From NCBI GenBank assembly GCA_041494645.1, contig JBGQBD010000001.1, positions 5,361 to 69,360 of the forward strand: a stretch of DNA of 64,000 nt. Direction: 5' to 3'. Below are positions 1-64,000 of this stretch, piece by piece. The position numbers and the translations under genes are program-made. Source of the DNA: Candidatus Limnocylindria bacterium (lineage in GTDB: Bacteria > Chloroflexota > Limnocylindria > Limnocylindrales > CSP1-4). The notes beneath the pieces were generated by a model. It had not been told where the DNA came from and did no database searches. It worked only from the letters and a program-made list of their open reading frames with translations. Numbering within the stretch: the first letter of the stretch is position 1; each line of letters opens with the position of its first letter.

Positions 1-87
1 TGGGAGTGATCGACTTCCTCAGCCGCGAGCCGAGTCTCGAGGAGACGTTCCTGGCCCAGTATGGCCGTGAGGCCCCCGAGGTGAAGT
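1..87 (+). CDS. ABC transporter ATP-binding protein, C-terminal fragment (partial at window edge)
   Basis: In-frame translation ...GVIDFLSREPSLEETFLAQYGREAPEVK* resembles the C-terminal tail of ABC ATPases. Its stop overlaps the ATG of the downstream permease (ATGA coupling). Confidence 0.45.
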
Positions 88-1777
88 GATGGCCGTCGCC
101 GCGGGCAGCCCGTCGCTCGGAAGGGCTTCGACGGTTCCGCTGCGAAGCCGCCTGTATGGCTTCGGCAGCATCTATGCCAAGACCATCCGCGATTCGCGCC
201 TGGCCTTCCTCATCGTCGCCGGACTGCTCGGCGGCATCATGCTCGCCGGCGATATGGCATTCGGGACCGCCTATGCGACGCCCGCATCGCGGGTCGACCT
301 CAAGACCGTCATCGACACCATCCCGGCCGCCCTCAAGGGCCTGTACGGCAACCCAGTCAACGTCGAAACGCTGGGAGGTTCCCTGAGCTGGAAGTACGGG
401 CCATTCTTCGCCCTGATCGCCGGGCTGTGGTCGGTGATGGCCCTGTCCGGCACTCTCGCGTCCGAGGCCCAGCGCGGCAGCCTGGACATGGTGGCCGCAT
501 CCCCATTCGGAAAGCGGCGCATCGCCCTGGAGAAGCTGGCCGCGCATCTGACCGGCATGTTCCTCGCGATGGCGTTCCTGGCGATCCTGACCTACGTCGG
601 CGCCGCGGCCTTCGGCCAGCCGTCGCTCGGCGACCAGATCCCCGTCCAGGGCGCCGTCGGTTTCGCGCTCTGGGTCGGGCTCATCGCCCTGGCCTCTGGA
701 TCGGTGGCCTGGGGACTGGCGCCGTTCGTGGGCCGGGCCAGCGCCGCGGGTGTCGCCGGAGCGCTCCTGATCGGCGGGTACGCGATCAGCGGCTACTCGG
801 CATCCGTGCCGGCGCTGCGGCTCCCGGCGGATCTGAGCTGGTTCCACTGGACGGCCAACCACGTGCCGATGGCCGGACAGTACGACTGGCCCTCTCTCGT
901 GCCGGTCGCGATCCTGATCGTCGTCCTGTTCGCGGTCGGCGTCGTCGCGTTCGACCGGCGGGATCTGGGAGCCACGAGCGCCATCCCGGTGCCGGCCATG
1001 CCGGGCGCCCTGCTGGGCACGAAAGGCCCGACCGGCCGGGCCTTCGGCGAGCGCCTGCCGATGGCCCTCGCGTGGGGCACAGGCCTGGCCGTCTTCGCGG
1101 CGCTCATCGCCGCTTCCAGCCGGTCGTTCGCGGAAGAGATCGCCAAATCGAGCGAGACCTTCAAGCTGTTCACGACGCTCTTCAAAGGCTACGACATAAC
1201 CACGGGGGGCGGGTTCCTCCAGCTCATGTTTGCCTACGTCGGCTACATGGTGATCGGGCTCGCGGCCGCGGTTCTCGTCTCCGGCTGGGCCTCGGACGAG
1301 CAAGACGGCCGCCTGGAGATGCTCCTCGCGGCTCCGCTCGGGCGTGTTCGGTGGGCGCTTTCCGGCGGCGTGGCGGTCCTGGGCGGGATTGCGGTCATTA
1401 CCGTCGTGGCGATGCTGGGCGTCGCCATCGGTGTGGCCGCGGCCGGCACGGACGTACTCACGCCCACGCTGGGGGTGGTGCCGATCGGCCTGTTCGCGGC
1501 CGCGGCGGCAGGGATCGGGTTCGCCGTCGGCGGGCTCTTCCGCAACAGCATCGCGGGCGAGTCGGTCGCGGTCTTCGTGATCGTGACGTTCCTGATCGAT
1601 ATGCTGGCGCCGCCGCTCAACCTGCCCGACTGGTTCCACCAGCTGGCTCTGTCGGCCCACGTAGGATTGCCAATGGTCGGCCAGTGGGATCCGTTGGGTA
1701 CCGCCGTGTGCGTCGCCATCGCCGCGGGCGGCCTGCTGCTCGGCGCATGGGGAATGACGCGGCGGGACGTGGACTGA
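86..1777 (+). CDS. ABC-2 family transporter permease (duplicated 6+6 TM membrane protein)
   Basis: 563 aa, highly hydrophobic with about 12 predicted TM segments arranged as two ABC-2-like halves. It is translationally coupled to the upstream ATPase fragment. Confidence 0.6.
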   Translation: MMAVAAGSPSLGRASTVPLRSRLYGFGSIYAKTIRDSRLAFLIVAGLLGGIMLAGDMAFGTAYATPASRVDLKTVIDTIPAALKGLYGNPVNVETLGGSLSWKYGPFFALIAGLWSVMALSGTLASEAQRGSLDMVAASPFGKRRIALEKLAAHLTGMFLAMAFLAILTYVGAAAFGQPSLGDQIPVQGAVGFALWVGLIALASGSVAWGLAPFVGRASAAGVAGALLIGGYAISGYSASVPALRLPADLSWFHWTANHVPMAGQYDWPSLVPVAILIVVLFAVGVVAFDRRDLGATSAIPVPAMPGALLGTKGPTGRAFGERLPMALAWGTGLAVFAALIAASSRSFAEEIAKSSETFKLFTTLFKGYDITTGGGFLQLMFAYVGYMVIGLAAAVLVSGWASDEQDGRLEMLLAAPLGRVRWALSGGVAVLGGIAVITVVAMLGVAIGVAAAGTDVLTPTLGVVPIGLFAAAAAGIGFAVGGLFRNSIAGESVAVFVIVTFLIDMLAPPLNLPDWFHQLALSAHVGLPMVGQWDPLGTAVCVAIAAGGLLLGAWGMTRRDVD

Positions 1778-1822
1778 TCGCCGACGCCGCCCCGGAGAGG
1801 CGGGACGCACCCCGAGCACGCG

Positions 1823-1851
1823 GAGAGGCGACCGGTTTCCGGCCGCCTCTC
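1823..1851. terminator. Bidirectional intrinsic-terminator-like hairpin between convergent genes
   Basis: gagaggcgaccgg-ttt-ccggccgcctctc is a near-perfect 13-bp inverted repeat between the convergent permease and htrA ends. Confidence 0.4.
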
Positions 1852-1869
1852 GAAATGAGCTTACGGGTT

Positions 1870-3018
1870 TCAGCCGGGCAGCTGGCCCAGGGTCACACTG
1901 ATCGTGGTGGTCGTGCCGTCCTGATGCTGAACCTTCATCTTCACCACGTCGCCGGGATGGTGGGCGGCCAGGGTGCCGGCCAACGTCGAGCCGTCCGGGA
2001 TGGCCGTGCCGTCGACGTCCACGATGGTGTCGCCCGCCACGAGGCCGGCGGTCGCGGCCGGCGTGCCGGGCTTGACGGCGACTATCAGGGCGCCGCCGCC
2101 ATTGGCGTCGCTCATCGTGACTCCAAGGAAGGAGCGACCCGAGTTGGTCACCCTGCCACTGGCAATGAGCTGATCCGCAATCACCTTGGCGCGGTTGCTC
2201 GAGATCGCGAAGCCGATACCTGGCGCGCTACCGCCGAGCTGGGGGTCGGTCGCGGCCAGAGTCGGGATCCCCACGACCTCGCCCCGAAGATCCACGAGGG
2301 CGCCGCCGCTGTTGCCGGGGTTGATCGCCGCGCTGGTCTGGATCACGTCCGGGAGGGCGTTGCCGCTGGGCTCGCTGACCTGGCGCCCCAGGGCGCTGAC
2401 GATGCCCTCGGTGACGCTGGACTGGAGGCCGAGAGGATTGCCCACGGCCAGGACGAAGTCGCCGACCGACAGGGCGGACGAATCGCCGAAGGTGGCAGGG
2501 GTCAGGCCGGTGGCGTTGATCTTGATGACGGCGATGTCGTCGGGGACATAGCTGCCGACCAGCGTTCCCGGATACGCGTGCCCGTTGGAGAGCGTTACGG
2601 TGAACGTGGTCGAGCTGCCCACCACATGGGCATTCGTGACGATATCGCCCTTGGAGTCGTAGATGATGCCCGAGCCGAGGCCCTGGTCGGTCTCGATCTG
2701 GACGACTTCAGGCTTGACCAGCTTGATGACGCTGACCATCTGGTCCTGGAGCGCACCGGCTGCACCACTGACCGTCGTCACCGCCGCCGGCGCAGGCGTT
2801 GGCGTGGACGTGGCCGGCTGGAGGACCGCCGGGGCGTAGCCTCCTCCGGTCGGGCTCGCATTCGCAACAAGGGCCGCGACGGCTGAATTGGCCGTTTGCC
2901 CAAGGTCCGTGATCGTCCCTGTCGAGGTACCGCAGGCTGCCGCGACCACGCCGACGAAGACGAGAAGGAGAATCGAGGCGAGACGGGTCGCCTTAAGCCG
3001 CCGCACTTGGGATGCCAT
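1870..3018 (-). CDS. htrA: HtrA/DegP-family trypsin-like serine protease with C-terminal PDZ domain
   Basis: Has a GNSGGAL catalytic serine motif, a TNAHVV His region and a DIAVIK Asp region, an N-terminal TM/signal segment, and a C-terminal PDZ-like domain. The ORF extends to 3060; the start at MASQVRRLK (3018) is preferred. Confidence 0.8.
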   Translation of the reverse strand: MASQVRRLKATRLASILLLVFVGVVAAACGTSTGTITDLGQTANSAVAALVANASPTGGGYAPAVLQPATSTPTPAPAAVTTVSGAAGALQDQMVSVIKLVKPEVVQIETDQGLGSGIIYDSKGDIVTNAHVVGSSTTFTVTLSNGHAYPGTLVGSYVPDDIAVIKINATGLTPATFGDSSALSVGDFVLAVGNPLGLQSSVTEGIVSALGRQVSEPSGNALPDVIQTSAAINPGNSGGALVDLRGEVVGIPTLAATDPQLGGSAPGIGFAISSNRAKVIADQLIASGRVTNSGRSFLGVTMSDANGGGALIVAVKPGTPAATAGLVAGDTIVDVDGTAIPDGSTLAGTLAAHHPGDVVKMKVQHQDGTTTTISVTLGQLPG

Positions 3019-3153
3019 GTTGGACCTCCTGGATGACGCCCTACTAGGATCTGGCGTCATCGACTGAGGCCATGTTTCTACCGTAAGCTGAATTGAATCT
3101 GAAGCAGGCCCGTCCAGTTACCACTGTCACGGCCGCCGGCCCGGCCGCCGCCC

Positions 3154-3624
3154 CTAGGCCGTGGCCGACCCGTCCGCCGAAACGGCGCCTTCCCTCTCGC
3201 CGAAACAGACCGACTCGAACACGAAGAGCTGCGTCCCCTTCTCGCGCCAGGCGCTCCCGGAGAGTCCGGCCTTGCGACAGACCGCGTCGAGCATCTGCTC
3301 CCTGTCCCAACCCATCTCCGTGGCGACTTGCGGGAGCAGCAGGCCGCGGCGCATGCCTCTCTCCACGACGATGCCGTGCCGGCCTGGTTGGAAGCCGGAC
3401 GGGTCGCGCAGCTCGACCGGCGGCTCGAGCACGGATACCTCCACCTCAAGGGCCGGGACCTCCGATTCGGTGACCGGGAGGAAGCGCGGGTCGTCCAGGG
3501 CCGCGGCCACGGCGGCGTCGCGGACGTTGATCCAGAGCGGAACGTCATAGCGCATCAGGCCTATGCAGCCCCGCAGCTCGCCGTTCTCACGCAGCGTGAC
3601 GAAGGCCGCCGCGAGCTCGGCCAT
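3154..3624 (-). CDS. AMMECR1-domain protein (AmmeMemoRadiSam system protein A)
   Basis: Carries the LRGCIG signature of the AMMECR1 family and is divergent from the cognate radical SAM and MEMO genes. Conserved N-terminal residues (KRRLLDIARGAIEAAV) are encoded in frame upstream of the only ATG with no canonical start, so the true start is uncertain. Confidence 0.7.
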   Translation of the reverse strand: MAELAAAFVTLRENGELRGCIGLMRYDVPLWINVRDAAVAAALDDPRFLPVTESEVPALEVEVSVLEPPVELRDPSGFQPGRHGIVVERGMRRGLLLPQVATEMGWDREQMLDAVCRKAGLSGSAWREKGTQLFVFESVCFGEREGAVSADGSATA

Positions 3625-3965
3625 GGCAGGCGAGGGGGCGCCGGTGTCGGGCTCTGGACGCGGACCGCGGCAGACCGCGGCCTCGATGGCGCCGCGCGCG
3701 ATGTCGAGGAGCCGGCGCTTGTCGGATGGTTCGGGTTGTCTCGTGGTCGCCTCGCAGCTTGACGTGCAAGAGGCTACGCCCCTCGCGCCGTGACGCCAGG
3801 GTCAAATGGCGCGTTCTGGAAGCGGAGCGCCAACCGGTCGGTTGCGACCGGAGGGGTCGCGGCCAGAGCGAGCCGGGCCACCCCTTCCGAGCGGGCCGCT
3901 CGGGCCGTTCGGCCCTATTCCGGGTTCGTCTTCCGGACGAGCATCAGACACGAGGAATCCGCTCC

Positions 3966-5048
3966 GTGTCACCGCTCGCGCCATCTCAATCGCTCACAGG
4001 CGACTCGGCCAGGCTCGCCGTGCTGGCCGTGTCCGAGGCGCACGGAGCAGTCCGGTGCGTCGCCTGCGCCCATCGCTGCCTGGTCCGACCCGGTCGGGCC
4101 GGGATCTGCCGCGTCCGCGAGAATCGCGACGGGGCGCTGGTCACGCTCGTGTACGGACGTGCCGTAGCGGCCAATGCCGACCCGATCGAGAAGAAGCCTC
4201 TCTTCCACGTCTACCCCGGCAGCGTGGCCTACTCGATCGCCACCCGAGGCTGCAACTTCCACTGCCTTCACTGTCAGAATTGGGCCATCTCGCAGGCCGC
4301 CCGCGACGGGTTCGCCGCCCCGTCCTTCGCCCTCGCTCCGAGAGACGTCGTCCGGGCCGCTCTGGCGGCGGGATCGCGCAGCATCGCCTACACCTACACC
4401 GAGCCGACGATCTTCATCGAGTACGTCCTCGACACGGCCCGGCTGGCCGCCGAAGCCGGCCTGGCCAACCTCCTGGTGACGAACGGCTACCAGACTCCGG
4501 AGGCGCTCGACCTGCTCGGCCCTCTCGTCGCGGCCGCCAACGTCGATCTCAAGTCGTTCGACGACCGCTTCTATCGGAAGGTCTGCGGTGCCCGTCTCGC
4601 TCCGATCCTGGCCACGCTCATCGGCATGCGCGAACGCGGCATCTGGGTTGAGGTGACGACGCTCCTGATTCCGGGCCTGAACGATGATCCCGACGGGCTT
4701 GCCGCGCTGGCTCGCTGGATCGTCGCCGAGCTCGGGCCGGAGACGCCCTGGCACGTCAGCCGCTTCCACCCGACCTACCGGCTGACCGACCTGGACCCGA
4801 CTCCGACGGCGACGATGGAGCGGACGATCGAGATCGGCCGGACCGCCGGGCTGCGCCACGTCTACTCGGGCAACCTCGGCAACGGCGACGAGGACACGCG
4901 CTGCGCCGGTTGCGGCACGACTCTGATCCGGCGCCACGGGTTCCAGGCCATACGAACGGGGCTGACCGAGGGCAGATGCGCGCACTGCGGCCGGGCGCTG
5001 GCAGGGATCGGGCTGGCCGAGTTCAACGGCGCGGCGGCGACCCGATGA
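3966..5048 (+). CDS. AmmeMemoRadiSam system radical SAM enzyme (PFL-activating-enzyme-like)
   Basis: Has the CNFHCLHCQNW CxxxCxxC radical SAM motif, an N-terminal VRCVACAHRC cysteine cluster, and a DPIEKKPLFHVYPGS block typical of this subfamily. The start is GTG at 3966 (RBS gagga upstream) or 4020, within a longer ORF from 3726. Confidence 0.8.
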   Translation: MSPLAPSQSLTGDSARLAVLAVSEAHGAVRCVACAHRCLVRPGRAGICRVRENRDGALVTLVYGRAVAANADPIEKKPLFHVYPGSVAYSIATRGCNFHCLHCQNWAISQAARDGFAAPSFALAPRDVVRAALAAGSRSIAYTYTEPTIFIEYVLDTARLAAEAGLANLLVTNGYQTPEALDLLGPLVAAANVDLKSFDDRFYRKVCGARLAPILATLIGMRERGIWVEVTTLLIPGLNDDPDGLAALARWIVAELGPETPWHVSRFHPTYRLTDLDPTPTATMERTIEIGRTAGLRHVYSGNLGNGDEDTRCAGCGTTLIRRHGFQAIRTGLTEGRCAHCGRALAGIGLAEFNGAAATR

Positions 5049-5917
5049 GTCGCTCCTCCCGGTCCCCGGCCGTGGCCGGGACCTTCTATCCAGGGGAACC
5101 TTCCCGACTCCGGGATATGGTCCGGGAGTTGATCGCCGAGGCCGCGGAGAGGACACGGCCGGCGGACCTCGATCCTACGACCGTGCTCGGGCTGATGGTG
5201 CCGCATGCGGGCCTGGTCTACTCCGGCGTGATCGCCGCGCTCGGCTGGGTGCTGGCAGGCGAGATCGCGCCGGCAACGATCGTCCTGGCCGGCACGGATC
5301 ACCAGGCCTGGGCTCGAGGGGTCGGCGTCTGGACCGGCGGCCCGTGGCGAACCCCACTCGGCGAAGTGCCGATAGACGAGGAGCTGGTCGCCAGGATCGT
5401 GGCCCTGGGTCCTCCCTTCGCGGCCGACGACGACGCCCATCTCGCGGAGCATTCGCTGGAGGTCCAGCTGCCCCTCATCTCCGCCACGTGCCCGGCGGCC
5501 CGGATCGCCCCTCTGGCAGTCAGCCCGCGACTCGGGACTCATGCCCAGGCCGGCGCCATGCTCGGCCGGCTGCTGGCGGAGCGGCGCGCGGCCGGAGAGC
5601 GAATCCTCCTCGTCGCCAGCTCGGATATGGCTCACTACCCACCGGCATCGGTCTGCGAGAAGGCGGACGCCGAGCTGCTCGAGCCCCTGCTGCGACTGGA
5701 CGCGGACGCCCTCAACGCCCTGGACGCGAAGATCCAGCGCGACCACCTGCCCGGGCTGGTGTGCGGGCTGTGCGGCATCGACCCGGTCCGGGTCACACTG
5801 GCGGCCCTCGTGGAGCTGGGCGCCGGGCGCGGCATCCTCCTGGGCGCGGCAACCTCCGCGGACGCGGGCGGCGATCCCGGCCGGACGGTGGGCTACGCCG
5901 CCGCGGCGTTCGTCTGA
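5045..5917 (+). CDS. MEMO1-family protein (AmmeMemoRadiSam system protein B)
   Basis: Has AGTFYPG, PHAGLVYSG, EHSLEVQLP and DMAHY-like motifs of the MEMO1/extradiol-dioxygenase-like family. Its ATG overlaps the radical SAM stop (ATGA). Confidence 0.8.
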   Translation: MSRSSRSPAVAGTFYPGEPSRLRDMVRELIAEAAERTRPADLDPTTVLGLMVPHAGLVYSGVIAALGWVLAGEIAPATIVLAGTDHQAWARGVGVWTGGPWRTPLGEVPIDEELVARIVALGPPFAADDDAHLAEHSLEVQLPLISATCPAARIAPLAVSPRLGTHAQAGAMLGRLLAERRAAGERILLVASSDMAHYPPASVCEKADAELLEPLLRLDADALNALDAKIQRDHLPGLVCGLCGIDPVRVTLAALVELGAGRGILLGAATSADAGGDPGRTVGYAAAAFV

Positions 5918-5949
5918 CCTCCCGGAGCGGCGGCGGTAGGCTACGCACA

Positions 5950-6585
5950 ATGAGCGACGACTCGCAGCATTGGGCCGACTACTACGCCGTCACCGTCGAG
6001 CGACCGGCCTGGCAGACGGTCTGCAAGGCGATCGACCTCTTCCGCGCCGAGGACGATGCGGCCGGCAGGAGCGGTGCGAGCGGGTCGGGCGAGCGCTTCG
6101 CCGTGGATCTCGGGTGCGGTGCCGGACGGGACGCGCGCCAGCTGCTGCGGGCCGGGTGGCGGGTGCTGGCGGTCGATCGGGAGCCGGCCGCGCGGGTTGC
6201 GATCGAGAGGGCCACAGAACCCGAATCGAAGCTGCGGCTTGAGATCGTCATCGCCGACCTCGCCGACGTGGAGATCCCTTCATGCGACCTCGTCAACGCC
6301 AGCCTCAGCCTGCCCTTCCTGGCGCCTGATGCGTTTCACAGTGCGTGGCAGCGGATCATGGCGGCGCTAGCGCCTGGCTCCCGCTTCTCGGCCATGCTCT
6401 TCGGCGACCATGACGGATCGGCTTCCGAGCCGGACATGACCTGCCTGGCGCCCGAGCGGATCCGGGCCGATCTGTCGGACTTCGAGATCGAGCACTGGTC
6501 GGTCAAGGAAGAGGATTCCCAGACAGCCCTCGGCGACCCGCATTATCTCCACCTGATCGAGGTCGTCGCCAGACGAGTTCGCTGA
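5950..6585 (+). CDS. Class I SAM-dependent methyltransferase
   Basis: Has the VDLGCGAGRD motif I of Rossmann-fold methyltransferases. It lies 32 bp downstream of the MEMO gene on the same strand. Confidence 0.7.
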   Translation: MSDDSQHWADYYAVTVERPAWQTVCKAIDLFRAEDDAAGRSGASGSGERFAVDLGCGAGRDARQLLRAGWRVLAVDREPAARVAIERATEPESKLRLEIVIADLADVEIPSCDLVNASLSLPFLAPDAFHSAWQRIMAALAPGSRFSAMLFGDHDGSASEPDMTCLAPERIRADLSDFEIEHWSVKEEDSQTALGDPHYLHLIEVVARRVR

Positions 6586-6818
6586 GCGTGGACGGGCGGC
6601 TGGCTGCCCGCGTCAAACAGCGCCGAACTCGGCGCCCGTCCCGACCCTCGATGCGCCGGGCGCCACACGCGCGCGGCCGTTCGACGGATTCCGGCGTCTG
6701 CCTTAGCCTATGGGACCGCCCGCACAACATCTGCGGCTGGACTTTACCTGTCCTTCACAGACCGATCTCATTCTGGTGACCGGTCGGACGAATACGAATG
6801 AACCCGCAAGGAGAGCCA

Positions 6819-8477
6819 ATGAGATCGGCAAACGCCGAAGATGCGCCGGTTCATCCGGCCGTTGAGGTCAACGCCAGGGCCCGGTTCGAGATCCTGGGCG
6901 CCATCCTGCTCGCCCTCTTCCTCGGCGCGCTCGACCAGACGATCGTGGGACCGGTTCTGCCGACGATCGCCAAAGAGCTCAATGGGATCGACCTCTACAC
7001 CTGGGTCGTGACCGCATACCTGGTCACCAGCACCGCGGCCATCCCCGTGTACGGCAAGCTGTCCGACCTGTATGGGCGCAAGCCGATGCTGATGGTGGGG
7101 ATCTGCGTCTTCCTGGCCGGCTCCGTCCTGTCCGGGCTCAGCCAGACGATGTGGCAGCTGATCCTCTTCCGCGGCGTGCAGGGCCTGGGCGCCGGGGCGC
7201 TCTTCCCGATCTCCCTGGCGGTCATCGGCGACCTCTTCACCCCGGCCGAGCGCGGCAAGTACCAGGGCCTGTTCGGTGCCGTCTTCGGCGTCGCCTTCCT
7301 GGTCGGCCCGTTCATCGGCGGCGTCCTGACAGAGCACCTGTCGTGGCATTGGATCTTCTTCGTCAACCTTCCGATCGGGCTCGTTTCCCTCTACCTGATC
7401 GGCCGTCTTCTTCCGACCGTGCGCACGGCCGGTGCTCGCTTCACCCTCGACGTCCCGGGCGTCGTCCTTCTGACCTTCGCGATCGTGCCGACCCTCATCG
7501 CCCTGACGCTGGCGGAAACCAGCAGCTGGGCCGACCGGACGGTCCTTGTGTGGTTCGCGGTAGGCCTGGTCTCGCTGGCCGCCTTCCTGTTCGCCGAGAC
7601 ACGGGTCGAGGATCCGGTCATCCCGCTCGACCTGTTCAAGAACCGCACGTTCGCGGTCTCGGCCGTGGCGACCCTGTTCGCCATCTTCGGCTTCTCTACT
7701 CTGATCATCTTCCTGCCGCTGTGGTTCCAGGTCGTCAAGGGTGACAGCCCCACGGCCTCCGGCTATGCCCTGTTCCCGTTCCTCGCCGGGCTCATCTTCA
7801 GCTCGATCCTGGCCGGCCAGATCGTCAGTCGAACCGGCCGCTACAAGGTCCTGATCGCAGTCGCCATGGCGGCCCTGACCCTCGGACTGGCGCTCTTCAC
7901 GAACCTCCGCGACGACACTCCCTCGCCCGTCCTGTGGGCCTGGATGCTAATCGCCGGTCTCGGGGTTGGGCCCACGATGGCAATCTTCACGCTCATTGTC
8001 CAGAACGACGTTCCGTTCAAGCGTCTCGGCACGGCCACGAGCGACCTGACGCTCATCCGCCAGATCGGCACGTCGCTCGGCCTGACGGTCGCCTTCACGT
8101 TCTTCCGCAACAACCTGAGCTGGGGGCTGATCCACGACTCGGTGGTGAGAGCCGGAGCGCCCGCACAGGCCGTCCCCGCGACGGCGCCCAAGGGCTTTGA
8201 CGTAGGCAGCCTGACGGCGGTCGGCAGCACCCCTGCGAACGCGCTGGCCAACGTGCCGGCGCAGATGGTCGGTTACTACGTCTCGGGCTTCCATGAAGCC
8301 TTCTCCATTGCTCTCGCGAACTCGATGTGGGTCGGCGTGGGCGCGGCCGCTCTGGCGTTCGTGACGGTGCTGGCTCTGAAGGAGAAGCCTCTGCGAGCCC
8401 ACTTCCACGCCGAGCAGGCCGCCAGGGCGGGACTTGCGCACGCGCCGGCCGGGACAGCCTCAGAGGCGGCACAGTAG
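6819..8477 (+). CDS. MFS transporter, DHA2 (EmrB/QacA, 14-TMS) drug:H+ antiporter family
   Basis: About 550 aa with 14 hydrophobic segments and N-terminal LGALDQTIVGPVLPTIAKELNG typical of DHA2. The second ATG at 6819 (MRSANAED) is preferred because it has an aaggagag RBS. Confidence 0.8.
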   Translation: MRSANAEDAPVHPAVEVNARARFEILGAILLALFLGALDQTIVGPVLPTIAKELNGIDLYTWVVTAYLVTSTAAIPVYGKLSDLYGRKPMLMVGICVFLAGSVLSGLSQTMWQLILFRGVQGLGAGALFPISLAVIGDLFTPAERGKYQGLFGAVFGVAFLVGPFIGGVLTEHLSWHWIFFVNLPIGLVSLYLIGRLLPTVRTAGARFTLDVPGVVLLTFAIVPTLIALTLAETSSWADRTVLVWFAVGLVSLAAFLFAETRVEDPVIPLDLFKNRTFAVSAVATLFAIFGFSTLIIFLPLWFQVVKGDSPTASGYALFPFLAGLIFSSILAGQIVSRTGRYKVLIAVAMAALTLGLALFTNLRDDTPSPVLWAWMLIAGLGVGPTMAIFTLIVQNDVPFKRLGTATSDLTLIRQIGTSLGLTVAFTFFRNNLSWGLIHDSVVRAGAPAQAVPATAPKGFDVGSLTAVGSTPANALANVPAQMVGYYVSGFHEAFSIALANSMWVGVGAAALAFVTVLALKEKPLRAHFHAEQAARAGLAHAPAGTASEAAQ

Positions 8478-8506
8478 GGTTCGCGGGCGGCGGACTGACC
8501 GCCGCC

Positions 8507-9070
8507 TCAGCCCTTGGCCTTCGGCCAGCGCTCCTCGAAAACGACCTCGCGCCGCGGCAGCCGAGCCGCGCCGGGAGCGCTCTTGGGCCGCTTCGCGGCT
8601 TCGCTGGGATGGCCGATGGCGACGATCGTCCGAGTGAATCTGCCCTCGGGAAGACCGAGGATCTCGCGGATCGCATCACGCCTGTCCGGCAGGATCCAGG
8701 TGATCCCGGCTCCGAGCCCGAGAAGAGATGCGCCAATGAGGATCCGCTCCGCGGCCCGGCCTTCGTCGAAGGCATTGGAGACGCCCTGACCCGGCTGCTC
8801 CGGAAGGACGATCGCGATGGCCGCCGGGGCGGTCAGCAGGGCCCGCGTCTGAGGCATGGCCGCATCGGCGATGCGCCTGATGGTGGCCCGGTCGCGCAGG
8901 ACGACGAACCGCCACGGCTGGGCGTTCGTGCTGCTGCCCGACCAGCGGGCGACGTCGGCAAGACCATCCAGCTCGGACGCGGCCACAGCCCCTTCCAGGA
9001 AATCGCGAACCTGCCGAACGCGGATCAAAGGCCGCACGAGATCGGCTGCATGGCTGGACAGGTTATCCAT
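8507..9070 (-). CDS. Nitroreductase family protein
   Basis: 187 aa with N-terminal ...SSTNAQPWRFVVLRD... and a C-terminal ...IVAIGHP... region characteristic of the NADH/FMN nitroreductase fold. Confidence 0.7.
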   Translation of the reverse strand: MDNLSSHAADLVRPLIRVRQVRDFLEGAVAASELDGLADVARWSGSSTNAQPWRFVVLRDRATIRRIADAAMPQTRALLTAPAAIAIVLPEQPGQGVSNAFDEGRAAERILIGASLLGLGAGITWILPDRRDAIREILGLPEGRFTRTIVAIGHPSEAAKRPKSAPGAARLPRREVVFEERWPKAKG

Positions 9071-9197
9071 TCTTGCCCTCCGCTACGCCGCCCGAGGCAC
9101 ACGCCGCGCCGCTGGCGCTCCTCCGTGGCCATCGGGCCGGCGGAAGAGATCGTGACGTTCACGATACGCGCCCGGACCGACCCCGGCATCCGGCGGG

Positions 9198-9713
9198 TTG
9201 CCCGCGCCGGGAAGGGCCCTCTCCGTCGGTGGGAGGACTCGCGGCAGTCGGTGCCTTAGACTCGGGCCCGTGATCACGAGAATCGATCTGCCGCGTTTCG
9301 CGCTCGTTGGACTTGCTGCCGTGCTGGCGGCGATCGGCGCCGGGGGCGGCCTCGTAGACACAGGCATGGGCGGCGCGGCGACGGCCACACGCAACCTTGG
9401 CTTCGAGGCCATCGTGGACGTGGCGTTCATCGCGATCCCGGCCGGGGCCCGGTGGTCACTCCGCCGACGGTGGCTCGCCGCGGCGGTCGCCATCGTCTGG
9501 ACCCTGGACGCATTCGTGATGCTGGTGTCCTATGGCGCGCGTGCCGCCTGCGGGTGCGGCGATCCGGCGAGCGGCTACGTGCTGCCCGTGTACTTCGGAA
9601 CGACGGCGGCCAACTGGATGATGATCGGGGCAGTTGCGGGGCCATTCCTCATGGCTGCCGCAGCGAGCTCCCTGCCGGACCGGCTGACTCGGCGTCGGCG
9701 GCGACCGACCTGA
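9198..9713 (+). CDS. Hypothetical small membrane protein
   Basis: ORF with 3-4 hydrophobic helices. The start is uncertain (ATG 9198 or GTG about 9273), and the codon bias is consistent with coding. Confidence 0.35.
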   Translation: MPAPGRALSVGGRTRGSRCLRLGPVITRIDLPRFALVGLAAVLAAIGAGGGLVDTGMGGAATATRNLGFEAIVDVAFIAIPAGARWSLRRRWLAAAVAIVWTLDAFVMLVSYGARAACGCGDPASGYVLPVYFGTTAANWMMIGAVAGPFLMAAAASSLPDRLTRRRRRPT

Positions 9714-9727
9714 GGGGAGGCTTCGAG

Positions 9728-10735
9728 ATGTCCCGTCGTTCGACGATGAAGCTGGCGGTCGGCGCGCTGTGCGCTGCACTCGCACTGTCCGCATGCGGCG
9801 GCGGCCAGGCGACGCCCGGGTCTGCGGCGGCGGCCTCGAGCCCGATCTCCACCGCGCTCGCGGGCACACCGAGCCCGACTCCAACGCAGACGCCGACGGC
9901 TTCGCCCTCGGCGCTTACGCCGGTCGCCTCTCCATCCGGGAACGGCGTGCCCGCCTTCCGCCACATCTACGTGATCGTCATGGAGAACAAGGAGTACGGC
10001 AGCATCGTCGGGTCGAGATCGGCTCCCTATCTCAACTCGCTGATCGCCCGCTACGGCCTGGCCACGCAGTTCTACGGCGAGACCCATCCGTCGGAGCCGA
10101 ACTACATCGCCCTCACCTCGGGCGGGCTCCAGGGCACGAACAGTGACGGCGCCTACAACCTGAACGTCCCGAACCTCTTCGACCAGATAGAGGCCTCCGG
10201 CCGGACGTGGCACGTGTACGCGCAAGGCTTTCCGGGGCAGTGCTACAAGGGCTCGATCGCGGCGGCGGTGGCGGACGGCCCGGGAGCCGCCGGCCAGTAC
10301 GTTCGCAAGCACAACCCGGCCATCAGCTACACCTCCATCAGCGGCAGCCCGACCCGCTGCGCCAACATCACGCGGCTGGCCGGGTTCGACCCGGCGACCG
10401 CCGACTTCGAGTTCATCGCCCCCAACCAGATCAACGACATGCACAGCAGCTCGACCGCCGCGGGAGATACCTTCCTCAAGACATTCGTCCCACAGATCAC
10501 GGGTAGCCCGGCCTTCGCGGACTCGGTCCTCTTCATCACCTGGGACGAGGGATCGACGAGCCTCAAGGGCGGCGGCCGCATAGCCACGATCGCCGTCTCG
10601 CCGGGCATGTCGCCGGGATCGCGCTTCGACGCGCCGGCCAACCACTACTCGATGCTTCGCACGATCGAGCTGGCCTGGGGGCTGCCGTTCCTCGGCGAGG
10701 CCCAGTCGGCCGCGCCGTTGATCTTCCCGTGGTGA
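9728..10735 (+). CDS. Phosphoesterase-family lipoprotein (PF04185-like; acid phosphatase/phospholipase C-type)
   Basis: Has a lipoprotein signal (LALSACGG) and the HIYVIVMENKEYGSIVGS, ...EPNYIALTSG and FIAPNQINDMHSSS blocks typical of the phosphoesterase family. Confidence 0.7.
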   Translation: MSRRSTMKLAVGALCAALALSACGGGQATPGSAAAASSPISTALAGTPSPTPTQTPTASPSALTPVASPSGNGVPAFRHIYVIVMENKEYGSIVGSRSAPYLNSLIARYGLATQFYGETHPSEPNYIALTSGGLQGTNSDGAYNLNVPNLFDQIEASGRTWHVYAQGFPGQCYKGSIAAAVADGPGAAGQYVRKHNPAISYTSISGSPTRCANITRLAGFDPATADFEFIAPNQINDMHSSSTAAGDTFLKTFVPQITGSPAFADSVLFITWDEGSTSLKGGGRIATIAVSPGMSPGSRFDAPANHYSMLRTIELAWGLPFLGEAQSAAPLIFPW

Positions 10736-10913
10736 TCGCGATAGGGCGCCGCTCGCGGCCCACGCCGACCGGAGAAGTGCCCTCTCGCGGTTCACGTGTC
10801 GCGCCCGGCGCCGCCCCCCGCTCTGCCTCAAGCGCGGTTGCCACGATGGTCTGGTCACCCGGAACCGAGGGCGTCATGATGCGCAGCGCCGGGTCCCGAG
10901 CAAGAGGTGAGGC

Positions 10914-12563
10914 GTGGCGGTAAGCGACCTGGCGGGCAAGCCCGCGCAGCCATCGATGCTGGTCGACGTGGACCGGTTGATCGCGGCCTACTACGACAAC
11001 CACCCGGACCCGAAGGTGCCCGCTCAAGCTGTCGCCTTCGGCACCTCGGGCCACCGAGGCTCGTCGCTCAACGGCTCGTTCAACGAGGATCACATCCTGG
11101 CCACGAGCGAGGCCATCTGCCGCTACCGGCGCGCCCAGGGAATTGACGGACCGCTCTTCATCGGCCGCGACAGCCACGCGCTATCCGACCCGGCCACGCG
11201 CTCCGCGATCGAAGTCCTGGTCGCCAACGACGTCTCGGTGCTGGTCGACAGCGCCGACGGCCTGACGCCCACGCCGTCCGTCTCGCACGCGATCCTGACC
11301 TACAACCGCGGTCGCGCCGAAGGCCTTGCCGACGGCATCGTCGTCACCCCATCACACAACCCACCCGAGGACGGGGGCTTCAAGTACAACCCGCCAAACG
11401 GCGGCCCGGCCGACACCGACGTGACCGGGGCGATCCAACGCGAGGCGAACGACCTGCTCGCGGCCCGGCTGGGGGGGGTCCGGCGGCTGCCGTACGAGCG
11501 CGCCCGGCGCGAGGTCGGACGCTACGACTTCACGGGCCTCTACGTCGCCGACCTGGCCCGGGTCGTCGACATGGAGGCAATCCGAGCCTCCGGCCTCAAG
11601 CTTGGCGTCGACCCGCTCGGCGGCGCTAGCGTCGGCTACTGGGCTGCCATTCGCGACCGCTATCGCCTCGACCTGACCGTCACCAACGAGGTGGTCGATC
11701 CCACGTTCGGGTTCATGACCGTGGACTGGGACGGCCGGATCCGGATGGACCCCTCGTCCCCCTATGCGATGGCCCGGCTGGTCGCCCTGAAGGACCGCTT
11801 CGACGTGGCCTTCGCCAACGACACCGACGCCGACCGCCACGGCATCGTGACCGGTACGGCGGGGCTTATGAACCCGAACCACTTCCTCTCCGTCGCGGTC
11901 GCTTACCTGTACAGGAACCGCGATTGGAGATCCGACGTGGCCGTCGGCAAGACGCTGGTCTCCACGAGCATGATCGACCGCGTCGCCGCCGAGCTGCCCC
12001 GCCGGCTGATCGAGGTCCCGGTCGGGTTCAAGTGGTTCGTCGCCGGACTCCTCGACGGCTCGCTCGGCTTCGGGGGAGAAGAAAGCGCCGGCGCGTCGTT
12101 CCTGCGCCGCGACGGGACGGTCTGGACGACCGACAAGGACGGCCTCACCGCCTGCCTGCTCGCCGCCGAGCTGACCGCGCGTCGAGGGCACGACCCGGCC
12201 ATCGCGTACGGCGAGTTGACGGCACGCTACGGGGCACCGGCATACCGGCGCGTGGATGCTCCCGCCACTCGCGAACAGAAAGCCGTTCTGGCGAAGCTCT
12301 CGCCGACGCAGGTAGCGGCATCGGAGCTCGCCGGCGAGCCCATAGTGGCCGTGCTCACTCGAGCCCCCGGCAACGACGCCCCGATCGGCGGCGTCAAGGT
12401 CATAACCGAGCACGGCTGGTTCGCCGCTCGCCCGTCCGGGACGGAGGACGTCTACAAGGTCTATGCCGAGAGCTTCCTGGGCGAGGAGCATCTCCAGCGC
12501 CTGCTCGACGAGGCCCAGGAGGTAGTCGCCAACGCCCTCGCCGGGGATGGCGCCGCCGGGTGA
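10914..12563 (+). CDS. pgm: Phosphoglucomutase, alpha-D-glucose-phosphate specific
   Basis: Has the GTSGHRG active-site serine loop, [15 protein letters not shown], and an E. coli Pgm-like N-terminus ([15 protein letters not shown]). The start is GTG after an RBS. Confidence 0.9.
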
Positions 12564-12599
12564 ATCCCTCGTCCGTCTGGCCGGTGCGGCCGGAGAGTA

Positions 12600-12680
12600 A
12601 TGGGCCGGTGCGCCCCGGCACCAGAGCGCCGTCCCGGCCCGAGCCTGCGCGACCCGTCACCGCGCACGGGGGGTGACGGC
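12600..12680. terminator. Terminator-like GC hairpins downstream of pgm
   Basis: Short inverted repeats (ggtgc..gcacc; gtcac-cgcgcacggggg-gtgac) lie in the 257-bp non-coding stretch after pgm. Confidence 0.3.
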
Positions 12681-12820
12681 GGGCACCAAAGCGCAAGACC
12701 GTCGGCCCACTCCTGCGCCCGCCGAAAGTACTGACCGGGGGGGCAGGAAGGCTGACTTTGACGGCCGGTCCGGCTCGTCTAACGTGTCTACGCACATGGC
12801 CGCAATCATGAGTTGCTACC

Positions 12821-13336
12821 TTGGATCAACCTGATCGTCAGCAGAATGTCGTGACCGCCAGGGGCCCGAGTCACGCGGTCACCTCGCTCGACCGCGAGTT
12901 CCTGGCCGTCCTGGGGTCCGAGGAACCGGCCGCGATAGGCCGCGCCGTCGCGCAGATCGTGCGAGGCGACGGATGGCACGAGGCCAAGGCGTCGGCCGTG
13001 CTGGTCCAGGCCATCGTCGCCTGGCTCGGCCCCAACTTCGTCTGGCCGACCGGCTTCTACGCCAATGGAACCGGCCCGGTCGAGGTCGTCGCCAAGGTGG
13101 GCAACTACTACATCACCGGGCACGGAATCGAGACCCAGGACGACCTGACGGTCGACTGCTGCCAGCGCCACCGCGCCAGGTTCAGCCAGTCGCGGCTCGA
13201 GGACCTCGATCTCGCCGTTCCCAATCCGCGTTTCACAATGGGCAGCCCGCTGGCCCGGCGCGCCGCCGACCGATTGGCCGCTTTGCTGTCCGAGGCGATC
13301 GATCCGGAGGTCGCCCTGGTAGTGCTGGGCGCCTGA
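12821..13336 (+). CDS. Hypothetical protein
   Basis: 171-aa ORF with high GC3 and normal amino-acid composition. The opposite-strand ORF is Arg/Gly-rich and looks like an artefact. No recognisable family. Confidence 0.4.
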   Translation: MDQPDRQQNVVTARGPSHAVTSLDREFLAVLGSEEPAAIGRAVAQIVRGDGWHEAKASAVLVQAIVAWLGPNFVWPTGFYANGTGPVEVVAKVGNYYITGHGIETQDDLTVDCCQRHRARFSQSRLEDLDLAVPNPRFTMGSPLARRAADRLAALLSEAIDPEVALVVLGA

Positions 13337-13355
13337 CAGACTCATCGCGAAGACC

Positions 13356-13382
13356 GAAGCCGGCGCCAGGAGCGCCGGCTTC
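13356..13382. terminator. Bidirectional terminator hairpin
   Basis: gaagccggcgc-cagga-gcgccggcttc is a perfect 11-bp stem between convergent genes. Confidence 0.5.
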
Positions 13383-13436
13383 GACGCACCCGGCCCCCAC
13401 GTCGCACCGCATGGGTCGGGCGGCGGATTCGGCTCC

Positions 13437-14138
13437 TCAGACCGGAAGGCGCGACCGCAGCTCCAGGGTGTGCTCGGATTCGTGCTCGAGGATGCGTCGC
13501 AGCATGCGACGGGCGGTCCACCGCGGCTTCCCGCCGCGCTCGACGACTCGGGCCAGCTCGTCCGGGGCCATGGCGTTCAGGCGCTCCATCAGCGCCCCGC
13601 GCTCGCCGTCCAGGGCCTCCCACGGCTGCTCCCCCGCCCTCTCGATCGCGGCGATCGCGGCGCTCGCACCGCGCAGGGTACCGAGCGTGGCGCTGACGTA
13701 GGCCCACTCCGCCGCGGCGACGTGCGACAGGATCGCCGCGGCCGATCTCCCGCCCGCGGCCGGCCGGGCGGCGAGTGGCTCCGCTTGCGCCCGGGCCGCA
13801 GCCACGAGCTCCTCGCGCGACCAGGCCGCCCAGCGCAGCTGCCGCCCGACCTCGGCCATCGTCATGGGCTCCCTATCCGGCGAGAAGAACTGCTGGCCGA
13901 ATCCCAGCACCTCTCGCTCGATGACGTGCTCGGCGACGACGATCTCGATCGGGTGCGCGCCGGCGACCGTTTCGCCATGGCGGCGCAGGAAGTCCAGTCG
14001 CTCCGCAATCGCGGCTCGAGACATCTCGATGGCGGCGTCGGTCGTGGGGCCCACGGCAACGCAGCCGGGCAGGCGGGGCACGAAGACCCAGGTCCTGCGG
14101 TGCTGCGGCCCCGATTCGAGGTAGAGCTCGAAGCGCAA
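13437..14138 (-). CDS. HicB-like (UPF0150) N-terminal domain fused to DinB/YfiT-like four-helix-bundle domain protein
   Basis: The N-terminus MRFELYLESGPQHRRTWVFVPRLPGCVAVGPTTDAAIEMSRAAIAE matches the HicB antitoxin fold pattern. The C-terminal half is DinB_2-like with conserved His. Confidence 0.5.
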   Translation of the reverse strand: MRFELYLESGPQHRRTWVFVPRLPGCVAVGPTTDAAIEMSRAAIAERLDFLRRHGETVAGAHPIEIVVAEHVIEREVLGFGQQFFSPDREPMTMAEVGRQLRWAAWSREELVAAARAQAEPLAARPAAGGRSAAAILSHVAAAEWAYVSATLGTLRGASAAIAAIERAGEQPWEALDGERGALMERLNAMAPDELARVVERGGKPRWTARRMLRRILEHESEHTLELRSRLPV

Positions 14139-14195
14139 CCGACCTCCTCCTGTCGGCGCGGCCCGGCGGCCCCGCTGGGGGCAGGCGGTTCCGGC

Positions 14196-15314
14196 CTAAA
14201 GCCCGAGCGCCTTCCCAGGCGCTACGAACTCCAGCCCGCGCGCCTCGGCCACGGCCCGATGGGTCACGCGGCCGCTGCAGACGTTCAATCCGTTCAGCAG
14301 GTGGCGGTCATCAGCCATGGCCTTTCGCACGCCCTTGTCGGCAAGCGCCAGGGTGAAGGGAAGCGTGGCGTTGTTGAGCGCGAAGGTTGAGGTCCTGGCC
14401 ACCGCGCCGGGCATGTTCGTGACGCAGTAGTGGACGACCCCATCGACCACATAGGTGGGATCGGAGTGGGTCGTGGGTCGAGACGTCTCGAAGCAGCCGC
14501 CCTGGTCGATCGACACGTCCACGACGACGGTGCCACGGCGCATCCCGCGGATCATCTCGCGGGTCACGAGGCGAGGCGCGGTGCTGCCCGGCGTGAGGAC
14601 GGCGCCGATGACCAGGTCCGCGGCCAGAACGCTCTCCTCGACCGCGTCGATCGTGGAGTAGCGCGTCTTGAGGGCCGGCGCGAAGGCCAGGTCGAGCTCC
14701 TTGAGTCGGGGCAGCGATTTATCCAGGACGGTGACGTCCGCCTCGAGTCCAAGGGCCATGCGCAGGGCGTTGATGCCGACCACGCCGCCGCCCAGCACCG
14801 TCACCTTGGCCGGCGGAACGCCGGGGACGCCGCCGAGCAGGACGCCGCGGCCGCCTGCCTGGCACTCAAGGGCGTGGGCACCGGCCTGGATCGACATCCG
14901 TCCGGCCACCTCGCTCATCGGCGCAAGCAGCGGGAGTCCACCGCGTTCGTCGGTGACCGTCTCATAGGCCACTGCGATGCAGCCGGATTTGAGGAGCCCC
15001 TCCGTCTGGGCCGAGTCCGGCGCGAGGTGGAGGTAGGTGAACAAGACCTGCCCCTCGCGCAGCATGCCGATCTCGGTCGGCTGCGGCTCCTTGACCTTGA
15101 CGACCAGCTCGGCTCGGCCGAATACGGCCGCGGCGTCCGGCACTATCTCGGCGCCGACGGCCCGATAGTGCGCGTCGTCAAGATCGATCGCCTCCCCGGC
15201 GCCGGTCTGGACGATAACCTTGTGACCATGCTCCACGAGCTCGCGAACCGCGCTCGGTGTCAGACCGACGCGGAACTCGTTGTCCTTGATTTCGCGGGGT
15301 ACACCGACAAGCAT
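14196..15314 (-). CDS. ald: Alanine dehydrogenase
   Basis: Has an AlaDH/PNT N-terminus ([20 protein letters not shown]), an NAD-binding [10 protein letters not shown] motif, and a 372-aa length. Confidence 0.9.
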
Positions 15315-15680
15315 CTCGACCTCTCCGGGCGACCCGACTACGCAGCCTGTGGCCCCAGGCAGGTGGCGACGCGCACGCCCGCCGAGCAGAGCCGTCCGTG
15401 CCGGCGGTCAATTGCCGAACCACGGCGTCCGCCGGAACCGATCGACCGGTGCTCCCCTGGAGCCGTTTCGGCCATTCTCTCACGGGCCGCCGATCTTGCT
15501 CGCTGGCCCAGTCCAGCCGAGCGGGCTGCCCGCCGGCAGGACGGGCGGGTCGGCAACGCGAGGCCGGTTCGTGCGCAGACGGCGCGATTGGCTCGAAGCC
15601 GGGCTCCCGGCACGGGAGGCCAACTGCCGATTCGAAGCGCCTGGCTCCTGGCACCCGGGGCGAAACGGCCGAAACCGAAG

Positions 15681-16394
15681 CTAGGCTCGCATGGTGGCAG
15701 TGACCCGCCGAAGGCGCGAACGGTTGACCAGGATGGCGTCGCACGGAACGTCGGGAAGGACCGTTGCCCCGACCTGCACCTTCGGGGCCAAGACCGCCAG
15801 GAATAGCTCGCTGCCACGCTCGGTCAGCAACATGGGGTCCTGCGACGGAAGCAGCAGCAGGATGCCGGAGATCTTGAACGGAGTGGCTTCGAGAGTGGCG
15901 TCGTACGCCACTCGAAACCTGCTCCAGGCATCGCGATCGGCGTCGCTGACGACCGGCTCGCCATCCTGGGCGGGCATGGCAATCGTGATGTCGCGCGGGT
16001 CGACGCTCTTGACGCCGTTGGCGGGCTCCAGCGGCGCCGAGAGGTCGTTCGGGCCACGCCGCGCATTGCTGACGTTGATCACGCCACGCTTCTCGAGCGC
16101 AGCCGCGAGCTTGACACCGCCCTGGGCGAGCATCGCGTCGATTCGATCGTTTTCGTACAGCGCTACGAAGTGGCCGGGCTTCTTCCGGGTCGGGACCAGC
16201 CCGGTCGCCGCCGGCGCCAGATCGAACGTACCTACGGCCATTAGCTGCAACTCCTTGGCCACCGCCGGAAGCATCCAGACCGGCAGGCCGAGCCATCCGT
16301 CCGGACTTGGGCCAACCAGAACCGCTCCAGGGCAGGCCGTGTCCAGGGTTTCGGTGCCCGGATCAACATGACGGACTCGGGGCCGTTCTTGCAC
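15681..16394 (-). CDS. Hypothetical protein
   Basis: Normal-composition ORF, whereas the antisense frames are Ser/Arg-rich artefacts. The true start may be the internal MAVGTFDL (about 16243). No family recognised. Confidence 0.4.
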   Translation of the reverse strand: MQERPRVRHVDPGTETLDTACPGAVLVGPSPDGWLGLPVWMLPAVAKELQLMAVGTFDLAPAATGLVPTRKKPGHFVALYENDRIDAMLAQGGVKLAAALEKRGVINVSNARRGPNDLSAPLEPANGVKSVDPRDITIAMPAQDGEPVVSDADRDAWSRFRVAYDATLEATPFKISGILLLLPSQDPMLLTERGSELFLAVLAPKVQVGATVLPDVPCDAILVNRSRLRRVTATMRA

Positions 16395-16460
16395 CAGCCG
16401 AAGGTCCTGGCACCGCCGAGCAGGTAGCGCTAACGGGCCGCCCGCGGCCTCCGACCTACC

Positions 16461-18245
16461 CTAGACAGGGCGGTACGGCAGGTAATCCGGATACCACATC
16501 GCCGAATCGACCGCGTCGATAACCTCCTCGTCGCGGTAGAGACGGCCAACGCCGCAATCGCGGCTCTGGCAGACCACCTTCCCGGCGATCTGCCGCGACA
16601 CCTCTCGCAGGTCCGAGACGGCCGGATACAGGGCGCCGACGGCAAGTCGATCCGGCGAGACCATCTCCGCAAGGGTTCGCGCGGCGAGCAGGAACATCTC
16701 GTCGGTGATCTCGCGGGCCTCAGCCACTATCGCGCCGAGGCCCACGCCGGGGAAGATGAAGACGTTGTTGGCCTGGCCGATGACGTGCGTCTCGCCGTCT
16801 ATCGTCACCGGCTCGAACGGGCTGCCGGTTGCTATCAGGGCTCGCCCGCCGGTCCAGCCGAGGATGTCGGCTGGAATCGCCTCCGTCTTGGCCGTGGGAT
16901 TGGAGAGGGGGAACACGACCGGTCGCTCGGTGTGAGCGGCCATCTCGCGGATCGCCTTCTCGCTGAAAGCACCCGCGACGCCGCTCGTGCCGACCATGAT
17001 CGTCGGCTTGACCGCGGCCACGACCGCCTCCAGGCCCAGCCGGTCGCTCGGGCTCAGGCCGGTCAGGCCGTAGCTCGCCACTTCGTCCGGCCCGAGAGCG
17101 AACTCCATCTTGTCGTCGTCTATCGGGTCCCGGTGGGCGAAGACGAGGCCCTTCGTGTCCACGGTCACAATTGCCTTCTTGACGGCGGCCGGGCTCACAC
17201 CCTCGGCGTTCAATGCGGCGCGAACCATGCGGGCTATACCGGTGCCAGCGGCCCCGGCTCCCAGGAAGACGAACCGCTGCTCGGCCAGCGGCCTCCGGAG
17301 AGCACGAACGGCGGCCAGGATTCCGGCCAGGATCACGGCGCCGGTGCCCTGGATGTCGTCGTTGAAGCTGGTGAGCCGGTGGCGGTAGCGATCGAGGATC
17401 TTGATGGCGTTGTGCTGCTTGAAGTCTTCCCATTGCAGGATGGCGCGCGGACACACGTCCAGGATGGCGCCGACGAAGGCCTCGAGGAAATCGTCGTACT
17501 CCGCCCCGCGGAGCCGCCGCTGGCGGTACCCGATGTAGAGCGGATCGGCCAGCAGATCCTCGTTGTCCGTGCCCACGTCCAGTGAAACTGGCAGTGTATG
17601 GGCCGGGTAGATGCCCGCTCCGGCGGTGTACAGGGCCAGCTTCCCGACGGGGATGCCCATGCCGCCCGCGCCCTGGTCTCCCAGACCCAGGATCCGCTCG
17701 TTGTCCGTGGCCACGATCAGGCGCACGTCGTCCGCGGCCGAACCCGGGCCGGTCGAATTCGTGCGCGCGTTGCGCAGCAGATCGGGGATCCGGTCGATGT
17801 CGGCAGGGGTGATCCACAGGCCGCGCGGCCGGCGCATGATGTGGCTGAAGGTCTGGCAGGCGCGGCCGACGGTGGGCGTGTACACGATCGGCAGGAACTC
17901 TTCGAGGTTCTCGAGGAGGACCCGGTAGAAGAGGGTCTCGTTCCGGTCCTGCAGCGCGGCCAGGCCGATGTAGCGCTCGAGGTCGTCGCCCTTACGGCGG
18001 ATGTGTTCGAGCTCCAGGAACACCTGCTCCGTGATCGCGGCCGTTCGAGACGGGAGCAACCCTCGCAACCCGAACAAGTCTCGTTCTTCTTCGTCGAAGC
18101 CCGTGTCCTTGTTCAGCAGGGGGCGCTCGAGGAGCTCGGCGCCTCGGAACTGGGTGTGGATGACGCCTGTGGGGCGGAGGTCTTTGACCGATCTGGGAAG
18201 CTGTCTCATGGGGCTCAGGATCGGCTCGACCGAGGGCTGCCGCAA
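16461..18245 (-). CDS. maeA: NAD(P)-dependent malic enzyme (large eukaryotic-type MaeA/SfcA)
   Basis: Has ERPLLNKDTGF, VYTPTVG, FNDDIQGTGAV and GAGAAGTGIA motifs. The start at 18245 has a strong RBS (aagaaggggg). Confidence 0.9.
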   Translation of the reverse strand: MRQPSVEPILSPMRQLPRSVKDLRPTGVIHTQFRGAELLERPLLNKDTGFDEEERDLFGLRGLLPSRTAAITEQVFLELEHIRRKGDDLERYIGLAALQDRNETLFYRVLLENLEEFLPIVYTPTVGRACQTFSHIMRRPRGLWITPADIDRIPDLLRNARTNSTGPGSAADDVRLIVATDNERILGLGDQGAGGMGIPVGKLALYTAGAGIYPAHTLPVSLDVGTDNEDLLADPLYIGYRQRRLRGAEYDDFLEAFVGAILDVCPRAILQWEDFKQHNAIKILDRYRHRLTSFNDDIQGTGAVILAGILAAVRALRRPLAEQRFVFLGAGAAGTGIARMVRAALNAEGVSPAAVKKAIVTVDTKGLVFAHRDPIDDDKMEFALGPDEVASYGLTGLSPSDRLGLEAVVAAVKPTIMVGTSGVAGAFSEKAIREMAAHTERPVVFPLSNPTAKTEAIPADILGWTGGRALIATGSPFEPVTIDGETHVIGQANNVFIFPGVGLGAIVAEAREITDEMFLLAARTLAEMVSPDRLAVGALYPAVSDLREVSRQIAGKVVCQSRDCGVGRLYRDEEVIDAVDSAMWYPDYLPYRPV

Positions 18246-18279
18246 CAGCCGTTCGGCCCCCTTCTTGGTGCTACGGCAA

Positions 18280-19227
18280 TCAGCAGGGGCTCGGTTCGCC
18301 CGGCATCAGCACTCGAACCTGGAGCGACTTCTTCACCGCCTTGCCGTCGACGAAACGGGTCAGCTGGTTGCCCGCCTCGACGGCCGGCAGGAGCATGGCC
18401 AGGTCGGCACCCGAAACGACCGCGCAACGATAGTCCGCCGAGCCCATCGGCGAACCGAACGACGCGAAAGGCGTGGCGAGCGGCCACGGCTCCTCGGCGG
18501 GTACCAAAGGACTCCCCCCTGGCTCCACGGGCGGCGTGACCAGCACGGCCAGGCTCGACGGCGCGTACGAGACGCTGGGTCCGAGCTCCGAGCCGAGCCA
18601 GGCCCAGAGGTTGGTCAGCCTGTTCCAGAAGGCGGCGAAGGCGCCTGAGCTTCCGGGGGCGCCGGATCTCGGAGCGGCATCGGAGGTGCATTGGCCGGTG
18701 AGGTCGTGCGTGACACCGTCGACGACCAGCAGGACGTGGCAGGTGATCGAGCCCGGCATCGGCTGCTCCGCGAAATCGGTCTTCGTCCCCAACAGGCCGT
18801 CCATGCGCGCTTCAGTGAGGATCTCGTCGATGCCTTTGGGACTGATCGTCTGGTACGACACCCCGACGTAGATCGGGCCGGGGTAGATCATCGGGATGGC
18901 AATCATCCCGTTGTAGTACCTGCCGCCGGCAATGGTTGCGGCCGGCAGCCCGGCGAAGGTGTACTGGGGCGCCAGGGCCTGGCTCTGCCACGCGCGGAGG
19001 TAGAAGCCGCTCGCCGGCGAGGAGGGCGCGGAACCGCACGCGGCGGAGGCGCCGGGAGCGGCGGAGGCGGGCGAGGAACCGCACGCGGCGGAGGCGCCGG
19101 GCGCGGCGGAGACGCCGGGCAGGTTGGACCCGCCGGCGGCCGTGCACGCCACGACCAGGAATGAGAGAGCCAGGGCGCCCGCGAAGCGCGCGACCGAGAA
19201 CTGCGGATGATCGGCGTTGGTGTTCAT
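18280..19227 (-). CDS. Secreted lipoprotein, hypothetical, with tandem SAAPGASAACGS repeat
   Basis: Has an N-terminal signal with lipobox (LVVACT) and a tandem 12-aa repeat encoded by the 36-nt DNA repeat at 19005-19110. No known domain. Confidence 0.5.
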   Translation of the reverse strand: MNTNADHPQFSVARFAGALALSFLVVACTAAGGSNLPGVSAAPGASAACGSSPASAAPGASAACGSAPSSPASGFYLRAWQSQALAPQYTFAGLPAATIAGGRYYNGMIAIPMIYPGPIYVGVSYQTISPKGIDEILTEARMDGLLGTKTDFAEQPMPGSITCHVLLVVDGVTHDLTGQCTSDAAPRSGAPGSSGAFAAFWNRLTNLWAWLGSELGPSVSYAPSSLAVLVTPPVEPGGSPLVPAEEPWPLATPFASFGSPMGSADYRCAVVSGADLAMLLPAVEAGNQLTRFVDGKAVKKSLQVRVLMPGEPSPC

Positions 19228-19372
19228 GGGGTATCCATCGCTCAGTGGTCGGGATCGACAGATCCTAGACGTAGCCCTGGCGCGGGAAGTTCCGCGCGCG
19301 GGCCGCTGTCTCATGCGGCGGCCGCCTTACGCGCGAACCGGCTGGGCGCGGCCGTCGGGCTGGCTGCCCGCC

Positions 19373-20578
19373 CTAGACCTCGATGATCGCCTTCACCGCC
19401 CGGACCACGCGCGGCAGGTTGGCGGCGGTGAGGCCGGCTACGTTGATGCGGCCGCGGCTCACCACGTAGATTCCGAATTCGTCGCGCAGCCGCGCAACTT
19501 GATCGGCGGAGAGGCCGAGCAGCGCGAACATTCCCCGCTGGTGGCGGATGGGATCCCAATTGCCGGGCACGCCGGCGGCCAACAACGCCTCCACCAGCGC
19601 TGCGCGGTTGCCCAGGATGCGGTTCCGCATTTCGGCCAGGTCCACCTCCCACTGCGCCCGCAGCGCCGGGTCGGTGAGGATCGTCTCGACGATGTCGCCG
19701 CCGTGGGCCGGCGGGTTCGAGTAGTTGGCGCGGATGGCGATCTTGACGTGGCTCAAGGCGGAGGCGGCCCGAGCCGAATCGGCCGCGACGATCGTGAGCG
19801 CTCCTACCCGCTCGTTGTAGAGGGCGAAGTTCTTCGAGTAGCTCGTGCATACCAGGAACTCCAGGCCGGGCCGGGCCAGGCCCTTCAGCCAGTCGGCGTC
19901 TTCGCGCAGCCCGAAGCCGAATCCCTGATAGGCGAAGTCGACCACGGGCATCAACTCGCGCTCGATGACGATCTCGGCTATGGCTGCCCAGGTTTCCTGA
20001 TCCGGATCTACGCCGCTCGGGTTGTGGCACGAGCCGTGGACCAGTACCACGTCGCCCGGCACTGCCGATCGGAGCGCGCTCAGCATTCGGCCCACGTCCA
20101 GCTGGCGGCCGGACTCGTCCAGGTACGGGTAGGCCCGCAGGGCGAACCCGGCCAGGGCGAACAGCTGCGGGTGGTTGGGCCAGGTTGGCTCGCTGAGCCA
20201 GATCGTCTTCGAGGATCCGGTCTGGAGCAAGAAGTCGGCGGCGACGCGCAACGCCCCTGTTCCGCCGGGGGTTTGGGCCGTGGCCGAACGCCCGCTCGCG
20301 ACTATCTCGTGGTCGGGCCCGAAAACCAGGTCGCGGACCGCGCTCTTGAATCCGGGCCGGCCGTCGATCGGGAGATAACCCTTCGAGCCCGCCTTCTCGA
20401 CGAGCCTCCGCTCCGCCTCGAGCACCGACGGGATGACCGGTGTCACTCCGGAGTCGTCGACGTAGACGCCAGCCGCGAGATTGACCTTCTCGGCGCGACC
20501 GTCGGCACGGAATGTCTCCGTCAGCCCGAGGATCGGATCCGATGGAGCGGCGACAAGGGAGCGGAGCGGCAGGGACAC
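19373..20578 (-). CDS. aspC: Aspartate/aromatic amino-acid aminotransferase (class I, AspC/TyrB type)
   Basis: Has N-terminal DPILGLTETFRADGRAEKVNL, the PLP lysine region SYSKNFALYNERVG, and a C-terminal GRINVAGL. The GTG start has an aagga RBS. Confidence 0.85.
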   Translation of the reverse strand: MSLPLRSLVAAPSDPILGLTETFRADGRAEKVNLAAGVYVDDSGVTPVIPSVLEAERRLVEKAGSKGYLPIDGRPGFKSAVRDLVFGPDHEIVASGRSATAQTPGGTGALRVAADFLLQTGSSKTIWLSEPTWPNHPQLFALAGFALRAYPYLDESGRQLDVGRMLSALRSAVPGDVVLVHGSCHNPSGVDPDQETWAAIAEIVIERELMPVVDFAYQGFGFGLREDADWLKGLARPGLEFLVCTSYSKNFALYNERVGALTIVAADSARAASALSHVKIAIRANYSNPPAHGGDIVETILTDPALRAQWEVDLAEMRNRILGNRAALVEALLAAGVPGNWDPIRHQRGMFALLGLSADQVARLRDEFGIYVVSRGRINVAGLTAANLPRVVRAVKAIIEV

Positions 20579-20758
20579 GAGACATTCCTTGAGGTGGAGA
20601 TGACGGGTACGCGCAAACGATAAGCGATACGCCGCGAGGTTGACGCGCGGCCGTCGTCTGGACGGCCCGGGCCGTCGAGCCGCAGCGGCGCCTAGGCTCG
20701 ATCGCTCCTGCGGCGCCTCGCGCACCCGGCCGTGAGCTGCCCCAGGGATCCGCCGCCG

Positions 20759-21127
20759 TCAGCCGCGCCCGGCCATCGTCCTGACGATGCTCCTGATCAC
20801 CAGCAGCGAGACGATCCCGGTCAGGCAGCCCAGGAAGACGGTTCGGTTCGCGTCGACGGCCGGGACCCAGGTCAGCGCGCCGTCTTTCAGCAGGTACACC
20901 CCCACCGGGGAGGCCGACCAGGCGCCGCCTCCTCCCCAGCCGCTGGGCTTGGCCTGGCTCGCCTCCGGCGGCTGGGCGGGCGGTTCGGCCTCGCCGCCGC
21001 CGAAGCCACCTCGCACGCTCGCCACCGGAATGACGGTCGCCCCATCGCGTTCGATCGGCTGGCCGAAGACCCGTTTCACGGATGCGGCTTCCGTCGCGGA
21101 ACCCACCAGATCTCGCAAGGCCATCAC
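20759..21127 (-). CDS. GerW/YtfJ-family protein
   Basis: VFGQPIERDGATVIPVASVRGGFGGGEA...GGGGAW..PVGVYLL matches the YtfJ/GerW pattern. Confidence 0.55.
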   Translation of the reverse strand: MMALRDLVGSATEAASVKRVFGQPIERDGATVIPVASVRGGFGGGEAEPPAQPPEASQAKPSGWGGGGAWSASPVGVYLLKDGALTWVPAVDANRTVFLGCLTGIVSLLVIRSIVRTMAGRG

Positions 21128-21205
21128 TCACCCTCCTTCATTCGCGCCGGGACGCATGCGGCTCGATAATGGCAGGATGGCCGCAGACGCGACAGAGAGG
21201 ATTCA

Positions 21206-22883
21206 CATGGCGGACTTCGATGACCTGGTCGAAGAGTTCCTGCGCGACGAGTTCGAGGAATCGCCGGTCAACGCGAGCGGCCTCGGCCTGACCGAGTACG
21301 ACGATCGGCTCGACGACCTCTCGGCCGAAGCATTCGACCGGAGGCGTTTCAAGGCCGCCGCGTGGCGAACCCGGTTCGCCGCCATCGCGGACGTCGGCCT
21401 GACCGCGGACCAGTGCATCGACCGCGATCTGGCCGTGGCGATGATGACGGGGCGCGAGGTCATGGCCGACTGGCTGGCCTGGCGACGCGACCCGGTCACC
21501 TACAGCGGACCCATAACCAGCGGTCTGTTCGGTCTTTTCCTCCACAGGCTGCGGCCCGAATCCGAGCTCGTGGAAGCGGCCGCGGCCCGCCTGGCCCAGG
21601 CTCCCCGGGCGCTGGAGCAAGGCCGCGCCAACCTGGACGCGAGACTCGCCCATCCGCTGATTCTGGAGCGAGGCAGGGACGCGGCCCGGGGCGCGGCGCG
21701 GTACGTCCGCGAACTGCTCCCCGGAGAGGCGGCTGCTCCGCGCGATCGGGAGAGGCTTGCGGATGCCGGCGCGGAGGCCGCCCGCGACCTCGAGTCGTGG
21801 GCCGCGCACCTGGATGAGATGGCCCGGGTCGCCACCGGCACGTGGCAGCTCGGCGAGGAGCGTTACACGCGGCTGCTCCACGACCGCGAGGCGCTGCCGT
21901 ACGACGCTCGCTCGCTGCGCGAACGCGGCCGCTCCGAGTACGAGCGCCTCGCCGCCGAGATGGCCGCGCTGTCACGGCGCGTCTGGGGCACCGACGACTG
22001 GAACTCGGTCGTGGAGCGCGCCAACGCCGACCATCCTCGGACCGAAGAAGCGATGCGCCGGGCCTACGCCGCCTGGACCGAGAAGGCCCGCGCGTTCCTC
22101 GTGGAGACGAGTCTGATCACCATTCCGGAGGGCGAGTCGTGCGAGGTTCTGCCGTCGCCGCCCTTCCAGCGCCCCCTGTTGGGAGTGGCTTCGTACCAGC
22201 AACCGCCCGCCTTCGCGCCGTCCCTGCTCGGCCACTTCTTCGTGCCCTATGCGCCGGACGGCGCCTCGGCCGCGGAGATACAGAAGCGGCTGGCGGCCAA
22301 CAGCTTCGGCCACATCCCGACCACCACGGTCCACGAAGCGTACCCAGGCCACCACTGGCATCTCGTCGTCCGCAAGGCCCGCGCCCGCCGGCTGCGCCGC
22401 GTCCTGGGCACGCCCTACTTCACCGAGGGCTGGGGCCTCTACTCGGAACGGTTGATGCGCGAGCGCGGCTTCTTCACGGAGCCGATCCAGGATCTCAACC
22501 ATCTCAAGGCGACGCTCTTCCGGGCGGCCCGGATCATCGTTGACACCAGCCTGCATCTAGGCGAGATGACCCACGACGAGGCGGTTCGGTTCATGGTCGA
22601 GAGGACTGCCACGCCCGAACCGACCGCCCGAGCCGAGGTCGGACGCTACTGCTGGTGGCCGACTCAGGCCTCTTCCTACCTGACTGGCTGCCTGGAGATC
22701 CTGCGCATTCGAGATCGGTATCTGGAATCGCGCGGCCTGCAGACCGGCTCCGCGGCGACCGCTCCGGTGGAGGTGCTGCGCGACTTCCACGATCGGCTGG
22801 CGGAGAGCGGGTCGCTGCCCCTCGGCCTGGCCGAACGGGCACTTCTGGGGCGTCAGGACTCGGTCGAGGCCACGATCTCGTAG
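21206..22883 (+). CDS. DUF885-family protein (putative Zn-dependent hydrolase fold)
   Basis: The C-terminal HEAYPGHHWHL..YFTEGWGLYSE region is the DUF885 signature. The start is ATG at 21206 within the longer ORF from 20787. Confidence 0.65.
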
Positions 22884-23623
22884 CCGAGACGGGCGCGCAG
22901 GCGACCGAGGGCCATGAGCACCGGCGTGCCGAGCGCCAGGATCGCGGCCGCGTCGCCGGCGGCACGGAAGGCATCCCAGGCCAGCGAGGTGAGGACGTAG
23001 TAGCGGCCGAACTGGGCAAGCGAGGCGCCGGGCGACATGCCGGGCACCCAGCCGACGTTCTCGACGCCGCGATAGAAGGCGACCCATCCCCAGATGTCGG
23101 TCAGGGCGCCGTAGGCGAAACCGGTCACGACGGCAACGACGACGAGGGCGGCGAGGTCGAGCTTCCGCGGCAGCCAGGTTTCGCGAACGGGCCGAATGCG
23201 CCGCACCAGCGAGCCGGCCAGACCGGCTGAGACTCCCACCCAACCGACGGCGAACGTCTCATACGGCAGCCACGGACCCACGCCGCCGGTGACGAGAGCC
23301 GAGACGAGCAGCGAGAACGAGCCCACGAGGAACCCGTACGAGGGGCCGAACTCGTAGCCGGCGGCCAGGACCAGGAAGAAGATCGGGCTGAAGCCGGCGA
23401 CGCCGTTCACCACCGCCAGACGGAGCGCGGCGTCGATAGCGGCCAGGGCGGCGAGAAGAGCCAGCCGGCCCGAGTCCAGGCGACGCGCTCCGGCCTCCAT
23501 CAGCCCCAGGGCCGCCACGGCCCCCAGCGTCACCGCCAGAGCCGGCCCTTCCGGCGGCAGGTCGCCGCCGAGAAACGGCCACAGGAACAGGAGGAGCCCG
23601 GCGCCCGAGACTACGGCGATCAT
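22853..23623 (-). CDS. ECF-transporter substrate-specific (S) component, putative cobalamin-type
   Basis: 256-aa polytopic membrane protein at the end of the EcfT-EcfAA' operon and overlapping the ATPase stop. Its role is inferred from operon position under a B12 riboswitch. Confidence 0.45.
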   Translation of the reverse strand: MIAVVSGAGLLLFLWPFLGGDLPPEGPALAVTLGAVAALGLMEAGARRLDSGRLALLAALAAIDAALRLAVVNGVAGFSPIFFLVLAAGYEFGPSYGFLVGSFSLLVSALVTGGVGPWLPYETFAVGWVGVSAGLAGSLVRRIRPVRETWLPRKLDLAALVVVAVVTGFAYGALTDIWGWVAFYRGVENVGWVPGMSPGASLAQFGRYYVLTSLAWDAFRAAGDAAAILALGTPVLMALGRLRARLGYEIVASTES

Positions 23624-25022
23624 GCGATCACGCCCGTGACGGGCCGCTCGACGGCACGGCCGTCGCGCAACTCGATCGTCCGGTCCGCCAGATCTGCGGC
23701 CAGTTCTGCGTCGTGAGTGGCGATGACCACGGCCGAGCCCAGGGCCGTGAGGTCGCGGACCGCGGCGCCGAGTGACTGCCGCGCGGCCATGTCCACCCCA
23801 CGCGTCGGCTCATCGAGGAGGACGAGCGTCGGCGACCCGGCCATCGTCGCGGCCAGGGCGGCACGCTGCCTCTCGCCGGAACTCAGGTCGCGCGGATAGC
23901 GGTCCGCCAGAGCCAGCAGCCCGAACATGGCGAGCATCCAGTCGGGCGATCCGCCGGCGCCTGTCCGTCTCAGGGTCAGCGCGACTTCCGCTCGGACCGT
24001 TGGCAGGTGGAGCAACGAGCCGGGGTTCTGCGGCAGGTACGCCGTCCGGCCGGGCGGTCGCCGCACCGTGCCCGCCAGCACGGGGAGCAGCCCGGCCAGA
24101 GTCCGGAGCAGCGTCGTCTTGCCGGAACCGTTCGGGCCCACCAGCGCCACCACCTCGCCGGCACCGCCCGTGAGAGAGACGCTCTCCAGGATCGCGTCCC
24201 GGGCCGGGCCGGCCGCGACGTCGCGCAGCTCCCAGGCGCCGTCGCCCGCGCTCTCCGGCCGTGGTCGACCCGGCCGTGGCTCGGCTGCACGGCGCGGCTC
24301 CGCGGGCCGCTGCGCGGCGGGGCGCCATCCGCCACCAGGTTCGCCCGACGAAACGCGGCCGCCTTCGACCAGCACCAGCCGATCGGCTCTCGGGAGCAGC
24401 GTCTCGAGCCTGTGCTCGGCCACGACGATGGCGCGCCCGGTGTCGGCCGCCCGGCCGCACGCGGCCAGGACGGCGGCCGCTCCCTCCGGATCGAGCTGGG
24501 ACGTTGGCTCATCCAGTGCCACGAGCTGCGGCCGCAGGGCCAGGATCGCGGCCAGCTGCACCAGCTGCCGCTCCCCGCCGGAGAGCGTCGCCAGCCGCCT
24601 CTCGCGCAACTCCCCGATGCGGAGCTCGGACAGCGCTTCGTCCACGCGGTCGTGCATCTCCTCTCGTGGCACGCCGAGGTTCTCCAGGCCGAACGCGACC
24701 TCGCGCTCCACCGAGCCGTAGACCGACTGCGTCTCGACGTCCTGGAAGACGAGGCCAACTCGAGTTGCCATTCTCGGGATCGGCGTGCGCAGAGGATCCA
24801 GTCCCGCGACCACCGCACGGCCCCAGATCCGGCCGCCGTGGAACTGCGGCACCAGGCCGTCGAAAAGCCGCAGAAGTGTCGACTTGCCGCCGCCAGAACT
24901 ACCGGCCACGACGGTAAGACCGGGCTCGATCGCCAGCTCGACCTCGCATAACGACGGAGCGGCCGCTCCGGGATAGCGGTACGAAACACCGTCGAATCGG
25001 GCGATCGCGCTCGTCACGAGGG
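23620..25022 (-). CDS. ecfA: Energy-coupling-factor transporter ATPase, fused duplicated EcfA1-EcfA2
   Basis: Has two Walker A sites (GSSGGGKST; GPNGSGKTT), two LSGGE signature motifs and two Walker B sites. The preferred start is GTG near 25020 (VTSAIARF) because the ORF otherwise overlaps ecfT. Confidence 0.8.
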
Positions 25023-25931
25023 GCCCGCCTGGTTCTTCGGCCCAGCGAATGCCGGCCGGGGAAGCGCCGGCAAGACCAGGGCCAGGCAGCCCGCGACGAG
25101 CAGGGCGTGAACCGGCGGCAGGGCGAGCGTCGGGTACGGATACCAGTCGAGGGGCGTGCCGATCAGTCGCGCGCCGACGAAGAGCGCGGCTGCCGAGAGG
25201 GCGCCGGCGACGACGACCCAATCCCAGCGATCGATGGCCGCTCCGGCATAGCTGGTGCGCCGGCCGGCACCGAACCCCCGCGCCTCCATCGCCTCGGCGA
25301 GCAGGACGGAATCCTCGATCGCCGTCAGCACCACCGGCACCAGAACTTCATTCCAAGAACGAATGCCGCGCGGCCGCCAGCCCCGCATCCGCTGCGCGTC
25401 GCGAACGGCGGTAAAGGTGCGGCCGAAACCCGAGACCAGGTTGAGCGAGGTGGCCACGGCTATCCCGGTCCGCTCAAGCGGAGAGGGCATCGCGTCGACG
25501 ACGTCGTGCGGTTCCAGCACCAGCGAGAGAGGCGCCACGGCCAGCAGCGCAGCCACGAGTCCGAGCCCCAAGGCACCCCCGAACGCCAGCGACTCCGCGG
25601 TCATGGCGCCGCCGACGAGCGGCCAGTCCGCGGGCAGCCGCAGCAGAACGTCCGCCCCGGTGTGGCTCGCGAGGACGTCGATCAGCGCGGCGAACGCCGC
25701 GGCCAGGACAACGGTCACGGCCAGCGGGCGGACGTTCCGGCCGGGCGGCAGCCATTTCAACAGGACGTTGAGCGCGACCAGCGCGACCAGGCCTCGATAG
25801 ATCGGGTTGTCGCTGACCAGGGCCACGGTGACCGCGGCTAGCGACCAGACCAGCCAGGCGCGCGGCGCCAGGCCGCGCTGCCCGGGAGGCGCGGTCGGGT
25901 CCAATTGCGGCCGGCCGGACGCAGGGGTCAC
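25014..25931 (-). CDS. ecfT: ECF transporter transmembrane (T) component, CbiQ/EcfT family
   Basis: Polytopic membrane protein with a C-terminal ARG-containing coupling-helix region (MRGWRPRGIRSWNEVL). It overlaps the upstream gene by 4 nt. Confidence 0.7.
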   Translation of the reverse strand: MTPASGRPQLDPTAPPGQRGLAPRAWLVWSLAAVTVALVSDNPIYRGLVALVALNVLLKWLPPGRNVRPLAVTVVLAAAFAALIDVLASHTGADVLLRLPADWPLVGGAMTAESLAFGGALGLGLVAALLAVAPLSLVLEPHDVVDAMPSPLERTGIAVATSLNLVSGFGRTFTAVRDAQRMRGWRPRGIRSWNEVLVPVVLTAIEDSVLLAEAMEARGFGAGRRTSYAGAAIDRWDWVVVAGALSAAALFVGARLIGTPLDWYPYPTLALPPVHALLVAGCLALVLPALPRPAFAGPKNQAGPS

Positions 25932-26743
25932 CGAGCTCCGCGCCGCGGGACGAACACCCGCAGCAGCGCCAAACCGGCGAGCCCGCCGCCGGCCACGGCG
26001 GCCGCCAGCAGCCCGAGGTCCAGGCCGGGAGCCTGACCCGGTTGCCGCGCCGGCCTCTCAGGGTTAGATGCGGTCATGGAGGACGCGGTCGAGGTGGCCG
26101 AGGCCACGGCGCCGGCAACTGCCGCAATGCCCGAATCGGCGGGCGCCACCGAGGCGACCGAGGCCGGGCTTTTGGTCGTGGCGGCATCCGATGGGGCGGC
26201 GGTCCCTCGGGCCGGCACCACCGCGACGGCCGTGGCGGCGGCGCCGGCAGTGGCGCCGGCGGTGGCCCCCGCCGCGCAGACTCCCCCGGGCAATGGCGGG
26301 GGGACCGGGTTCCCGGACGAGGGCACGTATCGGAAACCCTCGGCGTCGCCGTCGCTCAGGGTCAGCGTGGAGATGCCCGCGTTCGAGAGCTGCCACGCGC
26401 CGCCGCTCCTGACCACGAAGACGGCCCAGTAGCTGTCCTTGCCGGGACAGCTGGAATACCGGGCCGGCTCCCCGTCGATGGCGCACACGGCCTCGTCGAA
26501 GCCACCGAACATCTGGCCGGACCAGACGATGCCGGAGCCGTTCAGAAGCTGCTCCCCGGTGATTTGGCTCGCGTCGAAGGCCACGCAACGGGTCACGACG
26601 GAGCCGTCGCCATGCTCCACGACCAGGGCCGCGTGATGCAATCCGGCCGCCGCGCAGGCCGAAGCTGCCGGGGAGCCGGGCGCGAGCGAAACGACCGCCG
26701 CCAGGGACGCGGCGACCACCAGGGCCGCGATCGGGCGACGCAT
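25928..26743 (-). CDS. DUF4430-domain (transcobalamin beta-domain-like) secreted protein with C-terminal membrane anchor
   Basis: Has a signal peptide, then a VVEHGDGSVVTRCVAF...YWAVFVVRSG.AWQ..NAG..TLSDGDAEGFRYV pattern typical of DUF4430, then an Ala-rich linker and a C-terminal hydrophobic anchor. Its ATG overlaps the upstream stop. Confidence 0.55.
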   Translation of the reverse strand: MRRPIAALVVAASLAAVVSLAPGSPAASACAAAGLHHAALVVEHGDGSVVTRCVAFDASQITGEQLLNGSGIVWSGQMFGGFDEAVCAIDGEPARYSSCPGKDSYWAVFVVRSGGAWQLSNAGISTLTLSDGDAEGFRYVPSSGNPVPPPLPGGVCAAGATAGATAGAAATAVAVVPARGTAAPSDAATTKSPASVASVAPADSGIAAVAGAVASATSTASSMTASNPERPARQPGQAPGLDLGLLAAAVAGGGLAGLALLRVFVPRRGAR

Positions 26744-28206
26744 CAGCGCCCCCTCGGCCTGGCCATGAGGACCCATCCGCCGCCCGCCACGGTCAGGAGC
26801 GCCACCAGCGCGGCCATGCCGTACAGGAGCGGCGTGGGAAGCCCGCCGGACGAGCCGCCGTCGGCTGACGGAGTGAGCGCGTCTCCATGCGATGTTGCGC
26901 CGGCCACGTCGACGGTCGGCGCTTCGGTCGCGGCGGCAGCCGCAACGACGTCGGTGGCGGCCGGCGTGGCAGTCGCCGTCAGGTTCGGCGTCTCCGGGCC
27001 GCTCGTCGGGCGAGCAGTCGGGCGCGCGGTCCGTTTGAGGGTCGGTCGCGCGGTCGGTCGAGCGGTTGGCGTCGCAGTCGGGCTCGCGGCCGGCGCCGCG
27101 GTTGGCGTCGCAGTCGGGCTCGCGGCTGGCGCCGCGGTTGGGCTCGGGCTCGCGGCTGGCGCCGCGGTTGGGCTCGGGCTCGAGGCTGGCGCCGCGGTTG
27201 GGCTCGGGCTAGGGCAGACATCGGTCGGCAGACTCTGCCCGGCGGCCCAATGCACGGGCGCCGCGTACGGAGCTCGGACCAGCGCCGCCGGCACCTGGCT
27301 CGTGGTGAACGCGTTCTCCGCCATGCCCGGGTACGCATAACCGCCGTCGGTTCCCTGCCCGGCGCGAAGATGCGTCAGGACCGTGCTCGACCCCTGTGAC
27401 CATGACACCCCCTCGGGATCCTGGCCGGCCGCGATCAGAGCCTGCAGGACGATCGAATCTGAGTCCGGATCGCTCACTGGAGGCCCCCACGCCGACGCGT
27501 TCTGGTACGGGAATCCGCCGTCACCGAGCTGCTGGGAGTGGAGGTAGGCCAGCCCAGTCGAGTCGGCCGCATGATCGCCTGCCGCATCCAGGGCCATGAG
27601 CGCGATCGCGGTCGAGTTCGTGTCGCCGCCACCTGCGGCCACCGGAGCGGTGCCGTAGCTCCAGCTCCCATCCGAATCCTGAAGTGCCAACAGCTCGGCG
27701 AGCGCCGCCGCGGGCACGGTCTGCCCGGATGCCTCGAGGGCGAGGATCGCGAACGCCTGGCTGAAGGTGGAGCCGTCACCGTAGGCACCGCTCGAGGCGT
27801 GGTACAGCGCGGTCAGTCGGGCGAGCAGGTTCCGGCCCGCGAAGCCGCTGGGATCGCCGCCGGCCGCGACGACCGCCAGGATGGCCTTGCCGGTCTTCGC
27901 CGCATCGGCCGCGGCGCCGTCGGAGGCAGTGGCCAGGAAGCCAATGGCGCCGGCCCCGCCCGCGCAGCCGTGGAGAGTGGCCGGGTCGTAGCCCGCGGCG
28001 GCGGTCCCGATCACGAAGTCCGCCGTCTCGCCGAGCGACCCGTCGATCGAACCGTCTGCCCGCTGCGCGGCCAGCAGGTACTCCAGTGCGGCAGTTGCCC
28101 GCTGGGAATCGGTGACTGGGGCCGCGAAAGCCGGCGCTGCTGTAAGAACGAGCGGCAAGCTGAGGAGGGTCGCCAGTATCGCGCCGGCGACGACCGATCT
28201 TCGCAT
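26743..28206 (-). CDS. Surface protein with prenyltransferase/squalene-cyclase-like alpha-alpha toroid repeats and Pro/Thr/Ala-rich linker, membrane anchored
   Basis: Has a signal peptide and repeated QxxDGS(W/F) motifs (LLAAQRADGSIDGS, LQDSDGSWSYG, QQLGDGGFPYQ, GQGTDGGYAYPG). A PT-rich repeat linker is followed by a C-terminal TM segment. It is the first gene after the cobalamin riboswitch. Confidence 0.6.
   Translation of the reverse strand: MRRSVVAGAILATLLSLPLVLTAAPAFAAPVTDSQRATAALEYLLAAQRADGSIDGSLGETADFVIGTAAAGYDPATLHGCAGGAGAIGFLATASDGAAADAAKTGKAILAVVAAGGDPSGFAGRNLLARLTALYHASSGAYGDGSTFSQAFAILALEASGQTVPAAALAELLALQDSDGSWSYGTAPVAAGGGDTNSTAIALMALDAAGDHAADSTGLAYLHSQQLGDGGFPYQNASAWGPPVSDPDSDSIVLQALIAAGQDPEGVSWSQGSSTVLTHLRAGQGTDGGYAYPGMAENAFTTSQVPAALVRAPYAAPVHWAAGQSLPTDVCPSPSPTAAPASSPSPTAAPAASPSPTAAPAASPTATPTAAPAASPTATPTARPTARPTLKRTARPTARPTSGPETPNLTATATPAATDVVAAAAATEAPTVDVAGATSHGDALTPSADGGSSGGLPTPLLYGMAALVALLTVAGGGWVLMARPRGR
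27060..27210. repeat. Tandem 30/36-nt DNA repeats encoding the (A/T)P(S/T)-rich linker
   Basis: cgcggctggcgccgcggttgggctcgggct is present three times and a 36-nt variant twice. Confidence 0.7.
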
Positions 28207-28214
28207 TGTTCCTC

Positions 28215-28465
28215 CGGCGGCCTGGCCCGCCTGCCGGAGGGGACCTCACCGCCGGAGGCCTCCCATCCGATCCGCGCAGGTGGGTGACTTGCGCCGTTCG
28301 GTCAGGTCTCCTGGCTTGCGGATCGTCGCTGGCTGGTCGCCTTCCCGGGCCCTTGGCCCCGTGGCATCTGACCAGCCGCTCCTCGCTCACAGTTGCGCGA
28401 CAGCGCCGGGTTCTCACCGGCTTCCCTGATACGAGCGGCCCTATTCGCAATGGCATGCGGAGGGT
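28215..28465 (-). promoter_or_regulatory. Cobalamin (AdoCbl) riboswitch with RBS-sequestering expression platform
   Basis: The minus-strand sequence CAGGGAAGCCGGTGAGAACCCGGCGCTGTCGCGCAACTGTGA ... AAGCCAGGAGACCTGAC matches the conserved cobalamin riboswitch core and B12 box (rAGYCMGgAgaCCkGCc). Downstream, CCTCCGGCGG...CCGCCGGAGG can pair across the GGAGGA RBS of the 28206 start. Confidence 0.8.
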
Positions 28466-28677
28466 ACATCGCGGGGGGTCCCGGCGCCAGGCTGACTCGG
28501 AAGATCACTGCGTGTAGCCTCATGTCGACCGGCTTCTCCGGCCCGCCTCGCGCTCTCGGGTGACGCTCTCGTGCGCCGGACTCACGTTCTCGCCGGTAGG
28601 CCGGGTGAGCCGGGCCTCTGCGTGCAGTGCCACCGGCCGCGCTATCGTGCTGCCGAATTAACCCAAGGAGGAATCCG

Positions 28678-29653
28678 CGTGGCGTCAGTTCGATTTGGGC
28701 TGTTCGTACCCCAGGGCTGGATCCTCGACCTCATCGACATCAAGGATCCGATCGAACAGTACGAGACCATGAGCCGGGTGGCCCAGGCGGCCGAGCGCCT
28801 CGGCTTCGACTCGATCTGGTTGTTCGACCACTTCCACACCTACTTCAAGCCGGTGCTCGAGACGACCTTCGAGTGTTGGACCTCCACGGCGGCCCTCGCC
28901 CGCGACACGAGCAGCATCCGGCTCGGCCAGATGGTCACCTGCAACGGCTACCGGAACCCGGCCCTCATGGCGAAGATGGCATCGACCGTGGACGTCCTAA
29001 GTCACGGCCGGCTCGATTTCGGCATCGGCGCGGGCTGGTACGAGCACGAGTACCTTGCCTACGGCTACCCATACCCCGAGGTCGGCGAACGGCTGCGCAT
29101 GCTCGGCGAGGCGCTGCAGGTAATCAAGGCTATGTGGACCCAGCCACACGCATCCTTCCAGGGCCGCTACTACAGCATTTCCGGGGCCATCAACGAGCCC
29201 AAAGGCGTCCAGAAGCCGCATCCGCCGATCTGGGTCGGGGGCAGCGGCGAGAGAGTGACGCTCCGGCTCGCGGCCAGGTACGGCGATGCCACGAACTTCG
29301 GCGGCCACCTCGACGACATGAGCTGGTACGCGCACAAGCTGGACGTAATCCGGGCCCACTGTGAGGAACTCGGGCGCGATCCCGACACGTTGATTAGGTC
29401 CACCAACGTCGAGACCAGCCTCCTCCGGCCCGGCGACGACCCCGACGCCCTCACCAGGCGCTACCGGCGAGACGAGACCCTCGAGGAGTACAAGACGCAC
29501 GCGGTTGTAGGCGGCCCGCAGGAGATCATCGACACCTACGGCCGGCTCATCGACGCGGGTATGAACTACATCGTCGTCTCAGACCTGCCGGGTCTGGCCC
29601 ACCTGGACATCCTCGAGTACCTGGGCGCGGAGGTTCTGCCGGCCTTCCGCTGA
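28678..29653 (+). CDS. LLM-class (luciferase-like) F420-dependent oxidoreductase
   Basis: Luciferase-like monooxygenase fold (FGLFVPQG..., DSIWLFDHF, GIGAGW). The start is GTG with an aaggagg RBS. Confidence 0.7.
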
Positions 29654-29704
29654 CGCACCGTGCCTCGATGTCGGCGCCTCGAGCGGCACTCCGAAGCCGG
29701 CGCC

Positions 29705-30994
29705 CTACATCGAGGCGCGGAGGATCGAGGCGATCTCGTCGTCGGTGAGCGGGATCGGGTTGGTCTTCATGCTGCTGCCGCGCGAGTCGGCGACGATGGC
29801 GGGGATAGACGGCTCGGTGATGCCGAAGCCGGAGAGCCGCGGGACGGCGAGTCGGGCACGCCACGAGTCCAGCAGCGCGACCAGAGCCGAGCGTGCCTCC
29901 CCGTCGGCGAGCGTGGCGCCACTGCCGGTGAGCACGCGCCCCATCTCCGCGTAGCGGGGAAGGGCCGCGCCCCCCGGATCTCGCGCTTCCAGGGCCGCGA
30001 TGTTGAGTCGCGTCGTCGCCAGGAGTGTCGACCCGCAGGCCACGCCATGAGGAATCGGGAACTGGGCGCCCAGTGGCGAGGCCAGGCCGTGGACGGCGCC
30101 CAGGCCGGCCTGGGCGAGGCAGATCCCCGAGCACAGGGCCGCGTATCCCATCCTCCCCCGCGCCACGGCGGCCACGCTTCCGGCGCCGTCGCCTCCCCGA
30201 CCCGCGACCGCCTCCTCATACCAGGCCACCAGGCCGTCGCGCACCGCCGCCAGGCCGGAGAGCGCCAGCGCATCGGTGAACGGATTCGCGCGCACCGAGA
30301 CGTGCGACTCCAGGAGCTGGGTCAGCGCGTCCATGCCGTTTCCCGCGATCAGGTCCGGCGGGCAACTCCCGAGCAGGTCCGGATCCAGGATCGCGACCTG
30401 CGCGACCAATGCCTCGTCGCGGAACGACTTCTTGAAACCGTCGGGGCCTCGCACACTGAGCACGGCGTTCTTGGTCGCTTCGCTACCGGTCCCGGCGGTC
30501 GTGGGGACGGCGACGAACGGCACCGCCGGTCCGCGGTACGGCAGCTCCGCCCCGATACCCTCGAGATGGTCCATGACCGAGGTGCCCGGGATCAGCAGCC
30601 CGGCTACGGCTTTGGCCGTGTCCAGCACGCTGCCTCCGCCGATGCCGACGACGACGTCGACCGGCGCGCTGCTGTCGCTCCCCGGGGCAGCGCGCCCGGC
30701 CGAGCCGGCCCGGACCCGAGCCACCATCTCGTCCACCAGCGCCGGCGAAGGCTCGCCCGAAACCCCTTCGACCGCGACCTCCACGCCTCTCGATTCGAGC
30801 GCGCCGCGCAGCCGGGCCCAGGCCGCCGACTCGGTGAAGCCCGGCCGGCGGACGACGATGAGCGCCCTGGTCCCGTAGCTCTGAACGACGTCCGGCAGCT
30901 CCCCAGATCTACCGGCCCCGAACAGGATTCTGGGCAGTCGCGCGATCGAGAACGAAGACCAGGCTCCCTCTTCGGGCAACGCAGACTCGGCCAT
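29705..30994 (-). CDS. Iron-containing (group III) alcohol dehydrogenase
   Basis: Has the GGGSVLDTAK motif, AVPTTAGTGSE, and a GVACG...H region of Fe-ADH. Confidence 0.8.
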   Translation of the reverse strand: MAESALPEEGAWSSFSIARLPRILFGAGRSGELPDVVQSYGTRALIVVRRPGFTESAAWARLRGALESRGVEVAVEGVSGEPSPALVDEMVARVRAGSAGRAAPGSDSSAPVDVVVGIGGGSVLDTAKAVAGLLIPGTSVMDHLEGIGAELPYRGPAVPFVAVPTTAGTGSEATKNAVLSVRGPDGFKKSFRDEALVAQVAILDPDLLGSCPPDLIAGNGMDALTQLLESHVSVRANPFTDALALSGLAAVRDGLVAWYEEAVAGRGGDGAGSVAAVARGRMGYAALCSGICLAQAGLGAVHGLASPLGAQFPIPHGVACGSTLLATTRLNIAALEARDPGGAALPRYAEMGRVLTGSGATLADGEARSALVALLDSWRARLAVPRLSGFGITEPSIPAIVADSRGSSMKTNPIPLTDDEIASILRASM

Positions 30995-31000
30995 CTCGGG

Positions 31001-31300
31001 CTATTCCACCTCCGGGAAGAGACCGTGGTAGCGGACGCCCTGGCGCGGCTCGACCATCCAGTCCGCCACCAGGTCCCGCCAGGCAAGGTAGTGGGCCGTC
31101 TCCTTGTGGGCCTTCGCCGAGGCTTCGTCGCGATAAGCCTCGTAGGCCACGAAGCGGGCCGGATCGTCGGCCGACTGCAGGATGTCGAAGCGCAGGTTGC
31201 CCGGCTCTCGAACGGACCCCTCGTGGTTGGCCCGGATCGAGTCGATGAAATCGGCCACGTGCTCGGGTTTGACGTGGACGTAAACGATGGTGACGTACAT
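31001..31300 (-). CDS. Antibiotic-biosynthesis-monooxygenase (ABM) family protein
   Basis: About 100 aa: MYVTIVYVHVKPEHVADFI...EPGNLRFDILQ...FVAYEAYRDEASAKAHKETAHY, a typical ABM ferredoxin-like pattern. Start is at the internal ATG. Confidence 0.6.
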   Translation of the reverse strand: MYVTIVYVHVKPEHVADFIDSIRANHEGSVREPGNLRFDILQSADDPARFVAYEAYRDEASAKAHKETAHYLAWRDLVADWMVEPRQGVRYHGLFPEVE

Positions 31301-31506
31301 GGCTCCTCCCGCCTGGCTGCCGCGTCGACCGCTGGGCCGGCTTGCCGGTGGCCCCAGCCGGCCTCCGCGCCGTCGCGCACATCGTCGAGTATGCGTCGAG
31401 ACGCCGCGTCCACGCAGCATCCACGCCGGGAATCGTCTGGCGCGGACAGCCATGATTGCCGACCTCTACCTGCCTTATGCCGCCTAGGCCTCCGGCGCTT
31501 CTCTAT

Positions 31507-32022
31507 CTAGCGCCGCGCCCGCTCTCCGGCCAGACTCAGCTCGAACCAGATCGCCCGCTCCGGGTCAACCAGGTTCTCGACGATGCGGCGAATCGATTCC
31601 CGGTACGCGGGCCATACGACCAGGTCGAGTGCCTCGGACGGCGAGGCCCAGCGCATGGCATCGTGCTCGTGAGAAAGGATCGGCTCCGCGGCATCGCGAA
31701 GCCGCACGGCAAAGACCACCGCGGTGACGACCGCACCCACGGTCGGCTCGTGGAACTGGTTGACCTGATCCAGGTCGTATAGACCGACGACCTGGTCCGG
31801 CCCGAAACCGGTCTCCTCCCGCAACTCGCGCAGTGCCCCCGACGGAATGGTTTCGCCCGGTTCCAGCCGTCCCGAGACGCACTGCCACAGGCCGGGCAGT
31901 ATCCGGCCGGGCGAGCGCCGGAGAAGCAGGATCTCGAAGTCTTGTCCGGACGCCGCCGACGGGCCGGACTTTCGGTCTCGAAACATCCAGACGTCGACGA
32001 TGTCCGGTCGGAAAGGGCTCAC
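31507..32022 (-). CDS. NUDIX hydrolase
   Basis: The Nudix box GRLEPGETIPSGALRELREETG is present. Confidence 0.7.
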   Translation of the reverse strand: MSPFRPDIVDVWMFRDRKSGPSAASGQDFEILLLRRSPGRILPGLWQCVSGRLEPGETIPSGALRELREETGFGPDQVVGLYDLDQVNQFHEPTVGAVVTAVVFAVRLRDAAEPILSHEHDAMRWASPSEALDLVVWPAYRESIRRIVENLVDPERAIWFELSLAGERARR

Positions 32023-32054
32023 GTGAACTCCTCGGGTCGAGCGCCGGCCGGGAG

Positions 32055-32384
32055 CTAGATCCGCTCGAACCGCTCGGTCGGCAGGACGAAGACCACGGCA
32101 CCGCCCACTTCAACTTCGAGCGGGTACGGCAGGAAGAACTCGCCCGGCTCCATGATCGGCGGGATCGGGCTTACCGTTTGGGTGCGGGCGTGGCAGTTGG
32201 CACGCACCAGGCCCACGACCTCCTCAACCTTGGCGTCGTCGACGCCGACCAGGATGGTGGCGTTGGACTGCTTGAGGAAGCCACCCGAGCTGTGCAGCCA
32301 GGTGGCTCGATACTCGTGGGCGAGCAGGGCGTCGATGAGGACGCGGGCGTCCTCGTTGTGAACCACCGCGACGATTAGCTTCAC
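32055..32384 (-). CDS. darA: PII-like cyclic-di-AMP receptor protein (DarA/PstA family)
   Basis: VKLIVAVVHNEDARVLIDALLAHEYRATWLHSSGGFLKQSNATILVGVDDAKVEEVVGLVRANCH...VSPI..PYPLEVEVGGAVVFVLP aligns along its whole length with B. subtilis DarA. The start is GTG. Confidence 0.75.
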   Translation of the reverse strand: MKLIVAVVHNEDARVLIDALLAHEYRATWLHSSGGFLKQSNATILVGVDDAKVEEVVGLVRANCHARTQTVSPIPPIMEPGEFFLPYPLEVEVGGAVVFVLPTERFERI

Positions 32385-32515
32385 GAGGCCGAGTATAGGC
32401 GGACGATCCTGCCTGGGGACCGCGAACCGGTGATTCTTCCAGGGTGACCTCACCGTCGCGGATGGGAGGGCGGGGCGTACAATCGGCCCGAGATCGTCAC
32501 GAGAAGGGATGAACT

Positions 32516-33550
32516 GTGTCGGGCGAACGACCGCTCCACGAACGGACGGATGGTCAGATGTTCGCGGCCGCCGCGGCCGCCGTCGCGCGTGGCGACGACC
32601 TGAACGACTCGCTGGCCGCGCTGCTCGGCCTTGCGACCGAGTACCTGGGAGGTAGCCTGGGGGCGACCTACATCCTCGACCTCGACCGCGACGCGCTCGA
32701 GCTGGTGGTCACGTCCGGTGTCGACGCCAAGACGGCCGAGGAGGCCGGTTCCATCAGGCCTGCCTCGGCAAGCCACGATCCGCTGGCCGACGTCACCCGA
32801 TCGCGCCATCCGATGGAGGTCGACGACGCGGGGCATGTCGGGATCCTGCGGGGAGCCGCCACGGCGCTGTTGCTGCCGCTGGTCGTCCGACGCGACGACA
32901 CCGAACTGGCGCTGGGCGTCATGGCCGTGGGTTTCGACGGGGCGCTTCCCGCGCACGACATCCTGGCCGGTGCGGAGCCGCTGGCGGACCTGGCGGCCGT
33001 AGCCGTGGAGCGGGCCCTGGCCCTGTCGTACGGCTCGGAGCGGGCGGAGTGGTTCGACCGGCTGGCTCACACCGATCCGCTGACGGGCCTGGCCAATCGA
33101 CGGACACTCGACAGGGTGCTCGAGCTGGAGGTGGCCCGGGCCGGAAGGCAGGGCCTGCCGCTGAGCGTCGCCCTGTTCGAGGTCGATCGCTTCGCCGAAA
33201 TCCTGAAGAAGGCCGGCAACGAAGTGGGCGACGAGGCGCTGCGGCGGGTGGCTCAGATCCTCGCCGAAACCGTCCGGCTCGTCGACACGATTGCTCGCTA
33301 TGGCGGGGACCAGTTCATCCTGGTGGCCGCGGGCGCGGATGGGCTGGTCGTCGTGGAACGGCTGGTCCGCAGCATCGCCGCGCTGCCTCCGGTCCATGGC
33401 AACGCCATCTCCGTCTCGGCGGGATTCGCCAGCTTCCCGCTGGACGGCCGCACGCCCGAGGAGCTGCTGGAGGTCGCGGAGCGGGCGATGAATTCGGCGC
33501 GCCTGGCGGGCGGCGGCAGAGTGGTCACGCAGGCGGCCACGACCGACTAG
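32516..33550 (+). CDS. GAF-domain diguanylate cyclase (GGDEF)
   Basis: N-terminal GAF-like region. The C-terminal region has DPLTGLANRR, the active-site RYGGDQF (GGDEF variant GGDQF), and an I-site region. Confidence 0.8.
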   Translation: MSGERPLHERTDGQMFAAAAAAVARGDDLNDSLAALLGLATEYLGGSLGATYILDLDRDALELVVTSGVDAKTAEEAGSIRPASASHDPLADVTRSRHPMEVDDAGHVGILRGAATALLLPLVVRRDDTELALGVMAVGFDGALPAHDILAGAEPLADLAAVAVERALALSYGSERAEWFDRLAHTDPLTGLANRRTLDRVLELEVARAGRQGLPLSVALFEVDRFAEILKKAGNEVGDEALRRVAQILAETVRLVDTIARYGGDQFILVAAGADGLVVVERLVRSIAALPPVHGNAISVSAGFASFPLDGRTPEELLEVAERAMNSARLAGGGRVVTQAATTD

Positions 33551-33628
33551 GAACGGCTGCCCGTCCAGCGAAGAAGCAGCCCCGCAGCCCGCGGCAAGCG
33601 ATGCTGAGGCGCGGCGCGGCCCCTCTGG

Positions 33629-34471
33629 TCAGAGCGAGATGGTGCCGCTCAGGATAGTCGGGCCCGTTGGCTCGGTCACCTTGGAGTTAGGTTCCCGACA
33701 GACGCTGATCCACATGCTCGTCGAGGTGGGGACGCTGTCCACCACCAGGGAGGCCTTGCCGTCGTCGCCGACGCTGACCGACCCGACCTTGATAACGGCC
33801 CCGCTGTCGCCGGTCAGCCAGACCATGTACGTCTCGTCGCCCGAAGGGACCGCGAGGTGATTCAGGCTGACGACGATGTTGCCGTTGGGCCGAAGGGCGG
33901 CGAAGCCACCCGCCCCTTTGCCTTCGTTGTCGGTGAGCTGCACCTTCACGGTGTCCGGCTGCATGAGGACGTTGAGGATCTTCGTCGTATTGCTCTGGTC
34001 CCGTCTGGCCTTGTCCAGATCGCCCTGGATCACGAACGAGTAGCCGGCCAGGGCAACGACCGCAACGGCCGCCGCAACTCGCGTGATCCAGGTCGAGGCC
34101 ACGCGGCGCCGCGAACGGCGAGCGGCATCCAGCGAGATGACCGCGGTCCGGGGAAGGCTGTCGGTCACGGCCGGCGTGGCGGTCGCCGCAGGCTCCAAGG
34201 ACCGAGGCTCGGTCGGCTTGCCGACGCGACGCCGCGCCTGGAGGTCCGCTCTGGCGGCGGCGATGATCGATCCGCGCAACCAGTCCGGCGGCTCGGCGGG
34301 CTCCGGAGTCACGGCCAGGTAGGGCAGAATGCCACCGAGTTCGGCAAGCTCGGGGTGCGGCTCGCCGCAGCGGTCCAGGTGGTCGCGCACGGCGGCCATC
34401 TCGTCGGGCTCCAGCGCGCCGAGCACGAAGCCCGAGGCAAGCTCGCGGACGTGGTCGCAGGTGATGGCCAT
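33629..34471 (-). CDS. Anti-sigma factor (zf-HC2 N-terminus, RskA-like C-terminal domain)
   Basis: Has an N-terminal CDHVRE..H..C..H zinc-finger anti-sigma motif, a central TM segment, and an extracytoplasmic domain. Its start overlaps the sigma stop. Confidence 0.7.
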   Translation of the reverse strand: MAITCDHVRELASGFVLGALEPDEMAAVRDHLDRCGEPHPELAELGGILPYLAVTPEPAEPPDWLRGSIIAAARADLQARRRVGKPTEPRSLEPAATATPAVTDSLPRTAVISLDAARRSRRRVASTWITRVAAAVAVVALAGYSFVIQGDLDKARRDQSNTTKILNVLMQPDTVKVQLTDNEGKGAGGFAALRPNGNIVVSLNHLAVPSGDETYMVWLTGDSGAVIKVGSVSVGDDGKASLVVDSVPTSTSMWISVCREPNSKVTEPTGPTILSGTISL

Positions 34472-34472
34472 G

Positions 34473-35150
34473 TCAGACCAGACCTTTCTTGCCGGCGGAC
34501 GGGATCGACGCCCCCGCGCCGAGCGTCGTGGCCTCGGCCCGGCCATCCATGCCGCCAACGAGCTGCTGGCGCAGGGCGACCAGCCCGAGCCGCATCCGGC
34601 TCTTGACGGTGCCCAGGGGAGCCTTCGTTTGGGCAGCGATCTCGCGCTGGGTCAAACCGTCGAAGTAGGCCAGCTCGACCACCTCGCGCTGAGCGGGCGG
34701 CAGTGCCAGCAACGCCTGGCGGACCTGCTCGGCATCGAGCCGGCCGGCCACTTCCGGCCAGATGTCGGGAAGCGTGAGCGCACTCGGAAGGGTGTCCTCC
34801 GATTCGTCGCCCAACCCAACGCCGGACCTCTGCCGTCGTACGGCGTCGATGGCTCGGTGGCGAACGATAGCCAGCAGCCAGCCTCGAACGCTGCCCTTGG
34901 GCTCGGCGTATCGAGCGGCATTGCGCCAGACTCCGAGGAAGGCGTCCTGCACGACGTCCTCGGCCAGCCCAGTCTCGGTGGTGATCCGCAGGGCGAGCGC
35001 ATACGCCATCGCGTGATAGCGATCGTACAGAGTCTCGAGTCCGCCTACATCCCCGGCGGCGACCTGCCGCATCAACTCGGCCTCCGAGTGCCATTCCGAC
35101 TGGCTGCCGGCCACGACCAGAGGCGGAAGCGACGCCACTGGGTGCCTCAC
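34473..35150 (-). CDS. ECF (sigma-70 group IV) RNA polymerase sigma factor
   Basis: Has region 2 (YDRYHAMAYALALRIT...DVVQDAFLGVWR) and region 4 (LPPAQREVVELAYFDGLTQREIA). The GTG start overlaps the tmk stop (GTGA). Confidence 0.8.
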   Translation of the reverse strand: MRHPVASLPPLVVAGSQSEWHSEAELMRQVAAGDVGGLETLYDRYHAMAYALALRITTETGLAEDVVQDAFLGVWRNAARYAEPKGSVRGWLLAIVRHRAIDAVRRQRSGVGLGDESEDTLPSALTLPDIWPEVAGRLDAEQVRQALLALPPAQREVVELAYFDGLTQREIAAQTKAPLGTVKSRMRLGLVALRQQLVGGMDGRAEATTLGAGASIPSAGKKGLV

Positions 35151-35884
35151 TTGTCCATTCGCAGAGAGGTGCGTTCCGGTTCACTCGAAGGCGTTCTCGA
35201 GCCTTCAGCGCCTTGCTCCTCGTTGCCTGGACGCACCACGTCCCGCTGGCCGATCCGCGGCAGGAGAGCATCGACGATCGCCGCCTCGATCGAATCGGTG
35301 GGCTCACGGCCGTCGACTACCAGGAAGCGCTTCGGTTCGGCCGCGGCCAGGGCCAGAAACCCGTCGCGGACGCGGCGGTGGAAGGATAAGTCGGCGTTCG
35401 ACTCGAAGCGGGTGATGTCCGGCCCGCCGAGCTTGCGGCGCAATCCCTCCTCAACGGGCAGGTCGATGAGTACGGTCATGTCGGGAGCGAGGTGGCCCAC
35501 GGCGAAGCGGGCCAGCTCGCGTAGCGCTTCGAGCGGCTGCCCGGCCCCGTAACCCTGGTAGGCGAGGGTCGAATCGCTGAAGCGATCGCAGATCACGATC
35601 TCTCCCCGGGCCAGGGCCGGTTCTATGACCTCGGCGGCGAGCTGCGCCCGAGCGGCGTTGAACAGCAGCGCATCCGCGGCTGGAACGGGAGACAGGCCGT
35701 GGAGCAGGATCCGGCGAACCTCCTCCCCGAGCAGCGTTCCACCGGGCTCGCGGGTTACGGTGCAGCGGTGCCCGGCCGCCGTCAGCCGAGCCGCGAGCCG
35801 CTGAGCCTGGGTAGACTTGCCTGAACCCTCAGGTCCTTCGAGGGTCAGAAAGAAGCCTCGTCGTTGGCCGCCGTCGAGGTGCAT
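35147..35884 (-). CDS. tmk: Thymidylate kinase
   Basis: Has the P-loop GPEGSGKST, DRF and LID regions. The C-terminal about 40 residues are an acidic/low-complexity tail. Confidence 0.85.
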   Translation of the reverse strand: MHLDGGQRRGFFLTLEGPEGSGKSTQAQRLAARLTAAGHRCTVTREPGGTLLGEEVRRILLHGLSPVPAADALLFNAARAQLAAEVIEPALARGEIVICDRFSDSTLAYQGYGAGQPLEALRELARFAVGHLAPDMTVLIDLPVEEGLRRKLGGPDITRFESNADLSFHRRVRDGFLALAAAEPKRFLVVDGREPTDSIEAAIVDALLPRIGQRDVVRPGNEEQGAEGSRTPSSEPERTSLRMDK

Positions 35885-36139
35885 TCGCCGAGTCTAGCCG
35901 AGCCGCGCCCGGGTGAGGGAGCGTGCGGCGGTCTGGCGCACGCCGCGCGGTCCCTGCCGTCGCCGCCGAAGCGTGGCGCCGCCCGCCCAGCGTGGCGCGC
36001 CGGCCACCTGACCGGCCCGGCAGTCCTGGCCTGCCCTGGGCCGTTTGGGCAGGTTCGCGAGCGAGCACACCAACTATCCTTGGCCCACGATTCGTTCACT
36101 CACGTGCGTGCGCAAGTTCTGGGACGAGGTAGGTAGCGG

Positions 36140-36982
36140 TTGGGCAAAGTAGGTATCGTCACCGCGTTCGCGGCCGAGGCCTCGCTCTGGCTGGCCGGGG
36201 CCGTCATCGTCGCCGGTGCCGCCGGCACTCGGTGGGACATGCCCGCGATGCCGGCGATCGATCTGGGCGGCCTGATCGCCCCGTCCTCCCCGGACGCAGG
36301 TCCCTCGCAGGGCGCGTCGGCCAGCCTCGCGGTCGAATCGCCGTCGGGCTCGCCTGCGGCGGCGACCGCTCTGGTGAGATACCTGGCCTCCACCGGCAGG
36401 CCGAACTTCCAGTACGCCGTGACGTTCACCGGGAGCTCGTCCTATCGCACTTCGAAAGGGACGACTCGGTATTCGCTCACAGGGGCCGGAGCCGGCGCAG
36501 GGAAAGACTGCTCGGAGAGCTCGACGAACTCCACGAACCGAACGTCCCACCAAATCGTCCTGGTCGGCCTGGAGCAATACGAGAAGGTGGGCAACGGCCC
36601 GTGGCAGCACAAGGTACGACTGCCGAGCGACACCTGCGAGGCAGTGGGGTCGTTCAGATACCAGTCTCTCGTGGACAAGGGTCTCGAGCTCAAGAACGGC
36701 GCTCAGCTGCACAGGCTCGAGGTGGCCGATTCGGCGCAGTTCAGTTCGTACTACGAAGGCCTCGAGGCCGAGGCCGACAGCCGCACGGCGTTCCAAGATA
36801 CCCTGGTAATCTGGGTCCACGACGATGGGACCCCCGCTGCCTTCCGCCTCGCACGCTCGTACGACCAGATCTTGAGCAGCACGCTGACGACCGTCACCTA
36901 CACCTACGACTACGTCGTCACCAAGCTGTCCGGCGTGGCGATCACGGCGCCGAAGATCCCGTCGCCAACCCCGACGCGCTGA
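36140..36982 (+). CDS. Hypothetical secreted/membrane-anchored protein
   Basis: Has an N-terminal hydrophobic segment and no recognisable domain. Its composition is normal relative to the antisense frames. Confidence 0.4.
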   Translation: MGKVGIVTAFAAEASLWLAGAVIVAGAAGTRWDMPAMPAIDLGGLIAPSSPDAGPSQGASASLAVESPSGSPAAATALVRYLASTGRPNFQYAVTFTGSSSYRTSKGTTRYSLTGAGAGAGKDCSESSTNSTNRTSHQIVLVGLEQYEKVGNGPWQHKVRLPSDTCEAVGSFRYQSLVDKGLELKNGAQLHRLEVADSAQFSSYYEGLEAEADSRTAFQDTLVIWVHDDGTPAAFRLARSYDQILSSTLTTVTYTYDYVVTKLSGVAITAPKIPSPTPTR

Positions 36983-37006
36983 GCCGCCCGGATTCCGGCG
37001 GTGGGC

Positions 37007-39238
37007 CTATGGGTACAGGCGCACCCGGCGGTACGGCTCCCGGCCGCGCGAGCGCGAGATGAGGTTGGCGCGTTCGGCCATCTGGTGCTGCAGGCGCCGG
37101 ATGTAGGCGTTCTGCGGCGACAGCTCGACCGGCTCGACCCGGCGTATGACCAGCCCGATCGCCTCTTCCGCCTCGCGCAGGGCGGCCTCGCGCGGGTCGA
37201 CCTCGAGCGAGAAGATCGAGGTCAGGCTGGCCTCCATCTGGACGATGGTGTTGCTCTTGAGGACGTAGATCGGCAACCCCCGCTCCTCCGCCTCGCGCAG
37301 CCCCGATGTCTTCTGGCGGTACTCGCTCTTGAGGGTCATGACCACGTCTGCCTCGTCCGGATCGCGGGCGATGATGACGGGCAGCTGCAGCTCCTTGATG
37401 GCCTGCTCCAGACGCTTGCGGCTTATGCCGTGGGGCAGGACCCGCAGGGTCGGCAGGATCGTGTCCGACTCGCGAACGCGCAGCACGGGTTGGCCGTCTT
37501 CCCCGTCCGCGGCTCCGTTCGCGGCTCGCAGCCGAACCGCGTCCGCCACGGCCTCGTCGTCCTCGGCCAGCTCGTCGGCCAGGTCCTCGCGCTCCTCGGC
37601 CGCTGATTCGGACGCGGCCGCGCCGGGCGTCTCTTCTTCTTCCTCGTCGACGCCCTCGGCGCGGTACTCGTTCAGGGCACGCGTTGCCTGCTGAGCCCAC
37701 GACCGCTGCCGCTCCAACTCCCGCAGCTCGCGCGCTCGCGGCTCGGGAACCGGCACCCCCCCGCGCTCGATCGGGCCGCGGTCGGCGATCTCTCCCACCC
37801 GGAACGGTGTGGCGCCGGGGCCATGACCGGGGCCCGTCGGGGGCGCCGCGAACCTTTCTCCGGGAATGGTCCGAGTACCACCGGAGCCGGCAGCTCCGCC
37901 AGGCCAGCCTTGATCGGGCGCTCCATCGCCCGCGCTTCCGCCGCCGGCCGCTTCCCCGCCACCGGTCCGCCGGGCACCTTCCCGGACCTCGCGCGCTCCG
38001 CGGAGCGGAGTCCGCCACCCGCCGCTCGAGCCGGGGCGGTATCCCGGCCGGGCCGGCGCCCGATCCGCTTCACGCCAATCCGCCGGGGCGTGGTAGGAAC
38101 CCGACCCGCGCCAGCCAGGCTCAGTCCGCCAGCCCGGGCCCGCCCCCACGAGCCCGGCGAAGCGGTCGCTGCCGAAGCGATCGCTGGTCATCGCCTCCCG
38201 CGGCGACGGCCTTGGCCGCGACTGGGAACGGTGGACGCCGCCATCGTCACGCCAGCGCAGCTCGGCGGAGATGGGGTCGCCACGAAGCATGGCATCCACG
38301 GTATCGGCCACGTCGGAGTGGACGAGGACCTTTTCGCGATCCTGGATCTCGACGATGACGTCGAACGTGGGCGGGGCCTTGCGCTCCAGGACGCTCTTCT
38401 GCGAGCGGCGGCGCCGCGCCTCTTCATCGCCGAGGGTTACGGTCTGGATGCCGCCGATCAGGTCGGTGAGCGTCGGGTTCAGCATCAGGTTGTCGAGGTT
38501 GTTGCCGTGGGCCGTGCCGATCAGCTGGACGCCGCGCTCGGCGATGGTTCGAGCGGCCTGGGCTTCGAGCTCGGTGCCGATCTCGTCGATCACGATGACC
38601 TCGGGCATGTGGTTCTCGACCGCCTCGATCATGACTTCGTGTTGGGCCGCGGGCGTTCGGACCTGCATCCGCCTGGCCCGGCCGATGGCCGGATGCGGGA
38701 TGTCGCCGTCGCCGGCGATCTCGTTGCTGGTGTCCACCACGACGACGCGCTTGGCGTGATCGTCCGCCAGGACGCGAGCGGCCTCGCGCAGCATCGTCGT
38801 CTTGCCGATCCCCGGCCGGCCCATGATCAGGATGGACCTACCGGACTCGACGTAGTCGTTGATGATCTCGATCGTCCCGTAGACGGCCCGCCCGATACGG
38901 CACGTCAGACCGACGATCTTGCCCGTGCGATTGCGAATGGCGCTGATGCGATGGAGCGTCCGCTCGATGCCGGCGCGGTTGTCCCCGCCGAAGGCGCCGA
39001 TGTGATCGACGACGTATTGCAGATCCGCCTCGCCGACCTCGCGCTCGAGCAGGGTTACCTCGGCGTCGGTGAAGCGGGCCTCGGGCCGCCGGCCAAGGTC
39101 CATCACGATCTCGATCAGCTGGGATGGATCGGGCAGGGCATGGACGGCCTGCAAGAGATCCGGCGGGAGGGCCCGGAGGAGCAGATCCAGGTCGTCGATC
39201 GACTCGCGTCGGCGGGGTGCCGCGCCCTGCTCAGCCAC
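37007..39238 (-). CDS. SpoIIIAA-like AAA ATPase fused to C-terminal R3H domain (Ycf45 family) with long disordered RG-rich/acidic insert
   Basis: Has an N-terminal SpoIIIAA-like region (LLRALPPDLL...IVMDLGRRPEARF), a Walker A GRPGIGKTT, and a Walker B VIVIDEIG. About 250 aa of Gly/Arg-rich then Glu/Asp-rich low complexity follow. The C-terminal R3H/Jag-like domain is LPVIIARDPDEADVVMTLKSEYRQKTSGLREAEERGLPIYVLKSNT. The GTG start at 39238 has a gcaggagaag RBS. Confidence 0.7.
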   Translation of the reverse strand: MAEQGAAPRRRESIDDLDLLLRALPPDLLQAVHALPDPSQLIEIVMDLGRRPEARFTDAEVTLLEREVGEADLQYVVDHIGAFGGDNRAGIERTLHRISAIRNRTGKIVGLTCRIGRAVYGTIEIINDYVESGRSILIMGRPGIGKTTMLREAARVLADDHAKRVVVVDTSNEIAGDGDIPHPAIGRARRMQVRTPAAQHEVMIEAVENHMPEVIVIDEIGTELEAQAARTIAERGVQLIGTAHGNNLDNLMLNPTLTDLIGGIQTVTLGDEEARRRRSQKSVLERKAPPTFDVIVEIQDREKVLVHSDVADTVDAMLRGDPISAELRWRDDGGVHRSQSRPRPSPREAMTSDRFGSDRFAGLVGAGPGWRTEPGWRGSGSYHAPADWREADRAPARPGYRPGSSGGWRTPLRGAREVREGARRTGGGEAAGGGSAGDGAPDQGWPGGAAGSGGTRTIPGERFAAPPTGPGHGPGATPFRVGEIADRGPIERGGVPVPEPRARELRELERQRSWAQQATRALNEYRAEGVDEEEEETPGAAASESAAEEREDLADELAEDDEAVADAVRLRAANGAADGEDGQPVLRVRESDTILPTLRVLPHGISRKRLEQAIKELQLPVIIARDPDEADVVMTLKSEYRQKTSGLREAEERGLPIYVLKSNTIVQMEASLTSIFSLEVDPREAALREAEEAIGLVIRRVEPVELSPQNAYIRRLQHQMAERANLISRSRGREPYRRVRLYP

Positions 39239-39258
39239 GTCTTCTCCTGCTCTGCAAG

Positions 39259-40308
39259 CTACCGTACCGCCGGGACCAGGCTGGGCTCCAGAACTCGCAC
39301 CAGGGCCTCCTTCATCAGGAGAGTCACAGTGGCGAGGTTCGCAAAGCCGGCCTCCTCGAGGCGGCGATCGATCGGGGATTCGTAGGTTCGAACGGGCGAC
39401 AGCACTCCGCTGGCGGGACAGCTGCCACCCTTGCCGATCCGCGCGGCTATCAGACCCAACCCGAAGCTGACCAGCGGGCTCGCGTCCGTCTCGGGCCGCG
39501 CCATGATCTTGAGATAGTGAGGCTGGTCCTCGCGGGAGACGCCAATCTGCAGCAAGGCCAGGACATCCCCGGAGGAATTGTCCGCGGTCTGCAGGTAGGC
39601 CTCCATCTCGGCGAACCGCAGGATCGGGGCCAGGCTGGAACGAGGCACTCGCGTGGTCTGGCCCTGGCGCTCCCAATCGCTCAGGCGGTACGACTCCAGG
39701 CGAGCCACGGGCTGCGGCGTGACGGCCGAGTACAGCCGGGCCAGGGGCAGCGCGTCGAGCGGCTGGCAGGGCCTGATTCCGGCGGCGCGGGCGCGCTCTT
39801 CGGCCCAGGCCGGCGGCAGCGGGGTCTCGGTGCCGCGAAAGAGCAGTAGCTCCTGACCGTAGCGGGCGAAGCCGGCCTGCATGAACAGCTCGATGTTGCC
39901 CTGGCCATCCGCGCAGGCCACGTGGAACCTCATCGCGCCCCGCTTGGCCCCGTCGCGCAGCAGGTGCTGCACCATCCGGAAGCGCGTGTCGCCCGAGTCG
40001 CCCGAGCCGATGGCGTCAAGCTCGACGATCGTCCATTCGTCGCGGGCGCCGTCACGCTCCACGCGGAGCAGCCCGGAGATGTGGCCCTCGTCCTCGTAGA
40101 CGAACAGCAGATCGTTGGGACGGAAGGCGCCGAGCGGCAGCCGGAACAGGCTGAAGACGCCGATGCGAGGCCCGCTTACCGGGAGTCCGAGCGATCGAGC
40201 ATCGACTTTCTCGAGTTGAGATAACCGCGACAGCTCCCCTAGCGCAGCCAGGTCGGTGAGCCGGGCGAGGCGGATGCGACCGCTCACATGGCCTCCCCCA
40301 GCGACCAC
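39259..40308 (-). CDS. Hypothetical protein, GNAT-like acyltransferase fold (possibly tandem)
   Basis: RFRMVQHLLRDGAKRGAMRFHVACADGQ..IELFMQAGFARYG resembles GNAT motif A/B. It overlaps the pdxT start by 25 nt. Confidence 0.4.
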   Translation of the reverse strand: MVAGGGHVSGRIRLARLTDLAALGELSRLSQLEKVDARSLGLPVSGPRIGVFSLFRLPLGAFRPNDLLFVYEDEGHISGLLRVERDGARDEWTIVELDAIGSGDSGDTRFRMVQHLLRDGAKRGAMRFHVACADGQGNIELFMQAGFARYGQELLLFRGTETPLPPAWAEERARAAGIRPCQPLDALPLARLYSAVTPQPVARLESYRLSDWERQGQTTRVPRSSLAPILRFAEMEAYLQTADNSSGDVLALLQIGVSREDQPHYLKIMARPETDASPLVSFGLGLIAARIGKGGSCPASGVLSPVRTYESPIDRRLEEAGFANLATVTLLMKEALVRVLEPSLVPAVR

Positions 40309-40922
40309 CCGTCCGTGCCCGCGGCCGCGGCCCCCTCGGCGGGGTCTGCATATTCGCTCGCCATGGTTGCGATGAGCCGGTGGAAGCGCGTCTCCCCCGC
40401 AAGCTCGGGATGGAATGAGATCGCCAGGACGTTGCGCTGGCGGACCGCCACGACGCGCTGATCAGGCAACCTGGCCAACACCTCCACACCGGGACCGACG
40501 CGCTCAATTATGGGCGCCCGAATGAAGATCGCGTGGACCGGACGGTCGCCCAGGATCGGCACGGACAGATCTGTCTCGAAGGAGTCGAGCTGGCGGCCGA
40601 AAGCGTTCCGGTCGACCGTCACGTCGATGAGCGGGAAGACGGGCTCTTCGCCGCCGGCGATCTCTCGGGCCAAGATGATCATCCCGGCGCACGTACCCAG
40701 GATCGGGGCGCCGGAACGGGCCAGGGCCATGATCGGCTCGCGCAGTCCCCACCTGGCGACGAGCTTGCGCATGGTCGTGCTTTCGCCGCCCGGAAGGATC
40801 AGGCCGGAGATCCCGTCGAGGTCGCCTGGCAGCCGCACGGGAACGGCTTCGACGCCGATCGACCGAAGGGTCCGGATATGCTCGATGACGGCGCCGTGGA
40901 GCGCCAGTACGCCGATCTTCAT
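40284..40922 (-). CDS. pdxT: Pyridoxal 5'-phosphate synthase glutaminase subunit
   Basis: MKIGVLALHGAVIEH...GLILPGGESTTM...TCAGMI...AISFHPEL shows the class I glutamine amidotransferase catalytic triad pattern of PdxT. Confidence 0.9.
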   Translation of the reverse strand: MKIGVLALHGAVIEHIRTLRSIGVEAVPVRLPGDLDGISGLILPGGESTTMRKLVARWGLREPIMALARSGAPILGTCAGMIILAREIAGGEEPVFPLIDVTVDRNAFGRQLDSFETDLSVPILGDRPVHAIFIRAPIIERVGPGVEVLARLPDQRVVAVRQRNVLAISFHPELAGETRFHRLIATMASEYADPAEGAAAAGTDGWSLGEAM

Positions 40923-40977
40923 GACGCGCTCCGGGTTCGCATCGGTTCCGTTCGACCGTGCGTCCCGCTACGCGGGG

Positions 40978-41865
40978 CTACCAGCCCCGGACCGCCAGAC
41001 GCTCCGCCTCTGGGATCGTGACCGCCGCGATGCCGCGCATCGGGCTGCCCAATCCCTTCGACACCTCGGCGATGATCTTGGGGTTGTCGAAGTGGAGCGT
41101 GGCCTGGACGATGGCTTCGGCGGTCCTCGCGGGGTTCTCGCTCTTGAAGACACCGGATCCCACGAATACGCCCTCGGCTCCCAGCTGCATGGCCAGGGCC
41201 GCGTCGGCCGGGATGGCGATGCCACCGGCCACGAAGTTGACGACAGGCAGCCTGCCCTCGTCGTGGACCTGCTTGACCAGGTCGTAGGGAGCGTCCAGCT
41301 CCTTGGCCGCAACGAACAGCTCGTCCTCGCGCATCGATTGCAGGCGGCGGATTTCGGACATCAGCGTCCGGATGTGCCGGACCGCTTCGACGATGTCGCC
41401 GGTGCCGGCTTCGCCCTTGGTTCGGATCATCGCCGCGCCCTCGTTGATGCGGCGCAGCGCCTCCCCGAGGTCGCGGCAGCCGCACACGAACGGCACCTTG
41501 AACTGGTGCTTGTCGATGTGGTTCGTCTCGTCGGCCGGAGTGAGAACCTCCGACTCGTCGATGTAGTCGACGCCGAGGGCTTCGAGAACCTGGGCCTCGA
41601 CAAAATGCCCGATGCGGGCCTTGGCCATGACCGGGATGCTGACCGCCGCCATGATCCCCTCGATCATCGCGGGATCGCTCATCCGGGCCACGCCGCCCGC
41701 GGCTCGGATGTCGGACGGCACCCGCTCGAGGGCCATCACTGCACAGGCGCCGGCATCCTCGGCGATCCTGGCGTGCTCAGGCGTAACGACGTCCATGATG
41801 ACGCCGCCCTTGAGCATCTGGGCGAGGCCCTTCTTTGTGGCCCAGGTGGAGGTCTCGGCGGTCAT
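40978..41865 (-). CDS. pdxS: Pyridoxal 5'-phosphate synthase lyase subunit
   Basis: GGVIMDV...[26 protein letters not shown]...[11 protein letters not shown]...[15 protein letters not shown] is highly conserved PdxS/SNZ sequence. The start is at the internal ATG (MTAETS). Confidence 0.9.
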
Positions 41866-42112
41866 GCGGCTTGCAGTTCCTTCTTGGGCGGGGAGCGGGG
41901 CGCGCTTCTGCGGCACGACGGCCGGCCTCGCTCCCGGATTATACGCGGCATCCCCTCAACCCCGGCCCGGACAGAGGCCCCGGCCCGCGAGACGTTGCCA
42001 CCGATGCGGGGCCCTGGCCGGCCCGGCGTCGTCTCTACCCGAATGCGGAGGCAAGCCCAACCGAGACGCCGATTCGAAGGCGCACGGCAGTCGACGCGGT
42101 AGAGTCACGACC

Positions 42113-42805
42113 ATGACGCGCGAAACCCTGACCGGCCTGTCCGCCGACATCGTCGGCTGCCGCCTGTGTCCCCGGCTGGTGGCGTGGCGCGAAGATGCGG
42201 CAGCAAATCCGCCGGCCAGGTTCGCCGGAGAGCGATACTGGGCCCGGCCGCTACCCGGCTTCGGCGATCCGCGGGCGCGCATCCTGCTCCTGGGACTCGC
42301 CCCCGCCGCCCACGGCGGCAATCGTACCGGGCGGCTCTTCACCGGCGACAGATCGGGCGACTTTCTGTTCGCCTCGCTCTACCGAACCGGCTTCGCAAAC
42401 CGGCCGACATCCGTGGCCGTCGATGACGGGCTCATGCTGGAGGACGTCTACCTGGCGGCCGTGGTGCGCTGTGCGCCGCCGGACAACAAGCCTCTGCCCG
42501 AGGAGCGCGGGCACTGCTTGCCGTTCCTGGTCCGGGAGCTGGGGCTGCTGACCCGGGTCCGGGTGATCGTCGCGCTCGGCGCCTACGCCTGGGACGGCGC
42601 CCGGCTCGCCCTCACGGCGTCGGGCGCGGCGGCCACGGCGAGGCCGGCCTTCGGTCACCTGGCGGAGGTCAGCGTCGGCCGGTATTCCCTTCTCGGCTCG
42701 TACCATCCAAGCCAGCAGAACACCTTCACCGGCCGGCTCACGCCGGCGATGATCGACGCCGCGATGCTGCGAGCCCGCGAGCTGGCCGGGTCGCCGGAGT
42801 TCTGA
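42113..42805 (+). CDS. Uracil-DNA glycosylase, family 4/5 (UdgB-like)
   Basis: Has CRLCPRL near the N-terminus, GFGDP..RILLLGLAPAAHGGNRTGRLFTGDRSGDFL, and a C-terminal HPSQQN motif. Confidence 0.7.
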   Translation: MTRETLTGLSADIVGCRLCPRLVAWREDAAANPPARFAGERYWARPLPGFGDPRARILLLGLAPAAHGGNRTGRLFTGDRSGDFLFASLYRTGFANRPTSVAVDDGLMLEDVYLAAVVRCAPPDNKPLPEERGHCLPFLVRELGLLTRVRVIVALGAYAWDGARLALTASGAAATARPAFGHLAEVSVGRYSLLGSYHPSQQNTFTGRLTPAMIDAAMLRARELAGSPEF

Positions 42806-42867
42806 AACGGGTGGCACCGGGGCCGATTCGGTCTCACGGGCGCCACCTGGACTCGTAAACTCGCACC

Positions 42868-43584
42868 ATGAGCGAGGGCCGGCTGCTTCTCATCGACGAC
42901 GACGCTGCGCATCTCGACGCCCTTGCCGATCGCCTGGCAAGTGACGGCTTCGAGGTGGCGAAGGCCGCCAGCGGCGCCGCCGCGCTCCGACAGCTGGACA
43001 CGGCCTGGCCCGACCTCGTCATCCTGGACCTGATGATGCCGGAGATGGACGGCCAGACCCTGGCGGGCCGCATCAAGAGCCGAGCCGACATACCGATCCT
43101 CGTCCTGTCTGCGGTTGCCGCCGCGGACAGCAAGGCGGATCTCATCGCCCACTTCGCCGAGGATTACGTCACCAAGCCTTACGACTACGCCGAGCTCGTG
43201 GCGCGCGTTCGGCGCGTCCTGCGCCGCCTGGCGGACCAGATGCCCGTCGAGGAGCTGGCTTTGGGCGACCTGACGCTCGTGCCGCGGAAGCGCGAGGCGA
43301 TCGTCGGCGGCCGGCGCGTCGCCCTCTCCCCGACCGAATCGCGCTTTCTGGCGACCCTTGCTGCGAACATGCCGCGGCCCGTCTCGACGGAGCAGCTGCT
43401 CCGCAAGGTGTGGGCCGATTCGGACGCCGCGGATCCTGCCTATGTCTGGGTCACCGTGCGCCGGCTTCGACAGAAGGTCGAGGTCGACCCCGATGACCCG
43501 CGCCACCTGCTGACGGACCCCGCGGGCGGCTACCGCCTGGCCGCCTGGAGGCCGGGCCAGAGCCCCGACCAGGCGGAGTCCTAG
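42868..43584 (+). CDS. OmpR-family response regulator (orphan, no adjacent kinase)
   Basis: Has a receiver domain (LLIDDD..., DLVILDLMMPEMDG, K at ...VTKPY) and a winged-helix domain (LSPTESRFLATLAAN...VWVTVRRLRQKVE). Confidence 0.8.
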   Translation: MSEGRLLLIDDDAAHLDALADRLASDGFEVAKAASGAAALRQLDTAWPDLVILDLMMPEMDGQTLAGRIKSRADIPILVLSAVAAADSKADLIAHFAEDYVTKPYDYAELVARVRRVLRRLADQMPVEELALGDLTLVPRKREAIVGGRRVALSPTESRFLATLAANMPRPVSTEQLLRKVWADSDAADPAYVWVTVRRLRQKVEVDPDDPRHLLTDPAGGYRLAAWRPGQSPDQAES

Positions 43585-43755
43585 GGCGCGACAGAGGCCC
43601 TGGCGAGGGCTGGCGCAGGAGAGGGACGGATTCGGTGCTCGCGAAACAGCCTGCATTGGCAGGGCGGAGGACCTTCCGGCCGCCTCGTGTTGAAGGGCGG
43701 GAGACGCCAGACCCGGAGCCGCCGATGTCGGGCGCCGCTCTGGTAGGATGGGCCC

Positions 43756-44268
43756 ATGGAGGGCATGGTCCTGGTCCTCAATCAGAACTATGAGCCGCTG
43801 AACGTGTGCAACCTGCCGCGTGCCTTCCGGATGGTGTTCGGCGAGCGAGCCGAAGTGCTCGAGTACGACCACCAGGTCATCCGGACGCCGCGGGCCGACT
43901 ATCGCGCGCCCGCCGTCATCCGTCTCCAGCACCTGATTCGCCGACCGCGGCCGCGTGTCAAGCTGACCCGCCGAGAGGTCTTCACCCGCGACTCCTACAC
44001 GTGCCAGTACTGCGGCCGTAAGACCGGCGATCTGACCCTCGACCACGTCGTGCCACGCCACCGTGGCGGAGCCCACTCGTGGGATAACCTGGTCGCCGCC
44101 TGCAAATCCTGCAACCACCGCAAGGGCGGCAAGCTGCTGGACGAGGCCAAGCTCCGGCTCGCGCGCAGGCCGTCGGAGCCGCGCTGCGATGTGTACTCGG
44201 TATTCATCCCGTACCTCCGCGACGACAGGAACGAAAGCTGGCGAACGTATCTGTTCCTCGGCCATTGA
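43756..44268 (+). CDS. HNH endonuclease
   Basis: CQYCGRKTGDLTLDHVVPRHRGGAHSWDNLVAACKSCNHRKG is a canonical HNH/zinc-finger nuclease motif. Confidence 0.7.
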   Translation: MEGMVLVLNQNYEPLNVCNLPRAFRMVFGERAEVLEYDHQVIRTPRADYRAPAVIRLQHLIRRPRPRVKLTRREVFTRDSYTCQYCGRKTGDLTLDHVVPRHRGGAHSWDNLVAACKSCNHRKGGKLLDEAKLRLARRPSEPRCDVYSVFIPYLRDDRNESWRTYLFLGH

Positions 44269-44325
44269 CCGGGGCGTGGGCCTGACTGGGACGCCCGCGG
44301 ACGGGCGGGTTCAGGCGGTGGGACG

Positions 44326-45774
44326 ATGAGCCGGGAAAGCATGATTGGAAGCGAGCCTGATCCAGGCGGGACCGCAAACGGCGCACCGGCGGCGGGTGCG
44401 GCCACACCCCTCGCGGCGCCTCTCCCCAGGGTGCCGGCCCCGGTCGGCGATCTGCTCGCGACCCTCTGGCGTGGTGGCCACGCCGCGTACGTGGTCGGGG
44501 GCTGCCTGCGCGACGCCTTGCTGGGGCGCGAGCCCGCCGACTGGGACCTGACCACGGACGCTCCGCCGGACCGGATCCAGGCCCTCTTCCCGCGGTCCGT
44601 CTATGAGAACCGCTTCGGAACTGTGGTCGTGCGCCAAGGCGACGCTCAGTACGAGATCACCACCTTCCGGCGCGATGTCTCCTACTCCGACCACCGGCAC
44701 CCGGATGCGGTGCAGTTCGGCGAGTCGATCGAGGAGGACCTGGCCCGCCGCGATTTCACGATCAACGCCATTGCCTGGGGCGGCCGGCCGGCCGAGGAGC
44801 CCGCCTTCGTCGATCCACACCGCGGCCGCGACGATCTCGCCCGCCGCCTTCTTCGCGCCGTCGGCGATCCAGACCTGCGCTTCGGCGAAGACGCCCTGCG
44901 AATGGTCAGAGCCGTCCGGCTGGCGGCGACGCTCGAGTTTGAGGTGGACCCGGCCACCCTGGAGGCAATCGGTCGCAACGCAGGGCTCGCGACCCGCCTC
45001 TCGGGCGAGCGTGTCTGCGCCGAGCTGCTCAAGCTCCTGGCCGCACCGCGGCCGTCCGTGGGCTTGCGCTTGATGGAGCGGACCGGTCTGCTGGGCGTGA
45101 TCTCGGCTGATCTCGCCCGTCAGCCGGGCATGTCACAGAACAAGGTCGACGACGAGGACCTGTGGGACCACACCCTGCTCACCGTCGACGCGGCGCCGAA
45201 TCGCCCCCTGGTGCGGCTCGCGTCGCTCCTCCACGACCTCGGCAAGCCGGACACTCTGGAGGATGGCCACTTCCACGGCCATGAAACCGTCGGGGCGGTC
45301 ATGGCGCGCGACTTCCTGGCCGGCCTTCATGCCCCGCGCGCCCTCCAGGAGGGAGTGGCTCATCTCGTGCTGCACCACATGTTCTCGTATCAGCCCAACT
45401 GGAGCGACGCCGCGATCCGGCGGTTCATCGGCAAGGCTGGGCCAGGCTCGGTCGACGACCTGCTCGCCCTCCGGGCCGCCGACAACGAGGGCAGCGGGCT
45501 GCCGGCCGGCGCGGGCCACCTGGCCGAGCTGGCCTCCCGAATCCAGGCCGAGCTGGCGGCTCAGGTCGTGCTGAGACGCGGTCAGCTCGCCGTCGACGGC
45601 AACGACCTGATGGCCGAGCTGGACCTGCCACAGGGTCGCCTGCTCGGCAGGCTGCTCGACGATCTGACCGAGCGCGTCATTGCCGATCCGGCGCTCAACG
45701 ACCGCGCCATCCTGATCGAGCTGGCTCGGCAGGCGATGTCGGAGGATCGGTTGTTGGACAATTCGACATCGTGA
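44326..45774 (+). CDS. cca: CCA-adding tRNA nucleotidyltransferase (class II, head domain + HD domain)
   Basis: YVVGGCLRDALLGREPADWDLTT, RRDFTINAI, and the HD motif LLHDLGKP...HGHETVGA are present. Confidence 0.8.
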   Translation: MSRESMIGSEPDPGGTANGAPAAGAATPLAAPLPRVPAPVGDLLATLWRGGHAAYVVGGCLRDALLGREPADWDLTTDAPPDRIQALFPRSVYENRFGTVVVRQGDAQYEITTFRRDVSYSDHRHPDAVQFGESIEEDLARRDFTINAIAWGGRPAEEPAFVDPHRGRDDLARRLLRAVGDPDLRFGEDALRMVRAVRLAATLEFEVDPATLEAIGRNAGLATRLSGERVCAELLKLLAAPRPSVGLRLMERTGLLGVISADLARQPGMSQNKVDDEDLWDHTLLTVDAAPNRPLVRLASLLHDLGKPDTLEDGHFHGHETVGAVMARDFLAGLHAPRALQEGVAHLVLHHMFSYQPNWSDAAIRRFIGKAGPGSVDDLLALRAADNEGSGLPAGAGHLAELASRIQAELAAQVVLRRGQLAVDGNDLMAELDLPQGRLLGRLLDDLTERVIADPALNDRAILIELARQAMSEDRLLDNSTS

Positions 45775-45820
45775 TGCGGATTAGCGCGGAGCCACGCGAT
45801 TCCATTCCGGGAGCCGGCTG

Positions 45821-46951
45821 ATGTTCGAGCTGTTGCTGCAGGCCGACAGGGCCGTGTCTGAAGGCTTGCTCGACCAGGCGGAGCGGACCTACTGGCAACT
45901 CGTCGAGCTGGACCCCACGAACGCGATCGCGGTCGTAGGACTGGCGCGGGTCTCGCTCGAGCGCGGCGACGAACAAATGGCCCGCACGTTCGCGGATCGG
46001 GCTAGGGCCATGGATCCGGAGAACTTGGCCGCCAGGCGAATCATCGAGGCGCTGGAACGCAGGATCCCAGGGGGCGTTGCGGCGGAGACGCCGGACCTGG
46101 CGCTGATCGCGGCCCAGCGCCTGGAGGCTTTGAGCAGGCGCCGCACCGCCGGTTCACATCGGCCGGAGGAGGGCGCGGGTACCGTGGCGGCGGCTTCGGC
46201 CGGCCCGTCGGCTGCGGCCACGGCCGGCGGCGCGAGAGGCGTCGCGTCCGGCGGACGGCATGACATCACGGCCGAGGCCGCGACCGGCAAGCCTGCCGGT
46301 GGCGGGCGGCGCAGGCGGAAAGACGAAGAAGCCGGGGCAGCCACCGCCTCCCAGGCCCCAGGTCGGCCCGCGCCAAAGCCCGCCAAGGCCGCTCAACCCG
46401 CTCCCGCCGACCACGCCGCGGCCGTCCACGCCGCGTCCGGTTCGATCAGAGGGCCGCGGTCCCGGCTGCGCCCGGACCCGATCCCCCAACTACCGTCCGA
46501 GCCCCTCAGGGAGCGGCGCCGGGCCGGGCGGCTGGCGGCCGCCGCCGCTGCCGCCGTCGCGGTCGCGATGCACCCGTCCGCACACCTCCCGCGGCACGAG
46601 CCGCACCAGGCCATGCCGCCCGGACGGGGCCGTGTGGCCGCGCAGGAGCTCCGGGCGCCCGCGCGGGACCCCTATGCCGCCGCGGAAGCGGCCGCGATGG
46701 TAGAGGCGGTCGACGCCGTGGACCTGGCCGACGAGGCGCCAGCGAGCACGCCAGGCCCGAGTGCAGACGCGGCGGACGCCCTCGGTGCCGAGGGGACGTC
46801 GGAGGCGGCATCCACGGGCCAGTCGGCGGCGATGGCTGGAGCCGGCGACAAGGCATCCCCCGCCGAGCCGGCCGAGCCGGCCCAAACCGCGCCCGATACG
46901 CCGGGGGCGGGCCGCAAGAAGGGTTTCTTCGAACGCCTGAGAGGCGGCTGA
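45821..46951 (+). CDS. TPR-repeat N-terminal domain protein with long Ala/Pro/Gly-rich disordered C-terminal region
   Basis: The N-terminal about 90 aa has TPR-like helices (AERTYWQLVELDPTNAIAVVGLARVSLERGD). The remainder is low complexity, and the codon bias is consistent with coding. Confidence 0.4.
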   Translation: MFELLLQADRAVSEGLLDQAERTYWQLVELDPTNAIAVVGLARVSLERGDEQMARTFADRARAMDPENLAARRIIEALERRIPGGVAAETPDLALIAAQRLEALSRRRTAGSHRPEEGAGTVAAASAGPSAAATAGGARGVASGGRHDITAEAATGKPAGGGRRRRKDEEAGAATASQAPGRPAPKPAKAAQPAPADHAAAVHAASGSIRGPRSRLRPDPIPQLPSEPLRERRRAGRLAAAAAAAVAVAMHPSAHLPRHEPHQAMPPGRGRVAAQELRAPARDPYAAAEAAAMVEAVDAVDLADEAPASTPGPSADAADALGAEGTSEAASTGQSAAMAGAGDKASPAEPAEPAQTAPDTPGAGRKKGFFERLRGG

Positions 46952-47047
46952 ATGTTACCCAGCGCATCGGTTCGGCGTTGCGCGGCGTTGGCGTGGCGCC
47001 GGGTCAACCCGGCGGGCTGAACCGCCGGGCCGGGGTAGAATCGAGAC

Positions 47048-47743
47048 ATGCCCTCCCTGAGCCGACCAGGCAAACCCGCGCCGCCTGCCTCACCTCCCCG
47101 ACCCGAGGAATGGCTTCCGCAGCAGTTCGGGCGGAGGCTTCGCGCCGTCCCGGACCCGCTGATCGAGCCGAGCTGGGGCGGCGTGCGTGTCATCGCCCGG
47201 GTCGGGCTCGGCCAGACGCGATTCGTCGACGAGGAGGGCGTCGACTGCACGGAAGAGTTCGCGGCCGTCGGGGAAGCGGTCTCGGCCGCGGCCCGGGCCG
47301 CCGAGCTGATCCTCGACGGCTTCCTGACCGTCGAGCCGACCCAGCCCTCGGCCGGGGTCGCGCTCCTGGGCGTCGAGCCCCCCAGTAAGGGTCAGCTGAT
47401 GACCCAGATGTTCGTGGGCAGCCGGCGATCGCGCCAGCTGGAATCCAGGCGCGATCTGGACCCGGACCGGCCCATCGCGTTCGTAGCCGTGGACCTCCTG
47501 AGCATCGACGGCTCGGGCCTCCTGGACGTCCCGCTGCTGGAGCGCAAGCGTCTCCTTGACGCGGCCCTGGAGGCCGGCGAGCTGGTCCGCATCACGCCGT
47601 TCGTGCGGCCGCCAATCGGAACCTTCGGCAGTACGTGGCGAGATCTCGGCTTCGGGGCTCTGGCATACAAGGGCGCCAACAGCCGCTACATCCCCAACGG
47701 CCGCAACGAGGATTGGTCCATCTTCCCGATACCCAGCAGATAG
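47048..47743 (+). CDS. ATP-dependent DNA ligase-like nucleotidyltransferase-domain protein lacking the motif I lysine (putative pseudo-enzyme)
   Basis: Has ligase motifs III (LILDGFLTV), IIIa/IV-like (FVAVDLLSIDG; GALAYK) and an OB-less C-terminus. Motif I reads EPSWGGVRV instead of KxDGxR, so the nucleophile Lys and the Asp are absent. Confidence 0.5.
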   Translation: MPSLSRPGKPAPPASPPRPEEWLPQQFGRRLRAVPDPLIEPSWGGVRVIARVGLGQTRFVDEEGVDCTEEFAAVGEAVSAAARAAELILDGFLTVEPTQPSAGVALLGVEPPSKGQLMTQMFVGSRRSRQLESRRDLDPDRPIAFVAVDLLSIDGSGLLDVPLLERKRLLDAALEAGELVRITPFVRPPIGTFGSTWRDLGFGALAYKGANSRYIPNGRNEDWSIFPIPSR

Positions 47744-47814
47744 GCTCGGCCGCTCGCACGATGTGCCCTCCACGCGCCAGGCGTGGTACGGTGGCGACGA
47801 TGCCGTCGAGCGCG

Positions 47815-49338
47815 CTAACTCCTGCAATTCGGGACCAGATCGCCCGGCTCGGTTGCGCCGACATCATGGTCGGGATTCCGAGCTACCGGAACGCGGCGAC
47901 CATCGGCCATGTCGTCCGCGCGGCACAGGCGGGCCTGGTCCAGTACTTCCCGGACCTGCGTCCGGTCCTGGTGAACGCCGATGCCGGTTCGCCGGACGGC
48001 ACGCAACGCGTGGTGGTCGAGACCGAGCCGCCCGGCTACGTCGAGCAGATCCTGCTCGTCCATCCCAGGAACCGCCTGGACCGAGTCAGCCTCACCTACC
48101 CCGAGGTCGACGGGATCGGGGGCAAGGGCGCGGCCCTGCGGACGCTCTTCGAGATGGCCGCCGCGCTGGAGGCAGAGGCTCTGGTCGTGGTCGACTCGGA
48201 CCTGCGGTCCATCGTCCCGGAGTGGATCGAGCTGCTGGCCGGCCCGATCCTGAAGGGCGGGTACGACTTCGTGGCCCCGCTCTACCTGCGCCACAAGTAC
48301 GACGGCACGATCACCAACACCGTCACCTACCCGGTGACGCGGGCGCTGTACGGGCATCGTATCCGGCAGCCGATCGGCGGGGACTTCGGCGTCAGCGGCG
48401 ACCTGATCCACTACTACCTGGAGCAGGAGAGCTGGACGCCCGACGTGTCGCGTTTCGGCATCGACATCTGGATGACGACGACCGCCCTGACCGGCGGCTT
48501 CGCCGTCTGCCAGACGCGCCTGGGTGCCAAGATCCACGACCCCAAGGACCCGGGCTCGGAACTGGGGCCGATGTTCCGCCAGGTCGTGGGGACGCTGCTG
48601 ACGATGGCCCGCGACAACGCGGACCGCTGGCTGGCCATCACCGGCAGCCACGACGTGCCCGCTTACGGCTTCGAGCGGTACGCCGAGCCGGCTCCGCTGG
48701 AGGTTGACACGCTGCGCCTGCTGAGCCAGTTCCACGCCGGCTCGCTCACCCTCGCCGAGACGTGGCAGCGGTTCCTGGCGCCGGACAACTGCCAGCACGT
48801 CCTCGCGCTCGCCGGGGAGGCCGGAACGCTGGCCGAGGCCGCGGCCCACCGGCTGGGGCTCGGCCGCGAGTCGGGCCGGGGCTCCGCCGGCGACCGGCTT
48901 CCGTCCACGGACGAGCTGTCCGATGCCGTGGCCGCGTTCCACTTCCCGGACGATCTCTGGGCCCGTGTCTTCTACGACCTGCTGGTCTCGGCGAGCTTCG
49001 GCGACGTGCCGGTGGAGCGGCTGGTGGCGGCGTTCGTGCCTATCCACTTCGGCCGGGTGGGGAGCCTCGTCGTCGAGAACCGGCGTCTATCCGACGAGCA
49101 GGCCGAGGAGCGCGTCGAGCGGCAGGCCCGCGAGTTCGAGCTGCTCAAGCCGTATCTCGTGGAGCAATGGCAGGCGGCTGCGGCCGGCGGAGACGGCGGG
49201 GCCGGCCGAGACGTCGAGATCGGCGGCGGCAAGCCCGGTGGCGGCGGCAAGACCGGCGGCGGCGGCAAGACCGGCGGCCGCGGCAAGACCGGCCGCGGCA
49301 AGACGGCCACCCCCGGGCCGGAGAACCCGGCGCCATGA
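47815..49338 (+). CDS. Glycosyltransferase-like protein (GT-A fold inferred) with C-terminal GGGKTG repeat tail; first gene of gpgS operon
   Basis: N-terminal IMVGIPSYRNAATIGHVV and VVDSDLRSI (DxD-like) suggest a nucleotide-sugar transferase. The C-terminus is GGGKPGGGGKTGGGGKTGGRGKTGRGKT. Its stop overlaps the start of USP-GpgS. Confidence 0.45.
   Translation, partial: LTPAIRDQIARLGCADIMVGIPSYRNAATIGHVVRAAQAGLVQYFPDLRPVLVNADAGSPDGTQRVVVETEPPGYVEQILLVHPRNRLDRVSLTYPEVDGIGGKGAALRTLFEMAAALEAEALVVVDSDLRSIVPEWIELLAGPILKGGYDFVAPLYLRHKYDGTITNTVTYPVTRALYGHRIRQPIGGDFGVSGDLIHYYLEQESWTPDVSRFGIDIWMTTTALTGGFAVCQTRLGAKIHDPKDPGSELGPMFRQVVGTLLTMARDNADRWLAITGSHDVPAYGFERYAEPAPLEVDTLRLLSQFHAGSLTLAETWQRFLAPDNCQHVLALAGEAGTLAEAAAHRLGLGRESGRGSAGDRLPSTDELSDAVAAFHFPDDLWARVFYDLLVSASFGDVPVERLVAAFVPIHFGRVGSLVVENRRLSDEQAEERVERQAREFELLKPYLVEQWQAAAAGGDGGAGRDVEIGGGKPGGGGKTGGGGKTGGRGKTGRGKTATPGPENPAP
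49209..49295. repeat. Tandem 18-nt repeat (ggcggcggcaagaccggc) x about 5 encoding Gly-Gly-Gly-Lys-Thr-Gly
   Basis: Direct repeats are visible in the sequence. Confidence 0.7.
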
Positions 49339-51287
49339 CCCGAACGCCACTCCCGTCCCGGATCCTGATTCCGGTCGCGAACCCCCTGACCGCCGAGGAG
49401 CTGGTCCGCATCGGCGCCTCGCTGATGGAGCCCCGAACCGGCAGCCTCACGGTCCTCGGCATAGTGGAGGTGCCGGAGGGAACGCCGCTCAGCGAGGGCG
49501 CCACGCGCGCTCGCCAGGCCCGCCGGCTGCTGCAACGAGTCCTCGACTGGGCCCCGGAGGGCGTCACGGTCCACCCCATCGTCCGTATCGGGCGCCGCGC
49601 GGCCGAGGGCGTGGTGGAGGCCGCGACCGAGCTGGACGCGGATCTGATCGTCTTCGGCTGGGGCGGCAAGCCGTCACCTCCCCGGCCGGGAGCCCAGGCC
49701 TCTGTCTTCTCGCCCACCATAGACGAGGTCGTGCGCGAGTCGCCCTGCGACATCGCCGTGGTCAAGCAGCGTGGCCCCGCCGAAATGAAACGCATCCTGG
49801 TGCCGATCCGCGGCGGCCCTCACGCCGTGCTGGCGTTGCGCTTCGCCGATGCCCTGGCCCATCGCAACGACGGCCACCTCGTGGCCCTGCACCTGGTGCC
49901 GCACGGAACCGCCGAGGGGATCCGAACGCAGTCGGAGCGCGCCCTGGCCCACTTCATCCGCCAGCACGCGGACGGCCAGGTGGAGCAGGCGGTTCGCGAG
50001 GCCTCGAACGTCCGCAACGCCATCCTGCGCGAAGCCGAGACCGCCGACGTGGTCATCATGGGGGCCTCGGCCGCGCCGGCGACGAGCCACGGTGAGACTT
50101 ACTTGTTCGGGGCCCTGCCTGAAGCGATCGCGACGCGATCCCGCAAGACGGTGATCGTCGTCAAGACGCGAGAGGCCATCGGCCAGGCCACGTTCGAGAA
50201 GCTCGAGCAGCGGGCCGAGACCCTGGCCGCGACCGACCGGGCGGCCCAAGAGGCTCGGTCTATCCCGCTCCGGGTGGAGCGCTGGTTCGGAGAATCTAAC
50301 TTCCACCACCGGGAGTTCGGGGACCTCGATCGGCTGGTCGGCCTCAAACAGAAGCAGGGGCTAACCGTCAGCCTCGTCCTGCCTGCGCTCAACGAAGAGG
50401 AGACGATCGGCCCGATCGTGGGCCGGGCCCGCCGCGAGTTGATGGAACGCCATCCGTTGATCGACGAGCTGCTCGTCATCGACTCCGACTCGTCCGATCG
50501 AACGCGCGAGGTGGCCGAGTCCGAGGGCGCCCGTGTCGTCATTCATCAGCAGGTCCTGACCCGTTACGGCAGCTTCCCAGGCAAGGGCGAGGCGCTCTGG
50601 AAGAGCCTGTTCGAGACCAGCGGCGACATCGTGGTCTGGGCCGACACGGACGTCCGCAACTGGCATCCGAGGATGGTGTACGGCACGGTCGGGCCGCTCA
50701 TCTCCGAGGAGCGGCTCCAGTACGTGAAGGGCTACTACCGGCGTCCGATCGTCGAGGACGGCGTGCTCAAGGAGGGCGGCGGCGGGCGGGTCACCGAGCT
50801 GGTAGCTCGCCCGCTCGTGAACCTCTTCTTCCCCGAGCTGTCCGGCCTGATCCAGCCGCTGGCGGGCGAGTACGCGGGCCGGCGAAGCCTGCTCGAAACG
50901 CTCCCCTTCTTCACCGGCTACGCGGTCGAGATCGGCCACATCATCGATATCGCCGAACGGTGCGGCCTGGAAGGGCTGGGCCAGGTCGATCTGGAGCGGC
51001 GGATTCATCGCAACCAGGAGCTGGAAGGGCTGTCCAAGATGAGCTTCGTGATCCTCCAGGCGGTCATGAAGCGGCTGGAGGAGCGGAGCAAGACCCGGCT
51101 CTTCGCCGATCTCGGTTCGACGATGAAGCTGCCGCGGTCCGGGCATGGGCACCTGAGCCTGGAGGTCATCGAGCTGGCGGACCACGAACGGCCGCCGATG
51201 ATCCGCATCCCCGAGTACCTGGAGAAGCGGCGCCAGGAGGGAGCCGCGGCAGGGGCCGAAGCGAGCCAGCCCGTGGGATCGCGATGA
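49335..51287 (+). CDS. gpgS: Tandem universal-stress-protein (UspA) domains fused to glucosyl-3-phosphoglycerate synthase (GT81)
   Basis: The C-terminal half has LVLPALNEEETIGPIV, DSDSSD (DxD) and the retaining GT81 core typical of GpgS. The N-terminal about 300 aa are two USP-like alpha/beta domains (ILIPVANP...; ILVPIRGGPH...). Confidence 0.75.
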   Translation: MTRTPLPSRILIPVANPLTAEELVRIGASLMEPRTGSLTVLGIVEVPEGTPLSEGATRARQARRLLQRVLDWAPEGVTVHPIVRIGRRAAEGVVEAATELDADLIVFGWGGKPSPPRPGAQASVFSPTIDEVVRESPCDIAVVKQRGPAEMKRILVPIRGGPHAVLALRFADALAHRNDGHLVALHLVPHGTAEGIRTQSERALAHFIRQHADGQVEQAVREASNVRNAILREAETADVVIMGASAAPATSHGETYLFGALPEAIATRSRKTVIVVKTREAIGQATFEKLEQRAETLAATDRAAQEARSIPLRVERWFGESNFHHREFGDLDRLVGLKQKQGLTVSLVLPALNEEETIGPIVGRARRELMERHPLIDELLVIDSDSSDRTREVAESEGARVVIHQQVLTRYGSFPGKGEALWKSLFETSGDIVVWADTDVRNWHPRMVYGTVGPLISEERLQYVKGYYRRPIVEDGVLKEGGGGRVTELVARPLVNLFFPELSGLIQPLAGEYAGRRSLLETLPFFTGYAVEIGHIIDIAERCGLEGLGQVDLERRIHRNQELEGLSKMSFVILQAVMKRLEERSKTRLFADLGSTMKLPRSGHGHLSLEVIELADHERPPMIRIPEYLEKRRQEGAAAGAEASQPVGSR

Positions 51288-52522
51288 ACGGCCGCGGCGA
51301 ACGCCTGCGCGTCCTGCTGGCGCCGGATTCGTTCAAGGGCTCGCTTTCCTCAGTGGAGGTGGCGAGGGCGCTGGCGGAAGGCTGGGCGCGAGGCCGTCCG
51401 CAGGACGATCTCATCCTGGCGCCGCTGGCGGACGGCGGCGAGGGGCTGCTCGCGGCGATGGCGGAGGCCGGCGGATGGGAGTGGCAGGAGTGCCCCGCCC
51501 ACGACCCGCTGGGCCGGCCTCTGACGGCCCGATGGCTGCTGTCCGGGGACGGTAGCCGGGCCGCGGTGGAGCTGGCCGAGGCGTCCGGCCTGTCCCGCCT
51601 TCCCGAGGGAGAGCCACGCGCGCCTCTCGCGGCCACGACCGATGGGACGGGCGAGATCTTGCAGGCCGTCCTCGACGCGGGAGTCCGCCACGTGGTCATA
51701 GGCGTGGGCGGCAGCGCCACCACGGACGGGGGCGCGGGCCTGCTCCGCGCCCTGGGGGTCTGGTATCGGGGCTCCGGCGAGCAGCTTCCCGGACCGATTC
51801 CGGGCCTGGCGACGGTGGACCTCGCGGCGCTGGACCCGCGTCTGAGCGAGCTAGAGCTGCGCGTCGCCTGCGACGTGACCAACCCGCTGCTCGGCGAGCA
51901 GGGCGCCGCCGCCGTCTACGGCCAGCAGAAAGGCGCCTGGCCGGAGGACCAGGAGAAGCTCGAAGCCTGGCTGACCCACTACGCCGACCTGCTCGAGGGG
52001 GCCTCCGGAACGCGGGCTCGTAACACGCCGGGCGCGGGGGCGGCCGGCGGCACGAGCTTCGGCCTGTTGTGCCTGGCACCCCGCATGCGTTCGTTCGAGC
52101 TGGTCCCGGGAATCGAAGTGGTCATGCAGGAGACCGGCTTCGACCAGCGGCTGGTAGGGGCCGATCTGGTGGTGACCGGCGAGGGCCAGATCGACACTCA
52201 GACCGCGTTCGGCAAGACGGCCTTGGGAGTCGCCCGCCGGGCGGCGGCGGCGGGCGTCCCGTGCCTGGCCATCGGCGGCGCGGTCACGCCGGAGGGGACG
52301 GCTGCCCTGGCTGCCGCCCGGGCTCTGGCGGTGCCGGTGCTGGACGGGCCGATGACGCTCGAAGAGGCCATGGGCAACGCGGCGTCGCTCGTCACCGCCG
52401 CCGGCGAGCGGCTTGCCCGGGTCATCGAGTTGGGCACGCTGGTAGGCAAGCGGCGGGCGGCGCGAGCCGACGCCACAACCGACGCCACGGCCGACGCCAC
52501 GGCCGGGGAGCCGGCCGCGTGA
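51284..52522 (+). CDS. Glycerate kinase (GlxK/GarK family)
   Basis: LLAPDSFKGSLSSVEVA, IGVGGSATTDGGAGLL and VTGEGQIDTQTAFGK are present. Its ATG overlaps the gpgS stop. Confidence 0.8.
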   Translation: MNGRGERLRVLLAPDSFKGSLSSVEVARALAEGWARGRPQDDLILAPLADGGEGLLAAMAEAGGWEWQECPAHDPLGRPLTARWLLSGDGSRAAVELAEASGLSRLPEGEPRAPLAATTDGTGEILQAVLDAGVRHVVIGVGGSATTDGGAGLLRALGVWYRGSGEQLPGPIPGLATVDLAALDPRLSELELRVACDVTNPLLGEQGAAAVYGQQKGAWPEDQEKLEAWLTHYADLLEGASGTRARNTPGAGAAGGTSFGLLCLAPRMRSFELVPGIEVVMQETGFDQRLVGADLVVTGEGQIDTQTAFGKTALGVARRAAAAGVPCLAIGGAVTPEGTAALAAARALAVPVLDGPMTLEEAMGNAASLVTAAGERLARVIELGTLVGKRRAARADATTDATADATAGEPAA

Positions 52523-53415
52523 CGCCAGCCGGCAGGCCGAGCGCCGGGGCGGCCGCGCTCGCCAGGTCGTCGCGGCGGGCCTCGAAGCCAGCCGCGAAGA
52601 CTCGTCGCCCGAAGAAGCGCTCGCCCGAGCAGGTCGCCCGCGCCTGGGCCGCCCGACTCTCGGCCGGGCGCCCGGGGCTGATCGCGTTCGTCCTGGACCG
52701 CCTCGCCGAGGCGAACGGCCGGCCGGTGTGGCAACGCCGCCTCGATCCCACGAGCGAGCTGGTCCTCACGATCCTCTCGCAGAACAGTGCCGACACCAAC
52801 GCCGAGGCGGCCTTCGCCGCTCTCCGGGCCGCCTACCCGTCCGCGCCCGCGCCGGCCGGCGGGCCCTCCGAACCGCGCCCGTTCGCCGGCTGGGGCGGCC
52901 GCGGCCTGCCGGACCTGCCGCCGCCGGACTGGTCGGCCGTGGACGCGGCGCCGCTCGCCGAGCTGACCGACGTGATCCGACCCGGCGGGCTGGCCCCGCA
53001 GAAGGCGCCCCGCATCCAGGCCGCGCTGCGAGCGCTCCTCGCCAACGGTGGCAGCTACTCCCTGGAGTTCCTGGCCGCGAGACCACCCCTGGAGGCGCGA
53101 GACTGGCTCGCCGCGATCCCCGGCATCGGCAAGAAGACGGCGTCGGTGGTGCTGCTGTTCAGCTTCGGCCTGCCGCTGATGCCGGTGGACCGCCACGTCC
53201 ATCGGGTCAGCCAGCGCATCGGCCTGATCCCCGGCAAGGCCGACGCAGACGCGGCCCACGACTACTACCTGGCCATGCTGGCGCCCGAGCAGATGTACGA
53301 GACGCACGTCTCGTTGATCACCCATGGCCGCCGGACGTGCCACGCGCAGCGTCCCGATTGCGAGCACTGCCCGCTGGCGCCGCGGTGCCGCTATTTCCTG
53401 CCCAGGGCGGAGTAG
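52519..53415 (+). CDS. nth: Endonuclease III (HhH-GPD DNA glycosylase/AP lyase with [4Fe-4S] cluster)
   Basis: Has the HhH motif LAAIPGIGKKTASVVL, the catalytic Asp region PVDRHVHRV, and the C-terminal cluster CHAQRPDCEHCPLAPRC. The GTG start overlaps the glycerate kinase stop. Confidence 0.8.
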   Translation: MTPAGRPSAGAAALARSSRRASKPAAKTRRPKKRSPEQVARAWAARLSAGRPGLIAFVLDRLAEANGRPVWQRRLDPTSELVLTILSQNSADTNAEAAFAALRAAYPSAPAPAGGPSEPRPFAGWGGRGLPDLPPPDWSAVDAAPLAELTDVIRPGGLAPQKAPRIQAALRALLANGGSYSLEFLAARPPLEARDWLAAIPGIGKKTASVVLLFSFGLPLMPVDRHVHRVSQRIGLIPGKADADAAHDYYLAMLAPEQMYETHVSLITHGRRTCHAQRPDCEHCPLAPRCRYFLPRAE

Positions 53416-53679
53416 CGGACGATCGCCGCCGCTGTCCTCCGGCGAGCCGCGCGGGTCGCGTGCGAACCGAGCTGGCCGCCGGCCTGGCGGATCCGGCAGA
53501 CTGAGGGTAGCCAGAAGTCATTGCCGAGCAGGACCATCGCCTAAGGTGATGTAATTCCCCTTTCAAGGTCCTGCGAATAGCCTCCACTTCCTGGATAGCG
53601 GGTTTTCCGCACGCTGGTAGCAGTGATGCCGCCGGTCGTGCGCAACCCGGTCGGGCGTAGTGGGAAGTGAGACGCAGCA

Positions 53680-54879
53680 GTGATGCATCAGTCTGAGGTC
53701 GGTCGCCCGAGTCGCCATGCTGCCCGCGATGGAGTCGGCGCCCGCGGCGCTGCCGATTCGCGGCCGAGGCCCAGACCTCGGCATCTGCCCCGCGTCGTCG
53801 GCTGGCTGTTGCGGCCTCGTTCACCAGGCCAGGCGCTCGTGGAGTTCGTCATCATCTTGCCCGTCCTCCTGCTCCTCCTGCTCATCGCCATCGACTTCGG
53901 ACGGGTCTTCGCCACCTACGTCGATGTCAACAACGCCGCCCGCGAAGCCGCCGCGTATGCAGCCTTCAATCCCACGGACGGGAGCGGCATTACGGCGTAC
54001 GCAACCCATGAGAAGAACGTCCAGGGACAGGGCGGCGAGGGGACGTTGTCCGTGAGCACCGCATGCCACAACCCTAGTGGCAGTGTCCTTGACTGCGCCG
54101 CCACTCCAGGGGGCGCCGGCACCGGGAACACCATCACCGTCACGGCGAGCGAACGATTCACCTTCCTCACGCCCTTCATCGGCAATCTCTTCGGCGGGGG
54201 TATCGACCTCCAGTCCTCGTCCACCGCCGCCGTCCTCGTGCTCGCCTCCAGCGGCGGCGACACTTGGAACTGCGGGACCCCCCCAGTTCCGGCGTTCACC
54301 GTCACTGCGGCCGGTCTGACCGTGACGCTCGACGCCGCGACTTCCAACCCGCATACCGGCCTGTGCGGTATCTCCGGCTACAACTGGGACATGGGCGACC
54401 TCCCCAACCCGTATTGGCCCGCCGAAGGAATGTACGCAACCTACACGTATGCCTCCGCCGGCACGTATACGATCACGCTGACGGCCACGAACCTCGCCGG
54501 ATACGCCACAACGACCCAGACCGTCACGGTCGACACGGCGACGCCAGGGCCGACGGCCAGCCCGACTCCCAATCCAACTGCCCCGCCCGCCCCAACGATC
54601 CCGCCCCCGCAGTGCAACACCGCGCCCTCGTTCACCTACAAGTTCACGGGCAACGGGAACGGGTCCAGGCAGCACGAGATGCAGTTCTACGGGTCGTATA
54701 CGGGCCAGCCCGCGCCCGCAACGTGGCACTGGGCCTTCGGTGACGGCCACACGGACCAGGGCCCGCTGTTGTCCACGGTGACCCGGCCCTACACGAACGC
54801 TGGAACGTTCACAGTGACGCTCACGGTAACGAACGGGTCGTGCTCCAAGTCCACGAGCCAACAGGTGAGCGTGCCATGA
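53680..54879 (+). CDS. TadE-like pseudopilin with two C-terminal PKD domains
   Basis: Has a TadE N-terminal motif RSPGQALVEFVIILPVLLLLL and two PKD-like repeats (YNWDMGD...YTYASAGTYTITLTATN; WHWAFGDGHT...YTNAGTFTVTLTVTNG). The real start is probably internal, near GTG about 53800. Confidence 0.6.
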   Translation: MMHQSEVGRPSRHAARDGVGARGAADSRPRPRPRHLPRVVGWLLRPRSPGQALVEFVIILPVLLLLLLIAIDFGRVFATYVDVNNAAREAAAYAAFNPTDGSGITAYATHEKNVQGQGGEGTLSVSTACHNPSGSVLDCAATPGGAGTGNTITVTASERFTFLTPFIGNLFGGGIDLQSSSTAAVLVLASSGGDTWNCGTPPVPAFTVTAAGLTVTLDAATSNPHTGLCGISGYNWDMGDLPNPYWPAEGMYATYTYASAGTYTITLTATNLAGYATTTQTVTVDTATPGPTASPTPNPTAPPAPTIPPPQCNTAPSFTYKFTGNGNGSRQHEMQFYGSYTGQPAPATWHWAFGDGHTDQGPLLSTVTRPYTNAGTFTVTLTVTNGSCSKSTSQQVSVP

Positions 54880-55409
54880 GATCGACCCGCATTCCTGCCG
54901 GTGGGCTCGACCCCCACGCCCGGCGTCGCGGGCAGGGCCTCGTCGAGTTCGCCCTCGTGCTGCCGGTGTTCTTCCTCGTGTTCTTCGGGCTGTTCGATGG
55001 CGGCCGCGCCGTCTACATGAACAGCGTCGTCTCGCAGGCCGCCCGTGAGGGCGCCCGGGTCGCCTCCGTCGAAGCGCCCTGGATCGGCTCGACCGACCCG
55101 ACGTGCGGCACCTTGGGCGGCCCGGTCTGTCCCGCATCCATCGCGGCTCTCAAGGCGGACGTCGTCGCCGCGGCGAACCGGATGGTGGCCCCGTTCGGGA
55201 GCATCCCGAGCGGTCAAGTCTATCTGAGCTGTGACACGCCCGGCAACGCACCCACAGGAAACTGGACGAGCAGCGACTGCACGAGCAAGAAGACCGGCAA
55301 CATCGTGTCGGTGCGGGTGGTGCTCACCTTCACCGCGGTCACGCCGGTCATCGCCCAGATCATTCCGCCGCTGTCGCTGGCCGGCGCCGCCACCATGACG
55401 ATCAACTAG
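54876..55409 (+). CDS. TadE-family pilus assembly protein/pseudopilin
   Basis: Has RGQGLVEFALVLPVFFLVFFGLFD N-terminal TadE motif. Its ATG overlaps the upstream stop. Confidence 0.65.
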   Translation: MRSTRIPAGGLDPHARRRGQGLVEFALVLPVFFLVFFGLFDGGRAVYMNSVVSQAAREGARVASVEAPWIGSTDPTCGTLGGPVCPASIAALKADVVAAANRMVAPFGSIPSGQVYLSCDTPGNAPTGNWTSSDCTSKKTGNIVSVRVVLTFTAVTPVIAQIIPPLSLAGAATMTIN

Positions 55410-55419
55410 GAGATTCACC

Positions 55420-56475
55420 ATGTTCCGGATGTCCCGCCCAGCGCGCCGATCTCATGGCTCTCGCGGCCAGATCCTCGTCCTGTTCGTATTGTCGCTCGTT
55501 TCAATGGTGCTGATGGTCGGCGTGGTCATCGATGGCGGGTACGGTCTCGCGCAGCGGCGCGCGGCCCAGAACGCCTCCGATTTCGCCGCCCTCAGCGGAG
55601 CCCGGGTCGTGGCCGAGTGGATCGCGGGCAATACGGTGGATGGAAGGGACGCCAACGTGCGGGCGGCGATCTCGGCGTCGATCCACGCCAACGGCGGCGC
55701 CCCCCTCAACTTCGGCTCCCCCAGTGGACCTCAGTACGTGGGCTCAACCGGAAACGCCACCGGCTGGGTAGGCTCGGGAGTCATTCCCGCGGGAACGGTC
55801 GGCGTCAGGTTGAACACGGAACGGACATGGAGGCCGTTCTTCCTGAGCATCGCGGGCATCAACTCGTGGTCCGCAAGCGCGACGGCAACGGCCAGGGGAG
55901 GCTACGCCTCAGGCCCCCCATCGGGCGGCGTGTTCCCGGCCGGCATCGCCGAAAACTTCTTCGTCGGGCGATCGACGTGCTCGGGCCCGGTAAGCTCCAA
56001 TCCGTCCAGTCCGTGCTACGTGCAGCATCTGACGCCGGGGGTCCTCAACGTGCCGGGCGGGTTCGGCTGGCTCAAGTTCGGCTGCCCCGGCTACGGCCTG
56101 GGGCAGAACAGCAACGGCTGTGGGAACGACAAGCCGTTCCTCCAGAGCGAGATCGAAGGCAACAGCTACGGGTGCTGCACGCAGGTCAACCTGCCCGGGA
56201 GCGCGGACAAGATCGGCAGCTTCCCCGGCAACAAGGCCAGCGCCGACTGCTCGTCCGTCTACGGTAAGCTCGTGTCGATCGCCGTCTGGGATTATGCCGA
56301 CGGCACCGGCCAGAACGCCTTCTACCACATCATCGGATTCACGGGCTTCGAGGTCACCGGCTGCCCCGGCGCAAAGAACCTCGACGGCGTCTGGAGACAG
56401 CCAATGACCCTGGGCCCCACGACGACCACTCCGGGCTTCGCCGGTGAAGGGCTCGCCGTGGAGCTGGTCCACTGA
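55420..56475 (+). CDS. TadG-like (Tad N-terminal domain) pilus-associated protein
   Basis: N-terminal GSRGQILVLFVLSLVSMVLMVGVVIDGG..AQRRAAQNASDFAAL matches the putative Tad-like Flp pilus-assembly N-terminal domain. It has a Cys-rich extracellular region. Confidence 0.55.
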   Translation: MFRMSRPARRSHGSRGQILVLFVLSLVSMVLMVGVVIDGGYGLAQRRAAQNASDFAALSGARVVAEWIAGNTVDGRDANVRAAISASIHANGGAPLNFGSPSGPQYVGSTGNATGWVGSGVIPAGTVGVRLNTERTWRPFFLSIAGINSWSASATATARGGYASGPPSGGVFPAGIAENFFVGRSTCSGPVSSNPSSPCYVQHLTPGVLNVPGGFGWLKFGCPGYGLGQNSNGCGNDKPFLQSEIEGNSYGCCTQVNLPGSADKIGSFPGNKASADCSSVYGKLVSIAVWDYADGTGQNAFYHIIGFTGFEVTGCPGAKNLDGVWRQPMTLGPTTTTPGFAGEGLAVELVH

Positions 56476-56496
56476 CACTGGCCGCTGATCGCTGAT

Positions 56497-56534
56497 CGAA
56501 GGCGGACCGGGTCGGGCACCGCGCCCCGCCGGTC
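56497..56534. terminator. Terminator-like hairpin after tad genes
   Basis: ggcggaccgg...ccggtccgcc is a perfect 10-bp inverted repeat. Confidence 0.35.
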
Positions 56535-56681
56535 CGCCGCTCGATTCCGCTCCGAGGGCGCAGGGACGCCCGGCCGACGCCCACACTCGCCGCTGGCCGC
56601 ACCAGGTCGCGCCGCTGCGCCTCCGCCTATACTCGGGACGCCCACGCGTCACCACGCGATCTGGGGAGACGGAAAGCGCGA

Positions 56682-57389
56682 ATGCTCGAGCCTCGGCCGC
56701 GGCGAATCCTGCTCGTCGACGACGACCCCAACCTGCTCGTCGTCCTGGCCGAGCAGCTCCGCGACGACGGGTTCGAGGTGGCGACGGCTCGCGACGGCCG
56801 GGAGGCGTTGCGCCGGCTGGAGGCCGGCTGGCCGGACCTGATCCTGCTGGACCTGATGATGCCGCGCCTCGATGGCCTGGCCCTGGCTCGCGAGATCAAG
56901 GCCGCGGCGGATCTGCCGATCATCGTCCTCTCGGCAATAGACACCGCCGACAGCAAGGCCCACCTGCTCGACGAGGTCGCCGAGGACTACGTCGCCAAGC
57001 CCTACCACTACCCGGAACTGCGCGCCCGGATCCAGCGCGTCCTGCGCCGGCTGGGCGACCGGATCCCGCGCCAGTCGCTGGTCCTGGGGCCCGACCTCAC
57101 GTTCGACCTCCACCGCCGCGCCGCTGCCGTCGGGGGGGCCGAGGTTCGGCTGACGCCGACGGAGACCAGGCTCCTGCACGCCCTGGCCGCGAACCTGGGC
57201 GAGGTCGTCCCGACCGAGACGCTGCTCGCCCGCGGCTGGGCGGACACTGAGGAGGCCGACGCTTCCTACGTCTGGGTCTCGATGCGCCGGCTTCGCCAGA
57301 AGATCGAGCCGGATCCGGATCGACCGGTCCATCTGCTGACCGTCCGCGGCATCGGCTACCGCCTGGTGGCGGCCCATGACAACGCCTGA
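56682..57389 (+). CDS. OmpR-family response regulator
   Basis: Receiver plus winged-helix domains. It is a paralog of the 42868 regulator (about 60% identical by eye) and is coupled to the downstream kinase. Confidence 0.85.
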   Translation: MLEPRPRRILLVDDDPNLLVVLAEQLRDDGFEVATARDGREALRRLEAGWPDLILLDLMMPRLDGLALAREIKAAADLPIIVLSAIDTADSKAHLLDEVAEDYVAKPYHYPELRARIQRVLRRLGDRIPRQSLVLGPDLTFDLHRRAAAVGGAEVRLTPTETRLLHALAANLGEVVPTETLLARGWADTEEADASYVWVSMRRLRQKIEPDPDRPVHLLTVRGIGYRLVAAHDNA

Positions 57390-58863
57390 CCCGGCGGGCC
57401 AGCCGGGCTCCGCGAACGCCCGTGACCGGGCGGCAGAGGGACACTGGCCGGACCGGGGCCTCGGGCTTTCGTTCCGAGTCCTGCTCACCCTGGGCATGAT
57501 CGTCGCGGCGGTGCTTCCGCTGGCGATCTTCGGCTCGATCCTGATGCTGGCCGGCCTGTACATCAACGGCCATATCGTGGTGCCATTGCTGATCGCCGCG
57601 ATCGCCGGGGGCGCGTTCTTCGGCCTGCTCGCGGCCGCCTTGGCCGCGAGCACCTTGACCGCCCCGCTGCGCCGCATCACCGCCGCCGTGGAGCGAGTGG
57701 CCGCCGGCGAACCCAGCGCGCCCATCCATGTCACCGGCGACGACGAGCTGGCCCGCCTGGCCGAGAGCCACAACCGCATCGCCTCGGAAGTCCAGCGGCG
57801 CAACCGCGAGCTGAGCGCGCTGCTGAAGGCCGTCGCCGCGTACGCGCCGGCCCAGGGCGTCGACGCCCTGACGGCCATCGCCGAGAAAGACGGCTGTCAG
57901 ATCTACGGCCTGATCGACTGCCGCATCCAGCTCGTCGATCCCGCCACCGTGCCGGTCGAGGAGGCGATCCCGGGCGACCCGCGTCCGGCGCGAGCGGACA
58001 TAAGGGCCGGCGGCGAAACCATGGGCGTCCTCACCGGCCACCTGCCGGCGACGCGCAGCTGGGAGCGCGCCGACCAGGATCTGCTCGATCTCTTCTCGAA
58101 CGAGGTCGGCGTCGCCCTGCGCAACGCCGAGCTGTTCGGCCAGATCGAAAACCAGAACGCCAGGCTGCTGGAGCTGGACACGGCCAAGGATGAGTTCCTG
58201 CGGGGCGTCAGCCACAACCTGCAGAGTCCGCTCACCAGCATCCGCGCCTACGTTGATCAGCTGCGGGCCGCCTCGGCGGAGGCCGCTCGCGACCGGCGGC
58301 TCCAGATCGTGGCCGAGCAAACGGACCGTCTGACCCGCCTCGTCCGGCAGTTGCTCACCGTGACCCGCCTGGAGGCCGGAGCCCTGCGATCCGAGGCCGA
58401 GGTGATCTCGGTGGCGCCGCGAATCCGGCGGGCCTGGGAGGCGCTCAACGCCGCGGAGGTGGCGTTCGAGCTGCGCGACCAGGCCCACGGCTGGCTGGCC
58501 GTGGCGGACCCGGATCAGCTGGACCAGGTCCTGTGGGCGCTGCTCGACAACGCCGTGAAGTACGGCGGCCGCGACGGCAAGGTCGAGGTGGACGTCCGGA
58601 CCGACGAGATGATCGACCGCCTCCACGTCACCATCGCCGACCACGGCCCCGGCGTCTCGGGCGCGGACCGCGAGCGGCTCTTCACGCGCTTCACCCGCGG
58701 CGGTTCCCAGGGGAGTGGTGACGGCACCGGCCTCGGCCTCTACGTTTCGCGGCAGCTGCTTCTGGCCATGGGCGGGGAGCTCTGGCTCGAGCCGGCGCGC
58801 GAGGGAATCGGCGCCGAGTTCACGCTGTCGTTGCCCGGTGAGCCGCCCGGCGATGGCGGCTGA
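57376..58863 (+). CDS. Sensor histidine kinase (2 TM, HAMP, HisKA, HATPase_c)
   Basis: Has the H-box RGVSHNLQSPLTSI and N/G1/G2 boxes (DNAVKYG; DHGPGV; GTGLGL). Its ATG overlaps the regulator's 3' end. Confidence 0.85.
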   Translation: MTTPDPAGQPGSANARDRAAEGHWPDRGLGLSFRVLLTLGMIVAAVLPLAIFGSILMLAGLYINGHIVVPLLIAAIAGGAFFGLLAAALAASTLTAPLRRITAAVERVAAGEPSAPIHVTGDDELARLAESHNRIASEVQRRNRELSALLKAVAAYAPAQGVDALTAIAEKDGCQIYGLIDCRIQLVDPATVPVEEAIPGDPRPARADIRAGGETMGVLTGHLPATRSWERADQDLLDLFSNEVGVALRNAELFGQIENQNARLLELDTAKDEFLRGVSHNLQSPLTSIRAYVDQLRAASAEAARDRRLQIVAEQTDRLTRLVRQLLTVTRLEAGALRSEAEVISVAPRIRRAWEALNAAEVAFELRDQAHGWLAVADPDQLDQVLWALLDNAVKYGGRDGKVEVDVRTDEMIDRLHVTIADHGPGVSGADRERLFTRFTRGGSQGSGDGTGLGLYVSRQLLLAMGGELWLEPAREGIGAEFTLSLPGEPPGDGG

Positions 58864-58914
58864 CCTCCGCAGGATGACCCGGTCGGATGCGTGCCGGGGT
58901 GATGCCTCTGGCCG

Positions 58915-59730
58915 TCAGCGCGCCGGCTGAGTCGGCAGCTGGCGCCGCACAGTGGCCACCCGATCCAGATCCAGGTCCGCCGCCACCACCCCCGGCCCGT
59001 CTGGAGCCTGGGCGATGACGATTCCCCACGGGTCGACGATCATGCTGCGGCCGTGCGCCGGGACTCCGGCGCCCGTGCCGCACTGGGCCGGGGCGATCAC
59101 GAAGGCTCTGTTCTCGATGGCCCGGGCGCGCAGTAGCACCTCCCAATGGTCCCGACCCGTCGCCTCAGTGAAGTTGGCTGGCACGGCCATGACCGTGGCG
59201 CCGTCGAGCGCCAGCTCCCGGTACAGCTCCGGGAAGCGGAGGTCGAAGCAGACGCTCAGGCCGAGGCGGACATCCGCCCCATCGGCCGCCCCTTCCAGGA
59301 CCGCGACCACGCTGGCATCGCCGGGCGTGATCTGGGACGACTCTCGAACGGACGGGCCGTCGTCGATGGCAACGTCGAAGAGGTGCCGCTTGCGATACGT
59401 CGCCGCGATCCGGACGGCGGGATCGAGCAGGACCGACGTGTTGTAGGGCCGCAGGGGATCGGTCGAGCGCTCGGCCAGGCTGCCCAGCAGGATCCAGGCA
59501 TCGAGCGAGCGGGCCAGCTCCGCGAACGGCACGGTGAGCGGGCCGGGCAGGTCCGTGGCCGACTCGCGGAAGCCCGAGACGGGGCCGCGGTACAGGAACA
59601 TCTCCGGCAGGGCGATCAGCGACGGACTACCCCGGCCGGCCCGGTGGATGAGCGCCGCGGCACGATCCACGTTCGCGGCCACGTCCTGATCGGCGGCCAG
59701 CTGGACGAGGGCTACTCCGAGACTGCTCAC
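58915..59730 (-). CDS. Carbon-nitrogen hydrolase (nitrilase superfamily)
   Basis: Has the E-K-C triad context: LPEMF, RKRHLF and the GLSVCFDLRFPE catalytic Cys region. The start is the internal GTG (VSSLGVALVQ). Confidence 0.75.
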   Translation of the reverse strand: MSSLGVALVQLAADQDVAANVDRAAALIHRAGRGSPSLIALPEMFLYRGPVSGFRESATDLPGPLTVPFAELARSLDAWILLGSLAERSTDPLRPYNTSVLLDPAVRIAATYRKRHLFDVAIDDGPSVRESSQITPGDASVVAVLEGAADGADVRLGLSVCFDLRFPELYRELALDGATVMAVPANFTEATGRDHWEVLLRARAIENRAFVIAPAQCGTGAGVPAHGRSMIVDPWGIVIAQAPDGPGVVAADLDLDRVATVRRQLPTQPAR

Positions 59731-59813
59731 CGTGCGCCCTTTCGTGCGTGATATGCCCCAGACGGATGCCCGCCTCGCGGGCTCGATGGTACCCTCCCGC
59801 CGAGGAGGCTTCC

Positions 59814-60380
59814 ATGAGCAACCCAACCCGAGACGACGCCTGGCGGCTGCTGGCCGAATGGACGCCGAGCGAAGCGCTTCGAAAGCACGGCCTGGCGGTC
59901 GAGGCGACGGTCGCCTGGTACGCCGAGCACCGTTTCGGCATCGCGGGGCCCGAGCTGGAGACGTGGCGCGCCGCCGGCCTCCTGCACGACTTCGACTACG
60001 AGCGCTACCCGGAGACCCACCCCATGCGAGGCGCCGAGGAGCTGCGCCGGCTGGGATACCCCGACGAGGTCGTCGAGGCGGTGCTTGGCCACGGCGACCA
60101 CACGGGCGTGCCGCGCGTCAGCCTGCTGGCGAGGACCGTGTACGCCTGTGACGAGATGAGCGGTTTCGTCATCGCCGTGACGTACGTCCGGCCGAACCGC
60201 AGCCTGGACGAGGTCGATCCGCGCGCCGTCATGAAGAAGATGAAGGACAAGGGCTTCGCCCGGCCGGTGCCGCGAGACCAGCTGATCAAGGGCGCCGAGG
60301 AGCTCGACATCCCCTTCGAGGAGCACGTAGCCAACGTGATCGAGGGACTCAAGACGATCCGGGAGACGCTCGGGCTGTAG
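59814..60380 (+). CDS. HD-domain metal-dependent phosphohydrolase
   Basis: Has the HD motif AAGLLHDFDYE, and the ATG follows a gaggagg RBS. It is divergent from the nitrilase gene. Confidence 0.7.
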   Translation: MSNPTRDDAWRLLAEWTPSEALRKHGLAVEATVAWYAEHRFGIAGPELETWRAAGLLHDFDYERYPETHPMRGAEELRRLGYPDEVVEAVLGHGDHTGVPRVSLLARTVYACDEMSGFVIAVTYVRPNRSLDEVDPRAVMKKMKDKGFARPVPRDQLIKGAEELDIPFEEHVANVIEGLKTIRETLGL

Positions 60381-60458
60381 AGCCACGCGCCGGCGGCTCG
60401 GGCGACGGCGCTTGCCTCGAGGCCGGCGGGGGGGCGGCCGCGGCGGCAGCCGCATTCC

Positions 60459-60974
60459 TCAGGCGCGGTCGGTCAGAACCGGCACCCCGGGGAACGCCGT
60501 GGCGTCGTCCTCGCTGGCCCGCACCCAGTCGAGCAAGTCGCGATTGACGATGAGCGTGCCCACATCCCTAATGCTCATGGCGCCATGGCTTGCGTAAGCG
60601 AGTGTGGCGTCGGAGAGCGGGATCATCGGCCCACGCGAGTGGAGACAGGGCAGCGGCATCTGACCGGGCGCCGCGTGGAGCAGCCCCAGGGCGGTGTAGG
60701 GCCCGAGCTGGACCTGCAGTCGGTAGCGAACCGTGTAGATCCGCTGCGCTCCTTCGCCGCGACCGCCGCCCGTCTCGACCGCGTAAAGGATCGAGCGGTC
60801 CACCTCTCCGTCGCCCAGGTTGGTGACGGTGCCGTCCTCGAAGCTCTCGACGAAAGCCTCTCGAATCACGACGGAGTCCGAGCGATTCAGGAGATCGGTC
60901 AGGCGCTCGCCCTCGCACTCGACGTATCCGATGAGACGGCGACCGAGGGCGTACCCAATGAGAGGGATGAGCAC
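60459..60974 (-). CDS. Hypothetical protein
   Basis: 171-aa ORF with normal composition and no recognisable motif. Confidence 0.4.
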   Translation of the reverse strand: MLIPLIGYALGRRLIGYVECEGERLTDLLNRSDSVVIREAFVESFEDGTVTNLGDGEVDRSILYAVETGGGRGEGAQRIYTVRYRLQVQLGPYTALGLLHAAPGQMPLPCLHSRGPMIPLSDATLAYASHGAMSIRDVGTLIVNRDLLDWVRASEDDATAFPGVPVLTDRA

Positions 60975-61263
60975 GGAGCCTCCTGCGGGCCGGTGACATG
61001 GGCTGGGTGAGCCCTACCTGAACGTATCCGCGAGGGTACGCCGCGACGGCGACCGCTCAACTGACACGTAAGTACCGGATGGGGCTTCCGCGCACCACGG
61101 CTTGACGAGAGCCGCCGACGGGGTCCTGCCCCGGCCCATCGAGCATCAGCCGTTGGCGTCCCGCCGAACGGGGATTTCGGTCCCGTGCCCGAGACGGGTC
61201 GGCCGGGCGGCTACCATGCGTGAAACCGGGCCCAGCGAGGGCCCAACCGTCCCGGGGAGAGTC

Positions 61264-62274
61264 ATGGACTTCGGTCCGGTCCTGCTGATCGGCTCCGTGG
61301 CGGGCTGGCTCACGGTGACGGGGCTCGAATGGGTGGCCGACTTCGTCATCGCGCCGGACCCGCGGAAGCTGCTCCACGCCGCCGGGGCGGTCGCGCTCGT
61401 CGGCTGGTTCGCCTACTGGGCCCGGGATGCCTGCTGGTCGATCCCAACCGACGGACGGCTGGGGATAGACGGGCGCATCTACTACCGCGCCGCGCAGGCA
61501 TGGCTCGACGGTCATGACCCCTGGGCCGCCGGCGTTCCCGTCGATGGCTTCCGCTTCGACTTCGCCGGGCCGCCCCCAACCGTCCTGGCCTTCGCGCCCT
61601 TCGCGGTGCTGCCCGAAGACGTGTTCAACGGACTGTGGCTCGGACTGAGTCTCGCGGCCGCGATCTACACCCTCCGCCGCGTCCGCCTGCCCATCTGGTG
61701 GCTGCTCTTTCCGCCCCTGGCCCAGGGCCTGCTCGTGGGCAACCCGCAGGTCGTGTGCCTGGGCGTCCTGCTGGCCGGCTCCGACTGGCTGCGCTCGCTG
61801 GCGGTCCCGCTGAAGGCGTACGCAGCCCTGCCGATGCTGGCCGAGCGACGCTGGCGCGCTCTCGGCATCCTGGCCGCCGCCTCGGCCGTGTCGATGGCGC
61901 TGTGGCCCGGCTTGTGGCTGACCTACGCCTCCGAGTTCGGTGCCATCTCGACCCGGATCGCAGCCGAGTCGTTCGGGGGCTTCTCCGCCACGCGAGACAC
62001 CAACCTCCTGATCGTCACCGTCGCCGCCGCCGGAGCCCTGGCCCTGATCGATCTGCGCTCCGCGGGGTGGCTCGCGGTGCCGGCGCTGTGGCCTTCGTCG
62101 CAGTTCTTCTACTCGGCCTTCGCGCTGCCCGTCATGTCGCCCATCCTGGCGGTAGGCCTGGCGGTCGACCAGCGCGGCCTTCCGGCCGAGGTCATCTGCG
62201 TCTACGCAGCCTGGCGCTTCGCCCGGATGATGCTTCCGGCGCTGCTACCGGCGACCGTCGAGACCGAGGAGTAA
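61264..62274 (+). CDS. DUF2029-family polytopic membrane protein (GT-C-like mannosyltransferase fold)
   Basis: Has 9-10 TM helices with Trp-rich loops, resembling GT87/DUF2029 mannosyltransferases. The start is at the internal ATG 61264. Confidence 0.5.
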   Translation: MDFGPVLLIGSVAGWLTVTGLEWVADFVIAPDPRKLLHAAGAVALVGWFAYWARDACWSIPTDGRLGIDGRIYYRAAQAWLDGHDPWAAGVPVDGFRFDFAGPPPTVLAFAPFAVLPEDVFNGLWLGLSLAAAIYTLRRVRLPIWWLLFPPLAQGLLVGNPQVVCLGVLLAGSDWLRSLAVPLKAYAALPMLAERRWRALGILAAASAVSMALWPGLWLTYASEFGAISTRIAAESFGGFSATRDTNLLIVTVAAAGALALIDLRSAGWLAVPALWPSSQFFYSAFALPVMSPILAVGLAVDQRGLPAEVICVYAAWRFARMMLPALLPATVETEE

Positions 62275-62353
62275 GCCAGCGGCGGAAAGGGGGCCGGGGT
62301 TGCTCGAACTCGGCCGCGTGACGACAGCTGGGAGTCGGTTGACGAGGGAGGAA

Positions 62354-62470
62354 TGGAGCCGACACTCGGATTCGAACCGGGGGGCTGGAGTCTGCTGTCA
62401 GTCTCTGCTGTCACGACCGCCGCCGTCCTCTGCGCCCGGTCCGCTTCAGGACGTTCCCGTATCGGGTGAC
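62354..62470 (-). other. tRNA-like 3' element (T-arm + acceptor strand); possible degenerate or unusual tRNA gene, or integration-site remnant
   Basis: Minus-strand reads ...CCCGG-TTCGAAT-CCGAG-TGTCGGC-T-CCA. This has the canonical GGTTCGAATCC T-loop, a 7-nt acceptor 3' strand, a discriminator and an encoded CCA. No matching 5' acceptor strand could be found within about 95 nt. A TTGGTAAG D-loop-like motif lies about 120 nt upstream. Confidence 0.35.
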
Positions 62471-62545
62471 TTACCAATTGAATCTCCAGCGCTCCGCGCG
62501 CACAATCGGTCCCCAACACGCCGGCGGTTGCCGGAGGAGGCGGAG

Positions 62546-64000
62546 ATGGTTCGCCAGGCTCGGCTCGGGGCCCACGCCGTAGTTCTCGTAGTTGCCATTC
62601 TCCTCGGACTGCCTGCAGGGGGGGCCTTCCCCGCATCGGCCGCCGCCCGCGCAGCCCATCCGGCGCCCGAGTTCATCGACGGCAGGGTGCTCGTCGGCTT
62701 CATGCAGCGGACCTCGGAAGCAGCGGCGACGGCCGCGATCGAGAACGCGGGCGGCGTTCCGGACAAGGTGATTGGGCGGGGAACGCACCTCGTCAAGGTT
62801 GGCCGGGGCAGGGTTGAGAGCACGATCACCGCGCTTCGCCACAACCCGCACGTCCGCTACGCAGAGCCCGACTACGTCTACCACCTAGCCGACGCGCCGA
62901 ACGACCCGTCGTTCAACCAGCTCTGGGGAATGAGCAACACCGGCCAGACGGTGAATGGGACCGCCGGGACAGCCGGCGCCGACATCAGTGCGCCCGGGGC
63001 CTGGAGCATCTCGACGGGATCGGCGTCCGTCGTCGTCAGCGACGTGGACACCGGCATCGACTACACGCACCCCGATCTAGCCCCGAACGTCTGGTCGAAC
63101 CCTGGTGGGATAGGCGGTTGCCCGGCCGGCACGCACGGCTACAACGCGGTCGCCGGAAACTGCGATCCGAGGGACGACAACAACCACGGCTCGCACACGG
63201 CCGGGACCATCGGCGCGGCGGGCAACAACGGCCTCGGGGTGACCGGTGTCAACTGGACGACGAGCATCCTGGCGGTCAAGGCCTTCGACGCGTCTGGGTC
63301 CTCGACGTCGACGAGCATCGTCCAGTCGCTCCAATGGATTCTCGACGCAAAGGCCGCCGGGGTGAACGTCCGCGTCGTGAACGCCTCCTGGGGTGGGTGG
63401 CAGTCCTCGCAGGCGACGCTCGACGTGATTCAGCAGCTCGGCGCCGAGGACGTGCTGTTCGTCGCGGCCGCCGGCAACAACGGCCTGCCGCACAACCTGC
63501 TGCCGTTCTACCCCTGCGACTACCCGGTCGCCACGATCGTGTGCGTCGGGGCCTCGGACCAGAACGACGGGCTTGCCTACTTCTCCGACTACGGGTCGGC
63601 GTCGGTCGATCTCGTCGCCCCGGGCACGAACATCTTGTCGACCGTCCCCGGGGGCGGCTATGCGTACTACACTGGCACCTCGATGGCGACGCCGCACGTC
63701 ACCGGTGCGGCGTCCCTCCTCCTGTCGCTCGGCTATCGTTCCGCCGCCGAGGTGAAGACGGACATCCTCGAGGGCGTGGACGTCCTGCCGTCGCTTGCGG
63801 GCAAGATCGGGACTTCGGGCCGGCTCAACCTGGCGAAGACGCTTGCATTGGCCGGCGTCCCTGGCGCCCCGGGCGCACCGGTCCTCGCCGTGAGCGCCGG
63901 CGACACGGTGGTGGACCTCAGCTGGACGAGCCCTGCCCCGGGGGCCTCGCCGATTTCCGGATACCGCCTGTACAGAGGAACTGCAAGGGGCGCCGAGACG
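62546..64000 (+). CDS. Secreted S8-family subtilisin-like serine peptidase with I9 propeptide and C-terminal Fn3-like domain (3' partial)
   Basis: Has a signal peptide and I9 inhibitor domain, the catalytic triad blocks VVVSDVDTGID, NHGSHTAGTIGA and GTSMATPHVTGA, then a fibronectin-III-like start. It runs off the window end. Confidence 0.85.
   Translation, partial: MVRQARLGAHAVVLVVAILLGLPAGGAFPASAAARAAHPAPEFIDGRVLVGFMQRTSEAAATAAIENAGGVPDKVIGRGTHLVKVGRGRVESTITALRHNPHVRYAEPDYVYHLADAPNDPSFNQLWGMSNTGQTVNGTAGTAGADISAPGAWSISTGSASVVVSDVDTGIDYTHPDLAPNVWSNPGGIGGCPAGTHGYNAVAGNCDPRDDNNHGSHTAGTIGAAGNNGLGVTGVNWTTSILAVKAFDASGSSTSTSIVQSLQWILDAKAAGVNVRVVNASWGGWQSSQATLDVIQQLGAEDVLFVAAAGNNGLPHNLLPFYPCDYPVATIVCVGASDQNDGLAYFSDYGSASVDLVAPGTNILSTVPGGGYAYYTGTSMATPHVTGAASLLLSLGYRSAAEVKTDILEGVDVLPSLAGKIGTSGRLNLAKTLALAGVPGAPGAPVLAVSAGDTVVDLSWTSPAPGASPISGYRLYRGTARGAET

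Follow-up and report, generated by a model that had tools for sequence, protein, structure and literature searches.

The window analyzed here, a 64,000-nucleotide stretch of a soil Chloroflexota contig, carries amrA, amrS and amrB, followed by a gene for a TehB-like methyltransferase (MT). Its AmmeMemoRadiSam locus is genuine, and an unexceptional example of an orphan system already known. Taking the evidence together, we favor, at a probability of about 0.55, a reading in which the locus has an amrS-amrB core with a loosely attached amrA, and the MT is a neighbor of single origin with chemistry of its own.

Conservation of AMMECR1 and MEMO1 extends from archaea to humans, and both have links to disease. 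We know of no reaction for AMMECR1, for MEMO1 or for the prokaryotic three-gene system, an association that is reportedly also described by Burroughs et al. in a 2019 article in J Biol Chem (294:10211). A tailoring enzyme reliably linked to AmmeMemoRadiSam would narrow its substrate class. The available portion of Balaji & Aravind 2007 (PMC2034487) describes the association of AMMECR1, a radical SAM enzyme and a ring-opening dioxygenase-like protein, predicts a role in an uncharacterized RNA base modification in which a conserved Cys of AMMECR1 possibly carries an organic radical, and makes no mention of a class I methyltransferase partner. Titles and abstracts retrieved for AmmeMemoRadiSam, and for AMMECR1 with radical SAM, apparently report no function. 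In the model put forward in the literature, AmrS would make a 5'-deoxyadenosyl radical, and AmrB (a Memo-type metal enzyme) and AmrA (which bears a Cys) would then act on the same substrate, for which an RNA base or an isoprenoid has been proposed.

Identity of the AmmeMemoRadiSam genes

The three amr genes co-occur on one contig, all inside positions 3154-5917, and the closest relatives of this contig are annotated as Candidatus Limnocylindrales/Limnocylindria (Chloroflexota). The features of the locus are as follows.

3154..3744, minus strand: amrA (AMMECR1, AmmeMemoRadiSam protein A), full homologous frame of 196 codons
3745..3965: divergent amrA/amrS intergenic region, with two conserved blocks in an alignment of nine loci
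3966..5048, plus strand: amrS (AmmeMemoRadiSam radical SAM enzyme), 360 aa, TIGR04337
5045..5917, plus strand: amrB (Memo-like), 290 aa, TIGR04336
5918..5949: amrB-MT spacer, 32 bp
5950..6585, plus strand: TehB-like class I SAM-dependent MT, 211 aa, Pfam Methyltransf_25/11/12
6586..6818: MT-MFS spacer, 233 bp, with promoter-like conserved blocks
6819..8477, plus strand: MFS transporter (Pfam MFS_1, 8.3e-57), given as context and outside the system

All three proteins exceed the curated NCBIfam cut-offs for the system (TIGR04335, TIGR04336 and TIGR04337), their catalytic motifs are intact, and the E-values of the domain matches (1e-46 to 1e-99) are far past chance. AmrA scores 155.7 bits against a TIGR04335 cut-off of 99, with profile positions 33-173 covered by its 156-aa form, and matches Pfam AMMECR1 (E = 2.3e-49). 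Its translation contains ELRGCIG and DDPRF, so that both the RGChG and the DxR[aromatic] motifs that define protein A (PMC2034487) are present. AmrS reaches 332.5 bits (TIGR04337 cut-off, 220) and combines the CX3CX2C motif CNFHCLHCQNW with an N-terminal C-x2-C-x3-C-x9-C cluster and a C-terminal CxxC...CxxC. Across 52 family representatives, C31/C34/C38/C48, C96/C100/C103 and C313/C316/C338 are invariant and C341 is conserved in at least 90%; the window protein has them all. Its gene starts with GTG at 3966, with GAGGA 11 nt upstream, aligning with the starts of relatives and identical to the JGI gene call. AmrB covers the whole TIGR04336 profile (1-270/270; 212.8 bits versus a cut-off of 26), matches Pfam Memo (E = 4.9e-49) and displays the Memo-type motifs PHAG, DH, SSDMAHY and CG..P. 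These scores and invariant Cys columns bear out the original prediction that all three members of the system are present, namely, an AMMECR1 protein with LRGCIG, a radical SAM enzyme with CNFHCLHCQNW and an N-terminal Cys cluster, and a MEMO1-like protein. This locus differs from the system as known in that amrA is divergent and has ACG at its start, and the TehB-like MT is appended 3' of amrB, in this clade only.

An Rfam search of the whole window matched nothing but a cobalamin riboswitch, well away from the locus, and a scan of both strands from 2800 to 7000 detected no promoters or terminators, a result that is uninformative because of the 70% GC content.

A probable amrS-amrB core and a loosely attached amrA

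The amrB ATG overlaps the amrS TGA as ATGA at 5045-5048, just as originally described, and the same -4 overlap recurs in 13 of 23 related loci. This translationally coupled pair probably represents the conserved functional core. The position of amrA varies among relatives, in which it is adjacent, lies 1.2-2.9 kb off or is not found within at least 4 kb. In the closest relative (L001/L092, whose MT shares 84% identity), the 4-5 kb preceding amrS contain no amrA, and an adjacent amrA is also missing from several further loci in which the MT is linked to amrS-amrB. We therefore picture amrA as a putative loosely attached divergent partner of the pair, absent from the locus in the nearest relative.

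The start of amrA is unusual. Its first canonical start codon is the ATG at 3624, which yields a 156-aa ORF (3154..3624, minus strand), 40 residues fewer than in the 196-aa relatives, whose amrA begins 120 nt further upstream in the alignment. The frame is open to 3744, and the additional part encodes a conserved N-terminal helix, KRRLLDIARGAIEAAV. The codon at 3744..3742, aligned with the GTG, ATG or TTG start of relatives, is ACG, and a conserved GAGG Shine-Dalgarno sits 5 nt upstream of it. Because of this ACG, and because no ATG, GTG or TTG was found in frame upstream, amrA is without a canonical start at the point where its homologues begin. The triad had been called complete, which holds for the three family matches but not for the start of amrA.

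It is conceivable, although we lean against it, that this sub-lineage is in the process of losing amrA, silenced or truncated by an ATG-to-ACG change, and that amrS-amrB, whether or not the MT takes part, functions with no A protein encoded locally. Besides the ACG and the loci devoid of a nearby amrA, the internal ATG at 3624 has no Shine-Dalgarno before it. The state of the gene argues otherwise: its 196-codon frame is intact, keeps every conserved motif and shares 65-68% identity with relatives, and the Shine-Dalgarno is conserved at the correct distance from the ACG. The divergent locus L117 likewise has ACG at this position and an open frame, with a possible GTG 33 codons upstream; the dN/dS of the N-terminal extension between the window and L117 is 0.42, with saturated dS, and does not decide the matter. 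Since L117 shares the ACG and the open frame, weak noncanonical initiation of amrA is possible. The ACG could also be a single-base assembly or population variant, the contig being metagenomic.

The amrA frame being homologous up to 3744, the noncoding spacer spans 221 bp (3745-3965) and not about 340 bp. Thus, of the shared 340-bp control region originally proposed (3625-3965), the divergent orientation of amrA stands, but 120 nt are amrA coding sequence in relatives. The two conserved blocks of the spacer are an inverted repeat, CGCCAG(A/G)GTCnAATGGCG, at about 3804-3825 in the window, and a palindrome, GGGCCGTTCGGCCC, at about 3901-3914. RNAalifold on the spacers of nine loci detected no covariation (term +0.42), and a structured RNA was rejected on these grounds; the blocks are more likely DNA sites, either operators or promoter elements.

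A TehB-like methyltransferase downstream of amrB

The MT opens with ATG at 5950, 32 bp past the amrB stop at 5917, and its matches to Methyltransf_25/11/12 (Methyltransf_25, 42.6 bits versus 27) agree with the class I MT that had been placed 32 bp behind the MEMO gene. No terminator-like hairpin was found in this spacer by a scan that is uninformative at 70% GC. Motif I, VDLGCGAGRD, is invariant in 40 homologues. The AlphaFold2 model (pLDDT 87) adopts the seven-strand class I fold, and a Foldseek search of 350,542 chains returned TehB structures as the best matches (2xva/2xvm/4dq0/2i6g; E = 1e-12, TM 0.71-0.75). TehB (E. coli 2xva/2xvm, Salmonella 2i6g) is also the best sequence-profile match among solved structures, and it matches the MT in length (about 200 aa) and in its class I SAM-binding core, but identity is only about 19%. 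The MT scores far below the TehB equivalog cut-offs (NF008405, 29.3 versus 218; TIGR00477, 23.5 versus 219.5), passes Pfam TehB (21.6 versus 20.4) over just profile positions 34-114 of 193, and has no tehA partner. The NCBIfam CpaM and daptide models also scored far below their cut-offs, and a daptide-type RiPP methyltransferase was discarded as an interpretation (NF041820, 34.4 bits versus 175). By analogy to TehB-type enzymes, the chemistry of this MT would most likely be its own, i.e., methylation of a small molecule or anion, and the protein probably does not serve the AmmeMemoRadiSam pathway as a dedicated step.

Genomic context among relatives shows how far the linkage extends. In 35 of 70 related metagenome loci that carry the MT family and enough upstream DNA, amrB lies directly upstream of the MT, and the amrS-amrB-MT contiguity reaches down to about 57-61% MT identity. 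Gaps are short between amrB and the MT (median 40 bp, range 9-135, 36 related loci) and long between the MT and the MFS gene (median 274 bp, range 192-338, 32 loci). Linked loci of sufficient length share the order S-B-MT-MFS-(nitroreductase)-phosphoesterase-PGM and are syntenic over about 10 kb. In a neighbor-joining tree, linked MTs form one clade with a single nested unlinked exception; S-B-MT is contiguous in 35 of the 36 clade members, several of which have lost amrA adjacency. Unlinked MTs adjoin ECF sigma/anti-sigma, ArsR, CDF, YgaP-like and metallophosphatase genes, and those of the sister clade occupy unrelated contexts of metal/stress type with identical conserved residues. Linked and unlinked MTs have 73 conserved columns in common and none fixed differently, which led us to reject neofunctionalization of the linked MT. 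The MT family is absent from the amrA/S/B loci L012 (Limnocylindria) and L013 (Chloroflexia), the window-type MT occurs in 0 of 80 AmrS loci sampled across phyla, and its linkage to the system was not found in independent lineages. These patterns suggest that the MT arrived downstream of amrB a single time, in the common ancestor of a Limnocylindria sub-clade, and would then have been inherited along with the surrounding 10-kb block. Judging from spacing, amrS-amrB-MT is probably cotranscribed.

A more ambitious view, which we hold to be doubtful, is that the MT was recruited as a fourth component, made from one shared amrS-amrB-MT transcript, that methylates the substrate or product of AmrS/AmrB, be it a small molecule, a nucleobase or a peptide. 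It would account for the short, conserved same-strand gaps (-4 and about 40 bp) followed by a long one with promoter-like blocks, and for the near-universal contiguity within the linked clade down to distant MTs. Nevertheless, because the linkage arose once, within a block that is syntenic throughout, its conservation is not independent evidence, and the fourth-component view is further weakened by the same family, with the same conserved residues, in the unrelated contexts of the sister clade, by its absence from further amr loci of Chloroflexota and from every one of the 80 AmrS loci sampled, and by closest structural relatives that methylate inorganic or small toxic substrates. Since the MT follows amrB in a single sub-lineage and is found in other neighborhoods that lack the amr genes, it gives a weak hint of the chemistry of the system. 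The neighborhood statistics called for by the original prediction hence give a divided answer, with linkage conserved in half of the related loci but in essentially one clade; the MT lead is partly supported, as a lineage-specific one.

The region behind the MT prompts a different alternative. The 233-bp MT-MFS spacer contains TAGCCT at 6704-6709 in the window, and GTATAnATAC and TTCACGAGTCCT in relatives, and likely marks the end of the amrS-amrB-MT unit. Small ORFs exist in it, and a conserved small ORF or precursor peptide is unlikely because little is conserved beyond the promoter-like blocks. The MT and the downstream MFS transporter might form a detoxification pair resembling TehB/TehA, in which a methylated compound is exported and the Amr genes play no part. 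The similarity of the MT to TehB in structure and sequence, an MFS gene downstream of the MT wherever a linked locus extends far enough to show one, and unlinked orthologues near ArsR, CDF and other stress-type genes, one of them adjoining an MFS fragment, all fit such a pair. We nonetheless regard it as distinctly improbable, given the long MT-MFS gap with its promoter-like blocks versus the short amrB-MT gap, the failure to detect an orthologue of this MFS next to any unlinked MT, and the TehB equivalog scores. The single-origin neighbor remains our preferred reading of the MT.

Methyltransferases beside AmrS in other phyla

The cross-phyla set of 80 AmrS loci is a similarity-ranked sample. 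Within it, the compact arrangement is not the commonest, since amrA or amrB lies within 8 kb of AmrS in only 4 loci. A class I MT is the immediate upstream neighbor of AmrS in 17-18 of 77 sampled loci, other families accounting for at most 2 each. Sixteen of these upstream MTs make up a single BLAST family, all from Desulfobacterota, and may therefore represent few independent events. The MT-AmrS pairing was recovered in two reciprocal look-ups, with MT homologues at 58% and 40% identity, and membrane methyltransferases of ICMT/PEMT type follow AmrS in 2 additional loci. Like the window MT, the Desulfobacterota protein (UbiE/MetW/DVU_1556-like) belongs to class I; it is encoded on the same strand as, and abuts or overlaps, an AmrS that is 47-57% identical to that of the window. 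It is nevertheless of a different subfamily, in which only the SAM motif aligns (BLASTP E 1e-4 to 0.05), it precedes amrS instead of following amrB, and its loci have no amrA or amrB nearby, with ilvD often upstream. A literature search for DVU_1556 had no matches, and no publication on the Desulfobacterota MT-AmrS pairing was found.

This parallel pairing and the ICMT/PEMT-type neighbors count in favor of a fourth-component MT. They also qualify the proposal that the MT is a lead to the chemistry of the system, which gains from a different class I MT upstream of AmrS and loses from the lineage specificity of the window MT. Recurrent recruitment of MTs beside AmrS suggests that methylation may belong to the pathway. 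That methylation is a recurrent AmrS-coupled step, with two unrelated class I MT families having become operon partners independently, strikes us as rather unlikely; methylation as a recurrent partner of AmrS is a modest, testable idea.

Implications

Our findings identify the amrS-amrB pair, not the triad, as the tightly coupled unit in this lineage. The MT is a lineage-restricted neighbor that has a fold like that of TehB and leads an independent existence in other contexts, and for now it should not be taken as a system component. The different MT that pairs with AmrS across Desulfobacterota allows the methylation idea to be tested a second time, independently. If these MTs are functional partners, the likely substrate would be a base or small molecule altered by radical chemistry before it is methylated, and the compact S-B-MT and MT-S operons would lend themselves well to constructs aimed at de-orphaning the system.

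The AmmeMemoRadiSam locus and its methyltransferase neighbor

The window (G+C ~70%) matches the JGI metagenome contig Ga0534157_0000084, with peat/soil as the source material, and its near homologues are annotated as Candidatus Limnocylindrales, Chloroflexota. Four frames within 3154-6585 match by profile the families named in the original prediction, and an MFS transporter gene follows.

Genes of the locus
3154..3624 (-), amrA (AMMECR1): TIGR04335 (AmmeMemoRadiSam protein A), 155.7 bits, cut-off 99; Pfam AMMECR1
3966..5048 (+), amrS (radical SAM enzyme of the system): TIGR04337, 332.5 bits, cut-off 220
5045..5917 (+), amrB (protein B, Memo): TIGR04336, 212.8 bits, cut-off 26
5950..6585 (+), MT (methyltransferase): generic class I methyltransferase domains only
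6819..8477 (+), MFS transporter gene

The amrS/amrB overlap had been read correctly as ATGA (5045-5048), as had the 32-bp spacing between amrB and MT (5918-5949). Translation of amrS starts at a GTG (3966) with GAGGA 11 nt before it, in agreement with the aligned starts of relatives and the public gene call. AmrS of the window keeps every cysteine that is invariant or at least 90% conserved among 52 diverse family representatives. The triad is already defined and automatically annotated. PMC2034487 infers that radical generation by AmrS is followed by Memo-type metal chemistry, and that the AMMECR1 thiol acts on a substrate such as an RNA base. Elsewhere in the window, a cobalamin riboswitch (28284-28468, -; Rfam RF00174, 89.8 bits) precedes two ORFs that match no Pfam family, along with a CbiQ-like transporter component.

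The amrA start and the divergent spacer

A control region of about 340 bp had been proposed between the divergent amrA and amrS genes. Relatives encode an AmrA of 196 aa and start the gene further upstream; in the window, the frame is open to 3744, codes for the conserved N-terminal helix and carries an ACG (3742-3744, -) where the start codon of relatives aligns, so the non-coding spacer shrinks to 221 bp. No in-frame ATG, GTG or TTG was found upstream of this ACG in the window. Among the 10 loci with an alignable start region, the codon is GTG in 3, ATG in 4, TTG in 1 and ACG in 2, namely the window and a second, divergent locus (L117, around position 894), where a GTG 33 codons further upstream is a candidate start; the GAGG Shine-Dalgarno motif is kept in all Limnocylindria loci shown. 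At both loci, the ACG could mean that translation begins at a non-canonical codon, that the gene is decaying or that the base is a variant; for amrA of the window, the choices are weak initiation at this ACG, a product shortened to 156 aa, decay of the gene or a variant base. The triad, described as complete, thus has its three family matches, but amrA lacks a canonical start at the homologous position.

The spacer contains two palindromes, CGCCAG(A/G)GTCnAATGGCG (about 3804-3825) and GGGCCGTTCGGCCC (about 3901-3914), both strongly conserved in sequence among 9 related loci. RNA covariation was sought in these blocks across the same loci and none was found, which points to candidate operator sites.

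Linkage and nature of MT in Limnocylindria

A metagenome scan with the MT alignment yielded 80 loci, 70 of which had at least 300 nt upstream of MT and entered the linkage count; amrB lies directly upstream in 35 of these. The order amrS-amrB-MT-MFS recurs at loci of MT homologues 84%, 69%, 67% and 61% identical, and linked loci of sufficient length extend it to [HtrA, amrA] amrS-amrB-MT-MFS-(nitroreductase)-phosphoesterase-phosphoglucomutase. None of these block genes was found near unlinked MTs, i.e., family members in other gene contexts, which make up the remaining half. Neighbor-joining groups the linked MTs in one clade, which also takes in a single nested unlinked MT. Median gaps are -4 (amrS-amrB), 40 bp (amrB-MT) and 274 bp (MT-MFS), the first two being operon-like as judged by spacing. 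Adjacency of amrA is less stable than that of MT across linked loci: amrA is adjacent, 1.2-2.9 kb off or absent within at least 4 kb, as in the nearest relative.

The AlphaFold2 model of MT (pLDDT 87) best matches TehB tellurite methyltransferases among PDB chains (TM 0.71-0.75), and TehB proteins likewise came first when PDB sequences were searched by profile. Fold and profile rank are thus shared with TehB, whereas identity is ~19% and scores against the NCBIfam TehB equivalog models fall far below cut-off. A TehB/TehA-like pair formed by MT and the MFS transporter is quite improbable, since no orthologue of the transporter was detected at unlinked MT loci and the MT-MFS gap is long and bears promoter-like blocks. 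Comparison of this spacer (6586-6818) with its equivalents at L098, L103, L105, L125, L134 and L145 revealed conserved GTATAnATAC-type palindromes and TTCACGAGTCCT, plus TAGCCT in the sub-clade of the window; the blocks look like a separate putative promoter/operator of the MFS gene.

Unlinked MTs neighbor genes for ECF sigma/anti-sigma factors (including fusions), YgaP-like membrane proteins, ArsR, cation efflux (CDF), SRPBCC proteins and metallophosphatases, the last paired with DUF1622 (contexts at L124, L128, L129, L136, L143, L148 and L172). These contexts have a metal or stress flavor. Conservation of at least 90% is common to linked and unlinked MTs in 73 columns, and no position has become fixed for different residues in the two groups; hence, there is no sign of a function change in linked MTs.

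We favor, with a probability of about 0.55, an ordinary AmmeMemoRadiSam locus with amrS-amrB as its tight unit, behind which a TehB-like MT would have been inserted once, in a Limnocylindria sub-clade, and then inherited with the block, probably co-transcribed with amrS-amrB yet independent in function.

AmrS loci beyond the lineage

The alignment of the 52 AmrS representatives drew from GTDB species genomes a similarity-ranked sample of 80 loci with AmrS (L012-L091), mostly of Desulfobacterota, Nitrospirota or Chloroflexota. The compact triad of the window is a minority arrangement in this sample: just 4 loci have amrA or amrB no more than 8 kb from amrS. Single-sequence and profile searches for the window-type MT found it in 0/80; L012 (Limnocylindria) and L013 (Chloroflexia), the other two Chloroflexota loci that share the amrA/amrS-amrB layout, have no methyltransferase after amrB. 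Conserved linkage of MT, originally named as a check, therefore stands within the lineage, essentially as one clade, and was not found at the AmrS loci sampled across phyla. In many AmrS representatives (P0130, P0131, P0134, P0137, P0142, P0146, P0148-P0150 and others), the AmrS domain occupies one end of a protein of 450-1150 aa, implying fusions to other domains, and a Candidatus Omnitrophota MAG carries two AmrS paralogues in tandem (L082, 7995-10399).

A count of Pfam families among the direct upstream neighbors of AmrS at 77 loci gave a class I methyltransferase in 17-18 and any other family in at most 2. Sixteen form one BLAST family, all immediately upstream of AmrS and all from Desulfobacterota (L016, L023, L026, L028, L030, L033, L037, L042, L048, L049, L056, L063, L065, L067, L071 and L087). 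One of them, L063, comes from a Desulfosalsimonas MAG, and this phylum includes cultured hosts. These proteins are UbiE/MetW/DVU_1556-like, about 250-300 aa long and below every curated cut-off; their genes overlap AmrS in some loci and often follow ilvD, with no amrA or amrB nearby. In a reciprocal look-up, homologues 58% and 40% identical sit in ilvD-methyltransferase-rSAM order (L173, 4001-5837; L174, 4001-5810); the rSAM gene, which starts 16 nt after the methyltransferase gene or overlaps it by 23 nt, encodes an AmrS orthologue (50-54% identity over the full length). A 39% identical homologue and, in Dehalococcoidia, a shorter one showed no AmrS linkage.

This parallel pairing, together with the operon-like spacing in the window, speaks for recruitment of MT to methylate a substrate or product of the Amr pathway, which we hold to be possible though somewhat unlikely. 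The two methyltransferases have the SAM motif alone in common.

Downstream of AmrS, the sampled loci carry genes for pseudouridine synthase (3), archease (3), UbiA (2) and ICMT/PEMT (2). Similar RNA-base and isoprenoid contexts were reportedly described by Burroughs et al. 2019.

As an extension of the locus, MT is a variant specific to one clade, and support for a functional role is weak. The methyltransferase-AmrS pairing of Desulfobacterota is a modest new lead, and methylation may, though this is doubtful, be a recurrent AmrS-coupled step.

Follow-up and report, generated by a model that had tools for sequence, protein, structure and literature searches.

Most of what is known of the stress solutes glucosylglycerate and mannosylglycerate comes from thermophiles, cyanobacteria and actinobacteria. 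Persephonella marina is reported to have two pathways to glucosylglycerate (Fernandes et al. 2007 and Costa et al. 2007, cited in PMC3736172). Its ggs-gpgS-gpgP locus reportedly places a one-step synthase gene beside the two-step gene gpgS, with a HAD-type phosphatase, GpgP, encoded by the third gene. The mannosylglycerate synthase of R. marinus (GT78; 2bo4, 2y4m) is a one-step, glycerate-using enzyme. The GT81 synthases of R. xylanophilus (MpgS/GpgS; 3f1y, 3kia, 3o3p) and of mycobacteria (GpgS, Rv1208; 4ddz, 4y6n and others) are single-domain proteins, and the phosphatase gene is unlinked in actinobacteria (PMC3240985). Fusions of mannosyl-3-phosphoglycerate synthase with its phosphatase (NCBIfam NF011072 type) provide a precedent for the joining of consecutive enzymes, and none of these fusions described so far has universal stress protein (USP) domains.

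The window, by which we mean the whole stretch of 64,000 nucleotides analysed here, carries between positions 47048 and 53415 five plus-strand genes (g1 to g5; Table 1), delimited by GC3 frame analysis and translation. Two of them, g2 and g3, resemble the P. marina pairing of a one-step gene with a two-step GpgS, the likeness of g2 being drawn from names, fold and context. Unlike in P. marina, the GpgS is of the actinobacterial GT81 type and is fused to two USP domains, and a glycerate kinase takes the place of the phosphatase as third gene. We consider it fairly probable that a conserved operon of the Limnocylindrales (Chloroflexota), with g2, g3 and g4 at its core, serves to make a glycosyl-glycerate compatible solute; the solute would be glucosylglycerate, or possibly mannosylglycerate. 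The overall reading of the preliminary description, a glucosylglycerate-type solute cluster, is upheld in this way, and translation with domain searches confirmed its gene list, its overlaps and its USP-USP-GpgS fusion. The cluster would extend a known pathway to this order and does not overturn current understanding of it.

In 59 species-level genomes of the Limnocylindrales the genes have this order and strand, which places the arrangement beyond chance. The tightest junction is that of g2 and g3, where 47 of the 59 genomes allow a 4-nt overlap and none has a gap above 500 nt; g1 and g2 are 56 nt apart in the window. Synteny also takes in housekeeping genes (HNH, CCA-adding enzyme), so that an arrangement kept within a single order says little for g4 and g5.

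Table 1. Features of the cluster, with positions counted from the first nucleotide of the window.
Feature	Position	Strand	Length	Description
-10-like hexamer TAGAAT	47036-47041	+		Ends 6 nt before the g1 ATG; leaderless-type geometry
g1	47048-47743	+	231 aa	ATP-dependent DNA ligase adenylation (NTase) domain without catalytic lysine and without OB domain
Extended -10-like element TGgTACGGT	47784-47792	+		Ends 7 nt before the g2 ATG
g2	47800-49338	+	512 aa	Two-domain GT-A glycosyltransferase of glucosylglycerate/mannosylglycerate synthase type; low-complexity Gly/Lys-rich end; start as in JGI, N-terminus common to homologues
Tandem repeat, 18/36-nt	49184-49304	+		Tandem Repeats Finder; inside g2, encodes the GGGKT-rich C-terminal tail
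g2-g3 overlap ATGA	49335-49338		4 nt	Start/stop overlap
g3	49335-51287	+	650 aa	Two USP domains, helical linker, GT81 glucosyl-/mannosyl-3-phosphoglycerate synthase domain
g3 USP domain 1	49359-49766	+		PF00582; about residues 9-144
g3 USP domain 2	49791-50165	+		PF00582; about residues 153-277
g3 GT81 domain	50274-51212	+		NF010496; residues 314-626
g3-g4 overlap ATGA	51284-51287		4 nt	Start/stop overlap
g4	51284-52522	+	412 aa	Class-I (GlxK/GarK-type) glycerate kinase; PF02595, TIGR00045
g4-g5 overlap GTGA	52519-52522		4 nt	Start/stop overlap
g5	52519-53415	+	298 aa	Endonuclease III-family DNA glycosylase; basic low-complexity N-terminus

The GT81 half of g3 passes the GpgS equivalog model NF010496 with 373.3 bits (cut-off 262), the alignment reaching from model position 5 to 306 of 307, and its matches among solved structures include R. 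xylanophilus MpgS/GpgS (3f1y, 2e-74) and M. tuberculosis GpgS (1e-62). It carries the motifs common to these enzymes, namely LPALNEE, PGKGEALW, D-x-D (here DTD), GGGRVTEL, QPLxGEYA (here QPLAGEYA) and the metal-binding His in HRN (here HRNQ), all of them intact and invariant in 34 orthologues, and we take their catalytic and substrate roles to be those of the M. tuberculosis structures. The orthologues are named GpgS by NCBI. That the enzyme is a GpgS, as first proposed, is hence borne out by the model cut-off, but its use of NDP-glucose is not, since the closest solved relative has dual specificity and uses both sugars, leaving glucose or mannose unfixed for g3; donor specificity in GT81 is not settled by sequence alone.

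Ahead of this domain, g3 differs from the single-domain GT81 enzymes by an N-terminal extension of ~300 residues comprising the two USP domains and the helical linker; PF00582 matches it in two stretches (87 bits). The predicted structure of this half is a tandem-USP fold (pLDDT about 80-90; the GT81 half is poorly modelled) which superposes on M. tuberculosis Rv2623, T. thermophilus TTHA0350 and A. fulgidus 3loq (TM 0.64-0.72 on target, ~280-315 columns). Those tandem USPs are separate proteins, two of which (Rv2623 and TTHA0350) bind ATP, whereas the g3 domains are joined to an enzyme and neither contains the canonical USP nucleotide-binding motif, G-2x-G-9x-G-(S/T). Domain 1 has GWGG, an insert of variable length and VFSPT, and domain 2 has GASA...LFGA, both kept in the 34 orthologues. 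The earlier suggestion that the fusion implies regulation by nucleotides therefore finds no support in the sequence of either domain; the module would serve regulation or dimerisation, probably with no canonical ATP binding. A fusion of this synthase with two stress-protein domains is so far undescribed, the enzymes themselves being of known kinds, and the module may be a means of placing solute synthesis under direct control by stress.

The upstream glycosyltransferase, g2, had been described as of unknown type and as a possible source of a second sugar. Domain searches give it a weak GT-A match; the family is large, and many of its members are named glucosylglycerate synthase by JGI. The AlphaFold model (pLDDT 80.6) finds its best Foldseek matches in the PDB in R. 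marinus mannosylglycerate synthase (2y4m/2bo4; E 3e-12, TM 0.71 on target, about 450 columns) and then in GpgS, and the former match spans the GT-A domain and the helical C-terminal domain, both as in mannosylglycerate synthase. Identity to the R. marinus enzyme is about 15 %, and g2 alone has an extra insert and the Gly/Lys-rich tail, whose pLDDT is below 50 and whose length differs among homologues. The Pfam MGS_GT model (PF21969) gives no match to g2 at any E up to 10; a close homologue, with 25.5, falls short of its threshold of 27, and many more distant members carry precomputed matches. Across 58 sequences of the family, D132-x-D134, K109, H246 and the block RHKYDGTITN show little or no variation, D132, D134 and H246 being invariant, so that g2 has both the D-x-D motif and a metal-binding His. 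At the alignment positions of GGGRVTEL and HRNRP in GpgS, g2 has YDGTITN and HDPKDP, which suggests that it lacks the residues that GpgS uses for phosphate. Kinship to Ggs (EC 2.4.1.268) may be read from JGI names, fold and context, and the named family together with the fold points to a second, one-step route rather than to a second-sugar step. The characterised second-sugar enzyme, the mannosylglucosyl-3-phosphoglycerate synthase MggA, is a GT4 retaining mannosyltransferase (PMC3736172). We rejected g2 as an MggA, for it is GT-A by Pfam, NCBIfam and fold, and GT4 is of the GT-B fold.

The third core gene, g4, matches PF02595 over its full length with 398 bits and TIGR00045 with 361.6 bits (cut-off 168.45), as expected of the glycerate kinase reported before. 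Its scores against the 2-kinase and 3-kinase equivalogs are nearly equal and below both cut-offs (267 against 625 and 261 against 686 bits), and its product may be either 2- or 3-phosphoglycerate. The preliminary description proposed that the kinase can supply phosphoglycerate to GpgS. It need not, since 3-phosphoglycerate is a central metabolite. A glycerate kinase adjoins the g2 family in three settings, being of the GlxK type in the Limnocylindrales and in an Acidobacteriota MAG (L088) and of the non-homologous MOFRL type in a fusion locus (L087); the recurrent link would thus be to a one-step synthase family using free glycerate, and the association of that family with two non-homologous kinases bears on the fate of free glycerate. 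Neither a scan of 20 window ORFs nor the annotated stretch surrounding the cluster yielded a phosphatase such as GpgP, in agreement with the first account, which leaves the two-step route incomplete here.

We propose that g3 would condense an NDP-hexose with 3-phosphoglycerate, and that a phosphatase whose gene lies elsewhere would dephosphorylate its product, the usual situation in GT81 systems of the actinobacterial type, while g2 would join an NDP-hexose directly to free D-glycerate. By phosphorylating D-glycerate, g4 would link the free-glycerate and phosphoglycerate pools, such that glycerate released, for example, by breakdown of the solute could either serve g2 again or flow back to g3 and glycolysis.

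It is also conceivable that g2 works in series with g3, either adding a sugar to glucosyl-3-phosphoglycerate or glucosylglycerate and so forming a di-hexosyl-glycerate, or acting on 3-phosphoglycerate with a different sugar, in which case its product, too, would need a phosphatase. We think this unlikely, although the coupling of g2 to g3 is near-universal and would sooner be expected of subunits or of steps in sequence than of alternative routes, and although several loci elsewhere point the same way. GpgS is fused to the g2 family in three proteins (P0122, P0164, P0199) and an MPGP-type phosphatase in a fourth (P0222), following the logic of the NF011072 fusions with other partners, and in L088 the gene directly upstream of the g2 homologue encodes a phosphatase of the MPGP family, while no GpgS lies within 6 kb. 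Such pairing of the family with MPGP phosphatases but no GpgS is evidence against our division into two-step and one-step routes, as some members could make a phosphorylated product. Against the serial scheme stand the whole-length fold match of g2 to a one-step, glycerate-using enzyme, the JGI name, the different fold of MggA, and the many g2-family genes that stand alone with no GpgS nearby. A g2 homologue directly after an M. burtonii-type GpgS, in a KSB1 MAG, resembles the P. marina pairing.

The fusions also hint at two "alternative" synthases working together. One distant organism of 48 % GC encodes g2 and g3 as a single polypeptide of 1061 aa, collinear with g3 including both USP domains (45 % identity over 629 aa), and beside this gene lie a glycerate kinase of a non-homologous type and a phosphatase of the MPGP type. 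In other fusions GpgS and the g2 family are joined directly. We would tentatively entertain, while thinking it doubtful, that the g2 family, the USP-USP-GT81 GpgS and a glycerate kinase, in some cases together with an MPGP phosphatase, form one conserved machine that cycles glycerate between free and phosphorylated forms, its flux gated by a non-canonical tandem-USP sensor in the synthase. The one- and two-step synthases would then not be redundant, and the 1061-aa polypeptide would be their fused form.

Returning to the operon that we favour, its solute could instead be mannosylglycerate, or both compounds could be made. The better match of g3 to the R. xylanophilus enzyme than to mycobacterial GpgS lends itself to this reading, as does the best structural match of g2, a mannosylglycerate synthase; in vitro the R. 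xylanophilus enzyme accepts either sugar, and mannosylglycerate is the solute that builds up in its host (PMC3240985). We nevertheless regard glucosylglycerate as the better candidate and mannose as improbable, given that g3 passes the GpgS model, that the NCBI and JGI names are GpgS and glucosylglycerate synthase, and that the cluster contains no gene for GDP-mannose synthesis.

The boundaries of the operon are suggested by promoter-like elements. The consensus TANNNT occurs at the position of the g1 hexamer in 54 of 69 orthologous loci (0-7 % for control genes) and at that of the g2 element in 73 of 79 (TACGGT 42, TAGGGT 18, TAAGGT 7), and at the same position it is found before g3 in 0/79, before g4 in 1/59 and before g5 in 1/55. 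Conserved hexamers before g1 and g2 only argue for a g2-g5 transcript, and the g2 element is most likely the putative promoter of a leaderless mRNA starting directly before g2 and running through g3, g4 and g5.

The two outer genes, g1 and g5, would be lineage-specific neighbours outside the solute pathway. The match of g1 to PF01068 reaches the gathering cut-off (26.2 bits), and in alignment with M. tuberculosis LigD (1vs0) its EPSWGGVR falls on motif I, EGKWDGYR. The lysine of motif I (KxDG) is never K in 67 orthologues, as expected of the ligase-like pseudo-enzyme first described, while E-P-x-W-x-G-x-R and K-x-A-N-S-R-Y are kept. No OB-fold domain was detected in g1, which ends at residue 231, its matches covering the ligase adenylation domain only; despite the lost lysine, the gene is under purifying selection. 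It is a pseudo-ligase and probably a syntenic neighbour with its own promoter. The EndoIII-like assignment of g5 is sustained by HhH-GPD (PF00730; 41 bits against 26), a weak match to the EndoIII iron-sulfur binding domain, the GKKTA lysine, the VDRH aspartate and the 4Fe-4S cysteines (C-x6-C-x2-C-x5-C). Its closest structure is D. radiodurans EndoIII-1 (4unf/8a5c, about 1e-45), to whose DR2438 model (167 against 400) it is nearer than to the nth equivalog TIGR01083 (98.4 against 211.7 bits), both below cut-off. Coupling of an nth gene through GTGA, as previously noted, holds in the window but is not universal, for inserted genes (toxin-antitoxin or other) split g4 from g5 in 13 of 59 genomes. 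An overlap could be formed in 26 of the 59. We regard g5 as syntenic, translationally coupled here and probably unrelated in function to the solute pathway.

A single system of all five genes, tying solute synthesis to DNA repair under stress, would account for the presence of g1 and g5 in nearly all Limnocylindrales loci, for the g4-g5 overlap, for selection on a g1 without its catalytic lysine, and for the UDG and HNH genes just upstream. It is nonetheless very unlikely, as the g2- or g3-containing loci inspected outside the order have no ligase-like or EndoIII gene, g1 has its own -10 element and is split from g2 by insertions in 9 of 56 loci, g4 and g5 are themselves separable, and the CCA-adding enzyme is equally syntenic.

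That the cluster primes an MGLP-like methylglucose polysaccharide is hardly credible, even though GT81 GpgS is the first MGLP enzyme in mycobacteria (PMC3240985, PMC2674218) and GNAT acyltransferase genes are inserted in the clusters of some relatives, because the 22 kb around the cluster and the related loci inspected hold no GH57 or other glucan-elongating enzyme, methyltransferase or octanoyltransferase-like gene, a one-step synthase with a glycerate kinase fits solute turnover better, and the g2 family elsewhere lies in osmoadaptation islands. On a Nitrospirae contig, for instance, it is found among trehalose-synthesis genes, MscS channels and cation antiporters. The Limnocylindrales are an abundant, uncultured order of soil and freshwater, and the related MAGs are labelled fen, palsa and soil.

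The core of the cluster is the pair formed by g2, a GT-A synthase-like gene, and g3, a fusion of two universal stress protein (USP) domains with a GT81 domain. Raw lists of open reading frames are crowded with spurious frames because the window has a G+C content of about 70 %; the true frames were chosen by third-position GC, which favoured a single, always forward-strand, frame in each stretch, and were then translated. By exact protein matches the window belongs to an 80-kb JGI metagenome contig, and its sequence also occurs in the NCBI MAG GCA_041479205.1. Public gene calls for the region match ours, and homologues are named as Candidatus Limnocylindrales, phylum Chloroflexota. The translations bear out the preliminary description's five co-directional genes with 4-nt overlaps among the last four, the start and stop codons being shared as ATGA (g2-g3), ATGA (g3-g4) and GTGA (g4-g5).

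Features of the cluster and its surroundings, in window coordinates
Feature	Position	Strand	Basis
g1, ligase-like gene	47048-47743	+	third-position GC, translation
g2, GT-A synthase-like gene	47800-49338	+	third-position GC, translation
g3, USP-USP-GT81 fusion gene	49335-51287	+	third-position GC, translation
g4, glycerate kinase gene	51284-52522	+	third-position GC, translation
g5, EndoIII-like gene	52519-53415	+	third-position GC, translation
-10-like TAGAAT, upstream of g1	47036-47041		
-10-like TGgTACGGT, upstream of g2	47784-47792		
18/36-nt tandem repeat in g2	49184-49304		
Cyclic-di-AMP receptor protein gene	32055-32708	-	PF06153
Diguanylate cyclase gene	32513-33550	+	GGDEF
UDG-family and HNH endonuclease genes	~42100-44270		
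TPR protein gene, upstream of g1	45821-46951		
TadE/TadG-like pilus genes	53683-56475		PKD domains

Synteny was followed in the 80 closest loci from a genome scan with the g2-family alignment, nearly all titled as Limnocylindrales or Chloroflexota MAGs (two are titled Sulfotelmatobacter and Verrucomicrobiia). Searches by tblastn with the window proteins found the order HNH endonuclease, CCA-adding enzyme, TPR protein and g1 to g5 kept throughout, with g2-g5 complete, in the same order and on the same strand, in 59 loci. At the g2-g3 junction a 4-nt overlap is possible in 47 of these 59, no gap exceeds 500 nt and no inserted genes were seen. The corresponding figures are 15/59 for g3-g4 (gaps above 500 nt in 15; inserts a GNAT acetyltransferase and, by eye, an M28-peptidase-like ORF), 26/59 for g4-g5 (gaps in 13; a PhdYeFM/PIN toxin-antitoxin pair) and 1/56 for g1-g2 (gaps in 9; a GNAT acetyltransferase). 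One locus with each GNAT insertion was inspected, the gene lying at 5937-6950 of L068 between g1 and g2 and at 10679-11212 of L027 between g3 and g4; these acetyltransferases could be passengers, or could serve solute acylation. The toxin-antitoxin pair, at 12664-13307 of one relative (L003), splits the glycerate kinase from the EndoIII-like gene and so breaks the g4-g5 coupling there.

Pfam resolves g3 into two USP stretches and a GT2-type domain, and the protein scores 373 bits against the NCBIfam glucosyl-3-phosphoglycerate synthase (GpgS) equivalog, whose cut-off is 262, so that the earlier reading of a USP-USP-GpgS fusion stands. The GT81 domain has not lost its catalytic residues, a check set at the outset, since LPALNEE, PGKGEALW, DTD, GGGRVTEL, QPLAGEYA and HRNQ are all present and invariant across 34 orthologues. 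The nearest solved structure is the GT81 mannosyl-3-phosphoglycerate synthase of Rubrobacter xylanophilus (2e-74), followed by mycobacterial GpgS (1e-62). As the R. xylanophilus enzyme can use either mannose or glucose donors in vitro, in a host that accumulates mannosylglycerate (PMC3240985), either sugar is possible for the product made here. In a full-length AlphaFold model the GT81 half was poor (pLDDT 64, with residues 444-629 below 50) and the USP half alone was used; these N-terminal 300 residues gave a confident model that superposes on the tandem USPs Rv2623, TTHA0350 and 3loq. The canonical G-2x-G-9x-G-S/T nucleotide motif is absent from both USP domains: the first carries GWGG, an insert of varying length and then VFSPT, and the second carries GASA...LFGA.

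By sequence g2 is only weakly related to GpgS (53 bits; PDB matches at 4e-08). A model built on 58 sequences (pLDDT 80.6) finds its top PDB matches in the mannosylglycerate synthase of Rhodothermus marinus, over both the GT-A and the helical C-terminal domains, with GpgS structures ranking next over the GT-A part only; none of the 58 sequences departs from the D-x-D motif, the GKG lysine or the metal-binding histidine. The family comprises 2,320 representative clusters at E <=0.001. MAGs labelled Acidobacteriota, Nitrospirae, KSB1 and Thermodesulfobacteriota contribute members of about 414-430 residues, of which many have the JGI name glucosylglycerate synthase and many contain the Pfam domain for mannosylglycerate synthase. 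A plasmid search with g2 returned distant GT2 proteins only. The suggestion that g2 adds a second sugar finds no backing in family membership, because MggA, which adds mannose to glucosyl-3-phosphoglycerate, is a GT4 enzyme (PMC3736172); a reading of g2 as MggA was rejected on its fold. We also note that the tandem repeat near the end of g2 codes for a GGGKT-rich disordered C-terminal tail whose length differs between homologues, that P0156 (622 aa) is a g2-family fusion with a C-terminal TrkA-N/RCK domain, and that P0124 (1179 aa), from a Polykrikos kofoidii transcriptome, places the family in a long dinoflagellate transcript with extra GT2 domains.

Outside the order, the two synthases are repeatedly joined. 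In P0122 (1061 aa), from a contig with 48 % GC, a g2-like domain, two USP domains and GpgS form a single polypeptide; its last 600 residues align collinearly with g3, across both USP domains, at 45 % identity. The USP-GT81 fusion is therefore older than the order. Fusions also occur as GpgS with a g2-like domain (P0164), in the reverse arrangement (P0199), and as a mannosyl-3-phosphoglycerate phosphatase (MPGP)-type domain with a g2-like one (P0222). P0122 adjoins a MOFRL-type glycerate 2-kinase and an MPGP-family phosphatase, the latter above its equivalog cut-off; in an Acidobacteriota MAG the neighbours of a g2 homologue are an MPGP-family phosphatase, a small MscS-like protein and a GlxK-type glycerate kinase; in a KSB1 MAG an M. 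burtonii-type GpgS precedes a g2 homologue; and a Nitrospirae contig sets one amid trehalose-synthesis genes, mechanosensitive channels and cation antiporters. The remaining contexts were uninformative. A small MscS-like membrane protein (PF05552) is encoded directly 3' of the g2-family gene in three unrelated phyla outside Limnocylindrales (L088 7303-8016, L089 7269-7988, L090 7277-7978), and has no counterpart in the window's cluster.

The gene g4 encodes a full-length class-I glycerate kinase, which scores equally against the 2-kinase and 3-kinase equivalogs and falls below the cut-off of each. The strongest case for a place of the kinase in the pathway, with glycerate as its substrate, is that two non-homologous glycerate kinases adjoin the same synthase family. 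In the best-supported model, g3 would convert 3-phosphoglycerate to a phosphorylated intermediate, g2 would turn free glycerate directly into the solute, g4 would channel glycerate into the phosphoglycerate pool, and the USP module would regulate or scaffold g3. The data show family membership, motifs, synteny, fusions and promoter motifs; substrates, what the kinase and the USP module do, and co-transcription are inferred. In the main rival, suggested by the phosphatase fusions and adjacencies of the g2 family, g2 works in series with g3, or its product is phosphorylated. Priming of MGLP-type polysaccharides, also proposed earlier, was rejected because no accessory genes for it appear in the 22 kb around the cluster or in the related loci inspected.

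The preliminary description had noted that the window holds no glucosyl-3-phosphoglycerate phosphatase (GpgP), and this agrees with our searches: no HAD- or histidine-phosphatase-type GpgP was found among the 22 kb of annotated sequence surrounding the cluster, scanning GC3-supported ORFs for HAD and RHG motifs gave a single RHG, in a DinB/HicB-like protein, and Pfam scans of 20 further ORFs gave no phosphatase, with eleven ORFs of at least 400 aa in the first 40 kb outside the scan. In GT81 systems of the actinobacterial type the phosphatase gene is as a rule unlinked (PMC3240985). The enzymes themselves are known, since pipelines already name g3 GpgS and relatives of g2 glucosylglycerate synthase. 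What is new relative to the literature found is the USP-GpgS fusion and the cluster of gpgS, ggs (one-step glucosylglycerate synthase) and glycerate kinase; our search returned no paper on either, nor one pairing glycerate kinase with gpgS and glucosylglycerate.

For the flanking genes g1 and g5, gene order kept within one taxonomic order is of little weight, as their synteny is matched by that of housekeeping genes, and nothing was found that links g1 to solute genes outside the order. g1 matches the adenylation domain of ATP-dependent ligases only, with EPSWGGVR aligning on motif I of M. tuberculosis LigD; none of 67 orthologues has a lysine at the catalytic position, while all keep E-P-x-W-x-G-x-R and K-x-A-N-S-R-Y. 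g1 is a conserved pseudo-enzyme, as first described. g5 belongs to the EndoIII family of glycosylases: the HhH lysine, the aspartate and the four-cysteine cluster are in place, and it is nearest to D. radiodurans EndoIII-1. With UDG-family and HNH endonuclease genes upstream, the region has a DNA-repair flavour, the solute genes lying between g1 and g5.

Upstream of g1 in 54 of 69 loci, and of g2 in 73 of 79, a TANNNT hexamer ends 5-8 nt short of the start codon, the geometry of a leaderless mRNA; the counts are 0/79 for g3, 1/59 for g4, 1/55 for g5, 0/49 for the CCA-adding enzyme and 4/55 for the TPR protein. We infer that g1 has a promoter of its own and that a second one drives a transcript of g2-g5. 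Consensus scans for sigma-70 promoters and terminators gave nothing above shuffles, and Rfam gave only a sub-threshold sRNA match inside g3, hence no riboswitch.

Several neighbours deserve mention. Ahead of g1 lies a gene whose protein has a TPR module at its N-terminus and then runs for about 300 residues in Ala/Pro/Gly-rich low-complexity sequence that contains several short tandem repeats. Immediately past the TadE/TadG-like genes that follow the cluster comes a response regulator and histidine kinase pair, which in relatives sits directly 3' of g5. About 15 kb upstream are the cyclic-di-AMP receptor and diguanylate cyclase genes; cyclic-di-AMP is linked to osmotic homeostasis in many bacteria.
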